Below, piece after piece: positions 1 to 64,000 of a stretch of 64,000 nt of DNA. Source of the stretch: Cenococcum geophilum (Eukaryota); assembly GCA_050273025.1 (NCBI GenBank), contig CP158635.1, positions 4,216,001 to 4,280,000 on the forward strand, given 5' to 3'. The notes under the pieces are model-generated. The model was not told where the DNA came from. It saw nothing but the letters and a program-made list of their open reading frames with translations, and searched no databases. How positions within the stretch are numbered: position 1 is the first letter of the stretch; every line of letters begins with the position of its first letter. The position numbers and the translations under genes are program-made.

Positions 1-1002
1 AAAATAGACCTTTTTATAAGCCTTTTTAAGACGAATTAACCGAGCAGACGCCGCTAAACGAGATTTAAGGGCCTGTTGCTAAGTATTAGCAGCCTCCCGT
101 TTAGCGTCCTAAAAATAACGCAACTCTGCTAGAATAACAGATAGTTTATTATCTAGCCGCGTAGCAGTAGATTAAATATAAAACCCTAAGACAAATTAAC
201 TAGGGAACTAGACGACTGTTAAGAGTAATAGGTTATGTATATTTAGTATTAGAGATAAAACAAACGTTATAGGACGAATAAATATTCGCTTTAGTGCACT
301 TTAAGTAAGAGGACGGTTATTGCGAAGATGGGTTTACTAACGTAATACTAACTAACTTCTTTTTTAAATAGCGAGAATATGGAGATAGTATAATCTCACT
401 AAGGGATAATATTATAGCAATAGTGCGAATACAACGAGCAGTTAAAGAAGAAGAAATTGCTTTAGGTATAATAAGCAATAATATTAACTAAATTAATTAG
501 ATAGATATTACACCTCTAGTAAATAACTTAGAGATAATTAGGATCTTTAAGGATAAAAATAAAGAGAAGGGAGATAGTATTATAAACGCTTTAAGTACAA
601 TATTATAACTACTAGGGAAAGAGTTAGAAGAAGCTAGTTAGTTAATTTAGGCATAGTCTAGAATAGAGCTAATAGAACTATATAACGAGGAATAGTAACT
701 AAAGGTTATATAACGTAATCTATATAATCTATAGGATCTATATAATCCGCGATAGAGTAAATAGAGTACACGTATATTATATATAAAGAGGATTTTATAG
801 GAGTATGGTTATATATTTAAGGACCCTTAATCCCTACCTAGATAGTTTCTTCTTTATAGTAATTTTTAGAATACAATTAGAGTTAATTTATTAGGCAACT
901 ACTCCACTAGTTATTATTACGTTGTTAACTTTAATTTATATTACCTATATACCTAGCCTAATAACGAGCCTACTATAGTACCTGCTATAAGGTTTAGTTA
1001 TA
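1..1002 (+). mobile_element. 3' end of a Ty3/Gypsy LTR retrotransposon (family C), RIP-degenerate; 3' LTR at 578-1002
   Basis: Reverse-complement match to ~21252-22250. Polypurine tract AAAGAGAAGGGAGATAG (561-577) precedes a ~425-bp LTR (TAttataaacgc...ggtttagttaTA, RIP of TG...CA). The LTR end joins directly into family-A RNase H sequence. Confidence 0.9.
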
Positions 1003-4000
1003 CTTATCTAACTATATTACTAAAGGCATTCTGTCTTAATATAACGAGGATAGAGTATTATACCCTATAGTATACTTCTTAAAACGACTAAGCCTAGCTA
1101 AATATAACTACGAGATTTATAATAAGGAATTATTAGCTATTATTAGATGTTTTAAATAATGGCGACCCAAACTAGAAGGCGCTGAATTTCTAATTAAGGT
1201 CCTTAGCGACTATAAGAACCTATAGTACTTCATAACTATAAAATAGCTAAGTTATCGTTAGGCCCGCTGGTTGGAATATCTATCTTATTTCTAATTTTTA
1301 ATTATATACCGCCTAGGCGTCTAAGGTTAGAAGCCTAATACCTTAACCTAACGCTCGTAAGACGCGCTAGCCCTAGAAGAAGCGCGCTCTTACCGAAATT
1401 AGACCCTACTTTACCCTAAACTATTTAACCCTCCTACTAAAGATCTTATAGTACACATCCTTAAAATAACTAATTAATTAATTAAATAGATTATAGTTAA
1501 CAAATACCCAAATAATAAGTTTATTTAAGAGATACTTAAGCTAATATAAGATAGTATTAAACGCTCTAAAAAGATTTCTCTAAGTAAATATAAAGCCTAT
1601 AGAAACCGCTTATATTACCAAAACTGTTTAGTTATCCCTAATTATAATAAGCTTAAGCTTAAACTCCTTAAACATATATACGATTTACCTGTCGCTAGTT
1701 ACCTAGGCTAAGGAAAGACCCTAAAACTACTCTAACGGGAGTATTATTGGCCGAATATATATAATATAATATAAAGGCATATCTCTAGCTACTATATCTA
1801 CTAATAAGCTAAAGCCTCGCATAAGGCGTATAACGGTCTTTTAAAGCCATTACCTGTTCTAGACCGAAGATAGAAGGATATCTTAATCGACTTTATTATT
1901 AACCTTTCTAAAAGTAGAGGCTGCACGAACATTATAGTAGTTATAGACCGACTATCTAAAATAAGACACTTAATCGCCTACCCTAATATATTAACACCTG
2001 CCGTCGCCTAACTATTCCTAGATTACGTATAGAAACTCTATAAACTCCCCGAAATAATTATCTCTAATAAAGGCAGCTAGTTTGTCTTAACATTCTAGAA
2101 AGAACTGAATACTTAACTTTATATTAAAGTACTATTATCTACCGCGTATTATTTAGAAACGGATGGCCAAATAGAACGCGTAAATGCTATAATAGAATAG
2201 TATATTCGGATATACACGTTATATTTATAGGACAACTAGATTAACTAGCTTGTATTTATTAAGTTTACTATAAATAATTCCGTCTTAGAAACTATAAAAG
2301 TCTCCCCGTTCCTGGCTAATTATGGCTAGCACTTATAAATGGGTTTTAAACCCTTTAGTAATGTTTCTTACCCCGCTTATTACGCCTTATAAGTCGCAAA
2401 AGCAAATAAATTTGTAGAGAAGATGGAGGAACTATAATATAGGCTTAATCTGTCTATAAAGCCGCAGCAAATAAGAAACGGACCCTAGCACCGGCCTACT
2501 AAATTGGTGATTTTGTTTAGCTAGATATAAGAAATCTAAATACAAAACGACCTATTAAGAAACTTAATTAAAAGAACGCTAGCCCTTATAAGGTTAAAAA
2601 GGTTATCTCTCCTCGTGCCTACTAACTGAAGCTCCCTAATACGGTTAAAATCCACCCCATATTCTATACGTTAGTCCTCCGCCCTACTACCCCTATATTA
2701 AACGCCCTGCCTAAACAGATATAAGACCCTCCCCTACTAGTTAAAGTGGATAGTAAGAACGAGTACTTTATTAAAAGAATTAATAATATTAAGTATAATA
2801 AACGGAAACGCTAATATATATATCTTATAAAATAGAAAGGCTTTATTAAGTCCTTATAGGAACCCGTTAACTTTATAGGACTTATATAAGCCGTAGAAGA
2901 CTTTTATAAACTCTACCCAGAACTACTATAGCCCTATTTCGCAGAAGCTTAAGTTTAAAGGGGGGGTACTATTACGGGACACCCCTATAACACCTTGCAT
3001 ATATCTACCTATTTCTACCAACTTAGCAATTAAAGACTAACTACAAAATTGTTACGGGACACCCCCGTGACACCTTGCACACGTCTACCTATTTCCACCG
3101 ACTTAGCAATTAGAGACTAACCACGAAATAGCAATTTAATAGCAATCTAATGGCAATCTAACGGCAATCTACGGCATTCTGCTATATTTTGCCATATTCT
3201 ACTAAGTTCTACTAAATTCTGCCAAGTTCTGCTAGGACTATAACCTAAACCCTATCCTACCTATATACGTATTAACTAAGTAACTAAGTTAACAATATAT
3301 ACCCCTTTCTTCCCGTTTTCCTACTTTCTTTCCTTATATAACGTCTTAACCTCCTTATATAGTTTATATACATAGCTTAATAATATCTACCTTGCTATAT
3401 ATTATTGTCGCTTATACTCACTCCGTGACACTACGTTACGTCAACTACCTATATTACTATTAATATGCAGAATAAACCCAAAGTCCCTATAACGGCCGCT
3501 AGTATTATATCCGCACTCTAAAAACAATTAGTAGGGATATAGAAGTCTTTTATAGACGCCCTTAAATAGAACTAAGCCACTTTAAATTAACAATAAGCCG
3601 AATAAGAAGCATAATACTAGCAATTAATTAAGGACCTCTAAGAAGAAGTCCGCGTCCTTAAGATGCCCACGTTAGGACCTTAAGACTAAACGCTATTTCT
3701 GGAGATAAATACGCGGAATACAAGCCCTAAACCCGCAGTAGCTACTTACCCTAAGCCGACCACTATACTAAAACGATCTAAACAACTACTAGACCCTCTA
3801 GTATTTACTAGTAAACAATAAGAGCTCTAATTATTTCTAAGCTAGCTTAAAAATAAGCTAACTAGTAACGCTAACCGTTACCTAACTAAAGCTAACCAAC
3901 TCTATTAAGCCCTAAGTCGACTAGGAGGAGATATAGCTAACCTTATTAAACTGCTTTAGCCAAACTTAGTATAAAGCCTAGTTGTACTTCTTAAAGCTAT

Positions 4001-7000
4001 ATATAGTAACCTAAACTACTAAGCTACTACTTAAAGAAAGATAAACTATATAACTTAAGAAACAAAAAGTTTCCTAGCATACTTCTCTGAATTTAACTAT
4101 TATATGGAGGAAATAGGCTAGAATAACTCCGCACTAATTAACAGCCTTATTAAATCCCTAAGCCCTAAACTAAAAACCTCCCTAATAGGCGTAGACCTAC
4201 TAGGAGCCCTTAATGCCTACACAAACGTTATTAATAAACGATATAATAATATACTACGCCTAATACCGAAGCCCGCTCCATAATATAATACGGCAACCCC
4301 GCGAACGTCTACTAAGTTATTATCTCAGCCTAAGCACCCTAACGCTATAGATATTAACACTAGGACCCTAGGGTACGCCCTACTAGGGTCCTCTAAATAA
4401 GAATAATATATTAAGCTAGGCCTCTGCTTTAAATATAGAAGTAGCTCTTACCTCTCTAACCACTGCTCTGTCCCTATGCCTAAATATAAATTATAAACGG
4501 CTAATACTAGCAGCCGTTTACCGTATTAATCTCTTAGTTACTGTCCCTAATCTCTACTTAGTTCCAGCCCTATATCTAGTAAGCACTATTTATAAGGACG
4601 AAGCTATAGCTAACGTCCTATAAGAACCCTACCCTAATTACCTCTAAAAGGAAGGTCCTAGAGCTAAGTTGCTCTTTGGGACGGCTCTGCTATAGGATCT
4701 TATTAAATGCATTTAACGTCACGAACTCTAACTCTTAGGACTATAGCATAACTATTAACTGCTGTCTTTAGCAGAATAGTTAATAGGCTAACGCTTAAAT
4801 CCTAATTAATATAGGAGCTAGTAGTATAGGATTTATTAATAAGATCTTTATATAAGATAATAGTTTTACCCTAACCCCCCTTAACTAGCATATTAACGTA
4901 TTTGGATTTAATAGCAAATGTACTATCTTAGGCCGTATTACCTACGTAGTATTCCTAAGACTCTAATACCTAAACTATAAAGAATTAATTAAACTTTTCG
5001 TTACTACCCTAGGCCACTTAGTAATCCTTAAATAACCCTAGATAAAGCTATATAAGGTAACTATTAATTAGGACAACCTTAAGCTCCTATTTACCGCCTC
5101 CTATTATAAGTAGAAGTGCCTTATAACTTACTACTTAGACCCAGAACTAAAATTTAAAAAATCTACTACGATCTATTAGTCTAAAATTTCTATAACTGTC
5201 TACCCCGTACCCAAGGAATCCACCAAATTCCACCAACCCAGGAATTCTACTAAATTCTACTAATATAAGAATTCTACTAATATCTACCAAGGATCCGAAA
5301 ACTCCACTAAATTCTATAAGTTATTATTAAGCACTATACCGCCCCAAGCCAAGTAAAAGCTTAAGCTCTATATATGAAAATACTAGAAGGACTAGTATTC
5401 TACTATAAAAAGGATTCTTAAAGAACCCGAACCTAAATCTAATACTAACTCTATACCTAATACTAAACCCAAACTTAAATAAGAAACTATAAATAATCCA
5501 AGCAAGCTCGGCACCCTAGATATCCGCATAATTGGAGCTACCCCGCTAGTGTAACTTGCTAAGAAACCCAAGCATATAATCTTCGCTGTTACGATAGCCG
5601 ATATTAAGAAGGCCTTAGTACTAAAGAAGTACACTAACCCTACTATAAAGGTACTAATAGAGTATTATTATCGCCTAGATGTATTTTTATAAAAGAAAGC
5701 TAATAAGCTACTAAAATACCAACTATATAACCATAAGATCATACTTAAAGAAGGAACTTAGCCTAGATTTAGACCCTTATACGGAATGTTTTAAAATAAA
5801 CTCTAAGTACTATAAAAGTATTTAGACGAGAACCTAAATAAAGGATTTATTAGAGTAAGCTTGTTGCCTATAGCCGTACTAGTGATCTTCGTTAAGAAAC
5901 CTAGCGGTAGTCTGCGCTTCTATATAGACTACTAAGCTCTTAACGCCGTTACTGTCAAGAACTAATATCCAATCCCGTTAATATAAGAGACGCTAAACTA
6001 ACTAAGTAAGGCTTATTACTACACAAAGCTTAATATTATCTCTATATTTAACCGTCTCCGCATTATAAAAGGGGACGAATAGCTTACTACATTTCGTACC
6101 CAATATGGACTATTTAAGTACTTAGTAACACCCTTTGGCCTTATAAACGCTCTAAGCTTGTTTTAATATTATATAAATAACACCCTACGCCCCTACCTAG
6201 ATATCTTCTATACTGCTTATATTAACAACATCCTGATATATAGTAATAACCTAACCAAATATTAGAAGTACGTTAACCTTATCTTATAAGCCCTATACGG
6301 AGCTAGTTTATAATTAGATATAGATAAATATAAGTTTTATAAAATAGAAGTCCTATACCTTAGACTCCTTATTTTTATAAACGGTATATAAATGGACTTA
6401 AAGAAAGTTAAAGTAATTATAAACTAGTAAGAACCTAAGAATATTAAGGACGTAAGAGCCTTTATAGGATTTACTAATTTCTACTAATGGTTTATTAATA
6501 ACTTCTCCGCCCTAGTTTTACCCCTTATAGCTCTAACCTAAAAGGATAAAGTCTTTATCTTTAATAAGGAATATAAGAAGGCCTTTGCCTATCTAAAGGT
6601 TATATTTACTACTACGCCTATACTCTAACACTTTAACCTAAACTAAATAAGTGTTGTAGAAGCCAACTTATCTAACTACGTCACTAGAGGCATCCTGTCT
6701 CAATATAACGAGGATAGAGTATTATACCCTGTAGTATACTTCTTAAAACGACTAAGCTTAGCTAAATGCAACTATAAGATCTACGATAAGGAATTGTTAG
6801 CTATTATTAGATGTTTTAAATAATAGCGACTTAAACTAGAAGGCGCTAGATTTCTAATTAAGGTCCTTAGCAACTATAAAAACCTATAGTACTTTATAAC
6901 CACAAAACAGCTAAATTATCGTTAGGCCCGCTGGTTAGAATATCTATCTTATTTCCAATTCTTAATTACGTACTACCTAGGCGTCTAAGGCTAAAAGCCT

Positions 7001-9330
7001 AATACCCTAACCCGACGCTTATAAGACGCGCTAGCCCTAAAAGAAGTGCGCTTTTACTAAAATCAGACCCTGCTTCGCCCTAAACTATTCAACCCTTTTA
7101 CTAAAGATCTTACGGTATACGTCCTTAAAATAACTAATCAATCGATTAAATAAATTATAGTTAATAAATACTTGAATAACGAGTTTATCTAAGAGACGCT
7201 TAAGCTAATATAAGATGGCATTAGACGCTCTAAAAAGATTTCTCTAAATAAATATAAAGCCCGCGGAAACCGCTTATATTACTAGAACCGTCTAGTTATC
7301 CCTAATTACAATAAGCTTAAGCTTAAACTCCTTAAACATATATATAATCTACCTATCGCCGGCTACCCAGGCTAAGGAAAGACCCTAGAACTACTCTAAC
7401 GGGAGTATTATTGGCCGAATATATACAACATAATATAAAGATATATCTCTAGCTGCCATACCTACTAACAAGCTAAAGCCTTATATAAGATATATAACGG
7501 TCTTTTAAAGCCGCTACCTATTCCGGACCAAAGATAGAAGGATATCTTAATTAACTTTATTATTAACCTTCCTAAGAGTAGAGGCTATATAAACATTATA
7601 GTAGTTATAGACCAACTATCTAAAATAAGACACTTAATCGCCTGCCCTAATATATTAACGCCTACCGTCGCCTAACTATTCCTAGATTATATATAGAAAC
7701 TCCACGGACTCCCTAAAACGATTATCTCTAATAAAGGCGGCCAGTTTATCTTAGCATTCTAGAAAGAACTAACTACTTAACTCTATATTAAAGTACTATT
7801 ATCTACTACGTATTACCTAGAAACGGATAGCTAAATAGAACGCGTAAATGCTATAATAGAACAGTATATTCGGATATATACGTCGTATTTATAGGATAAC
7901 TGGATTAACTAGCTCGCATTTGCCAAGTTTACTGCAAATAACTCTATCTTAGAAATTATGAAAGTCTCCCTATTCCTAGCTAATTACGGCTAGCACCTAT
8001 AAATGGGTTTTAAACCCTTTAGTAATGTTCCTTACCCTACTTATCACGCCTTATAAGTCGCAGAAGCAAATAAATTCGTAGAGAAGATGGAGGAACTATA
8101 ACAGTTCCTTACTAATAAGATAATATAGGCTTAATCTGTCTATAAAGCCGCAGCAAATAAGAAATAAGCCCTAGCACTAGCCTACTAAATTAGTAATTTT
8201 GTCTGGCTAGATATAAGAAATCTAAATATAAAATAACCTACTAAGAAACTTAATTAGAAGAACGCTAGCCCTTATAAGGTTAAAAAGGTTAACTTTCCTT
8301 ACGCCTACTAACTAAAGCTCCCTAATACGGTTAAAATCCACCCCGTATTCTATACGTCAGTCCTCTACCCTGCTACCCCCGTATTAGACGCCCTGCCTAG
8401 ATAGATATAAGACCCTCCCCTACTAGTTAAAGTGGATGGTAAGAATAAGTACTTTATTAAAAGAATTAATAATATTAAGTATAATAAACGGAAACGCTAA
8501 TATATATATTTTACGAAATAGAGAGGCTTTACTAAGTCCTTATAGGAACCCGTTAACTCTATAGGACTTATATAAGCTATAAAAAACTTTTATAAACTCT
8601 ACCCAGAACTACTATAGCCCTATCTCACAGAAGCTTAAGTTTAAAGGGGGGGTACTATTACGGGACACCCCCGTAATACCTTGCACACATCTACCTATTT
8701 CTACCAACTTAGCAATTAGAGACTAACCGCGAAATGGCAATTTAATAGCAATCTAATAGCAATCTAACAGTAATCTACGGCATTCTGCCATATTCTGCTA
8801 TATTCTGCCAAGTTCCACCAAATTCTACTAAGTTCTACTAGGACCACGACCTAAACCCTATCCTGCCTATATACGTGTTAACTAAGCAACTAAGTCAACA
8901 ATATATGCCCCTTTCTTCCCGTTTTCCTACCTTCTTTCCTTACGTAACGTCTTGACCTCCTTACACAGTTTATATACATAGCTTAATAATATCTACCTTG
9001 CTATATATTATCGTCGCTTATACTTACTCCGTGACAAAAATGGCAATTTAATGGCAATCTAATGGCAATCTAACGGCAATCTATAGTATTCTGCTATATT
9101 CTACTAAGTTCTACTAAATTCTGCTAAGTTCTGCTAGGACTACGACCTAAACCCTATTCTGCCTATATATATATTAACTAAGCAACCAAGTTAATAATAT
9201 ATGCCCTTTCTTCCTATTTTCCTACCTTCTTTCCTTATATAACGTCTTAACTTCTTATATAGTTTATGTATATAGCTTAATAATATCTACCTTACTATAT
9301 ATTATCGCCGCTTATACTCACTCCGTAATA
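1003..9330 (+). mobile_element. Ty3/Gypsy chromovirus family A, copy 1 (RNase H-integrase-chromodomain part); its 3' LTR is split (2970-3049 + 9042-9330) by copy 2
   Basis: 1003-2969 is colinear with 6667-8655. PPT AAAGGGGGGGTAC precedes the LTR start at 2970. The LTR resumes after copy 2 and ends ctccgtaaTA at 9330. Confidence 0.9.
3050..9036 (+). mobile_element. Full-length Ty3/Gypsy chromovirus family A, copy 2 (gag-PR-RT-RH-INT-chromodomain), RIP-inactivated
   Basis: 381-bp LTRs at 3050-3430 (TGTTACGG...CCGTGACA) and 8656-9036. 5-bp TSD AAAAT (3045-3049 / 9037-9041). Degenerate zinc knuckle ~4425, protease LIDTGA-like ~4805, RT YIDDILIYS-like ~6220, PPT ~8643-8655. Confidence 0.93.
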
Positions 9331-11294
9331 TATATTCCTAAGGCGCTATAGGACCTTTTAAATATATTTAGTATACTTAAAAGGGTTATTGCTATAAATA
9401 AGTATATCGTCTAGGTACGTAGAGTAGAAATTATTAAGGTAGTTTTATAAAGCGTTATTAATATAGCTTTAAAAGGTACCTAGGCCGTTATATACGCTAA
9501 AGGGTATAATAGTATATTTAAATTAGCCGAAGCGCAATGCAAATACGGTTTTCTATTTATTACCTTCCTATATTTAAAAATAGTTAAAGGCGGCAATAAT
9601 GTTAAGCTTAGTATAGATTTTAGCTTAATTAAGCCACTTACGGGTCTTACGTATAAGCGGTACTGGGTATTAGTTTTTAATTATAATAGCGTTAAGTCCT
9701 CTATAGTTAATGTAAAATTAAATACCTTCTTCTAGTTTTTTAGTAAGAAGGATAGGGGCGGCTGCTAGTAATATATTAGGACGAATAAATCCTTTATTAA
9801 GGTGCTTATTAATATACTTTTTTATAACTAAAAGTTTATCTTTTAATATTAGGTAGGGTTTCTTATAAAGTAGCATTTTCCTTATTTAATATTAATGGTA
9901 TAGTTGTTAGGTTAATATAGGGGGAGTATATCTACGCCCTTTTATAAGCATATATTAGTAAAGTTATAGTACCTTTTAGAGAGGAGCTTGCGGAGTTCTT
10001 TATTAGTAAGTCCTTTTTTAAGCTTTATAAACTTCTTAAAGTCTAAAGGTGAAAGTCCGTAGAGTTCTATAGGGGCGTTATCTTCTAAAAGGTTAACTAT
10101 ATCTATCCTATTACTATAGAGGACGTAGTTTTATTCTTTATTAAGCTTATATAGTTATAATTAGAAAGCTACGGCAACGGTTTAGCCTTTTCTATATGCT
10201 ATACAGTAGAAGGCTAGGGCACTTATATAGTAGTAGTTAGTTATAGGTAGGGTAATAAGGGGTTCTGTGGGTTAATATCTTAGGGAGTAAATAGAGGTGG
10301 CTAGGCTATGCCCTAGGCAAGTCTCTCTATAGTATTTAAAGTTAAAAGTTACTTCTCTCTTCTTCTAGTCAATGGTGGGGTTATATTATTTAAGCTAGTT
10401 TATTTTAAGGATAATAGGGTAGTCGGTAAGTGGTATAATATAGGCCTAGAGTTCTTTCTGGTGCCTATTTATATCTAAGTAAAGTTATACTATATAGGTA
10501 ATCTTTTATACGGTATAACTACCGTTAGTAAGTTATAGGGCGCGGGCTTTAGTAAGGGGTAAGGTAGGTAGGTTATAAGTACACACAAATTAGGTATTTA
10601 TAAATTTATTAGTAGCTTTGCAATTAATTATAGAATAGCTTTTATATTATTTTTTAGCAGTAGTTCCTATTATAGGTAAAACTATCTATTTCCGTTTATT
10701 TATTTTTACTAAGTTATCTATTAAGCAAGCCGATATATAAATCCCTCTATTATTAGGGCGTTTTAACCTATAACTTAGAGCTAGGACTTAGCGTTTTCCA
10801 CTTTTATATCTAACTCTACCGCTATTACTGTATCTTTATCTTGTATAATAGTAGTACATAGCAACATATTTAGTATTTAGAGTATTAGGCTAGGTATTAG
10901 GCGGCGGCTACTAAACCTAGCTATTAGGTAGTTTAGGTTATTACAATAGCAGCCTTTTTAATAGTATTTATAGCAGCGTCCTAGTTTTTAGAGTAGCTCG
11001 CGCTCTCTATTTAGAAGTTTTATAGAAAGGTTAGTATAGAGAAGTTAATTGGCTCCGGTAGCACTTAAGGTAGTAGGTATTAGTAGCTTAGTGTGTATAG
11101 GTTTAATAGGCCTAAAAAGCTTCTATAGAGAGGTCTTTAGGTAAAGGTTAGCAATAGTAATCTAATTTAGTTGTCGTTCGATCTTCTATAAAGCTATTAC
11201 TATATTATAAACATTGTTATAGTTATAGCTGGCGGCTGTGTAACTAAGGCGATAAGTAACTTTTTTAAGGAGGCCCTTTTAGTCTTTGGTATTG
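9331..11294 (-). mobile_element. Internal fragment (gag-PR-RT) of Ty3/Gypsy family E
   Basis: Colinear with ~56435-58402 of the full-length family E copy. Bounded by the family A LTR on the left and Crypton 1 on the right. Confidence 0.88.
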
Positions 11295-14197
11295 ACTACC
11301 CGGCTAATCATCGGTCAGCCGAAAAATTACGTATTTAGCCAGCCACCTGGGTTAGATTCGAGGATCTCCACAGCGCCACCAGCGCCAAGCTGTGGAGAGA
11401 CGCGTATTAAGGGCCGCCTGCTAATTAAGCCGCTGATTAACGCCGACCGTAGGGTAATTGGGGCTATTAGGGCCCTAAGTATATATAAAAAGTCCTCCCT
11501 ACCTAATCCTTAATCGCGGTAGCATGTTTACTATTATACTTACTATATAAGATAGCGCTGACTAACCGCGTAGAGATTAATATCGCCAATAATACCAAAT
11601 TACGCGCTAACGCGCAATATGTCCTTGCCCTTATATATGCCGTAAGGCCTAAGAATATATCTTTAACGTATAATCTAAAGTAAAAGGAGTTTAAGGTAAT
11701 ACCCCTTTTTTAAAAGTATTGCGACCTACGGCTAACGCGTTATTTAGCTCTAGACTTTCTATAAACGGAAGCAGTACTATAACAGCGATACTATTATAGA
11801 GAATAAGCTACTTCTCTTCCTTATTAAGGAGGTTGTAAGCTAGCCCTTAAAAGGGAAGAGCTGTAAAGCCAATATTAATATACCCTAAGAGGAAACGCGG
11901 CTCTTATAGCGGTTAGTTTACGGCTATATTACTGCTTTAATAGATCTCTATTAGATGTAGAAAGCTATAGGAATAAACAGCCACCCGTTTTTATGGGAGG
12001 ATAGCGTTAGGGAGTACCTAAAGACGCTATAATAAAGGGATGCGTAGTATAAGAAAGAGTAGTTTACTAATAAGGGCAGAGATATCCTCCTTAACGGCTA
12101 TACTAAGGATGAGTTTTAAAGTGTCTACTATAAGCTTTAGGCTAGGGGCGCCGCCTTATCTCTAGAGTGCTACTTCTATATACTTATTAATATCCTACTA
12201 GGCCATTATATGCTTACCCACGGCGGTAATAGATGCTTTACTAAGATCTTAGATTTATTTACCTTTAAGTTTAAGGGTAAAAGCCCTACGCGCTATATAC
12301 CCTTAATATTTACTATATATATAGGTAAGTAGAACTAGTATAGCCGCCTTAAGACTATTAGGGCCCTATAGAATAAAAAGCTGCTTATTTATATGCTTAG
12401 CGGGCTAGCTTTCTATTTCCTATACTACTATGATTTTAGTATAGAGCGGTTTTTAGACTTTAGTAGGCGCTTAGTATAGTATAATATACGCTTAATTAAG
12501 AGCGGTAGGAACCGTAAGGTAGCCCTTTTATATAACTTATAGCGAGATTAGGTTATAAAGGCCTTTTATTATATTAGCGTCTTCTTAGAGAAGAAGATAT
12601 ATATTAGGCGGAGTGCTAGCGCTAAGACGGCGGAGCTAAAGGGGGTTAGTAAGGACTAGATTTGGCGCGCTAGAAGGTAGAACTAAGAGTAAATAGTAGG
12701 CTATTACTTAAACTCTCTCCCGTAAAAGTTTATAAGGTTAATAATAGGATACCCCTTATAAATAGGCTGCTTTAAAATCCGCTATGTAGGTATTACGCTG
12801 CCTAATATACTGCTATTAATAATATGGCCCGAACTAGATAAATAGAAGGGCTGTTTTATCCTATAGCTATACTAGATTAATAACCTTGCTACTATAGGGG
12901 TTATAAACCTTCTCTTTTACCTCTATAAGGTTATTCTATAGGACTTAGTAACCCTTTATAAGATATTCCTAAGCTATTTAGTATAAAGCTACCCTATTTT
13001 TTAGCATAAGGTATATAAGGCCTTTGCGTAGGATTTAGAGCCCTACCTATAGGAAGAGGAGGGGAGCCTAAATTAGCTATTAATTTTTTATTAAGCTATA
13101 CTACTCCTTACTAACTAACTAAAGGCTTTATATACTAAATATAAGCAGACAGCTAGTGAGGTTAAGGGCTTATTAGACTATTTAGATAAGTCTTAGCTGG
13201 CCTAATTTTTATAGCTTTAATTGCTAATATCTAAAGGCCTTATATTTTTAACTAGAAGCCCCTTTAGCTATAGCTGCGGCTACGGCTACAATATGGCCTT
13301 AGGGCTAGTCTATTAACCCCCTACATCCGCCTATAGAAGCGGCCCCTTTAGCTCTATTTATTACGTAATCTAGTAAATATATATCCGCCTAGGTAAGCAC
13401 TATAGGCTCTCCTTCTTATATAGCTTTGCTACCGCCGCCGCTATTATAGCTAGAGCTATAGTCCTAGCTAGAGCCTAGGTTTAGGTCTCCACCTATATAT
13501 TATATAAGCCGCGCGGTAAACTCCATACGGGCCCTTTAGCATAAGTGGACTAAAGGGCTAAAAGGTAATTCTTTTATAGTAGCGCTAGATTCTAAATAGG
13601 GTAGTAAATAGCGGGCCGGCCGGTAAAAGGAGGTTTAATAGTACTCCCTATGGCTTAAGGTTATTAAGGAGATTAAGTGGGTTGTGTAGGTCTAGAAGGT
13701 TAGCGAGGAAGCGGCTATATAGTAGGTTAATCTACGGCAGGAGTAGATATAATGCTTACTGGATTAGCTTTGTAAATGGCTTTAAGTGGGTAAAAAAGCT
13801 TTAAAATAATTATATATATTATCTATATCTAACTTCTAATAAGATACTAAGGGGTCCTATTATAGCCTTCGTCTATAGCCCCTTAGGGGCTTATTTTGGT
13901 ACGATATAAGTTTAATGGGGTGCTTTAAGGTGCTTGTATAATAGCGGCGCGCAACTTAAAACGCGAATATCTCCATTAACCCGCGGCCGATTCTTATAAT
14001 TTTAGTGCGAGTAGAAAGCGCTTAGCAGGCTCTACGCATAGCGCTTGACGGGTGTTAAGAGTATGGCGTTGCTGGCGATCAAAAATCGACTGTGGATATG
14101 GGGTAACATCCACAGTCGCTAAACGCACGGGCCTCCTCGCCTGCGTAATCGTGACTCAGCCGCTGAATCAGCCATACAAACGTAACTGTGGATATAC
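11295..14197 (+). mobile_element. Crypton (CryptonF-type tyrosine recombinase DNA transposon) 1, RIP-degenerate; ends approximate
   Basis: Encodes an Ndc10/Crypton-like tyrosine recombinase and GCR1_C (next feature). TATTG at both junctions (11290-11294, 14198-14202). No TIRs or LTRs. Confidence 0.78.
11575..13805 (+). pseudogene. Crypton tyrosine recombinase (NDC10_II-like) with C-terminal GCR1_C domain, RIP-inactivated
   Basis: Manual de-RIP reading gives RPKNT..YDPKQKEF, LLGHYMLTRGG, GKQNQHGRLE..GALRNK..LIC.LSGLAFY, KKTH.GRS.GAKTAELKGVSEDQI.RAGRWN...GCYL.SLP, and C-terminal Y.MSRAV.S..ALW.EWT.GL....SV.ALD.KWGS.WR. Probable intron ~11696-11753. Confidence 0.82.
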
Positions 14198-14202
14198 TAT
14201 TG

Positions 14203-14431
14203 CTATTTAATTATCGCTTAAAATTGCCAAAGGGACACTATATGTAAGTACTACTTTTCATATAGACTTATAAACATTAGATTTAGAATCTATAATAGCT
14301 ATTTATAAGTTCTGTTTATTTTGGTCTATATTAATTAATTTGTTATAGAGAAAATAGGTTAACAAATCGGTGGTTTAATTTTGGTTAGGTGGCCGAGTTT
14401 AGGGGGAAACTAAGTTTTAGGGGTCCGAGCT
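14203..14431 (-). mobile_element. 5' end of a pogo/Fot1-like (Tc1-mariner superfamily) transposon, truncated at Crypton 1
   Basis: Terminus TA|AGCTCGGACCCC with GCCACC-type subrepeats. From ~14329 the minus strand reads (de-RIP) MDQNEQNLQMAI.D.KS.VYKS.RKAAL.YSVP..TLSD..NG, an HTH_psq-like transposase start. The same terminus recurs at 62328-62392. Confidence 0.7.
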
Positions 14432-14454
14432 TAGTACAAAAGGTAGATATATCT

Positions 14455-14610
14455 TAAAGCTAAGCAAAGGCGGAGCGCGTAAGACTAGCTGCTAGGTTAT
14501 ACCTAGGTTTTTCCCTTACTAGGGATTTTTCCTATAAATGGAAGGTAGAAGCCTATATAGACCTAGAAAAGGGACCGAATCGGGCAATAAATAGAGCTAA
14601 TAATAATAAT
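14455..14610 (+). mobile_element. Short 5'-truncated non-LTR (Tad1-like) 3' tail
   Basis: TTTTTCCTATAAA...GCCTATATAGACC...GGGACCGAATCGGGCAATAAAT...(TAA)n resembles the LINE 3' end at ~53185-53280. Left boundary approximate. Confidence 0.6.
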
Positions 14611-15341
14611 ATATTTATAAAATGTAGAAGTTTATTATCAATAAATTTAACTCTTATAATTATTTTAAGTCTATATATAAGGTTAGAACCTTAATAGTTA
14701 ATTTTAATAATTCTATTAAAGATTATATATAGCTCTTATATAAATTAAAATGACGCGTTTAATAAATCTACCGAAGTCCCTTAGACTATTTAATTAACTT
14801 TTTAATTAAAAGGTTAGCGATATCCGCTTGCGGATATACATTAATAAAGCCAAAGCAATTGGGGGTTGACATTGCAAGCAGGCCCTTAGTACCCTCCCAC
14901 TCACGAAGTACGGAAAATATAGGGACGGCCTTCTTACCGCCCTGCAGGGTGAATGAGGCAGGCCCGTTATAATCACCTACCGCGATAAGCAGTGACTAGT
15001 GGGGTTAGGGATAGGTAAGGCAAACGCGGGGTGATGTTTGGGTAGGGGCTTGCGCACTATGCAGATGTAAATAACTCAATTCACGTAATGTTCTAACTTG
15101 ACCAGGAAGGAACTAAACTTAACTAGGAGGGGATATCCGCGTTATTAATTGGGGGAGTGCCCTCATATCAATTAGAGGGGCGTCAATCTACCGCCACCCC
15201 ATCTATAAATGCTGCTGGCTGTATCTGTTCGTCATTTCGGGCTCTTAAAATCTATTACTACCGCAGGAGTTCAAAGCACACCAGAAACAACGCGAAGCCA
15301 AAAACCAAACACTCGTGCTCCTCAGGCTCAAACCATAAAAC

Positions 15342-18074
15342 ATGTGCCGTACCAAGCCCACCAACTCCTGCTGTCATGGCAATCACGTGAACCTGAGCGG
15401 TCACTTTTCTTTCCTTACAAATTGGCTCCACACGAGGAGTGGCTCAGGTGGATTGCACCACACTGGGAAAAATGATTCCACGGACAGTTGCTGCCATGAC
15501 CCAAGGGACAATTCGGATAAACAGGAAAAAGGGTCCAACCATTCCTTAGAAGAAACCGAGAATGTGACCTGTGTGAATCTTACGGCAGAAACGGAGCCTA
15601 TACCTGAAGCAGGTGATCTAGAAAGAGGCCTTCCAACCATCGAGCAGGTTATACTCAGTGTCGGAGGGATGACATGCAGCGGCTGCGAGCAGAAGCTGAT
15701 CAGAGCCTTAGATGAGATTCAATTCATCTCTGACTACAAGACGAGCCTAGTGCGGGCAAGAGCAGGATTCAATCTAGACGCGAGCCGCCTATCGGCTGAA
15801 GATGCGATATCCAAGCTGAAAAGATTGACAGGATATAGCTTTGAGAGGATCGAAGAAGAGGACGGCCAAATTTTGGAAGTGTTGGTTGATAATCCAGTAA
15901 CATTTTGCAACCGTCCAAGGCCACACGGCGTTAGGTCCCTTGAAACCGCTATTAAGGTCAACAGCAAAATGGTCCGTATTCAGTATGATGCTTCGCAAGT
16001 TGGCCCCCGTGATCTTCTTGAGCGAGGGTTTACAGAGCCGCTCGAACTGGCTCCGCACAGGGTCCACCCCGAAATTGCAGCAGGCGCAAGACAAAGTCGG
16101 AAGGCAGGAATCCTCTTCCTCTTTGCAATGACCTTAACCATGCCAGTACTAATATTTGCGTGGGCTCCAATTCCTGGTCCAAAATTGGTCTACAACTCCG
16201 TCTCTCTGGGACTCGCCACGATAATTCAACTAGTTGTAGCAAAAGAATTCTACCCTTCCACTTACACGGCTTTGTTTCGCTCGGGGCCCATGGAGATGGA
16301 TTTTCTCATCGCCCTAAGTTCCAGCACGGCATATATTTTCTCGGTCGTCGCATTCGCTTACATCGTCAATGGCCACCCCCTCTCCACAGGTTCTTTCTTT
16401 GAAACCAGTACACTTCTAGTAACGTTAATCCTCTTGGGTCGCTTCGTCAGTGAGTTGGCTCGACAGATAGCAGCCAGATCTGTGTCATTTAGATCAATAC
16501 AAGAACACAAAGCTCTTCTCATAATCGGAGATCGCGGAACCACAAAGGAAATCGATTCGTGCCTTCTTCAACGTGGTGATATTTTCAAAGTTCCCCCTCA
16601 TTCCAGAATTGTGACGGATGGAAAGGTGGTGCTCGGCGGGTCGGAGGTAGACGAGTCAATGGTGACTGGTGAACCAATACCGGTTGTAAAAGGATTGGGC
16701 CATACTGTGATTGCCGGCTCGTTAAATGGCAACGGAGAATTGCAAGTCGCCCTCACGGCTCTTCCATTTGAGAATTCTATAAGCAAAATTGCTAGCTTGG
16801 TCGAGGATGTAGAGCTTTCTAGGCCGCGAGTCCAAGCTCTCGCTGATCGTGTGGCCAGTTATTTTGTCCCGGCTATCATCGCGATCACTTTAATCGTCTT
16901 CGCAGTCTGGATTCTGATTGGCGTCTTTGTCCGCAGACAGAGTAGAGGGGAGGCGACGGTTCAAGCACTCACTTATGCTGTAGCAACTCTCATTGTCTCC
17001 TGTCCCTGTGCTATTGGTTTGGCGGTTCCTATGGTTGTGCTGATAGCTGGAGGTGTTTCAGCACAGCACGGGATAGTTTTCAGAGATCCTCAAAAGATCG
17101 AGACTGCGCGAAATGCGACGCATGTCGTCTTCGACAAAACCGGCACGCTTACTAAGGGCGAGATGTCAGTCGTTCATGCAGAGTATCAAGGAGATTCACA
17201 AGAGACCAAAGCCCTTCTACTTGGATTGGTCTCAGATATTAGCCACCCAGTGTCTATTGCTATTACGAAACATTTGAAGAAGGAGAGGGGCCTAGAGCCA
17301 GTGAAGTTGAGAGATATCACTTCTATACCTGGAAAAGGTGTAGAAGGGCGGTTTCAACAAAGGGTCATCCGAGCTGGCAATTCTGACTGGCTGCATGTCG
17401 AAAATCTCGAACCTGTAGAAGCTCAGCTTCAAACACAGCATAGCGTTTTTTGTGTTACCATTGATGGAAAGCTCCATGCGCTGTTTCGACTTCAGGACCC
17501 AGTTCGAGATGACGCGGCCGAGGTTGTCTCTCAGCTCATGTCTCGTGGAATTAGCGTCTCAATGATTAGTGGCGACGATGATGGCCCGGTTCAGAATATC
17601 GCGCATATCGTCAATATCCCTAGGAAGAAAACCAGGTCGCGTTGCACACCTGCCGCCAAACAGGACTACGTACACAAGATTCAGAAGCAAGGGGACGTGG
17701 TAATTTTCTGTGGTGATGGAACAAATGATGCCGTCGCCCTTACACAAGCTGACGTTGGTGTACATATGAGTCAAGGCTGCGATGTAGCACGAGGGGCCGC
17801 GGACGTCATCTTAACTTCATCTAAGCTCTATGGCATACCCATCATGATCGACATCTCTCGCGCTTCTTATCGCCGCATCATGTTTAACTTTGCCTGGGCC
17901 GCCCTCTACAATGTCGGTGCTGTGCTCTTGGCTGCTGGCGCCTTTGTCAATGTGCGAATTCCTCCTGCATTTGCCGGTTTGGGTGAGATTGTAAGCGTGC
18001 TCCCTGTGGTTCTCATAGCCTTTTGGCTCAAGTATAAGGACTTCACCGGGAAATTCAGGCCCAAACGAACTTAA
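15342..18074 (+). CDS. P1B-type heavy-metal-translocating ATPase, Pca1/PcaA-like (Cd/Cu efflux type), 910 aa, apparently intronless
   Basis: Long ORF without RIP damage. Motifs: HMA GMTCSGC, FFETS, actuator DESMVTGEP, TM CPC, phosphorylation DKTGT, N-domain SHP, GDGTND, TM YN. The last TM reads AGLGEIVSVLPV rather than the MxxSS of Ccc2/CopA, a form I associate with yeast Pca1-like pumps. The true start may lie upstream (see findings). Confidence 0.93.
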   Translation: MCRTKPTNSCCHGNHVNLSGHFSFLTNWLHTRSGSGGLHHTGKNDSTDSCCHDPRDNSDKQEKGSNHSLEETENVTCVNLTAETEPIPEAGDLERGLPTIEQVILSVGGMTCSGCEQKLIRALDEIQFISDYKTSLVRARAGFNLDASRLSAEDAISKLKRLTGYSFERIEEEDGQILEVLVDNPVTFCNRPRPHGVRSLETAIKVNSKMVRIQYDASQVGPRDLLERGFTEPLELAPHRVHPEIAAGARQSRKAGILFLFAMTLTMPVLIFAWAPIPGPKLVYNSVSLGLATIIQLVVAKEFYPSTYTALFRSGPMEMDFLIALSSSTAYIFSVVAFAYIVNGHPLSTGSFFETSTLLVTLILLGRFVSELARQIAARSVSFRSIQEHKALLIIGDRGTTKEIDSCLLQRGDIFKVPPHSRIVTDGKVVLGGSEVDESMVTGEPIPVVKGLGHTVIAGSLNGNGELQVALTALPFENSISKIASLVEDVELSRPRVQALADRVASYFVPAIIAITLIVFAVWILIGVFVRRQSRGEATVQALTYAVATLIVSCPCAIGLAVPMVVLIAGGVSAQHGIVFRDPQKIETARNATHVVFDKTGTLTKGEMSVVHAEYQGDSQETKALLLGLVSDISHPVSIAITKHLKKERGLEPVKLRDITSIPGKGVEGRFQQRVIRAGNSDWLHVENLEPVEAQLQTQHSVFCVTIDGKLHALFRLQDPVRDDAAEVVSQLMSRGISVSMISGDDDGPVQNIAHIVNIPRKKTRSRCTPAAKQDYVHKIQKQGDVVIFCGDGTNDAVALTQADVGVHMSQGCDVARGAADVILTSSKLYGIPIMIDISRASYRRIMFNFAWAALYNVGAVLLAAGAFVNVRIPPAFAGLGEIVSVLPVVLIAFWLKYKDFTGKFRPKRT

Positions 18075-18552
18075 TGGCACAATACTTGATAGTCTAGCAT
18101 CTGGATAGTAGATAGTATCGAGACCTAGATTAAATTAGGGCGGAAGCATGAAAGGACACATCTGAAGTTTACCTCTGGGCCTCTAATCGAGAATGATTAA
18201 GCTCTCAAGGGCTGCTCTTTGGCTTTTGTGAGATCTTCGAGACTGCATTGTATGACCAAACGTGCGGATCATGAGGTTTTGCTTATCTCGCTACCAGACA
18301 TCAATGTAGTAAGGCAAGATTGCGATAAAAATTGCGACAAAAATTGCGACAAACTCGACGAAAACTAACCGACGAGTTTTAGATAAAATGCGGCCGACTG
18401 CCCGTATCTATCACATATCGGGAGGGGGTCATTTGGCGCGGTTACGACCCGGGTAAATACAGTCATGGGTCATAAGTCTCCGGTCGGAAGCGAGAACCCC
18501 ACCAAAATTTGGACACGCGTCTCCGACACGTCCAGAGAACACCACCCCTACC

Positions 18553-20041
18553 ATGTCACAACGTACTCCTTTATGCCCAATTTCTGGTAACGAGACTACC
18601 AGAAAGGAGCTTACACCCCTGCAACGCGCAGAAATTACAACTGCAGCTGCATGGGGTGTCAGTCGACGCGAGATCAAAAAGCACTATAACGTGCCAAAAT
18701 CCACCGTTCAGGACACTAGAAGTCTATCCCACCTCGTGCACGGCCCCACCTCGTGCACACCTTTTTTATTTCCTTAATAATAATTTAACGCCTTAATAGA
18801 ATTCTTTAAAATTTAAATATATTACACTTATAAATATAGAAAATAAGTAATTAAACTTTTTTTTAAAAAAAATTTAATAGTTATTAAGTTATTTAATTAT
18901 TTAGCCTTTTTAAATAATTAATAATAACTTAATAAACCTTTTTTTTTTTTAAAAAAAAAAATTTCTATATAAGTTTTTAAGGGTTTTAAATATAATATTT
19001 TAAATTTTTAAGTTATTTTATAGTGGTGTTAAAAAGTTCTAAAAACGGACTTTTTTTTAGTGGGGAATTTGGTGTAGCCGTGCACGAGGTGGGACCGTGC
19101 ACGAGGTGGGATAGACTTCTATCAGTAAGGCCTCCGAACGAACCAACCAACAGTCGGCTGCTCGATCTGGCCGGCCAAGACAGTATACTGCTCGTGACGA
19201 AAGATACCTGCTACGTGTCATACGCGAAAACCCTAAGTATACCTACCGGAAGCTCAAAGATCATACGAAGCTTAATTTTTTACGAAAAACCCTATGGCGG
19301 ATTCTCCACCGCAATGGTATTACCAATTGGCGGGCTAAGAAGCGTCCCTTTCTTACAAACGAGGTAGCAGCCAAAAGACTTGCGTTTGTAAAGAAGTATA
19401 TCCTTATAAAGGAGGAATGGGCTAAAATTATCTGGTCTGATGAGTGTTCTGTTAAGCGAGGATCCGGCAAAATTCGTAGCTGGGTATTTCGGCAACCACA
19501 CCAGAAGTGGGATAGGGAAATGATTGATATATACAAGAAAGGAAAGGATATATCTGTTATGGTCTGGGCTGCATTTAGTAACGCACTTGGAAGGTCTAGT
19601 CTCTATATTATAGACCGTGATCCTTAGTTAAAGAAGGGGGGGTACTCCGCTCGATCTTACCTTAAAGTACTTAAGGAAAACATACCTTGGTGTTAGGATT
19701 TTAGTCTTACATTTATGCAAGATAATGCACCAATCTATTATGTAAAGGTTATTAAGAAATACTTCCGCGATTTGGGTATAAGCCTACTTAAATAGCCGCC
19801 ATATAGCCCAGATCTTAACCCGAATGAACACCTCTGGTAGTACCTTAAAAAGCTCGTCTACCAGGTACGGCCTAACATTAAGACTCTTACGGGGGAGGAA
19901 GCAATACGAGAGGCTTTAGAAAGTGCATTAGAGCAAGCGTGGGAGCTAATTGATTAAAAGATATTTAATAGTGTATTAGATAGTATGCAGGAGCGCTACT
20001 AAGCTATAATTGCCGCAGATGGGTAGCATACGAAGTATTAG
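18553..20041 (+). pseudogene. Tc1 DD34E transposase, disrupted by a MITE and RIP stops
   Basis: Removing 18719-19121 restores the frame: MSQRTPL...VPKSTVQDTISKA...RSGRP...IIWSDECSV...VMVWAAF...FMQDNAP(34 aa)E, PPYSPDLNPNEHLW. In-frame TAG stops occur only in the 3' half. Confidence 0.9.
18719..19119. mobile_element. MITE (Tc1-mariner/pogo type), 401 bp
   Basis: ~40-bp TIR GAAGTCTATCCCACCTCGTGCACGG(C/T)CCCACCTCGTGCAC with an internal direct repeat; TA TSD (18717-18718, 19120-19121); extremely AT-rich core. Confidence 0.92.
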
Positions 20042-20369
20042 ATAATATTGCGACCGGCCAAAATTAAGCGATATATATATATATTGACTCTATAACTCTA
20101 TAAATCTATAAATATACGTGGTTCGTTGGTAATCAAAGCTTTAATGTCGTGATTTTGGTGAGGAAACCCCGCAGCCGGAGACTTATGGCCTAGTACTGTA
20201 CGAGGTTAGGGCCACCCCTGCTGATAACGCCCACGAACCCCGCACGAGGTCGCGCAGCGACCGCCCCCGAGTACCCCACACGCGATTTTGGGCGAAAAGG
20301 TATATAATTTAAGTTTAATTAGTACTTCTAGGCGGTCGCGTAATATTGCTTTAAATTTAAAATACTTAC

Positions 20370-20555
20370 ACTATAATAACTAAGACGCCTTAATATAGGA
20401 CTATACTTTAGTAACCGAGACGTCTTAATATAGGACTATACTATAGTTACTGCAGTCCTATATTAAGGCGTCTCGGTTACTATAGTATAGTCATATATTA
20501 AGGCGTCTTAGTTACTAATATAGTTGTACTTTAAGGCGTCTTAGTTACTATAGTA
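20370..20555. repeat. Fold-back array of a 35-bp unit (two forward copies, then about three inverted copies) downstream of the Crypton 2 ORF
   Basis: TAGTAACCGAGACG(C/T)CTTAATATAGGACTATACT-type units at 20374 and 20409; inverted copies at ~20455, ~20490 and ~20526. Confidence 0.8.
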
Positions 20556-21251
20556 AAATAACTATTTAGATATTCTTATAAAGCCAATCTAAAGAATACT
20601 AGTGTAAGATCTCGAAGAAACTTTAAGGAAGATTTAAAGGAATGATATAAATTCTATCTAAATCTAAGGTATATAGCTCTCGCTAAGAACAAGACGTTAT
20701 ATAAAGAAGAGAAAGGGAATAATAAGAGAATCGTATAATTAAATAGTTAGGGGCTTGGTGGTTAATGTATGCGTATATATACACGCGGTCTTTAATAAAC
20801 TTTAGTAAAATTCAATTAATCTAGCAGAATTTAGTTAAAGCGTTGGAATTTATCTATTAAGTGTTTTACTAAGACATTCCTACTATAACTAGGCTAGTCC
20901 CGTTATAGTACCCCCCTTTTAGCCAAAGGTCTAAATAATTTAATTTTAGTTAAGACTTATAACTTATTACATATCGTGTTTTCGCGTCAGGTAATGGTAT
21001 AGGGTTTTACCGGTTTTAATCGTTAAGTGGGCTAATTAGGATTTTCTATACTCGGTATAAAAAATTACTATTAGCTTAGTTAAGGCGGTAAGCTAAACTA
21101 ATATCTTTATAGTAGGTCTTAGCAAGGCAAATCTAACTAATTAGATAACTTTAACCGCTAGTTAAAGTTCCTTAATATTTTATATATTATATAACCGTGT
21201 TATAAACGCTATAATATATTTTAAGTTCTTATTATCATTTTATATATATTT

Positions 21252-24200
21252 TGTAACGGAACCTTATAGCAAGTACTATAATAGGCTCGTTAATGGGCTA
21301 GGTGTGTAGGTAATGTAAATTAAAGTTAACAATGTAATAATAACTGGTGGAGTAGTTGCCTAATAGATTAACTCTACTTATATTCTGAAAATCACTATAA
21401 GGAAGGAACTATTTAGGTAGGGACTAAGGGTCCTTAAATACACAACCGTACTCCTATAAAATCCTTTTTATACGTAATATACATATACTTTATCTACTCT
21501 ATTACGGATCCTATAAATCCTATAGATTATATAGATTACGTTATATAACCTTAGTTACCATTCCTTGTTATATAGCTCTATTAGCTTTATCCTAAACTAT
21601 GCTTATATTAACTAACTAGCTTCTTTTAACTCTTCCCTAAGTAGTCGTAATATTATACTTAAAGCGTCCGTAATACTATTTCCCTCTTTTTTATCTTTGT
21701 CCTTAAAGATTTCTAATATTTCTAAGTTATTTATTAGAGGTGTAATATCCGTCTAATTAATTTAGTTAATATTATTGCTTATTATACCTAAAGTAATTTC
21801 TTCTTCCTTAACTGCTTGTCGCATTCGTACTATTACTGCAATACTATCCCTTAGTAAGATTATGCCGTCTCTATATTCTCGCTATTTAAAAAAGGGGTTA
21901 GTTTATATTACGTTAGCGAACCTATCTTCATAACAACCGTTCTTTTATTTAGAGTACACTAAAGTAAATATTTATTTGTCCTATAATATTCACTCTATCT
22001 TTAATACTAAATATATATAACCTATTACTTTTAATAGTCGTCTAGTTCCTTAATTAATTTATCTTAGGGTTTTATATTTAATCTGCTGCTACGTGGCTAG
22101 ATAATAAACTATCTATTACTTTAGTAAAGTTATACCGTTCTTATAACGTAAAATAAGAGGCTACTAATACTTAGTAACAGGCTCTTAAGTCTCGTCTTAT
22201 GGCGTCTACTTAGTTAATCCGTCTTAAGAAGGTTTATAAGAAGGTCCGTTTTAAGGAGTAGAAACTTATAAAATAGGGTTTATAGGAACTTAGTGACAAA
22301 AGAATAGATTCTCTTTTAATAGAGAAGGAAATAGGTCTAAGTAATTCGGCAACTACTCTTCTTAGGTCCCCCTTAGGTAACTTATTCTTTAGCAATCCTT
22401 CTTTATTAATACTACCTAACCTAATTTCTTCTAATACTCCTATACCTTTCCTATAGCATTTTTTAGATTTTTTAGTAGCTTCTAGGTAGTCTTAGTATAG
22501 CCTATCCACTTAACTTTATACTATGTTTCGTCGTTAATATCCTTATAACTTATAATTTTTAAAACTTGCTATTTATTCTCTTCCTATCCTCTATATATGT
22601 CTACTTTATAGGCTAATAGCTTAATATTCCCGTATGCTGGCTCTAGTATTATAATATACTATATAAGGTAGATCTTTATTTTAGCTAGTAGGTTTAATTT
22701 AAACGTAATTAGTAAAATTCTTTATATAATTTTAAAAGGTCCTAGTCTAACGTAGTCTAACTTCTTACTTAGTCGTCAACTCTTAAAAATTTTATATAGT
22801 AGCCATACTTTATCTCCTTCCTTAAGATTTAGTCCCTTAGATCTCTTAGCATTATAGTACCTTTTTATCCTCCCTTATACTTTCTTAGCTGATTCTATAA
22901 GGTCTATATAAAGATTTATTAACGTCTTTATTCTTTCTTTCGCTATACTACTCGTTTTCTTTACTTATTATAGTAACAATAATATTCTTAGCTTATATTC
23001 GTAATTTGCCTTAAATAGTAATATACCTATGCCTTCCTATGGTGTTGCATTATATATAAACTATATAACTAGTAATAGCAATACCTAATTATTCTATACG
23101 TAATTAATATAATACCTTAAATACTATTCTAGTGTCTAATTTAATCTTTTTATTTAACCGTCTATCTGCGGATAATATACGGTAAAAGTTGCTACTTTAA
23201 CTCCTTATTCCGCTAAGAATACCTCCTAAAATACTACTATAAATCTTAAATCTCTATCCGATATGATTGTACTTAATACTCTATGTCTTATAAATACTTC
23301 TTTAACGTAGATTCTAGTAATATCTTCTGCTAATATTTCTTCTATGCATGCTATAAAGTATCCCCACTTTATAAGCTTATCTACTATTACTAAGATTACG
23401 TTATGGTCTTGTCCGGTAATAGGATCTCTTAATTTTAGTAACTTAATAATAAAGTCCTATAATATAACCTCCTATAGTTTCTCTGGTATTTTAATAGGTT
23501 ATAGCCCTCCATACGGCTTATGCCTTATTAGTTTATTCCTTTAGCAATCTAAATATTCTCTTATAACTTTTTACGCTAAGCCCTAGATTTTATTAATAAT
23601 GTACTTCTTCTAAAGTCTTAATACTAAGCCCGTAGCTCTATTATGTCCTTAAGTTAATCCCTTATAGAAGTCTTTTATAAATTACTCTGCTATACTTTTT
23701 AGGATATACCTCGCTTCTTAATTTTTATATATATCCATCTATAGATCTTCTAGTTATATTTCTAGAATCCTTTATACCTAAAAGCTCTTTAGTAACTTAT
23801 AAACTCTATCTAGTTCTTCTTAAGTTGCTATAATTTTTAGATAATTATATCTAATTAATCCGTCTATATCTTTTTGTAGTAAAGCCCCTAATAGCTTCTT
23901 ATCGTTTTATAGTTTAGCCTTTTAACTTAAAGCGTCTGCTCGCGTATTATCTGTACCTTTAGTATACTAAATTTTAAAATAGTATTCCGTAAGTATCTCT
24001 GCCTATCTAACCTATTTTTAGTTAAGTTCCTTTATTATTAGGAATTCTGTTAGGTTCTTATAGTCCGTTTTAACTATAAACAGTTTCTCTATACCTTATA
24101 AGAATACTCTCTATTTCTTTAATACTATAACTATACCTAATAACTCTTTGTTATAGATATCGTAGTTTAACTCTAGTAGTGTTATCTTTTAACTATAATA

Positions 24201-27200
24201 TGCTACTAGGTGCTATCTATCTTAATGTTTTTATATAAAGTATACCCCTAGTATATAATCTAATATATCTATTTCTATAACCGTTTCTAGTTCTAGTTAA
24301 TAGATTTTAAGAACTAGCTCCTAGGTAAACAATTTTTTAACTTTTTTAAATAATTCTTATTGCTCCTCTCCCTATACCTATAGTTCCTCTTTCTTTATTA
24401 ATCGCGTAAATGGCTTAATGTCTTTTAACTATTACGCTATAAACCTTCTACAGTAATTGCAAACCCCTAAAAATAATCTTAACTATATAGCGTTCTCTAG
24501 TTCTTACCAATTTACTATAACCTTAATCTTCTTTAGATTTATACTAAGTTGGCCTAGTTTAATAATAAATCTAACGAAATCAGTCTTCCTAGTGAAGAAT
24601 TCGCATTTCTTAATTACTACTAGCATCTGTTCCTTCTATAGTCTCTTTAAAACCCATTTAACGTGTTCTCTGTACTCTTCCTTAGTTATAAAGTAAATAA
24701 TAATATTATTAAGATATACTATAACAAATTTATCTAGGTGTTCTCCTAATACATTATTAATACATTTCTAAAACGTTACTAGTGTGTTTATAAGCCTAAA
24801 TTGTATAACTAATGGTTTATATAGTCCTTTCTTTAACCTAAAAGCTGCCTTTTATTTATTACCTTCCTTAATTCTAATCTAATAGTACGCCTATCTTAGA
24901 TCTATCTTTATAAAGATTTATACGTTACCTATCCTGTCTTAAATTTCGCTAATTAAGGGTAAAGGATATCTATCCTTTCTAGTAATGCTGTTTAACTATC
25001 TATAGTCAATATATAGCCTTAGTTTGCCATTTTTCTTTAGTATAAATAGTACTGGATAACCTGCTAATAACTGCGATAGTCTAATATATCCCTTTTATAA
25101 ATTTTCCTAAACAAACTCCTTTAATGCCCTTTCTTCTTCCTTAGTAAGCTTATAAATTAAAAAGAACCTTAAACTTATTCCTAGTTCTAATTCTATTTTA
25201 TAGTCCTATACTATATAATCTAACAGCTTTTTACTTTTTAGTAACTATAGTTTCTTGCCATACTTATAGTATCTCTTTAGTACATAGCTTAGTCCTTTCT
25301 CTATTTCTTTATAGGTCGCCCCTACTTAGTACTATACCAACTTAGCTTATTATTGCAACTTATAGCGTTAAGTATTTCTAATATCGACTTAACCTATAAT
25401 CTAATCGATCTTTAGATTATATTCCTATAACTAAGGCATTCCTAGTACTACCTTATCCCGTCCTAATAGTAGGATATTAAAAGATATCTTAATTCGTCTT
25501 CCTTTAATAGTTATTTAAATAGGTCCTATTTTAAGATTAATAATCCCTCCTCTATAGGTTATTAGATCTCCTAAAATTATAACTAATAAGTAAGGTTATT
25601 CCTTCTGTCTATAAGGTAGTCCTATTCTTTTAACTACTACTAGTAAAATATAGTTTCGCGTTACTCCACTATCTATTAGCGCTTCAAATTGCTAATCTTA
25701 CCACTTTACTTGTAAATTTAGGTGTTATTCTTAAATTCCCTTAAGGGTCTAAGGCTCTACTACTGGCTCCCTTTAGTCCTATGGGCCTCTACTTTTCCTA
25801 ACTATTAGCTACTTAATCTTATTTATACTTAGTCTAACTTTAGCCAATACTTAGTTCGCTTTTTATCTTTAATATACTATAGACACGTATTTTCTAAGCA
25901 TTCCCACTACTATTATCCATCTAAGTATTCTTCTATAAGGAATCGTCCTAGCTAAAGTATTAAGTCCCCTTAGCTTTATACTTCTACTAGGTGCCAACTA
26001 TATATATACTTAGTATTCCTATATTTCGCCTTATCTAATAACTAATATATCCTTACTGGGTATTTTCGGTTCTTATCTTTTAGTGCTCTATACATATTAT
26101 ACGCATTATCTACGTATATAATCCATGCCAATATATAGTATGCTTAGTGTTTTAGGTTAACTCTTAGCTCATCTTTATCCTTAAGTTTAAACCTTTCTCG
26201 TGTTAATCTAAGCGTTGTAACTTCTTTTATAGGTACTGTAATTTGCCTCTCGCTTCTCTAGTCCTTTAATTACTCCTTTAGATCCTTTAATGTTACAATT
26301 AAGGCTCCTTTAATATAACTTATAACCTTCTCTATAATCGGGTGGTTTTAGATAACTTTTTTATCCAACTATATATAGAAATCTTCCCACTCGTCGTTAT
26401 ATCATTGCCTATACTACTTTTAGTACAGTCCTTTAAGTATATACAGCTCGTCCGTAAGGAAGTATCTTCTTATTACTATATTATAATAGCCTTTTATATG
26501 TTGTTCTTTAAACCTAGTAAGAATCCCTAAATCCTCTTTGTTTTCTAGTTCGGTAAGCCACTTAGCTCTTAATATACCTACCCTAGGCCTATTAGTAATT
26601 CTTTATACTAGCGCTCTATCCCTTACACGTCCCTATATACTAGATCTTTTATTTAGTTTCTATTCTTGCTATACAATAATTCTTTATCTAAATTCTTTTA
26701 TAGTTTCTTTTGGTTTGCGTCTTGTAAATAAATCCTCAAAGTCTTCTTACTTCTTAATCTTAGTATTAATTCTTTAATCTTTAGGTCGAACACTGTATTC
26801 TCCTAGTAAGTCTTCTAGGTCTATATATCTGTCTCCTAGTCTAGTTATTATTTACGCTATAGATTCTCTAATCTATAAAGAAGCCTCTTACCTCTTATTT
26901 ATAGGTGTCCTTATTTATACCCCAAATTCTTAACCCCTTTAGATTCTTAATCCTAAGCTTGCTTCTATCTTAAGCTTACTTAGTATTCTCGTCTTATCTT
27001 AAGAATCTTAAATCTTACTTATCTCGTCTTAAGAGTCTTATATCCGTAAAAAACTCTATCCCAAGCTCATTCATATATCTTTAAACTAAGCTATTACTCT
27101 ACTTTATTAGTTATCGTCCGTTATAGGTCCTTAAGCTTACCTTATCTTATCTTAAGAATCTTAGTCGTCTTGTATCTCGTCTTAAGAATTTTAAGCTTTT

Positions 27201-29192
27201 AGCCTTTTACCTTTATTAAGTGCCGAAGTAGCTCGCTATCCTACTTCTCTTACATCTTATAAAGCGATAGACATCGTATCTAGTGGGGTCTTGATCCCTA
27301 CTAATGTTCCTTATTTTATAGTAAAATCATCCTCTACCTCTAGTATAACATCTCTAAGGTTTACGTGCTCCTAGTAAGCCGCTTTTATCGCCTTATTATT
27401 ATAAAATGTTTTGCCTATATTAAAGTTATCGTCCTTAATATCCGATCTGCAAACTAGTTCGTTAGTTCCTTTATATTCCGCTAAGTATAGCTCTTATAGC
27501 TAATAGCTTACGCCGTACTTAGCGTCCTTATAAATTCGGCATGCATTATTATAATAAAACGTAAAACTTTTAATTAAATATTCTTTTGTTCCTCGCAGTA
27601 TATTATTGTCCCTCTATACGTATATATCGTCTACTAGTCTTATTCCTTTTACTATATAGTAACCCTAACTACTCCTGCAGTCTCTAATATAATAACTCTA
27701 TTTTCCGCAATTTATGCAAGCTCCTTCCTTAAACTATTTTTCTTACTATAGAGTCCGCCTAAATGTCTTCTGCTGTTAAGATCCCTAATTTAACCTCTGC
27801 TCTTTAAACCTTTAATTACTTAAACCTTATCCTCTAGGTTTCCATAGTCTCTTACCCCATTTCTTATAGGCTTCTTTAGTACTACTTAGGTCTATTAGCT
27901 CTGCGCTATACTATAGTTTTTAACTTAGCTTTAGTCGTTGCGTACTCTATACCTTATATAACTATAGAACTCTATCTTAGCCCCTCTTAGCCTATTCCCT
28001 TTAGTAGATCTAATTATTAATCTTAATTACTTAATCTATTAGTTCCCTTAGAGTGTCCACATCTTCTATTAGGATAATCGCGTCCTAGACTTTAGCCTTA
28101 AGTCCTTATTTATACTATACTATAAGCGCCTTATTATTCTACTTAACTTATATCGCTAACGTTTAGAACTGCGTTATATACTTAATTGCTAAGGTTTATT
28201 ATATAATATCTTAGAGTTTTCTTTCCGCTATAGTTACCGCCTCTAGGTCTCTAAATATCTATATTAGTTGTTCTGTAAACCCTTCCTAGCTTATAAATAT
28301 AAACCATACTTCTTAATTAGTAGTCATTATGCCATTCGCTTATATTTCCGTAAGGTAAAGCTTAAACTACTTAAGTGCTCTTCCTAACAGGAATAGTCCC
28401 GCATATACTATTCAATCTATAAGTGTTAGCAGCTTTGCCCCTTCTTATATAACCTTAAAGTGCATTTATATAAGGAATCCTTTAAGTTTTAATCTTTCTC
28501 CTAAGTACCTTTCGATTAATAGTAGCTTAATCTTTACTGCTCCTATCCCGTTAATCCTATTTTCTAACATTACATTATTTTCTATTAGCTAGTTAACTAT
28601 CTCTTATAGTTATCTAACTGTTATAGGTTGCTATAAGTTAGTGTTTACTATACTAGTGTCGTTACCTAACCTTAAAGTAGTTGCCGCCGTTAATAGCGTT
28701 GTGGTTAGTGCTTTTAGTGGCATATTATTTAACTTTCTATATTTAATACCGTAACTAGGTAGTAATTATATAACGGAACCTTATAGCAAGTACTACGATA
28801 GGCTTATTAATAGGCTAGGTGTGTAGGTAATATAAATTAAAGTTAACAACGTAATAATAACTAGTGGAGTGGTTGCCTAATAAATTAACTCTAATTGTAT
28901 TCTAAGAATTACTATAAGGAAGAAACTATCTAGGTAGGGATTAAGGGTCCTTAAATACACAACCGTACTCCTATAAAATCCTTCTTATACGTAATATACG
29001 TATACTTTATCTGCTCTGTTATAGATCCTATAAATCCTACAAATTATATAGATTACGTCACGTGACCTTGGTTACTATTCTTTGTTATATAGCTCTATCG
29101 GCTCTATTCTAGACCATGCTTATATTAACCAACTAGTTTCTTCTAACTCTTCCCTAAGTAGTTGTAATATTGTACTTAAAGCGTCCGTAACA
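21252..29192 (-). mobile_element. Full-length Ty3/Gypsy family C with extended gag and an antisense 3' ORF, RIP-inactivated
   Basis: 424-bp LTRs at 21252-21675 and 28769-29192; TSD TATTT (21247-21251 / 29193-29197); degenerate RT, RH, INT and chromodomain in ~22480-25700. Confidence 0.93.
21784..22480 (+). pseudogene. Antisense accessory gene in Gypsy family C: Cys-rich (CxxC...C...CxxC...C) domain plus coiled coil; probably spliced; end approximate
   Basis: De-RIP reading MPK.ISSS.TARRIRT..AILSLGEIMPSPCSRCSKKGLVCI.LANPSSRQPSSCSECTKANI..SCD..SVS.., then ..EAADTQQQALESRL.ASARLIRLEK.HEKVRF. The second copy (1-470, minus strand) keeps different unmutated codons, e.g. TGC in AAG TGC ACT AAA GCG. 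Confidence 0.6.
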
Positions 29193-29444
29193 TATTTGTA
29201 TTGAGCGGCAATCATTTACCTTTATATTATATCTATTTAGCTAAAGTAGGCCGCGAAGGATAATCCTTATAGAATTCTTTTACTAAGGATAGCGCGTCGG
29301 CCTTAATCTGGTTATAGGTTTCCTAGGTTCGTGTTTTATATCCTTTCCACTTAATAAGAAGTTTAAATTGTTTAGATTATATTTTCTATTATATATTATT
29401 AATTAAGTTAATAAAGTAAGAACCATTACCGTTATTAATAATTA

Positions 29445-30391
29445 GTAGTAGTAGTAGATTCAATTTACCGTCCGACCCAGTCCCCCTAATGGGTCCACGC
29501 AGACTAATTCCTATGGAAAAAGCTTATATTATATTAAGAAAACCTATTTTTGGGTAAACAAAAAACCTCCAGGGGAAACGTGAGAGGTAATACTTCTAGA
29601 TAGCATCCGTATTACATTAACGGGAGGAGAAAAACACCATCAGGTTACTGCTTTGAGACTCCCCTTGCGCGAGAGTGTCTAAAATGCCTGTCTTGCCCCG
29701 TCTGCCACTTAAACCATTTTTGCCACGTCTGTGTATTGCCTATATAAAGTCGTGTGCCTGTCCCTAGCTCCTTTTCTAAGTCTCCTGTAAATATCTCCTA
29801 ATAATAACGCTTGCGCTCCGCCTGGGCCTATATGCTAAGGTCTCTTATCCATTCCTTTATTAAAAGGTTTCTATAACAGGGTGTATATAACTTAGTATTG
29901 CTTTTGCCCTAGGGCCTAAACCTAGGCCCTTACACCTATTTATAAGGTATAGAAGAACGCTCTAATATTTAATAGGGGGGACTAGTCCCTATAACTAGAT
30001 ACCTAGGTTACTAGGTAATGTTAAAATAGGGGGCCTCTGCTACGCTTAGGGCGCGGATTATTTGCGTATGTATGTGGTTACTGTGCGGTATATATAGTAT
30101 TTATAGGAGGGAGGGGGTACGCCGAAGGGATAATTGCTTGTTAATTTGAATAACTAAACGTGTATAATAGACGTAGTAGCTATATTTAAACTTTTTACTA
30201 AGGCTCACCCCCTAGTGAAATTTTTTTACACCACCACCACCATGTCGCTGCGTAGGCGCTGCGCAGCCGTATATACGTCTCTGCGTTTGCTCTGGTAGTC
30301 TATTAACACGATCTAAATGGAACATCAATAGTAACTGCCAGGTTCCCGGGCTCCACCGCGTGGAGGTGCAGAGGCCGATTTCATTAAGCCC
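29445..30391 (-). mobile_element. Non-autonomous retroposon (SINE-like, 947 bp) with an HDV-like ribozyme head and a Tad1-like LINE tail
   Basis: 13-bp TSD TTATTAATAATTA (29432-29444 / 30392-30404). The 3' end ...GGACCCATTAGGGGGACTGGGTCGGACGGTAAATTGAATC(TAC)n closely matches the LINE end at ~53234-53278. The body does not resemble LINE ORF2. Confidence 0.88.
30277..30391 (-). ncRNA. HDV-like self-cleaving ribozyme (predicted)
   Basis: Minus strand: P1 GGGCUUA / J1-2 / P2 GCCUCUGC / P3 ACC / L3 UCCACGC / P3' GGU / P1' GGAGCCC / P1.1 GG / long P4 (CUGGCAGU..CUAUUGAU paired with GUUAAUAG.ACUACCAG) / J4-2 CAAAC (candidate catalytic C at 30289) / P2' GCAGAGAC. Confidence 0.8.
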
Positions 30392-33300
30392 TTATTAATA
30401 ATTATAGGGGGTAGCGGCGGTACTTTATAAGTTAAAGGTTTACCTTTTAAAGGTTATAGTAAGCTTACGTAAAACGTTGGGTATATTTTTATTTTAGTTA
30501 GTAGTTTAAGCTTATAGGTATATAGGCTTAGTTTCTTCTTAACTTAGTATAGGCCCGCAAACTTCCAATTAAGTTTTTTTAAGGGTTATTAAGTCTTGAG
30601 GTTTTGCATATTTAGGTAAACTATATTACCTTCTTTAAAGTCCTATATAGGAGCTTATCCTTTATTCGCATGCTATTCCTATACTATTTAAGCATACGTT
30701 AATTTACTTTATAATAGTTCCGTTAACTACTTTATTTAATTAGCGAAGTTATATATATTAATTAACTAAATCTATTTAATCGTGGGTCCTATTATATTAA
30801 TTTTGGGTTATAGTTTAAATCTAAGTTAAGGGTCTTATCCGTATGTTACGTAGAACGGCGTTACGCCTATTAATAAGTTTATTATATTATTTGCAGTAAA
30901 CTTAGCTAAAAGCAGCCATTTTTCTTAGTTGTTTTATAGGTAGGAGTAGTATATTTATAGGTATTATTCTATAATCGCGTTTACAATTTTAGTTTAACCA
31001 TTTATCTCTAGATAAAAAGCGGTTAAGAGTCGTGTTTAAATACTTAATTATTTATATAGAGTTTGCTAGAAGTCTAAAACAAACTAGCTTCTATAGTTGG
31101 ATATTATTAAGTTAAAAAGTCTATGTAACTTAAAGATATACTTAATAAAACATTTAGCTACTAATATCGCATTAATTAAGTCTATGGGGATTATATATCG
31201 CATTTTTATAAGACGGTTAATAACTACTATAATGTTTGTGAACCTATTACTGCTAGGCAAGTTAACTATAGAGTTAATTAAGATATCGCGCTATCTTTAT
31301 ATCGGAATTAGTAGTGGTTAAAGTACTCCTTACTTCTTTATATAAGAGGTCTTTCTATATATGCACATCCTATATACTTAAATGTATTTTCGTATATAGT
31401 TATATATTATAGGCTAGTAGTATACTTATTAAACAATTTTATAAGTCTTTGTATAGCCAGGATGTCCTACTACTAGGGAGTTGTGTATAAATCCAAGTAT
31501 CTTAAATTATAAAGATTCGGAATTCGGAACTACTATCTTCTATTAATAGTATAATCAGTTATTTTAATTTTCGCATTTAGCGAGTGTAATATCCTTATAC
31601 TATTATTTTCCTAATTAAATTGCTTTTATTATATCTATTATCTATATATTATTCTTATATTTGTATTTTATTAGCTTATTAATTTCTATTTCCTATTTAT
31701 TAACTTCTAATTTATTTTTATTAAGCTCCGTATTTAGGAATATAGGGCGTAGTTTTTTAAAGCGTTTAGGAGGCAGTAGAATTTGTAATTAATTTATAAT
31801 CCATTTATTAGAGGCGTTTATAGGTAAGTCCTATAATTATTATATTAATAAGTTAGGCTTCTAATTAAGTTTACTAGGTTAGTATATAATCTTAAAGTTA
31901 GATTATAAAAGGTATTCGGCCTAACAAATTTAGCGTTATATTAATTGCTTTATAGTTATAAAGTACTATAGGTTTTTATAGTCTATTAATACGCGTATTA
32001 GAAATAATAATCCTTTAAGTTCTAGACGCTATTATTTAAAGTATTTAATAATTATAAGCAGTTCCTTATTATATATCTTATAGTTTAATTTAGTAAAGGT
32101 AAATTTTTAGGGGAGAAAGGCTACTAGGCGCAGCTCGCCGTTTTTATTATATTGTAATAACACTCCTCCTAGTATATAATTAAACAAGTCTGTTTTAATA
32201 ATATATTTAAGGTCCGGATTAAAGTAGGTAAGAATTAGAGCAGTTATAAAATAATATTTTAGGTTATTAAAAGCTTATTCGTATTTAGTAGTCTATTTAA
32301 ATCTTATATTCTTCCTTATTAAGTTTATTAATAGCTAAATAATCTTTAAGAAGTAATTAATAAATTAATAATAGAAATTTACAAATTCTAGAAATCTTTA
32401 GATGTTTTATATATTACTAGGACTTTCCTAATTCACAATTATAGCGATTTTTTTAGGGTTTATTTTAATTCCGTTGCGGGATATAATTAGGCTTAAGTAT
32501 ATAACTTTAGATACGTAAAACTTATATTTCTTAATATCGCATTATAAGCCTACGTCTTATAGGCGTTTAAGAACTATTCGGACGTGCTTCTAATATTTAA
32601 AAAGTAAAATAAAATAAAATAAGATATTATTAATATACGCGGTAATAAATACATTAAGGAATTTGTAAAGTGTATTATTAATATATTACTAAAATATACT
32701 AGGACCGTTCTTTATACTAAATAGCATTGCTAGGTATTTAAAAAGTCCCTATTATATATAAAAGGCCGTATACTTCTTATCTCCTTTATAAATACAGATT
32801 CGGTTAAAGGTAGCAACTACATTAAGCTTTATAAAGTATTATGCTTTTACTAAGTAGTTAAGCGTTTCTTAAAGTAGAGGAATTAAATATTGGTTTTAAA
32901 TTATAATTGCATTTAAGGCTTAATAATTAATATAGAACCTTAAGCCTTCTTTAGGTTTCTTAATAAATAGTATAGGTAAGGTAAATAGTAATTAATTAGG
33001 GCGAATAAATCCTTTCTCTAGGTGCTCTTTAAGGTATTATTACATTATAAGTAGCTCTTCTCGCGATATACCGTATAATGGGCCGAACTTTGGCGTTATA
33101 CTAGGTTTAAGTTTTATCTTAAAATCGTACTTATTTTAATGCGGGGGTAGTTAGTCTATAAATCGTTTCTTAAACGTATTAATTAGGTTATAATATTCTT
33201 TAGGTATAAGAGGTCGGGGGTTAATATATTGCTTTAGTTTTAACGCCTTTTTAATATCTTCTAACGTTATAGTAAAGATCTTATAGTCTTAATTTCTTAC

Positions 33301-34022
33301 TAATAAATAAAAGGGTACGGCTTATACTATATAAATTTTAAGGGGTTTTAATATATTATCTTCGCATTATTTACCGGAATTAGTCGTTATAACTTTATTA
33401 TATTGGTTTAAGGTTTATAGTAAGGGCAATTTATATTATATTAAATTTAAATAGTTATATGCATATTTATAGAGCAAGTGATATTTTAAGTAATAGCTTT
33501 AACAGTAGGTTGTACGGAATTTTAGTGTTTCTTTAACCCAGCTAATTAAAGGGTTGTGTTATTTTAGCTATTTATATCTAAGTATTACCTTATAATGCTT
33601 TAAGGGTATTATAAATAGGGAAATGTATTTAAGGTGTTTGCCTATTCGCATCTTTATAAAAGTATAGTATATTAGTTTACTATATATTAAAGGCTTACTA
33701 TTAAAGCCTTCTAGGCCTTAGGGCTTATTAAGTTTCTTTAAGTTTAAGCGTTAAGTTTTCGCGTAGTTTGTATTAATAAAGCCTATACTAGTAGCTCCGC
33801 TATCTATAAGGATTTATACTTCCTTCTATTTTCTAAGTATTTAAATTTCGCTAAGTATATTAAGGGAGTTGTGTTATATATTAGCGCTAAAAGAGCCTAA
33901 ACACTTATACTCTTTTACTTCTTATCCTAAGGCGTAACTTAGCCTTAAGATAATTTGTTTTCTAAATTAACTAAAGGTAAGATGCTTTATAGCGACTAAG
34001 TATAATTTATAAAATAAGTATA

Positions 34023-34234
34023 TGTTGGAACCACGGTAGGGGGTAATTGGTTTCAATCGATTTCTTCTCTCTCTCTCGCAGAGGATCGTAAGGATCGCGG
34101 TGCCTAAATAGGGGGGGCTGAGGTCGGACTATCTATCGGGCCGTAGGTGGTCAGGTGACCTACGCTACGCCATGCGGCCCCTGCCGCATACGCTCTGCGC
34201 GTAATGCAATTTACAACCTCTACTTGTACAGACA
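34023..34234. mobile_element. Solo LTR (212 bp) in the gag/pol region of Gypsy D
   Basis: TGTTGG...CAGACA ends; GTATA on both sides (34018-34022 / 34235-34239); GC-rich and little mutated. Confidence 0.75.
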
Positions 34235-35281
34235 GTATAATTTGTAAAATAAGTACAATTTAAGGACTAAGAGGAGCTACGGCGGACCTTTTTAAAAGGG
34301 TAAGTTTAGCAATCCCTTTAAATATATCCCTTTTTTCCACATCTAAAATATTCTCTATTTGCGGCTTATATTCTTTATTTATTAATTCCTAAGGGTATAT
34401 AGGATTAAGTGGCGTTAAGGTCTATAGGGTTATATATAGGGCTTTTAGGTCTTAGAGATGGATTGCGCTTTAGGGTATATATTAGTTTTATAGAGTTTTA
34501 AACATAAGATATAGTTAGCTTTAGAGAATAAGTCTACTTATTATATCGGAGGTCTTTATTAATTTATTAACATATTATAGCAAATTTAGGTAAGTTTTTT
34601 TTAGCAGTTCTCTACCTACTAACTATACTCTTATTTTATCTAAAATAGCTTAACGGAGAGCAGTAACTTTAGCGGCTTTATTCTAATTTAGTTTACTAAT
34701 AAGGCCTAAAAATTCCAAAATAAAGCTAGTAAAGTCTCGGTTCCGTTATTATAGGTTTTTAGGTTTAGTAACAGCTGTATATTCGCGGCTAGTGTTATTA
34801 TACATTTATTCTAATAGAGAGATAAATATTTTAAAATTAACAAAGATGCCATTATAAAAGAATGGGTTTATAGTTTATATAGCGTTTTTACTTAAATAAG
34901 ATATTCTATAGCTAATCTTACTAGCTTTAGTAGGGTATTAGTTATAGTTTATTAAAAATTTAAGACGGAGCTTAGTTATAAAGAGACGTAGGTTATTTTA
35001 ATTTTTATTAAATATTGGAAGGTTAGGGAGCTTTTTAGATTTTATAATAGGTACTAGGTTTATTATAGGTATAGGTTAAGCTACTATTACTAGTTTAGGG
35101 TTCGTATTTAACGGGCCGGGTTTATATATAGTTATTTTAATTTCGTCTGCAGGTATTGCTATTAGGGTCTCTAATATAAGTGCTTTAAGGTTACAGAGTT
35201 CTTTACGGATTGCTTCTATTAATTACTAATGCTAAGCTTTTAATATCGCTTACTGTTAGGCCAAGGCATCTATAAAGGACT

Positions 35282-38200
35282 TATATAATTACAGCACCTG
35301 TTATACCAACCGCGTGCTTACGCGTTCGGTACGCCGAGTACGCGTTTACGCGTTCGGTGCACCAACCACCCGCTTACGCGTCTGGTGCACTTCTAAAGCA
35401 CTAACTAATTAGGGGGGGGGCGCATTAGTATATAGACTACGTAGTCTACCTTAATAGAATCGACAGTCACTACCATCCCAGAGAGCATATAATACTATAC
35501 GTATTTCGTGCCCCGGGATATAACTCAATTGTATTATTAAATTAATATAAACACTGATTAGTAAGCGCGCACAGATCAGCAATTACTTAACACCCCCCCC
35601 CCCCTCGAGCGATATATATGACAGCGACCACCCGTTTAGACTCCTAGTACAACCTACTAGAAGGTTAGAAGTCAGGGATTACGGACTATTACTAACTCCG
35701 TATACTTATTCAAGTCTTAATATAGTTTACCGGAAGTTTATAAACGCAAATACAGACCTTTATAGAACCCCCTACCCTCCCGTAAACCACTATAGACCTA
35801 CTAATTACCTTTACGGACCGTTATAAGACCTTATAAAAAACCCCTACCCTCCTATAAACCGTTACAGACCTATTAACCGCTTTTACGGACTACTATAAAA
35901 CCTTTTCTACCTGCTACGTACTATACTATACAGTATAGCAGACATAAGTAAGTAGATTAATAAAGGTTAAGAGAAATAGAGCTAAGGAGTCGACCTTATA
36001 TCCATAACTAATGTTAATAACTATATTAAATATAAAATCCTTAAATACGGATATTTTAAGCTTATAAATAATAACTTATAGGAGTAATATAAGGAAGACT
36101 TTACGGACTTTATAGAAGCTATTTTTAAGGCTTATAACCCTACTGCTATCTATAACCTATAAACCCTTTTACGTTACTAAGGCGTATAGGTTAAAAGGGA
36201 CAAACAAGTTACTGTTATACGGTCTCTATATAACACACTATATAAGGAGGACTAAACGGAATAGACTAAAAAGTAGATCTTAGATTATATTAAAACCAGC
36301 AACTTTTCTGCCTTCTTTAAACTTAATAGAATCTCTAGCCTTATAGCTAACCTATTTAACCAAATTCGTTCTACAAACCTAAGTAGCATTAGAATTAATC
36401 TTACTAGCTAAAGTATACCTAATACTCAAGTTACGGACTATAATACCACCGTAACCTAAATTATAGACCGTAATACCCCCGTAACCCAAAATACGGACTA
36501 AACCCCTTCTATTACTTAAGTTATAGATTTATAAACTACCTAAGTAAAGACTTATATTAAGGAGCTAGCTAACCTAGCTAAGCTCTATACCGACGAATCT
36601 AAGTATAGTAATAAAAATAATAACTTTAACTTTAAACTAACTATCTTTACGGACCTCTATTAAAAGGCTAATATTCCTAAATAGGAGTTTAGCCAAGCCT
36701 ACTTTACCATACTACGCGGCCTAGCCCTTAACTACTATTACACTAACCTTAAGAGTAACCCCCTTAGTATTCCCTTTAATAAGCTATATAAAGCTATACG
36801 TAATTACTTTAAAGGACTAGAATATAAGCGTAATATCCTTACCTAATAGAATACGACTAAGTTACGGACCGTAATAGACAAGAACACTAAAAAATTAACT
36901 ATAGAGTACCTACAAATCCTTATTAAAGACCTCCGCCACCTATAGCACGGTCTTAATATTAAGCTTTAAACGGACAACTTCCTGCACAATAAACTTATTA
37001 CGGCTTACTAGGAAATGGAACCCTATAAATACGCCTATTACAAGCCCGCAGACACTATAGCTGGCCTTATTAACAATTTACGGTCCTTTATTACAACGTA
37101 TAAAGCCTTAAACCCGCTAGGCAGTACTTAAGCCTTTATTACAGACCTACAAAACCCATAAACTAACTTAGATACCTACTTTACGGACCACCGCTACCGC
37201 TAGCAGTACCCGTACCAACTAAGTCCTACCTATAACCCCCGCAGCAACTTCCGTACAAAAGTATACCCCTATAAACAAACTAGCCAAAAGTGCTTTATAT
37301 ATAGTAAGGAAGGATATTAGTTTATAAGGCATACCTAGGAAGAACGTAATAAGTCTAAGAAGAGATTTAATAATCGGATTAACTAGTTTATCTTAAACTA
37401 CAAAGGAGAAGAAGTAAAGGAGTCTCTTAACAAGTTAATAGAAGCCCTTATAATTAACTTTAACTTAAATACTTAGGAATAGGAGACCTTAGAGATATTC
37501 TTAACTACTTTTAGACCTTTTACGGACGACTAAGCCTTTAATATTATAACTGTATTAGCCGACCGCTCCTTTATACGCTTAATTACACCCAAAAACCAGC
37601 CCGTAAGTATACCTATTAGACTTATTATAGACGTTATAGACGTTATAGACGTTATAGACCGTAAATAGAACCTATTTACATATATTACCACAGAATACTA
37701 CACCCCCAAAGAATTCTATAGCATTATAATCGATATAGGTACCTCTAAGAAGTCTACTATAGGTTATGGACAGTACCTTATATATAAGACCACCGTAAAT
37801 AATAATACGGATATTAATACTATGTAAACTAGGGCTATAAACGTCTAATTTAGCATCGGCTTAACTATATTAATTAGATTAGTGGTAGTTAAAACCCTAA
37901 TTAGCCTAGTTAACTTCCATATAGTAAAAGCAGACACCCCTTTTCTACTCTGTCTTACGGATATAGATAGGCTATAGGTTTACTATAATAATGTTATAGA
38001 CACCGTAATTGGCCCCGCAACTACCCTAGGAAGTAAGTATATTACCCTACTAATTACACGACGATTCGGACACCCATTCCTTATATAGGGAGAGACTTTA
38101 TAGACCTACATTTAGGAATCTTTTGACTATAACCCGTGCTACCTTACTAGTACGGAAATCCACCGCCTATACCGCCGTTTTGGCCACCTATTAGCCGAAA

Positions 38201-41200
38201 AGCTATATAGAGTCCTTAAACGCTCTAGATATAACAACATTAATAGGAAGGCAATTAACTACCTAACTAAATACTGCTCCTTCTACTAGAAATACGGACG
38301 TTCCCTAGGCTAATTTAAGTTTACCCTTTATAAAGACCTTAATTTTAACCACTTAGTGTACGTAGACATTATATACATTAACAGCAGCCTAGTATTATAT
38401 ATAATTAACAAGGCAACCTACTACTAAGCCGCCCGTTAGTTGCAAAATATATCCACAAAATATACTTAGGATATTTTACGGACCTACTAGATTAATATAT
38501 ACCTTAAACCTCCTAAGTATATCACCTACAACGCTAGTAAGAACTTTATTAGTAAGGAATTCTAACAGTACGCTATAGCTATGGCTATTTTAATAAAAGC
38601 CGTCCTAGTTAAGGCGTACTAGTCTATTAGGCTTATTAAATAAGCTTACCTAGCTCTATAAAGAGCTTACTAGATTATTATAGACGAGTATAAAACATCT
38701 AAAAGAAACTGGCTTTACAGGTAGCCGTAAAAGCCGTTAATAACACCGCTGGCCCTAACAAACTAGTACCTACCCTCTTAGTTTACGGAGCTTACCTAAG
38801 GATAAGCAAACTAGACCCTCCTACCCCGTCCGTTATAGATTAAGCAGCTATAATACGGAAGGCAATAGCCGAAATAGTTAAATTACGGGCTAAACAAACT
38901 ATTAATAACGCTTTGCACCACCGTAACGGACCTAATATAACCTTAGTATATAACCTCCCGCTTAATTTTAAAGTCCTCATATAGCGCAAGAGTGGCAATT
39001 AGACTAGACCTTACCGTTTACTGGCTATAAAAGACAAGACGTATTATATACAACTTCCTAGCGGACTAACTAACTTCAGAAGCACGTCCGTAAAACCCTA
39101 CTTTCGGCCTAAATATACCTATAACGCTAACCCAGACAAACTAGAAGCATCTATTAAACTAAATAAACTAAAAGCACCTACTAAACCAGATAAACTAGAA
39201 GCACCCTTACCTACTCTAAAAGTCCCCCGTAAACTTACTAAACCTACTATAAAGCGTAGTTAAGGACGCCCCTAAAAGCACCCTATAACTAAAAACCCCA
39301 CAATAAAGAATTACCTAACCTCCGTAGATACATCCGTAAGGTAACCTCCGCCTATAAATATATTAGTTCTAGTATAGGAAACCCCTTTTACGGACTTATA
39401 ACGCAAAGAGATTAACGGACTACTTAAAAAGGGCGTCTTTAGAGTTATAATAAAGAGAGACGTTCCGCAAGGCGTCCGTAAATTTAACTTACACTTCGTT
39501 AATAAAATTAAGCACCCTAGTACTAATAAAGCCTTTAAAAAGTTAAGGCTCGTTATACAAGCTTATAATAACTAGGGGAAAGACTTAGTCCTTACGCAAT
39601 TACCTATAATTTAATGGGTTAGTTAATAGATTATACTTACGCTTACGCCTAGACTACAGTAAATAAAACCCATAGCCCTTTACTTACGGGACATCTTATA
39701 AGCCTATATACAGTCTAATACCCACCTAAGTAGGGATATCTTTATACAACCACCGCTTAAGCTTAATTTACAACTAGAAATAATTTTATAGGTTATAAAA
39801 CCCCTTTACGGAGTACTAGAAGCTAAAAACCATTAGTTTAAAATATATTACTAGCATTACATTAGTAAACTTAAAATAGAATAGTTGACCTACGACCCCT
39901 GCCTCCCATATACCCCATTAAACAGCCTTAATATTATTAAACTCTAAATAGATAATACTCTCTTCTTAGCGGACTAGACCTTTATAGACGCTAAAGAGAT
40001 TAAACTATAAAAGGCTAAGTTCCTAGTAAAGCCGTAAGAGCAGTTAACTAAGTAAACTCTAATTAAGTTTAATAGAGGCTTAATTATATAAAAGGGCAAC
40101 CTAATCTATCTAACTTAGGGACGCCAAGCTTAAAACCTAAGGCTTATTATAGTAAAGCCTACGGACCTCACTGGTTCCTATAGAGAGACCCGTAAGACCG
40201 TAAATATAAAGGACTAATACATCACACAGCGTGCAAGAGGCGCCTATATCGCTATAGTCTGTTAACCCAAATCTGCCTATAACTTATCCTTTACGGCCTA
40301 GGTAATAGATCTATAAGAAGAAAATATTAAGCAGCTTAATAAGCGCATTTAATGGCAAATTAATAACGCGATAAGAGGACTTACTTTTATACCGCTAGAC
40401 CTAAATTCCATTAGCGTAATAGTATTTACGGACGCCTCCTTCGCTAATAATAGGGACCTATTATTGCAAATCGGCTTTATAATTATACTTACGGACCATA
40501 ATTAAGACGTAAATATACTATATTAGTCTTTAATTAAATACAAGCAAGTAACCCGCAGTGTACTAGCCTCTAAACTATATACACTAGCCTATGACTTTAA
40601 TATAGCAGCCGTAATCAAATTAACGATTTAGAAGATCCTATAATTAGAGCAGCTACCCCTAGTTTTATATACCGATTTAAAGTCCCTCTACAACTGCCTA
40701 GTCAAACTAGGTACAATATAAAAGAAGAGGCTTATAGTTGACCTAATGTGCTTATATTAGGCCTACAAACAACGTGAAATTACGGAGGTTAAATAGATTA
40801 GCAGCGGAGACAACCTAGTAGACGCTATAACTAAGGCAAAGCCGTGTTAAGCTTTTAAAACCCTAATTAACACAAATAAGCTTAACCTAAAGGTCATAGA
40901 GTGGGTAGAGCGAGACTAATAGAGCACTTACGGTTTAGTTACGGCCCGTTAGAAGGTTATATAGTTTATTTACGGCCCGTTAAAGGGCCGTATAGTTTAT
41001 TTTACGGACCGTAAGCAGGACTTACAGCTAGCTTAGAGCACCATTTAGAAGGCAACCCAGAAGGCACCTTAGGAGGGATTTCCTATATATTTTCTTTCGT
41101 GTTTTATGGTTCTATTAAGGCAATTACGGAGGCTATATATAAGTGGTTTTATTTTCCAAGTACCGCTAGTGTATAATTACAGCACCTATTATACCAACCG

Positions 41201-41442
41201 CGTGCTTACGCGTTCGGTACGCCAAGTACGCGTTTACGCGTTTAGTGTACTAACTACCCGCTTATGTATCTAGTGCACTTCTAAAGCACTAACTAATTAG
41301 GGGGGGGGGCGCATTAGTATATAGACTACGTAGTCTACCTCAATAGAATTAACAGTTACTACCATCCTAGAGAGCATACGATATTATACGTATTTCGTGC
41401 CCTGGGATATAACTTAATTATATTATTAAATTGATATAAATA
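35282..41442 (+). mobile_element. Ty1/Copia LTR retrotransposon (GalEa-like), RIP-inactivated
   Basis: ~272-bp LTRs at 35282-35553 and 41170-41442; TSD GGACT (35277-35281 / 41443-41447). Domain order PR (IIDTGASKKST), INT (LHRRFGHP), RT (KSRLVVQAYND, QTDDTL), RH (VFTDASFANN, TDSKSLYD, NPADAMTK). A CTGAT...GATCAG hairpin follows the 5' LTR in place of an obvious tRNA PBS. Confidence 0.92.
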
Positions 41443-41865
41443 GGACTATTATATTATAGTTAACTATTCCCTAACTAGGGCTATAATGCTTATAGTTAAC
41501 ACGGTAGGTTTAAGTTCATTTACCATTTTAATAGTAGTTATTTTAACGCAATATAATATAAGGGCATAAAGAAACTTTAAGGAAGATTTAAAGGAATAAT
41601 ATAAATTCTATCTAAATCTAAGGTATATAGCTCTTGCTAAGAATAAGATATTATATAAAGAAGAGAAAGGGAATAACAAGAGAATCGTATAATTAAATAG
41701 TTAGGGGCTTAGTGGTCAATACGTGCGTATATACGCACGCGGTCTTTAACGGACTTTAGTAAAATTCAATTAATCTAGCAGAATTTGGTTAAAGCGTCGG
41801 AATTTATCTATTAAGTGTTTCATTAAGACATTCTTACTGTAACTAGGCTAGTCCGTTATAACTAG

Positions 41866-44410
41866 CCTCGTAGCTATTCTAGCTAGTTAATAGCCTATCT
41901 TTTATCTCTTACTATACCGTCTTTTACGCGCCGTCTTATATTCTTAATTATGCTATAGCAATGGCTATAGGATATAGCCTCGCTATTAACCCGCTAGCGC
42001 GCCCCCTAGCAGTAATTAAGAGCTTTAATTAACGGCCTACCTATAAGCCCTAAAGTCCACTTAGCCTAGAGCTAGAATACCAAATTACTACCCTAAAGTA
42101 TCTTATATTTTCTTAGCAGCGCTATTAGGTTAAGGATAAATAGGAGAGGTTAAGCGTTAACTTGCGGTAACTATAGTAAAGGTATAGTAAAAAGCTTGCA
42201 GTAGCTGCGGTAAGGGTATAGTAAAAGCTTACGGCAGCTGCTACAGGGGTATAGTAGACGTTATAGTAGACGGCTAAGCAAGCTCTACGGTAGTAAATAG
42301 TTAAGGATTTTTTAGTATTTTCCTAGGGGTTAAATATACGGGAAAGAGTTTATCTAAAGATGGAATTTAGTTATTAACGTATTTAGGAACGGATATAGGT
42401 ATAGATATAAATATAGGTATAAGGCCGTCTAAAAACGGACATATAGACTCTATAGGCTCTATCTAGATACCTATCTTCCCTTACTAGATCTATATAGGTG
42501 TAAATAATGCTAATAACCTTTCTATCTCGCTAAGGCGTTTTATACGTATAATTAAACCCCCTTTATCTCTAAGATCGCGGCCTTATATCCTAGCTTAGTT
42601 ACAGCCTTATAAACGGGCCAGTATTTCTATATTATTATTTTATTTAGCGTAACTACGCTAGCTAGCAAGCTTTCTACCCGTATAGTAAACCTTTAGTACT
42701 CCTTATAGCTAAAGAGGAAGTCCTTTTATAGGGGGTAGAGTAGGAACTACTTATATAGGATTACTAAGTCCTATAATAGGATTACCCTAAGCGTATAGAG
42801 CAGGTGTGGAAATTCTAAGCCTATAAGGTTAAGCTATATAACCTTATTATTAGCCCTTTTTAGGTAGTAGATCTCTATACGTTTTAGCTAAACGTTAGTT
42901 TTAGGCTATATTTTTAAGTAAAGGTCCTTCTCTAGCACTTTTCGCGTATAGGGAAGAAAGTAGCCCTTTTCTTTCTTTAGGAAGCTAGTAATTAACTATA
43001 TAAACGCATAAGGTAGATAGCTAAAGTAGGCTCCTATTATTACGTTTAGATTCTAGCATCTAGCCTATTTAATTTCGGTCTCATTAATGCTGCTAAGCTT
43101 AGTATATTAGATACTCTACTTATAAGCACTATAGGTCTTCTTCTTTAAGTAAATCCCTACCCCCTAAAATATTATTTTATTTTATTTAAATTACGTATAA
43201 TAGCTTAACGGCTATTATAGTATTTTAATACTGCTAGAAAAGACGTATAGGTTATAGTATTCTTCTAACTACTAAAAGAATAGGAAGCTTTTAGCGCCGT
43301 CTTTACCCTAGTAGTTAAAGAAGTAGAAGGCTATTATAGAGAGAGGATAGAGAATAGGGTTAGCGTTCCGTATATATTCTATATACTTAACCTTACCGTA
43401 CTAATTCTACTTCCCCTATATTATTAATATAACTATATACGGTACTAACTTATCTAGTTTAGGCCCTTTATTCTCTAGTTTAATAAAAATAAGGCTAGTA
43501 AGCTAAATATCCTATTTACTCTTACCCTAGGTAATAGTAGTATAATCTAAAAAATAGGTTAGAAAATAGTAGCTATAAATAGTCTATATAGACTAGGTAA
43601 AGTATATAATAGTAGTAATATATAAACTTAATAAATACTTAGCCGCAGTTTAAAGGTAAGACTTAACTAAACCTAGTATTTTAGAGGCCGTCTCTTAGTA
43701 CTAAGTAATCGCCTTTTTAAGGCCTTTAACGTTATAGCCGCTAGTAATTATAAATAGGCCTTAATTAATAAAGTTAATGCATTAAACCTGGTTTTTATTA
43801 TAGTAGATACTATCTAGTACTACTAAGAGCTTTACCCCCTATAGCGGTAGTAAGGCCTTACCTTTTAACTGCTATATATAAAGCTCGGTAATAGTAGAGA
43901 CATAGCTATTTATAACTAAGTATTAAACTATCTCGTTAAATAGGGCGTTTAGGGCCTCCTTATTCTATATCTCCCCTTCCTTTTTTATAGCTTCCTCCTT
44001 TACGGCTATAGCTACGGCTACCCCTACGGCCGCCCTTATAGCCGCCTTCCCCCCTAGCTGCCCTTTTGCCTACTTAGCCGTCTTCTACCTCTTCTTTACC
44101 CGCTCGCTATCTTTTTATATCTCTTTCTATTTTAACTTCCATTTTTAATAGCTAGCGGCCTATAATTCTTAGTTAATAACTTACTGCTCTAAAAATAAAT
44201 AAAGTTTATCTTCTATTACCTAGGCGCCGTCTATATTACCTTCTAGTCTTATATACTAGTCTTCCCACTCTTTTTACTTCGGCTTATACGCCCTTATAGT
44301 ATTCCTTAAACGCTAGGCCTTATAAATATTATATAGCTATACTATTTGGGCCTTAAATTTACTCTAGAGGCTATAGGGGGAGGAGGTTAAGGGGGCTTCC
44401 GTTAACCATA
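41866..44410 (-). pseudogene. Crypton 2 tyrosine recombinase + GCR1_C, RIP-inactivated (last ~12 codons at ~20566-20602)
   Basis: De-RIP reading RNT.RAYEPKQKEWEDWC..LEGN.DGAWVTEDKL.LFLEQ, GKQNQHGKVEYMGCMRNADP.LCPLSA.AFYFFNRWG, KEKTHS.RKQS.RHAEL.GV.E.EIRRAGRWN...GAYLSYLP, QLW.EWTLGL.GRPS.EALD..WGARWR, then SLDWLCKNI. Confidence 0.85.
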
Positions 44411-44636
44411 AAGTGGACTATAGGGTAAGAATATTCTTAAAAGACTCTATATCTATATAAGGTAAGGGGGGAAATATATAAGCGTAGTATAGGTAAATAA
44501 AGCCACCAAACGCGTAAATATTAAAGAAGAAAGAGAAGAAGAGGGCTTTATATTATATAATTAGAATTACGGGAGGCCTTTTTATATAAAATTAGAAGCT
44601 CCGCGCGAGCCAGCGCGGGTATAAGAATAGGGGGGG

Positions 44637-44822
44637 TGTGACGGCGCTGGGGCACCGCCCCTGCGACGTCTACATGCAGCCTAGTCAGGGGCTCGCTTGG
44701 AGACTTGGCTCGTGTATATAGACCTATCCTTTCCTCAACCTCCTTCTGCTCCTTAGCTTAGTATCTTTGTAAGATAGCATTCCACAAGCTTCGGTTCAGA
44801 GGCATTTGTGCGAGCCGTCACA
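44637..44822 (+). mobile_element. Solo LTR (186 bp)
   Basis: TGTGACGGC...GCCGTCACA terminal inverted ends and internal TATATA. Flanks GGGGG / AGAGG are compatible with a G>A-mutated 5-bp TSD. Confidence 0.78.
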
Positions 44823-45192
44823 AGAGGGTTGGAAAATAAATTGTTAAGGCGACGGTGAGGTCAAAGGCGCGCTAAGGCCCTCTATACTAACCTAGTACTA
44901 ACCTAGGCCTCAAAAACGCGTTTAAAAAGTAGGGTCCACCACCAAAGGGGGGGGGTTCGTGCGTAACCTAAGGTTATGCCAAGCTTAACCCGGACCTCCG
45001 ATACCTAATATTTTATATAATATAGCTACGACGTCGTTATTTATTGCATTAGATAGAGAAGCTAAAGAGTTCCCACCTTGTAGTATTTTTATGGTAACTA
45101 GACGTTATAAAAGGGTCGAGATACGGCAGTAAAAAGGGTGATTTTTGGTGTATTTTGACGCTCCGTTACCACTAAAGCTGCGACCATAAGCC

Positions 45193-45285
45193 TCAGACCC
45201 TCGGTGGAAAATCCGTCGGGTGATAAGGAGCAGTATTCCCGCACGTGCGCGTAGTGCACGTACCAACTGTCCACCGGGGGTCTGA
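45193..45285. repeat. 93-bp segment bounded by 16-bp inverted repeats
   Basis: TCAGACCCTCGGTGGA (45193-45208) vs TCCACCGGGGGTCTGA (45270-45285), one mismatch; no TSD. Confidence 0.65.
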
Positions 45286-48005
45286 ATTATGAGATAAACA
45301 AAGGAGTCTGAAGCTTGGCCTGTGTTGCCGAAAGCTCCGGGAGTACTGGCTAAGGCCCTAAAACCTCGGCTAGTGTAGATATTTTGGCTCCGGCCCAACT
45401 TCACTAGGTACACAATCTAACTTTTACTACGCTATATTAAGACGCTATAATTTAATTATTTTTTAATTTTAACGTTTTTAAAGGTAGTTTTAATAATTTA
45501 TTACGTTTTTATAATAAAAGAACAGCTTATAGACGAAGTAAGTTATAGTAGGTTATATTAAGGTTATATTAAGGTTATATTAAGGATCTAATATAGGTAT
45601 AAATTCTAGAGAAGTAGAGGCAAATTAGAGTAGAAAAGGCATTTATTAATATTCTATCTATATTATTATTTAAATTTAATTAGACTACATTAGTTCCTAT
45701 TAAATCCCTTTTAGCCTCTATAGAATAATAACAATAGTATAAGGTAATAGGCTCTATATTACCTAGACTACTATAAAAGGTAAGTAAGTAACTAGCTTAA
45801 TACTAAGTATAGCTATATAAAACAATATATATAGGTAAGGCGACTTCGTCACCTAACGGATAGCTCTATTATAAGCAGCGTAAGTATATATTTAGGTTAT
45901 ATCTATAATTTAATATAGAAATAGATACCGCCTAATAGCCTAAATATATAATTTTATAATAATGATCTAATTAGGATATAGAATAAGAACTTTCTCTAAA
46001 ATAGGTACGTAAATCTTTTTATAGGGATAGTATAGGTATAAGATGTAAATTATATTTTAGATAAAACCATATTATATCTATAATCTAACCATAATATATT
46101 ATTAATAAGGTTCTTTATAGCCCTATTTAAGATCTAAATATTAGTATAATAGCTATATATAGTACCTTAGAGTAGCTTTTAGGTTATATTTTAAAGAACC
46201 TATTTCTTAGAATAATCTAAGCTCTCTAAACTTAGATAATAGTAGAAGCAAGGGTTTTAGTACTCTTAATACTACTCTATAGCTAAATACTATAAAGAGG
46301 TATATTTCTAGTGCCCTAGCTCTATATACTAAGGTACAGTATATTAGACTTCGTAAGCGCCTAATATAGGTGCTATTTTTCTATATTAAGGTTATATCTA
46401 GGATCTAACTTTAATATAGCGCTATAGTAAATATCTCCTTATTTATGTTCTACTAAAGGATATTTTCTATAGATAGGATTATACTATTAGAAAGACTATA
46501 AGTTATAAGTGCTATATATCTTTATTTTATCCTATATCTAACTATAATAGGATTTAAATACTAAGTATAATATTTATATTTAGGAAATAAAATTTACTAA
46601 TAGTTATAGAGGATTAATTAAGTATATTAAATTATATCTCTAAGTAAGAACCTAAATATATTTATATTATAACTAGCTTTTAACCTTAAAAATAAAGAAA
46701 AATATAAGCTATATAATTTATAGTATAAAGCCTAAAGGTCGGAAAGAACTAGAATTTAATAATTTAGCTAGTATATTTATCTATATATCTTTATTATATC
46801 TTAGATCTAACCTATTATAGTAGCTTAGTAGACCCTTTATAAAGCTATCTAGATAGAGGTAGAACTAAATATTATATACCATATTAATAAGGCAGTTAGA
46901 AAGGTTAGAATTTATAATAGTATAAACTATTACTCTTCTATCTAGGATATATTACTAATATATTTTGGTTTTCCCTAATATAGAGTTGCCTTTAATAGCT
47001 AAAGGTTATAGAAAATGTTAGGCTACTTTAGTAGGTCTCCGTATATTATTAATTATATTCTTATTATATTATAAATCTAATTAAGCTATTATATATATTA
47101 TATTCCGCTTTAGAGTTCTACTAAAGAAAAATAATAAGGTAAGTCTAAGCAGTTATAACTACTACTTAACTATAATCTAGCTATAATCTAGCCTAATTAT
47201 AATACTATATTTAAGATTTTTAGAAAGATTAAGAAGTAGAAGTATATTTTATATACTAGTAATAAAAAGAGTAAGCGTTATATTTATAATATATCTAAGA
47301 TATAATATAAATAGTATACCTATCTAGCTAGGCTATATATATCTAGTTTAATAAGGTAGACTTAAAGTCTTTAGTTATATTACTAATATATTAATAATCT
47401 AATTAGAAATAGAACTTAATTTTACTAAATATAATACTACTAGATATTATAGATAACCTTAAGGGTAATAAGTCTTTTAATATAGTTAAGAGCTATACTA
47501 AGTGGCTAGAATAGGTGAGATTTTAGATATAGTATAGTTCTATCTTAGTTCTATCCTAGTTTTATTCTAGTTCTATCCTAGTTCTATCCTAGTTCTATCC
47601 TCTACTATTAAGTATTAAGCGCGGAGTATAGAATATAGAGTATAGTAGGAGTATTTAGGTTTAGCTTTCTCTTAGATATTATAATATCTTTATATTTAGG
47701 TAATTACTTTAATATAACCTATACCCCTTATACTTATAAATATAAAAGCTTATATTAACTAAGTTCTTATTCTAATTTTCTAAGCTCTAACTTTATCTTT
47801 TAATTTTATAGTTTAATTACTTTTACTTTAGCTTCTATATATAGAACCTAGGCTTCTTATTTATAAATATTTAATTAAAATTATTATAGCGTTAACTGTT
47901 ATAAGAATTAAGCTTATTAAGTAATAGTTATATAAAGTAAAGACTATAAGCTACTCTTATATACTAAATATAGTTGGCTTATAAGCTGGATATATTAAGG
48001 ATATA

Positions 48006-51000
48006 GACGAAAAAGCCGCAACAGTAGTGAAACCAGCCTAAAACCACCTAATAAAGCAACCCGACATCGGAATCCTATTCCCCGCACTAAGAAACCCTAT
48101 AAAACCACGGCGCCCCTATCTATAAAGCATGGTGGACAACGGGGGATCGCAAGCTTCCCGCTAAAGCGACGAAAGTTGTAACGTAAGGGAGCCGACCTAT
48201 AAACCAGGCGGGTAATAACGCGAAAAGGATAACCGCTAGCTTAACTAGTAATAGCAAAAATTAAAGGAAATACTCGGACAAATTAAAGACAATCTTATAA
48301 AAGAGGAGGAAGAAACCCTATAACACTAGATACTTATTACTGTTTAAGAGGTAATATAACGCGTTAAAGCTCTCTTAACGCGTCTGGCGCCTTATATAAC
48401 CTAAAAAAAGAAAACTAAGACCTAACTTAACTGGATTAAAGCTGGTATTATAAAAATCCAAAAGAAAACGTGTAAAGGAGGACTATTAGGTCCGGAAGCC
48501 CCCCTAGTATAGGGCCAGACCTAAGCAGCTGTCGCTGCGTAGGCGGCCCGTATAGTAAACGCAGTCACGACACTATAGAGAGCAATAGTACGCGTCCGGC
48601 TTAAGGAGCCCTAGGGCTATAAACTAGGGGCGCTTCTTAAGACTATTTAGAGAATAATACTAAGCGTATACGCCGTACGCACCCTTAATAGCGGGGACAT
48701 TAATATTTACGTCCCCTCCTAAATAATAAAGGATTAAATCTTAAATGGACCAGACGCGCTAAAACTTAAGATATTAAGGAAAGACTACCTCCTAGAAGTA
48801 CCTGGGGTCCCACTTAAGACCCTAATTAATAGCGGAAGGAACGTTAGATAACTTAGAATTAATTTAATCCATCTATAAAGCTATAAAGCGCCTTGCGTTT
48901 GGAATAGCTATTAGCCGGATTTAATAGCTACACGCCCCTAAAGCGCAGGCGAAACGCTAGGCAAACCTTAGTAGCGCCTAAAGAGAACCTAAGAAGATTA
49001 GAGGGACCCTTATAATTAGTGTCCTAACCTAGGCAATTTAGCAAAAGATTATAAAAAGTAGAATAGTTATTAAATCCTAGCTTTTTAAGACTAGGCTATT
49101 TAAGAATAGTATAATTATAAAGTAATGTTACTAATATAATTAATAGGGATATACGTAAAGCGTATACGGAAAGCAAATAAAATATAGATAATATATAGGA
49201 CCTTACAACACCATAGATTGCCCTAAGGAAAGGGTATCCTGTATTAACTATGGTAAAGCCTATAAAGTATAGTAAAGAAAGGAATGTAAGACCTTTTAAA
49301 GCTACCTTAAGGGCATCTAAATAAAAAGAATAGCCCTTTTAACGCAGTTACTCCGTATATAAGAAGCTACAGAAACAATATACCCACCCCTAATACTAGG
49401 AAACTTTATAATTATTACTAATAAAAAAAGAGGATGGGAAATATTAGGGACCTAAGAATAACCAGTTAAACGGGGGCTAGGTAAATTATCCTTTATTAAT
49501 AAAGCAAGTAGAGATAGTTTATAATTAAGGCTCTAGTTACGTACTAATAGAGTAATAATAGTTACTAGCGATAACGAAGAGGACTAAGACACTAATATAG
49601 AGGAACCTATACCTACCCTAAATAAGTAAGTGTATAATTATTTAGTATAACTACAGAAATGTAAATTAAGGGGCGTGCCGCCCCTTCTTTAACAGCGTTA
49701 TACTGGTAGACTATTAGGTCCTTATAATCCAGGAGCCGGTATATAATAGGTATACTAAATTAATATACTACCCTAGGGGATTCATACTTACGTACGACGC
49801 TCTCCCTATAATAAAGGTCTGCTTTATAATTAGCCAGGATATTAAAGCTGCGTATTAGAAGCGTAGATAGTACGGCCCCTTTACCGTAGCCCTTTAGGTG
49901 CGCCTAAAGGGGCTAGAGATAATAATTATTAACATTTATAACCTACGTGAAGACAGCCCTTAGATTAGGACATGGCCTAAGGTTAAAATAGCTATTAAGG
50001 AGGCCAAGGGAGAAATTATACTCTTAGGCGACTTTAATGCCTACTACCTAATGTGGGGTAAAAAGTATATAGCTAGCAAAAAACAGGCGGAACGCCTACT
50101 AGCCGAAACCGACGCTAAAGGTCTTATACTTGTTATATTAAGAGGAGAGCCTATATAGAAAAGAGGGGAATAGAAAAGCGTAATTAACCTCACGTTTATA
50201 TCCCTAAATTTATACAGAAAAGTTAACTTCTATAGTATAGTTAAGGAATAGGCCCTTATAAGAGACCATATACCTATCCATATCCAAATTAATAACGCCG
50301 GCTGTCTGTTAGCAAAACGCCGGCGTCTTACCCTTAAAAAACTAGACTTATAAGGCCTCCTTTAAAGCATCTAGGAGCTTAACTAGGCTATATTTAAAGA
50401 CCCCCTTTAAGCCCTTTAAGAAGGGATTAAATAAGTACTTAAAGAACATTGCCTATAAGTATAACCCAGCTAGTAAGCCTATTAAGAATAGTCGCCATAT
50501 ATTATATAGCTCCACGCCAGCGCCTACTAGGCGCGACAATAGTACTAGGACTATAACGACCCCCAGGACTTATAAAGATACTTAGCACTAAGTAATAAAC
50601 TCCAGAAAGAAACTAGGAGAGTTAGTTGTAATAACTAGAGGTGCTTTATTTAAGAACTTACTAAGGACTAGTTAAAACCCTATAACAAAGGTCTATGGAT
50701 TTTATTAAAATAGAGCAGAAAAGTAAGTATAGTAAAGGTAAACCCTTAGTTACCAGACCTTAGGAAGTCCATTAAGGACCCCTTTATAGACAATAATACC
50801 ACAAAAGTAGATATCCTTATAGTAAAGTTTTTTCCTAAGACTAGTATAGCAGACCTTAGCGATATTAAAATAGAGGCAATAATGGAACAAAGAGTACTTA
50901 ATATTTACCCTATTATTTTAAAAAAAGGGATTAATAGGCTAATAAAAAGCCTCCTAAATAGAAAAGCTTTAGGGCTAAATGGTATACTAAATAAGGTTCT

Positions 51001-53278
51001 TAAAGTAATTGCTTTAGTAATTATAGAGGACTTAGCAAAAGCAGCTAGCTATTATTTTACTAATAGAATAATACTAGAAAGCCTTAAAGAATCTATAACT
51101 ACGGTCTTACGGAAGGAAGGAAAAAAAGACTACTTTCTTCTAAGTAGCTATAAACCAGTTACCCTTAAAAATACGCTAATAAAAGTCCTAGAGAAGTATG
51201 TAGCCAATATTATATTAAAAGCAGCGGAAGAGCATAAATTACTCCTTTAAAACTAAATAGGAGGAAGGCGCAAGCAATCTATACTATTAGCGGTAGGACT
51301 GTTTAGCTCCTATATATAAACAGCGTAGCAAACGCGCCGCGGGTGCGTGGTATTAATGCTAAGCCTAGACATAATAAGAGTGTATAACTATATATCCCAT
51401 AAAAGGCTCCTCTATATCTTAAAAAGAAAAGGCTTTCTAAAGTGGCTTATAGACTTTATATAAAGTTTTCTAATAGCACGTAAGACCTGTATTAAGTTTA
51501 TAGGATATAAAAGCAATTAGATCTAGATATAGACAGGCATCCCCTAAGGGTCTCCCTTATCACTAATTTTATTTCTCTTCTTTATATTAGAACTCTTAGA
51601 GAAATTCTAAAGCCTAAACAGCGGCACGCTAGGGTTTAGCTTTATAGATAATATAAACCTTATTACTTAGGGGGACTCTATAGCTAAGAACTATTAACGA
51701 CTAGAGGCCGCCTATAATTATTACACTATATAGGCAAACTAACACGGCGCGGCGTTTACCCCTAAAAAGTACTAGCTAATGCACTTTATAAGGTAACGGC
51801 GCCACGCCGCTATAGACCTTGCGTCCACCGTACGTATTACCGGCTGCGAGATAGCTCCTAAGAAAACTAGTATACGAATCCTAGGGATCTAGGTAGACTC
51901 TAAGCTTTAGTAAAAAAAACAGATTAAAAAGGCGGTAACTAAAGGCTTAGTAGCCTACAAAGCAATATTAAGGATCACTACATCTATATAGGGCCCATTA
52001 ATGCGCCGCTCGCGCCTCCTATACACGGCCACCGTCTGACTAGCGATGCTATATGGCGCCTAAGTATAGGGAGTATAAGACAACAGCAGAACGCCAGCAA
52101 AAAGCTTACTTAAACCTCTATAGAAAGTCCAAAACTAGTGCCTCTGTAGGGTTATAGGGGCATACTAGCAAACACCAATAGCTGCAATAGAGAAGGAAGC
52201 GGCCATTCCCCCAATCCAACTCTATATTAAGACAACAGCCCTCTAAAGAGCCGCTAGGACAGCTTTAGATAAGGTAAAAAAGGAATTAGTAGAGGCACTT
52301 AAGGGTATCTAAAAAACACTAAGGAAAAGCCGGCGGAAAATAAGACGGCTATTAGTACTACTAAAAATGCTTAGGGACCGCGTAAAGGACTATAAGAATA
52401 AAATATAGGGGTTTCTTATATACTAGAAGGACTGTATAGAATAGGAGGCAGTAATAAACCCCTATAGGCGTAGCTAACAAAACGCTGGCAGAGTGTAGAC
52501 GGAATGCCGCCACTGTATAGAAGGTCACCAGCACCGCTAGTAGGAAACCACCCTTATCGCGAAATGGGCAGACCTAAAATGGCGCCAACGGTGGCAATTA
52601 AAGGCCAAAAATTGTATAGAAACTACGTGGAAGACCCTATAGAGGAAACCTATAATTCTATTATATAAAGATCTAATAAAAGTAGAGGCTATAGTACTGT
52701 TTCTCCTTTGTACGGAGGTAATAGGGCTTAATATATGGCTTACATCCATTAAAGTACCAGAAATTCTCCCGCGATATAAATATAGTTGGATAAGGCAAAC
52801 AGTACACTATATATTATTCCAGTGCCCATAATACTAAAGGGCAGACTTTATAGCATAATACACTTCTAAACGCCTCTAAGATGTCTTAAGCAATAAAAGA
52901 AGTACCTAAGTTGCTGTAAAATAGTTAATATAATTAGGTGCCTTAACTTAGTTCCAGGCTATAAAGGTAATAGATACAGAAGATATAAGTAGATACCAGC
53001 TATTTTAAAGCTTAGAGGACTGGTAAAAATAAGGGTAAAAGGATAAAGGAAGAAGGGGTAGTATAAGATTGTCCGCGAAGCGTGGTTAGTTGGCTTAATA
53101 AGTAGACTTTTAGCTAGGTAGAAGGCAAGTTACCAGCGCCCCGATATCGGAACACTGTTATCTCTCCAGCGCGGCTCGCGATCGGGTTTTCTCTTAGATA
53201 GAGTTTTTCCTATAAAAGGTATTAGCCTACATAGACCCATTAGGGGGACCGGAACGGGCGGTAAATTAAATCTATTAT
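48006..53278 (+). mobile_element. Full-length Tad1-like LINE (ORF1 gag with zinc knuckles; ORF2 APE-RT-Zn finger, no RNase H seen), RIP-inactivated
   Basis: TSD up to 13 bp TATTAAGGATATA (47993-48005 / 53279-53291). ORF1 CxxC..WGH knuckles ~49120-49290. EN QYNC, QEP, GDFNA, IDLTF, DHIPI. RT KA.G.DGI, GIPQGSPLS, F.DD. (TAT)n tail. Confidence 0.93.
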
Positions 53279-53442
53279 TATTAAGGATATATCTAGATAA
53301 TCTTACCTAATAGTAAAATAGGTCTAGGAGATAGCAAAACCTAACTATTATTTAATATTATAATAGAGGAAACTAAAATATATTAGCTTTATAGAATTTA
53401 GTAAGATCTAAAATATAATATACTAGAGTAAATAGAGGCTAT

Positions 53443-56400
53443 TGTTACGGGACGGGGGCAGTAGCTACAAAGCGTATGTATTTAAGGAGTCTATAAGACG
53501 TTGCGCGATCAATCGTAAGGGTTAAGGGCGTAAGGAGGTGATATACCTACGCGTAGCTGATATAAGCTGTACGTGAGGTGTATGCGAGAGCACGGGGCTC
53601 TCCTATAGAGGCCCCTATAGTAGGGTTCCGTAATACTACCCCCCCTTTTATAGAGGCGGAGCTCTGGCGACGCTATGGTTACTATATACATATAGAAGGG
53701 ACACTTAAGGTATAGAAAAGAAGAAAAGGGGGGTATTGCTAAAGGCTTAAAACAACGTTATATAATAGGGCTTGGCATTTAAGAATCCGACTAATTAGAT
53801 AACTTTAACCGCCAGTTAAAGTTCCTAGACATCTCAACAATATTCCGGTCACGTAATCGCACTTTACCGCAATCTAACGGTAATCTAACGGCAATTTGCC
53901 CTTACGTAGCAATGTACAACGGTTTAACTCTATAAGGGTTCCCATAGAGGATTGGGTATAAAGTCTCTGCTTAGGCCCGGTTTCTGTGGGTTCGCATAGT
54001 AAAAGTCGCTAATTAGATCCTTTGCATTTTTAAAGTCTTCCTATAGTTGCTATTCTAGCTAATCTATGTCGAATCCTGTATATATAGCTCTATAGTAGAG
54101 CCGTCGTCCTCTACCTTTACCAAAGTATTTAAAGTTAATAATTTGTTTAATGGTCTACTCCTTATAGTTCTTATCTTCGTTCTCGTCTTAGATTAGTACT
54201 AGTAGGGGTTTAGGCTGTGTCTGCCTTGGTAAGGGGTTAGGCTAATAGAGGTGTAGTAGCTATAGGTGAAATACGGGCTATATCCCGTGGGTAGCTAGGG
54301 TAGGTAGGAGTTCTAGCTTATATACGGCTCCCCTATTAATAACTTATTTAATTAGATAGGGGCCAAGGTTCTTATAATTAAGTGACTTTATAGGCCTCTA
54401 TATAGAGATATTACGTGCATCTAGCTATACCCAGTCGCCAACACGTATCTCCGGTAGTGGCGTTTTATAACAGTCGGCGAAGTAGGCCTACTTTACTTAA
54501 GCCTAGGCCATTTCTCCCTTATAGTAGTTGAGTAGATTTTTTATACGGTCTGCATGCTAGTCGGTAAGTAGCATCTTAAGGCGTTTTCTATATAGCAGTT
54601 TCTTATTAATAGGTTCTGGTGGCTCTATACCAGATTAGGGGTAATAACCTTTATTCGCAAAGAACGGGGTAAGTCCTATAGTAGTTAAGACGTGGTTATT
54701 CGCTGCGAATTTACCTAGTGGGAGGTAATCTACCCAGTTATCTTGACTATAGGCGACTACCTATTATAGGTACGCTTTTATACTAGCATTAGCGTTTTCT
54801 GGTTGCCTAGTAGTTTTATAGTAGAAGGATATAGATATCTTAACGGAGATGCCAAGGCGTTAGTAGATTCGTCTCTATATATTGGAGTTAAATTATATGC
54901 CTTAGTCGGACGTAATTGAGTTAGGTAACCTATATAGTCGGTAGACTTTGCGGAGAAAGGCGTTAGTAATATCACTAACGGCTACGCCTTCGGTTAGGAC
55001 GTAGTGGCGCTCTTTTATAAGTCGGTATATTATTATAAGGATGTTCTTATAGGTACGGCCATATCGTTTATAGGGTAGTAGGTTAACAACAAAATCTATG
55101 GCGATATCTGCCCATCGTCGTATAGGTACTGGTAAAGGGTGCAGTAGTCCTTAGTACTTTGTATTAAAGGCCTTAGCGCGCTTATAACCGTGGCAGGCAC
55201 CTATAAAGCGTTTAACTAAGTCTATCATTTTTGGCTAGAAGTAGTATTGGCTAAGAAGCTTATAGGTTCCTTCTCTACCTGGGTAGCCGCTTAATCGGAG
55301 GTCGTAGGCTATTTAAATTAGTTGCCGTTGTAGATTTTCTAAGTTAGGGATAAATAGGCGGCCTCTATAATAGAGCCTGTTCTCTTTTACTTCTAAGGCT
55401 ACTATATTAATCTAGCCTAAGCTTTAGAGGTTAGTAGGTAGCGTATAGGTGCTAGCGGTCTTTGCGGCAATAAGTTAATATAGTAATAGGTTAATAGAGG
55501 CGTTATATGCCGTAGTAATAAGCTTGTTAATTTTGGGAGGTAACTCTAGTTCTATGGTATAAAGCTAGGGTATAGTTGGCTCTATTATAGGTAGTATGCC
55601 TAGGGCTAAATTTCGTGCTTTTAGGATCGTCTGTTGTTAGAACTAATTATAGGGGTTATCTTTAGACTAAGGAAGGTCTTGTAAGCGGCGTATTAGGCTA
55701 TTAGGTTTAGTACCTTATACTCCTAGTCTATATACAATTTTAAAGTTAAAACTAGAGAGGAACTTGTTCTAACGTGCTTGGCGTTAGTTTAGCTACTTTA
55801 TAGTTATAAAGTACTTAAGGTTGCGATGGTCTGTAAGGACTTTAGTTAGCTAGTTAGGCTCTATTAAGGAGAGTTCTGGTCAAAATTCTTTAAACGCTTA
55901 TATAATTATAAGGAGTTCTTTATTATAGATCTTATAGTTACACTCTTATAGTATAAGCTTAGATAAGTAGAATACGACTAGGTAAAGGAGGCCGTCATCG
56001 CCTATCTGGGAGAGGATGCCTGCGTTAACGTGGTCTAAGGAGTTGGTTTTAAGGTAGAGTTATTATCCTAGTATAAAGTAAGCTAGGACAGGTGCTTTAG
56101 TAAAGGCATTTTTAAGGTCTTAGAACGCCTTCTTATATTTAGGCGTCTAGGTAAAGCGTAGGTGCGTTTTTCTTCCTTTTACAGAAAGGCCCTTCGTTCG
56201 CATTATTGCTGTAAGTAGTGCTACTACGCTTAAGAAGTTGTATATAAATTTCTAATAGAAGTTGGCAAAACTAAGGAAGGCTTATACGTCCTTAATACAG
56301 TTAGGGGCTTACTATTTAGTAATTATATGTACCTTCTTGGGGTCTATACGGACACCCTTAGTAGTAATAATTAGTCTAAGGTATTTTACTTCTATAACTA

Positions 56401-59400
56401 AGAATTCGCATTTCTTTAAATTAATATAAAGTCCTACGTCCTTAAGGCGCTGTAGGACCTTTTAAACGTGTTTAGTATGCTTAGAGGGGTTATTACTATA
56501 AATAAGTATGTCGTCTAGGTACGTAGAGCAGAAGTCATTAAGGTAATCCCGTAAGGCGTTATTAATATAGCTTTAGAAGGTGCCTAGGCCGTTATATACG
56601 CTAAAGGGCATAACGGTATATTTAAATTGGCTAAAGCGCGATGCAAATACGGTTTTCTATTTGTTACCTTTCCGTATTTAGAGATAGTTAAAGGCGGCGA
56701 TAATATTAAGCTTAGTATAGATTTTGGCTTAACTAAGCCGCTTAAGGGTCTTACGTATAAGCGGTACTGGGTATTAGTTTTTAATCGTAATAGCGTTAAG
56801 TCCTCTATAGTTAACGTAGAATTGGATACCTCCTCCTAGCTTCTTAGCGAGAAGGATAGGGGCGGCTGCTAGTGACATGCTGGGACAAATAAATCCTTTA
56901 TTAAGGTGCTTGTTGATATACTTTTTTACAACTAGAAGTTTATCTTTTAATATTAGGTAGGGTCTCTTATAAGGTAGCATTTTTCCTTATTTAATATTAA
57001 TGGTATAGTTATTAGGTCGATATGGGGGAAGTATATCTGCGCTCTTTTATAAGCATATATTAGTAAAGTCGTGGTACCTCTTAGGGAGGAGCTTGTGGAG
57101 TTCTTCGTTGGTAAGTCCTTTTTTAAGCTTTATAAACTTCTTAAAGTCTAAAGGTAAAAGTCCGTAGAGTTCCGTAGGGGCGTTATCTTCTAAAAGGTCG
57201 ATTATGTCTATCCTATTACTATAGAGGACGTAGTCCTATTCTTTATTAAGCTTATATAGTCGTAATTAGGAAGCTATAGTAATGGTCTAGCCTTTCTTAC
57301 GTACTATGCAGTAGAAGGCCGGGGTATTTATATAGTGGTAGTTAGTTATAGGTGGGATAATAAGGGGTTCCTTGGGTTAATATCCTGGGGAGTAAATAGA
57401 GGCGGCTAGGCCATGCCCTAGGCAAGTCTCTCTATAGTATTTAGAGTTAAAGGTTACTTCTCTCTTCTTCTAGTTAATGGTAGGGTTATATTATTTAAGC
57501 TAGTTCATTCTAAGGATAATAGGGTAGTTGGCAAGTAGTATAATATAGGCCTAGAGTTCTTCCTAGTGCCCATTTATATCTAGGTGGAGTTATGTTATAT
57601 AGGTAATCTTTTATGCGGTATAATTACCGTTAGCGAGTTATAGGGCGCGGGCTTTAGTAAGGGGTAAGGTAGGTAGGTTATAAGTGCATACAAATTAGGT
57701 ATCTATAAATTTATTAATAGCTCCGCAATTAATTATAGAACGGCTTTTATATTATTTTTTAGCAGTAGTTTTTATTATAGGTAAAACTATCTATTTCCGT
57801 CTATTTATCTTTATAGAGTTATCTATTAAGCAAGCCGATATATAGATCCCTCCGTTATTAGGGCGTCCCAACCCACAACTTAGGGCTAGGACTTAGCGTT
57901 TTCCGTTTCCGTATCTAACTCTACTACTATTACTGCGTCTTTATCTTATATGGTAGTGGTATATAGCAATATATTTAGTGTTTGGGGTATTAGGTTAAGT
58001 ATTAGGCGGTAGCTACTAAACCTAGCTATTAGGCAGTTTAGGTTATCGCAATAACAGCCTTCTTAATGGTATTTATAGCAGCGTCCTAGTTTCTAAAGTA
58101 GCTTGCGCTCTCCATCTAGGAGTTTTTATAGGAAGGTTAGTATAGAGAAATCAATATTAGTTCCGGTAATACTTAAGGTAGTAGGCGTCGGTGGCTTAGT
58201 ATATGTGGGTTTAGTAGGCCTAGGGGGCTTCTATAAAGAGGTCTTTAGGTAAAGGTTAGCAGTAGCAATCTAATTTAGTTATTATTTAATCTTCCATAGA
58301 GCTGCTACCATATTATAAATATCGTTATAGTTATAGCTGGCGGCTGCGTAACTAAGGCAATAAGTAACTTTTTTAAGGAGGTCCTTCTAGTCTTTAGTAT
58401 TATCTTAGGTGAGGGCTTTAGTATATTCCTGGAATTTAATATAGAATTCGTTAAATAATTCGGTAGGGCTTATCTTTAGGGCACGTAGTTTAGCTTAGTT
58501 GGTGGCTAGTAGGTTGTGGTCGCGGTATATTAGGTTAAGATTATTAAGGACTTCTTAGTAGGACTACTACTTCCGGGGGCTACTAGTCTCCTATTAGGCG
58601 AAGAGTCTGTTAAATAGTATATCCTTTGTTCGCCCGATAATATAGCCGATCTTAATATCTTCCGTAGGAAAAAGGCAGGCGCTCTAAGTTAGTTTTTTAC
58701 GGATTTATATCTTTTAGTAGCTGTATTCCTTACGGTCTCCCTAGAAGACTAGAGGATTAGGGTAGCGTATATTAAACCCTACGGTAGTAGTTTAGGTCCA
58801 ATTATTATGGCTTTTATTATCGCTACTTTAGTAGGGGTTCCTATTAGGTAAAGCTGCTTAGCGCTAGCCCTCCGTTAAGCGTTAAGTAGGTAAAGTTGCC
58901 GGGGGCGTAGAGACTTAGGTGGTGTTATATATAGTAAAGAGGTGTCTAGCATTATTACAAATATACTCATTAAGCTAAGATTATAGGTATTTAATTATGC
59001 CTTCTCTTTTAGTAACCGTAGCAATTAGTACAATCTCAGCCTTCTTTAACTATTAGATGTCGCGTTTAGACATATAGAGGTCGTCTTTAGTTTCTTAACG
59101 TGTGTTATTAGCGAGCGCCTTACGAGCTTGTAGGTCTTAGATGATATCGCGATCTTAGGTAGTATGTATCTCGGCTTATATAAGCTTTAGGTGGTAGTTC
59201 TATAGAAGGCGGTAGTATTTATTAGGGTCTTATACTACCATTTTTGCAAATATCTCGGCGTCTTATATTTCGATTTTAATGGGTAGTAGCCCTTCTATTT
59301 ACTTATCCGTAGTTATATAGTTAATAAAAGATAAGATATTATTAGTGTCCGTCTCCTTAGGGGTTAAGGCTAGGGCTAATAAATTAAATTCTCCTAGGAT

Positions 59401-59805
59401 TAATTGGCGTCGTAGGTTAAGTGTAGGTATTAGATTGTTCTTTAGGTTTAATATAGTAGCTAGTAAGGGATATTATCTTACTATTATGGGTTCCTTAGAA
59501 GTATAAAGTGAGGTAATTTATAGACACGCTGCTTTTAGCAGCGCCTGCAGTATTACAGAGACGTAGAATTGGTTATAGGCTAAGCATCGGTGGTAAAAAA
59601 GGCGCAACGTAATATTACGGGACGGGGGCAGTGGCTACAAAGCGTATATATTTAAGGAGTCTACAAGACGTTACGCGATCAATCGTAAGGGTTAAGGGCG
59701 TAAGGAGGTGATATACCTACGCGTAGCTGATATAAGCTGTACGCGAGGTGTACGCGAGAGCACGGGGCTCTCCTATAGAGGCCCCTGCGGTAGGGTTCCG
59801 TAACA
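53443..59805 (-). mobile_element. Full-length Ty3/Gypsy chromovirus family E, RIP-inactivated
   Basis: 193-bp LTRs at 53443-53635 and 59613-59805; TSD GCTAT (53438-53442 / 59806-59810); reverse-complement PPT at 53636; [11 protein letters not shown] ~56500; chromodomain ~53990-54170. Confidence 0.94.
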
Positions 59806-60333
59806 GCTATAAATTATAAGTGAGATTTTAATCGTACGCCTTATAAACTTTATAATTAAAACTATAAGTATATACTAGTTCTAGAAGATAATATATCTAA
59901 TATAATAGATATAATAATATAAATATATTATTTACATATTCTTTTCTAGTCTTCGTCTATAATTTCCTTATAGTAAAAATTTTATAGCTAAGGGTATAAA
60001 TATTTATAATAAAATACGCCTATATAGAGCATCTATTTTCTAAAGTACTTTAGAGGCTAGAAAGAGTATATATTATACTTATTTTATTCTTTAATATATA
60101 TAAATATTATATATATTAATACTAGAACTAAGTTATGTCTAGGATATGTCTAGGATATATCTAGGATATATCTAGGATATAGTCTTTTATATTTTTATAT
60201 ATCTTAGTAATATTCTTATTATATATCTCTAGATTAGATAAATCTATAATATATTTAATTCTATACTTAGAGGATATAAGATATTCTAGTATCTTTTAAA
60301 TAAATATAAGTCATTCTACTATTAGAGATCTAG

Positions 60334-60495
60334 TGTTACGGATTCCGGCCTGGTGGCCCTTAGCGAGCCTTGGCACCCCACAGTATATAGAGTACTAGTC
60401 CCTTCGCACCTCTTTACACCTTCGTACAATATCCTGTTGTATACTATAGTTAATGCTACGACGTTTACAGAGCCTCCTAACCTTGTTCCGTGACA
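60334..60495 (+). mobile_element. Solo LTR (162 bp)
   Basis: TGTTACGG...CCGTGACA; perfect TSD TCTAG (60329-60333 / 60496-60500). Confidence 0.9.
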
Positions 60496-60810
60496 TCTAG
60501 TATATATAATTAATATTAAGCCTAGCTATATTATAGAATTCTACTTATTACTAGCGTTAAAGAAGAGGTATTAGTAGATTATTATAGCGTAGTATTTAGG
60601 ATTCTTATTTTTTATAATACTCCTAATATAAGCTAAATATATCCTAGTTACTATCTTTAATATTTATATATATACGTTCTTCTTATACTTATTACCCTTT
60701 ATAGAAGAAGTCCTCTTATAATTATTTAAAATCTTTAATTAAGAACTAAGTTACTTTTATTAGTAGTAGTATAGAAGAACTATTTAAAATAGGTAAGTGC
60801 GTAGGAGTAC

Positions 60811-61220
60811 CTAGATTATATTCCAGATTATATCCTAGGTTATATCCTAAATATATTCTAGATTATATCCTAGGTTATATCCTAAATATATTCTAGATTA
60901 TATCCTAGGTTATATCCTAAATATATTCTAGATTATATTCTAGGTTATATCCTAAATATATTCTAAATTATATTTTAGGTTATATCCTAAATATATTTTA
61001 GATTATATCCTAAATATATTCTAAATAATATCCTAGATATATTCTAAATTATATCCTAAATATATTCTAAATTATATCCTAGATATATTCTAAATTATAT
61101 TTTAGATTATATCCTAGATTATATCTTAGATTATATCCTAGATTATATCCTAGATTATATCTTAGATTATATCCTAAATTATATCTTAGATTATATCCTA
61201 GATTATATCTTAGATATATC
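60811..61220. repeat. Minisatellite of 11-12-bp units (CTAGATTATATC-type) with a ~35-bp higher-order period, inside element X
   Basis: Directly visible tandem array starting just after a GTAAGT donor at ~60793. Confidence 0.9.
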
Positions 61221-61488
61221 TTTACACAATTTAAAGTAGTTATATATTATTAGTTATTTCTAATTTAAAGATTATACGATTTTAAATATCCTAAAGATAG
61301 GGTATAGTTATAATATTATATAATTAAGTATATAAATAGCGATAATTTTAAATAATTTTGTATTGAAACCTCATTAAGTGTGCGCGCACGGTGTTAAAGT
61401 TCATCCAGTGTAAGATTTTGTAACGTGGCGTATTTCCACACTCCCGGAGCTTTCGGCAACACTGGCCGAGCTATATGCTCTAAACAAA

Positions 61489-62319
61489 GGCCACTGCCAG
61501 CCACACACCCTAATCACTGCGCGTACACCCCCCAATTGATACGCGCACCCCCCCCACCTAACAGGCTTAGATCCTTCTTCTTCAGGTTAGAACGTCACGT
61601 GTGTTTGACTTGTATGCATCTGCATCGCGAAAATTCAACTTTTAAAATGCAACTTCTATGTATACCACCACAATTAAGTCTTAATTTCAACTATAGTATA
61701 ACTTGGAGTTTAAATCAGAGCCGGAACGCGCCAAAGGACCCCTTAGTAAAGTCTTGCTGAAAGGGCAAGGCCCCACGACCGCTGTAAGCCTGTGAAATAT
61801 TGCCGCCAACACTTAGCAAGCCATCAGCAGAGGCGTCTTAACTTCTACCACCATTCTCGCCACCTGTAATACCACTTGTAATACTACCTACATGCTCCTA
61901 AGTCGATTGATTGGATTGCGCAGTGACTTGTGAGGCAGTATACAAACTAATTTGGCTGCTGCCACCTCTGCTTGTTGTCTGCGGGCTGCCCCCGCGGGCA
62001 CGCCCGCGCCCGCCCCCCCGCCCGGCGGTGTCTGCTTGTTAGTTTTTGAGCGAAATTTTGACACCGCATAGCCCTAGCCTTTTGCGAACTCGTTGATATC
62101 ATCAAGGGCAAAGTTTGCGCAATCATACAGCCTCAGCGGAGGTGGATTGAGAGCCATGGTAGATGTAGGGAAAAGTATGCACGCGCGATAGTTACGCGCG
62201 TACACACGTGACGTTCTAACCTGAAGAGGAAGGATCTAAGCCTGTTAGATGGGGGGTGTGCGCGTATCAATTGGGGGGTGTACGCGCAGTAATCAGGGAG
62301 TGCGTAACTAGCAGTGGCC
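61489..62319 (-). mobile_element. Internally deleted Mutator-like element (MULE), 831 bp
   Basis: ~125-bp TIRs (GGCCACTGC...AACGTCACGTGTGT and reverse complement); 8-bp TSD TAAACAAA (61481-61488 / 62320-62327). The minus strand from 62157 reads MALNPPPLRLYD..NFALDDINEFAKG*GYAVSKFRSK (FAR1-like transposase start) joined to a GR-rich C-terminal piece. Confidence 0.85.
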
Positions 62320-62327
62320 TAAACAAA

Positions 62328-62392
62328 TTGGTGGTTTGGTTTTGATTGGTGGCTGGAGTTCAGGGGGTGGCCGGGTTCTATGGGTCCGAGCT
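62328..62392 (-). mobile_element. pogo/Fot1-like 5' terminus relic, same family as 14203-14431
   Basis: TTGGTGGTTTGGTTTTGATTGGTGGC...GGGTCCGAGCT|TA aligns with 14367-14433. The relic continues on the far side of the MULE insertions (45286-45302). Confidence 0.65.
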
Positions 62393-62670
62393 TATTGTGC
62401 TGCAGGGTTGTCCGCCGACTCCCTCCAACTCTCTTCTTCGTCCACTATACCTTCCAGAAAGCTCGAATGTGACAGTGAAGCATCAACAGTGGAGGTGAGT
62501 AGAAGTACCAAAACACTTATGAAAGAATTATTCGTATATTTAAGTATGACCCCATAGAACATATATATTGCTGTATGCTCCTACGAAAGGCAGTGAGGTT
62601 TCTAGACTATACATATCGTTTATGACACCGAACCACCACATCCTCTTCTACCCTAGCCCACCTCGCTAGT

Positions 62671-63153
62671 ATGGTTTACATTATGGAAATCTATGTCGAC
62701 GGTGGCTGCAGAGGCAACGGGCAACCAGGAGCAATAGGCGCTGCTGCCGCCGTTTTCAAAAAAAGAAATGGAAAATCCGTCGCTTGGACGAAATCTTTAC
62801 CCCTATATCCCCCACCCACAAACCAGCGAGCCGAAATCACAGCCATTATCCTTGCACTGGAGCAAGCCCTGGAAAAGCTTGAAGAGCTAGACACAAATCC
62901 ACATCTAGATGTCAAGATCTATTCGGATTCCAGATATGCGATTGGGTGTATGACAAACTGGATTTACAAGTGGGCCAGAAATGGATGGATCAATGCTGCG
63001 GGCAACGAGGTTGCGAATCGAGATCTTATCCAGGAAGCTTCTCATCTTGATGATAGATTGAAAGAGGAGGGAGACGTGGAATATATCTGGATTTCGAGGG
63101 AGGAGAATCAGCTTGCGGATAGATTATGCAATGAGAATATGGATAAACAATGA
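62671..63153 (+). CDS. Stand-alone ribonuclease H (RNase HI fold, fungal Dikarya-like type), 160 aa
   Basis: Intact ORF without RIP damage. Catalytic DEDD pattern: IYVDGGCRGNG, TNQRAE, IYSDSRY, NQLAD. Basic-protrusion W..NGW..A.G.EVANRDL. WISREEN in place of the His loop. Confidence 0.92.
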   Translation: MVYIMEIYVDGGCRGNGQPGAIGAAAAVFKKRNGKSVAWTKSLPLYPPPTNQRAEITAIILALEQALEKLEELDTNPHLDVKIYSDSRYAIGCMTNWIYKWARNGWINAAGNEVANRDLIQEASHLDDRLKEEGDVEYIWISREENQLADRLCNENMDKQ

Positions 63154-63299
63154 GACGAGAGAGGAAATAATACACTAGCAATTTGGTCTAAAAGAAATGA
63201 GGAAATACGTAACTAACATCAGTTGGATATATCAATGCAAACAACAATGTGTCCGCCCGTCTCAGCTCCCTCCTAGATTGCACCAGCACACCCGGTGTT

Positions 63300-64000
63300 G
63301 TATGTGTGGTCACCCCACCAGTTCGAGGAAAACCGAGGGCCTTTCTTCTATAAGAACTTTATTTTAAAAGTATCTATATCAATAAATAGGTCCTCAATAT
63401 ATATAAAATCTATTTTGTTAAAATAATAAGCTAGTAATTATATACTTTTAAAACGTTAAATAGAATTATTATTGATATTAAAAACGTTTAAAATTTAAAT
63501 AAATTGGTATAACCTGTCGGGAATGAGGCAAGCGGTCATCACGTGCCGCCGCGGCACTAGCGTGGCGAGGAGTCTTAAGCTCCTCGCCCTTCCTTATTCC
63601 AATTAATAAGCTTTATTAACTAACATCACTGTAACCTACTTAAGTAGTTGTTATTGGTGAGTTACCCTATATAACTAACACTAATTAGTGGTTAAATATA
63701 CAGTTAATTATAGAGCAGCTAGGTTTTCGAATAGAAGAGATAGTCTTATATAGGGGTGCTATATACGCTTATATGGAATAGATCCCGGCAATACTATACT
63801 ACCTTAAACTTGCGGAAAACTAGTAATAGAAGTGTTACTAAGTACTAGGAGATACTAAGTTGCGTCTATTACGCAGAATAACCGCGTTTACAAAGATTTG
63901 GTTAAGTACTTTAGGTCAGAAATATTACTAAACCTAAGGTCCTAAGTTAACGTCCAAAACGCGTTAAATAACTACCTTAACACCCTCTATATACCTTCGC
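63300..64000. other. Start of a further RIP-degenerate repeat block; LTR-like TG...CA segment at 63515-63625
   Basis: Abrupt shift to TpA-rich sequence; TGTCGGG...ACTAACA segment; family not identified. Confidence 0.4.

Follow-up and report, generated by a model that had tools for sequence, protein, structure and literature searches.

An HDV-like ribozyme candidate at the exact 5' end of a LINE-tailed, non-autonomous fungal retroposon

The window analyzed here, a 64,000-nucleotide stretch of the Cenococcum geophilum genome (assembly GCA_050273025.1, contig CP158635.1, positions 4,216,001 to 4,280,000 of the forward strand), contains on its minus strand a non-autonomous retroposon of 947 bp (29445..30391), composed of a ribozyme-like head, a non-coding body and a LINE-like tail. 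The element is framed by a 13-bp target-site duplication (TSD), taattattaataa on the minus strand, one copy of which adjoins its 5' end (30392..30404) and the other its 3' end (29432..29444); the minus strand thus reads ...taattattaataa, then GGGCTTAATG...(TAC)4, then taattattaataa.... Both copies are supported by the sequence, by empty-site joints and by a TSD script. In contigs carrying other copies of the surrounding repeat, positions 29431 and 30392, or 29434 and 30395, are directly joined, and the 960 bases skipped at these joints equal 947 + 13. As the joints lie in other copies of the host repeat, the empty site is demonstrated independently, and the insertion and duplication proposed in a first-pass annotation of this DNA were borne out. 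In the sample used for family work, which consisted of public sequencing runs and metagenome contigs, full-length relatives with 88-91% identity were found (loci L026, L035, L038, L039, L064 and L073). The insertion at 29445-30391, with its ribozyme-like head, is confirmed as a real feature.

The 3' tail of the element (29445..29512, minus strand), which includes (TAC)4 at 29445-29456, matches window positions 53217-53283 at 80.6% over 67 nt. This is the 3' end of a RIP-degraded LINE on the plus strand (48006..53283), a candidate source of reverse transcriptase (RT), in which a Pfam search of the reading frame with X at stops revealed an endonuclease (~49922-50278, Exo_endo_phos_2, 5.8e-08) and an RT domain (~51122-51892, RVT_1, 8.2e-13). 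A 13-nt repeat, TATTAAGGATATA, is present at 47993 and across the LINE 3' end. The last ~100 nt of this LINE also match 24 family tails at 71-82%, and the claim that the tail derives from a LINE is supported by the match of the last 67-100 nt of the element to the 3' end of one encoding endonuclease and RT. The first-pass annotation labeled the partner LINE Tad1-like, an assignment that stays putative. In the Tad1 clade, ORF2 encodes an APE endonuclease, an RT and an RNase H; here endonuclease and RT were found, and no RNase H appeared in three RIP-degraded LINE copies. An RNase H ORF at 62626-63153 was considered as a part of the LINE and rejected, since this ORF is intact and stands alone, no RT being present next to it within 60001-64000. 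When a 166-aa ORF of the LINE was used in a word-based homologue search, no relatives were returned. The copy at 48006-53283 provides the sole LINE 5' end available and may itself be 5'-truncated; this end, GACGAAAAAGCC..., contains no ribozyme according to the family model described below (R1). Outside the tail, the body of the element has no detectable similarity to the window LINE, and no Pfam domain was found in the six frames of the 947-bp element with stops read as X, in agreement with the claim that it is non-autonomous. The absence of a coding domain, a 3' end shared with a LINE and TSDs of 11-16 bp in the family are the features of a LINE-dependent non-autonomous retroposon.

The element was also claimed to need no tRNA or 5S pol III head, and three observations agree with this: an Rfam scan of 28500-31500 gave no tRNA, 5S or 7SL match, no convincing A or B box was seen in the element, and runs of T5-T7 occur inside all 25 copies examined, little-RIPed ones included. 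It therefore does not qualify as a classical SINE, that is, a pol III retroposon. Among RNA reads of a related fungus that map to the head, one strand outnumbers the other by ~70 to 1 (740 versus 11 first mates), which fits sense transcripts. No pile of read starts was listed at 30391 or elsewhere in this mapping; since random-primed reads seldom show 5' ends, the absence of such a pile settles nothing.

HDV-like ribozymes are defined by a nested double pseudoknot with P1, P1.1, P2, P3 and P4 in canonical order (PMC4908430). The first 115 nt of the element (30277..30391, minus strand) fit every helix of this layout, and the window copy accommodates each of the five pairings, as had been claimed for the exact 5' end of the element. 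This ribozyme candidate is supported by pair counts, by the family model, by a weak match to the Rfam family drz-agam-1 and by a descriptor match. The predicted cleavage position is immediately 5' of G30391, the first base of the element. On the minus strand, the 5' strand of P1, GGGCUUA (30385..30391; family consensus GGGCUYC), pairs with 30348-30354, with six of the seven pairs formed in the window copy. It is followed by the 5' strand of P2, GCCUCUGC (30368..30375), which pairs with 30277-30284, and by the core (30355..30367), made of P3 ACC, L3 UCCACGC and P3' GGU, with P3 formed by 30367-30365 and 30357-30355. Next come P1' GGAGCCC (30348-30354) and the P1.1 GG (30346-30347), together spanning 30346..30354; P1.1 is formed by C30363 and C30362 of L3 with G30346 and G30347. 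The P4 hairpin (30292..30341) is a variable arm supported by double-sided changes and by de novo prediction with RNAalifold; it contains a conserved internal loop with (Y)UA on the 5' side (71/88 copies) and A on the 3' side. The layout is completed by J4/2 CAAAC (30285..30289) and the 3' strand of P2, GCAGAGAC (30277..30284), the latter supported by sequence, pair counts and RNAalifold. C30289 is the candidate catalytic cytosine, the J4/2 cytosine being the general acid of HDV-like ribozymes. In the subfamily L062/L075/L076, the core is the 14-mer CACCTCCTCGCGGT, which is also present in a published HDV ribozyme oligonucleotide (PMC2850903). The window copy is one base from this 14-mer, and the claimed proximity to the HDV core thus holds. 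A C precedes ACC in all copies, but the search pattern fixed that C; as it can pair with the G starting GCAGAG, it may be taken for an inserted nucleotide or for an additional P2 pair.

Searches within the window were compared with chance expectation. The exact 13-mer of the core occurs once in the 64 kb, while core matches with up to two mismatches are at chance level (6 found versus 5.3 expected); near matches at 11565 and 48787 (two mismatches each) were rejected because they lack ribozyme context. The first-pass annotation had suggested checking the site with an HDV-like descriptor and with Rfam HDV-type models. A strict descriptor missed the site, giving no match in the window and none in 100 shuffles. 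A relaxed version, in which the P4 rule was loosened post hoc after the sequence had been seen, found the site as its sole window match (30391/30367/30284), with 5 matches in 300 dinucleotide shuffles (~0.017 per window); only 32 of 90 loci passed it. The Rfam check failed at the threshold: the window gave a weak match to drz-agam-1 (RF01787), an Anopheles HDV-like ribozyme, at 30308-30390, with 18.4 bits (E 2.4) against a gathering score of 37. Ten matches to this model across eight loci had 18.3-26 bits against the same gathering score, and no other HDV-type family was listed in the Rfam scan. The alignment with drz-agam-1, the sole Rfam family matched by the head, extends from the second base of the element across the core ACCUCCnCGnGGU; for L113 it recovers P2, P3, P4 and J4/2. 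With 18-26 bits against the required 37, the head is not a member of the RF01787 model. The family model R1 gives 145 bits at 30277..30391, a score obtained by construction. With filters off over the whole window, R1 detected no second head, its next best match (16.6 bits, inside an ATPase gene) being taken as noise. Pattern scans with P1' left free gave no match in viral contigs; a single match in a Pseudarthrobacter genome, found with P1' free and not matched by R1, was read as chance.

In the metagenome data, 118 of the 120 loci found with a 21-nt core pattern carry the same head, with R1 scores of 53-150 bits; the two others (L013 and L097), GC-rich loci that fit the pattern by chance, were left out of the alignments. 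The 94 upstream flanks, compared as 12-mers, are all distinct, and the copies become alike from G1 onward. Over the 11 columns that precede position -1, the most frequent base accounts for 35-53%; a G stands at G1 in 83% of copies, and conservation is 93% or more in the four columns that follow. A TSD of 11-16 bp abuts G1 without gap in 16 copies, namely 11 of 33 copies (the window, L073, L052, L018, L077, L053, L056, L035, L051, L047 and L041) and 5 of 9 type-B copies (L012, L024, L032, L049 and L076). Aligned flanks and TSD-defined copies therefore agree that the elements start at the same G. The sole lineage extending further upstream (L038, L092 and L115) has a conserved leader of ~226 nt, and its P1 position begins with CGACUCU, so that P1 is disrupted; in L038, a 14-nt TSD lies at the 5' end of the leader and not at G1. 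Upstream extension thus goes with a broken P1, an argument from natural P1 mutants that comes from this one lineage. A 5S origin of the leader was considered and dropped, as nothing was found in Rfam. In the DNA examined, the head was seen only at element 5' ends, and the same head is joined to two tail types, (TAC)n and (TAA)n.

Conservation of the helices was evaluated by counting pairs in 94 aligned copies, and J4/2, L3 and P4-loop variants in 88 copies; L037, L041, L044, L093 and L098, which have truncated or internally deleted heads, and L119 were left out of the alignment (A2) and of R1. Overall, 87.5% of 3172 cells are paired, versus 33-44% when partners are slid by 1-3 columns, with 93.3% for P1, 86% for P2, 100% for P3, 69% for P1.1 and 77-96% for P4. 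Changes on both sides were found at 12 pairs, a number reached by 4 of 500 shuffles. Nine P4 pairs show double changes, many of which are transitions that RIP alone could make on both sides. P1, P3 and L3 are almost without covariation and P2 is nearly invariant; the search pattern fixed P3, L3 and all but one of the seven P1' bases, which confines the covariation test to the remaining positions and accounts for the invariant P3/L3 core. RNAalifold predicted P4 and a six-pair P2 helix de novo, the six inner P2 pairs being at least 95% paired.

Two C.A mismatches of the window copy had been attributed to G>A decay. This explanation suits the one in P4, where 13 copies have C-G and 10 have U-A, but not the one at the second P2 pair, where C.A is found in 92 of 94 aligned copies and is the family state. 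The A.G that closes P1 at its base occurs in the window copy only, the pair being C-G in 69/94 copies, and position 30385 is C in 32 of 32 RNA reads of the related fungus. The G1 pair is G-C in 61 of the 94 copies, G.U in 17, A-U in 3 and unpaired in 13. The P1.1 C-G pairs are present in 78/94 and 51/94 copies, their losses being G>A changes. At the candidate catalytic position, C is found in 79 of 88 copies and T in nine, J4/2 being CAAAC (71), TAAAC (9), CTAAC (4), CCAAC (2), CAGAC (1) or CAAGC (1), while L3 is UCCACGC (84), UCCUCGC (3) or UCCGCGC (1). P4 varies between copies with pairing kept, an outcome in favor of the first-pass proposal. It is swapped for unrelated hairpins in L113/L119, L075/L076, L031 and L068, with the core unchanged; L113 and L119 have a 7-bp hairpin in its place, and L004 is also a P4 variant.

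Among known fungal short retroposons, Mg-SINE of Magnaporthe carries a tRNA-like pol III head, whereas the element described here has no A or B box and contains internal T5-7 runs. Like this element, Mg-SINE has a 3' end that mimics the one of a LINE, MGL, and this LINE-like end primes reverse transcription (PMC2104539). Ribozyme-headed non-autonomous retroposons are known from trypanosomes and flies (PMC3185411; PMC3414825). In the Pr77 system of L1Tc, NARTc, ingi, RIME and SIDER, an HDV-like ribozyme likewise constitutes the first nucleotides of non-LTR elements, autonomous as well as non-autonomous, its cleavage at +1 separates the element from co-transcribed RNA, and the short elements depend on a LINE (PMC3185411; PMC4035085). 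In this system, which belongs to trypanosomatids, the head is common to LINE and short element and is also a promoter, whereas here no head-bearing LINE was found and the family belongs to another kingdom. In Drosophila R2 and R2 SIDEs, a 5' ribozyme similarly sets a precise 5' end, the 3' end is recognized by the protein of the element, and non-autonomous derivatives keep both ends (PMC3414825). R2 inserts at a specific site of 28S rDNA and relies on co-transcription by pol I, in contrast to the dispersed AT-rich sites and 11-16 bp TSDs found here. It was already known, in animals and trypanosomes, that HDV-like ribozymes set the 5' ends of non-LTR retrotransposons.

Surveys by Webb (2009), Ruminski (2011) and Webb and Luptak (2011) reportedly listed a few fungal HDV-like ribozymes. 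That number has been put at 11 in a study which described HDV ribozyme variants in 26 fungal species, with 230 variants published for this class (Li et al., 2017, BMC Genomics; PMC5640933). For two representatives, self-cleavage at the P1 base was obtained in vitro, and the class is distinguished by a G-C at the cleavage site instead of the usual wobble, by an extra nucleotide, usually C, between P2 and P3, and by a loop E motif replacing part of P4 (PMC5640933). The variants occur as many dispersed copies with "widely variable gene associations"; that report mentions neither transposons nor SINEs and assigns the ribozymes no role (PMC5640933). The family described here resembles them, by description and not by sequence, in its nested pseudoknot in filamentous fungi, its G-C at the cleavage site (61/94 copies), its many dispersed copies with variable neighboring genes and possibly its C between the P2 and P3 strands (the C before ACC, which the search pattern fixed and which may instead extend P2). 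It differs in that the 2017 variants are presented without a retroposon link, whereas the head here begins a TSD-flanked retroposon.

The window element is likely to be a RIP-mutated member of a family of ribozyme-headed, LINE-tailed, non-autonomous non-LTR retroposons that is abundant in fungi and for which a self-trimming mechanism can be proposed. The members, ~830-1070 bp long, would consist of three modules: a 5' head of ~115 nt predicted to fold as an HDV-like self-cleaving ribozyme, a non-coding body differing between subfamilies, and a 3' tail of ~70-100 nt plus a triplet repeat, presumably copied from the 3' end of an endonuclease- and RT-encoding LINE. A polymerase different from pol III would transcribe the element, using a promoter that lies upstream or through read-through. 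Judging from the anatomy and the family evidence, the ribozyme would then cut just 5' of G1, the upstream RNA being discarded, and the LINE protein would recognize in trans the tail that both elements share. Target-primed reverse transcription into AT-rich sites would generate the TSDs of 11-16 bp that are found, and cleavage at G1 followed by copying by the LINE protein would explain why full-length elements start at G1. Since the element begins exactly at the predicted cutting site, it probably trims the 5' end of its own RNA, with catalysis deduced from sequence.

The same mechanism would operate, with another origin, if the element were an internally deleted LINE of the R2 SIDE or NARTc type whose head was inherited from the LINE. 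The LINE-derived tail, the possible 5' truncation of the window LINE and the presence of the ribozyme in the autonomous element in each known case considered (PMC3185411; PMC3414825) are in line with such a descent, but the TSD-bounded LINE at 48006-53283 has an unrelated 5' sequence, no other head is detected in the window by R1, none of 119 heads precedes an RT or endonuclease ORF, the body outside the tail lacks detectable LINE similarity and the same head is found on two different tail types, which makes this origin rather unlikely. A chimeric retrogene, in which the LINE RT, having begun on a LINE 3' fragment, jumped to an abundant cellular RNA as its template in the manner of WEIRD-MGL of Magnaporthe, appears very improbable: such chimeras exist in fungi and carry TSDs (PMC2104539), and the family is modular, but the copies of a subfamily share junctions and lengths, indicating that the unit amplifies as a whole, and the head is restricted to element 5' ends in the DNA examined.

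It is also conceivable, though improbable, that G1 is a transcription start and the head a structured, non-catalytic leader, such as a promoter or protein-binding element, that resembles an HDV ribozyme. Catalysis has been deduced here from structure, the Rfam matches do not reach the threshold, P1 and P3 do not vary, and the 77 nt of trypanosomes act both as promoter and as ribozyme (PMC3383444), so that a promoter role is plausible in addition to cleavage. A purely non-catalytic leader would not readily account for five pairings and a J4/2 cytosine in the right order and spacing, for a core identical to, or one base from, the HDV ribozyme core, for a P4 that is replaceable as in HDV-like ribozymes, or for the upstream RNA kept by the broken-P1 lineage; moreover, related fungal variants do cleave (PMC5640933). 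Chance resemblance to an HDV ribozyme, to which the Rfam E-value of 2.4 and the 5 matches of the post hoc descriptor in 300 shuffled windows might point, is scarcely credible for a layout which is seen again in 118 loci and which, in 16 copies, falls on exactly the nucleotide where the TSD places the 5' end.

Regarding novelty, a 2026 paper lists ribozyme-retrotransposon links only for plants and metazoans (PMC13725137), and the fungal link of an HDV-type ribozyme with a retroposon seems unreported, although both parts are of known kinds. The novelty put forward in the first-pass annotation is smaller than claimed, given the fungal HDV variants of 2017 and the ribozyme-headed short retroposons of trypanosomes and flies. 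A wider reading can be offered only tentatively, according to which the HDV-type ribozyme would be the defining 5' module of a class of fungal LINE parasites in which self-cleavage replaces a pol III gene, the head not being shared with the partner LINE and having been joined by recombination to several bodies and to no fewer than two different LINE tails, (TAC)n and (TAA)n; the hundreds of "orphan" fungal HDV variants of 2017 (26 species) would then mostly be such heads.

The family joins two known facts, that ribozymes set retrotransposon 5' ends and that fungal HDV variants cleave. With over 100 naturally occurring variants, among them forms with a minimal P4 and a natural mutant of P1, it also provides a clean system in which to ask if a self-cleaving head can take the place of a pol III head in a short retroposon and if such an element can exchange its LINE tail. 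For the annotation of RIP-rich fungal genomes, it represents a repeat class expected to escape tRNA-based SINE finders. The family also suggests what fungal HDV ribozymes are for and, if the wider reading is true, the variants described in 2017 would gain a biological role.

The element runs on the minus strand from G30391, its first base, to C29445, with taattattaataa on both flanks and (TAC)4 at its 3' end. Four public runs supplied contigs and reads, which were aligned to 29200-30650 at 80% likeness. A repeat far more abundant than the element makes up its flanks, and two contigs from other copies of this repeat have joints at 29431-30392 and 29434-30395, skipping 960 bases (947 + 13). These joints correspond to the empty site and, therefore, the 947-bp insertion and the 13-bp TSD proposed in the first-pass annotation are real. 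In two genome runs, the summed contig word depth was 13,900-211,000 for the host repeat (29200-29444 and 30392-30650) and 1,500-48,000 for the element. The AT-rich, fungal-type window carries a strong RIP signature (TpA/ApT 1.5-2.1; (CpA+TpG)/(ApC+GpT) 0.14-0.5), two gene islands excepted. A GC-rich island contains, on the plus strand, a heavy-metal P-type ATPase ORF (15339-18074; E1-E2_ATPase and HMA domains) and a Tc3-type transposase HTH fragment (19115-19627).

As had been claimed, a nested HDV-like layout can be written on the first 115 nt of the window copy (minus strand). It comprises P1 (GGGCUUA/GGAGCCC, with J1/2 following the 5' strand), P2 (GCCUCUGC/GCAGAGAC), P3 (ACC/GGU), L3 (UCCACGC), P1.1 between the CC of L3 and the GG directly after P1', a long P4 hairpin and J4/2 (CAAAC). 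With permissive settings, the sole Rfam match was drz-agam-1, an HDV-like ribozyme (18.4 bits, E 2.4, for a gathering score of 37), the alignment beginning at element base 2. An exact match to the core 13-mer is found at a single position of the window, and looser matches are at chance level; two of these were inspected and rejected, no ribozyme context being found around either. In its strict form, our own HDV-like descriptor missed the real site in the window. Once its P4 rule had been loosened after inspection of the sequence, this site became the only window match, with 5 matches in 300 dinucleotide shuffles. From the sequence of this single copy, the HDV-like reading is suggestive and not compelling.

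A scan of metagenome contigs with a 21-nt core containing one N retrieved at least 120 loci (numbered with the prefix L). A covariance model, R1, built on 88 heads (alignment A2), matches 118 of 120 loci among the matches listed (53-150 bits), L038 containing two copies. L013 (no R1 match) and L097 (17 bits) were discarded as GC-rich chance matches. In Rfam, eleven better-preserved loci again matched drz-agam-1 alone, at 19.8-26 bits.

The 5' end of this family is sharp. Among the 94 heads having 34 nt of upstream sequence (alignment A1), all 94 upstream 12-mers are distinct, and the most frequent base in each of the 11 columns preceding position -1 accounts for just 35-53%. At position -1 itself, 64% of the heads have A, which fits an AT-rich target. 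G1, immediately 5' of which cleavage is predicted, is G in 83%, and the following four positions are 93-99% conserved. The start types are GGGCTTC (34 heads), GGGCTCC (21), GGGCTCG (8) and other one-step variants, plus CGACTCT (3); three heads are truncated or aberrant (L037, L093 and L098). For most loci, the BLAST alignment with the window element begins at base 1 or 2 of this element. A TSD of 12-16 bp adjoins G1 without a gap in 11 of the 33 copies of a first TSD listing; the others show no clear TSD, eight of them having the other tail type and several lying on contigs that are too short. For nine copies with the second tail type, five have a TSD of 11-15 bp adjoining G1, L011 has 8 exact bases adjoining G1, L055 has a 13-bp TSD with one extra G, L006 is ambiguous, and L038 is a copy with an upstream leader. 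In 16 independent insertions, the end of the retroposed cDNA therefore coincides with the predicted cleavage site. Individual copies show further peculiarities: L041 has lost all head sequence beyond the 5' half of P4, L044 has no J4/2, and L037 has unrelated sequence in place of P1, J1/2 and the P2 5' strand. Family copies also occur head-to-tail or adjacent; in L114 (5-410), ~15 nt separate the end of a tail from the head that follows, and in L073 (6960-6985) the TSD itself ends in GGGCT.

On A1, the full pseudoknotted structure leaves 87.5% of 3172 cells paired, versus 33-44% when partners are slid by 1-3 columns. Changes on both sides affect twelve pairs, a number attained in 4 of 500 shuffles, many of these double changes being transitions that RIP acting on both sides could produce. 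RNAalifold, which is blind to pseudoknots, recovers P2 and three parts of P4 unaided. Support for the fold derives mostly from P4, which varies with its pairing kept (P4a/P4b variants CUAGCAG/CUGUUAG, CCAGCAG/CUACUGG and CUGAAGG/CCCCUCAG). In L113 and L119 the P4 arm is swapped for a 7-bp hairpin, P1, P2, P3, L3 and J4/2 being unchanged, and L113, left out of the building of R1, scores 79.7 bits with this model. The invariance of P3, L3 and P1' is uninformative because the search pattern fixed P3, L3 and most of P1'.

The two C.A mismatches of the window copy had been read as G>A decay. For the C.A in P4 this origin is plausible, since 13 copies have C-G at this position and ten have U-A. The C.A in P2 is shared by 92 of 94 copies, little-RIPed ones included, and is a conserved feature and not decay. 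The A.G that closes the base of P1 does occur in the window copy, but only there: 69 of 94 copies have a C-G pair instead, and RNA reads have C in 32 of 32. The candidate catalytic C in J4/2 is C in 79 of 88 copies and T in the other nine. The descriptor is passed by 32 of 90 loci; in the subset of failures inspected, P1.1 or another part carries G>A or C>T changes, the pattern expected when DNA copies are dead and the genome is subject to RIP.

One lineage (L038, L092 and L115) has CGACUCU at the position of GGGCUCC, which breaks two of the seven P1 pairs, that of G1 included, and shares a conserved upstream leader of ~226 nt. The L038 leader copy (~1660-2745 in original locus coordinates, minus strand) has its own 14-nt TSD (ATATATACCCTATA) at the 5' end of the leader and none at the P1 site. 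Upstream RNA was therefore retained in the retroposed copy of this lineage. The leader, which matched no Rfam family, is also joined to the head in RNA contigs of a fungal metatranscriptome (loose ends at 30381). Retention of upstream RNA where P1 is damaged is what the ribozyme model predicts, here in a single lineage.

At the other end, the LINE-like tail was borne out: the last 67 nt of the element are 80.6% identical to window 53217-53283, upstream of which one frame, read with X at stops, encodes Exo_endo_phos_2 (5.8e-08) and RVT_1 (8.2e-13). This RIP-degraded LINE of ~5.3 kb (~48006-53283, plus strand) is bounded by a 13-nt direct repeat at 47993 and across its 3' end. A second copy, in L002, has the same 3' end, and 24 family tails match the last ~100 nt of the LINE at 71-82%. 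No ribozyme was found at the 5' end (GACGAAAAAGCC...) of the window copy, which is possibly truncated, and no RNase H was found in three degraded copies. A word-based homologue search with the 166-aa LINE ORF yielded no relatives; the Tad1-like assignment is a guess. An intact RNase H ORF of 175 aa (62626-63153, plus strand; Pfam RNase_H, 2.6e-24) sits where the sequence is less RIPed, with no RT detected next to it within 60001-64000, and may be a cellular gene and not part of a LINE. Besides tails ending in ...GGTAAATTGAATC(TAC)n, a second type, ...CAAGAACAAA(TAA)n, is found on the same head in at least nine loci (including the 3' ends of L006, L011, L012, L024, L032, L049, L055 and L076). 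This second type suggests the use of a second LINE partner; no LINE matching the (TAA)n type was found.

With stops read as X, none of the six frames of the element has a Pfam domain. No RT or endonuclease ORF follows the head in the 19 longest loci; LINE-like pieces in the loci lie elsewhere or on the opposite strand. Subfamilies (~830-1070 bp) have the head (~130-200 nt) and tail (~300 nt) in common and differ in the middle. All 25 copies examined have internal T runs of 5-7, and no convincing A or B box was found; Rfam gave no tRNA, 5S or 7SL match in the element region. Strictly speaking, the element is therefore no pol III SINE, and the proposed lack of a tRNA or 5S head holds. Stranded RNA reads of a related fungus reach a depth of ~740 on the head and ~40-250 on the tail, with a strand bias of ~70 to 1 that is consistent with sense transcripts, provided that the library is of a standard type. 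In public run X21, the middle of the window element's subfamily has zero RNA reads. RNA depth over the head region (30229-30375) exceeds that over the tail (X21) or the body and tail (run X15) several-fold to tens-fold, and many reads diverge just downstream of the head region; the head is therefore common to several transcribed element types.

Retroposons headed by such ribozymes have precedents. For L1Tc/NARTc/ingi/RIME/SIDER, it is established that LINEs and the short elements depending on them start with an HDV-like ribozyme (PMC3185411, PMC4035085), and likewise for R2 and its SIDEs (PMC3414825); a 2019 review places such LINEs and SINEs in diverse metazoans (PMC6765202), and a November 2026 paper names plants and metazoans alone (PMC13725137). 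Li et al. (2017) reported 230 HDV ribozyme variants from 26 fungal species, two of them with demonstrated cleavage; the variants are marked by a G-C pair where cleavage occurs, one additional C separating P2 from P3, and a loop E within P4 (PMC5640933). Of these features, the present family has the G-C pair and is compatible with the additional C. The terms 'transpos' and 'SINE' are absent from that text, which calls gene associations widely variable. Our search, outside which lay Ruminski 2011, Webb 2009 and Webb & Luptak 2011, found no literature linking fungal HDV ribozymes to retroposons.

Collectively, the feature is real, and the mechanism first proposed, in which the head would cleave itself at G1 and a LINE would copy the element in trans, is very probably its best explanation, catalysis and the in-trans step being what we infer. 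What is new here is a fungal link that connects LINE-dependent retroposons with a ribozyme class reported earlier, alongside modular tails and a natural P1 mutant.
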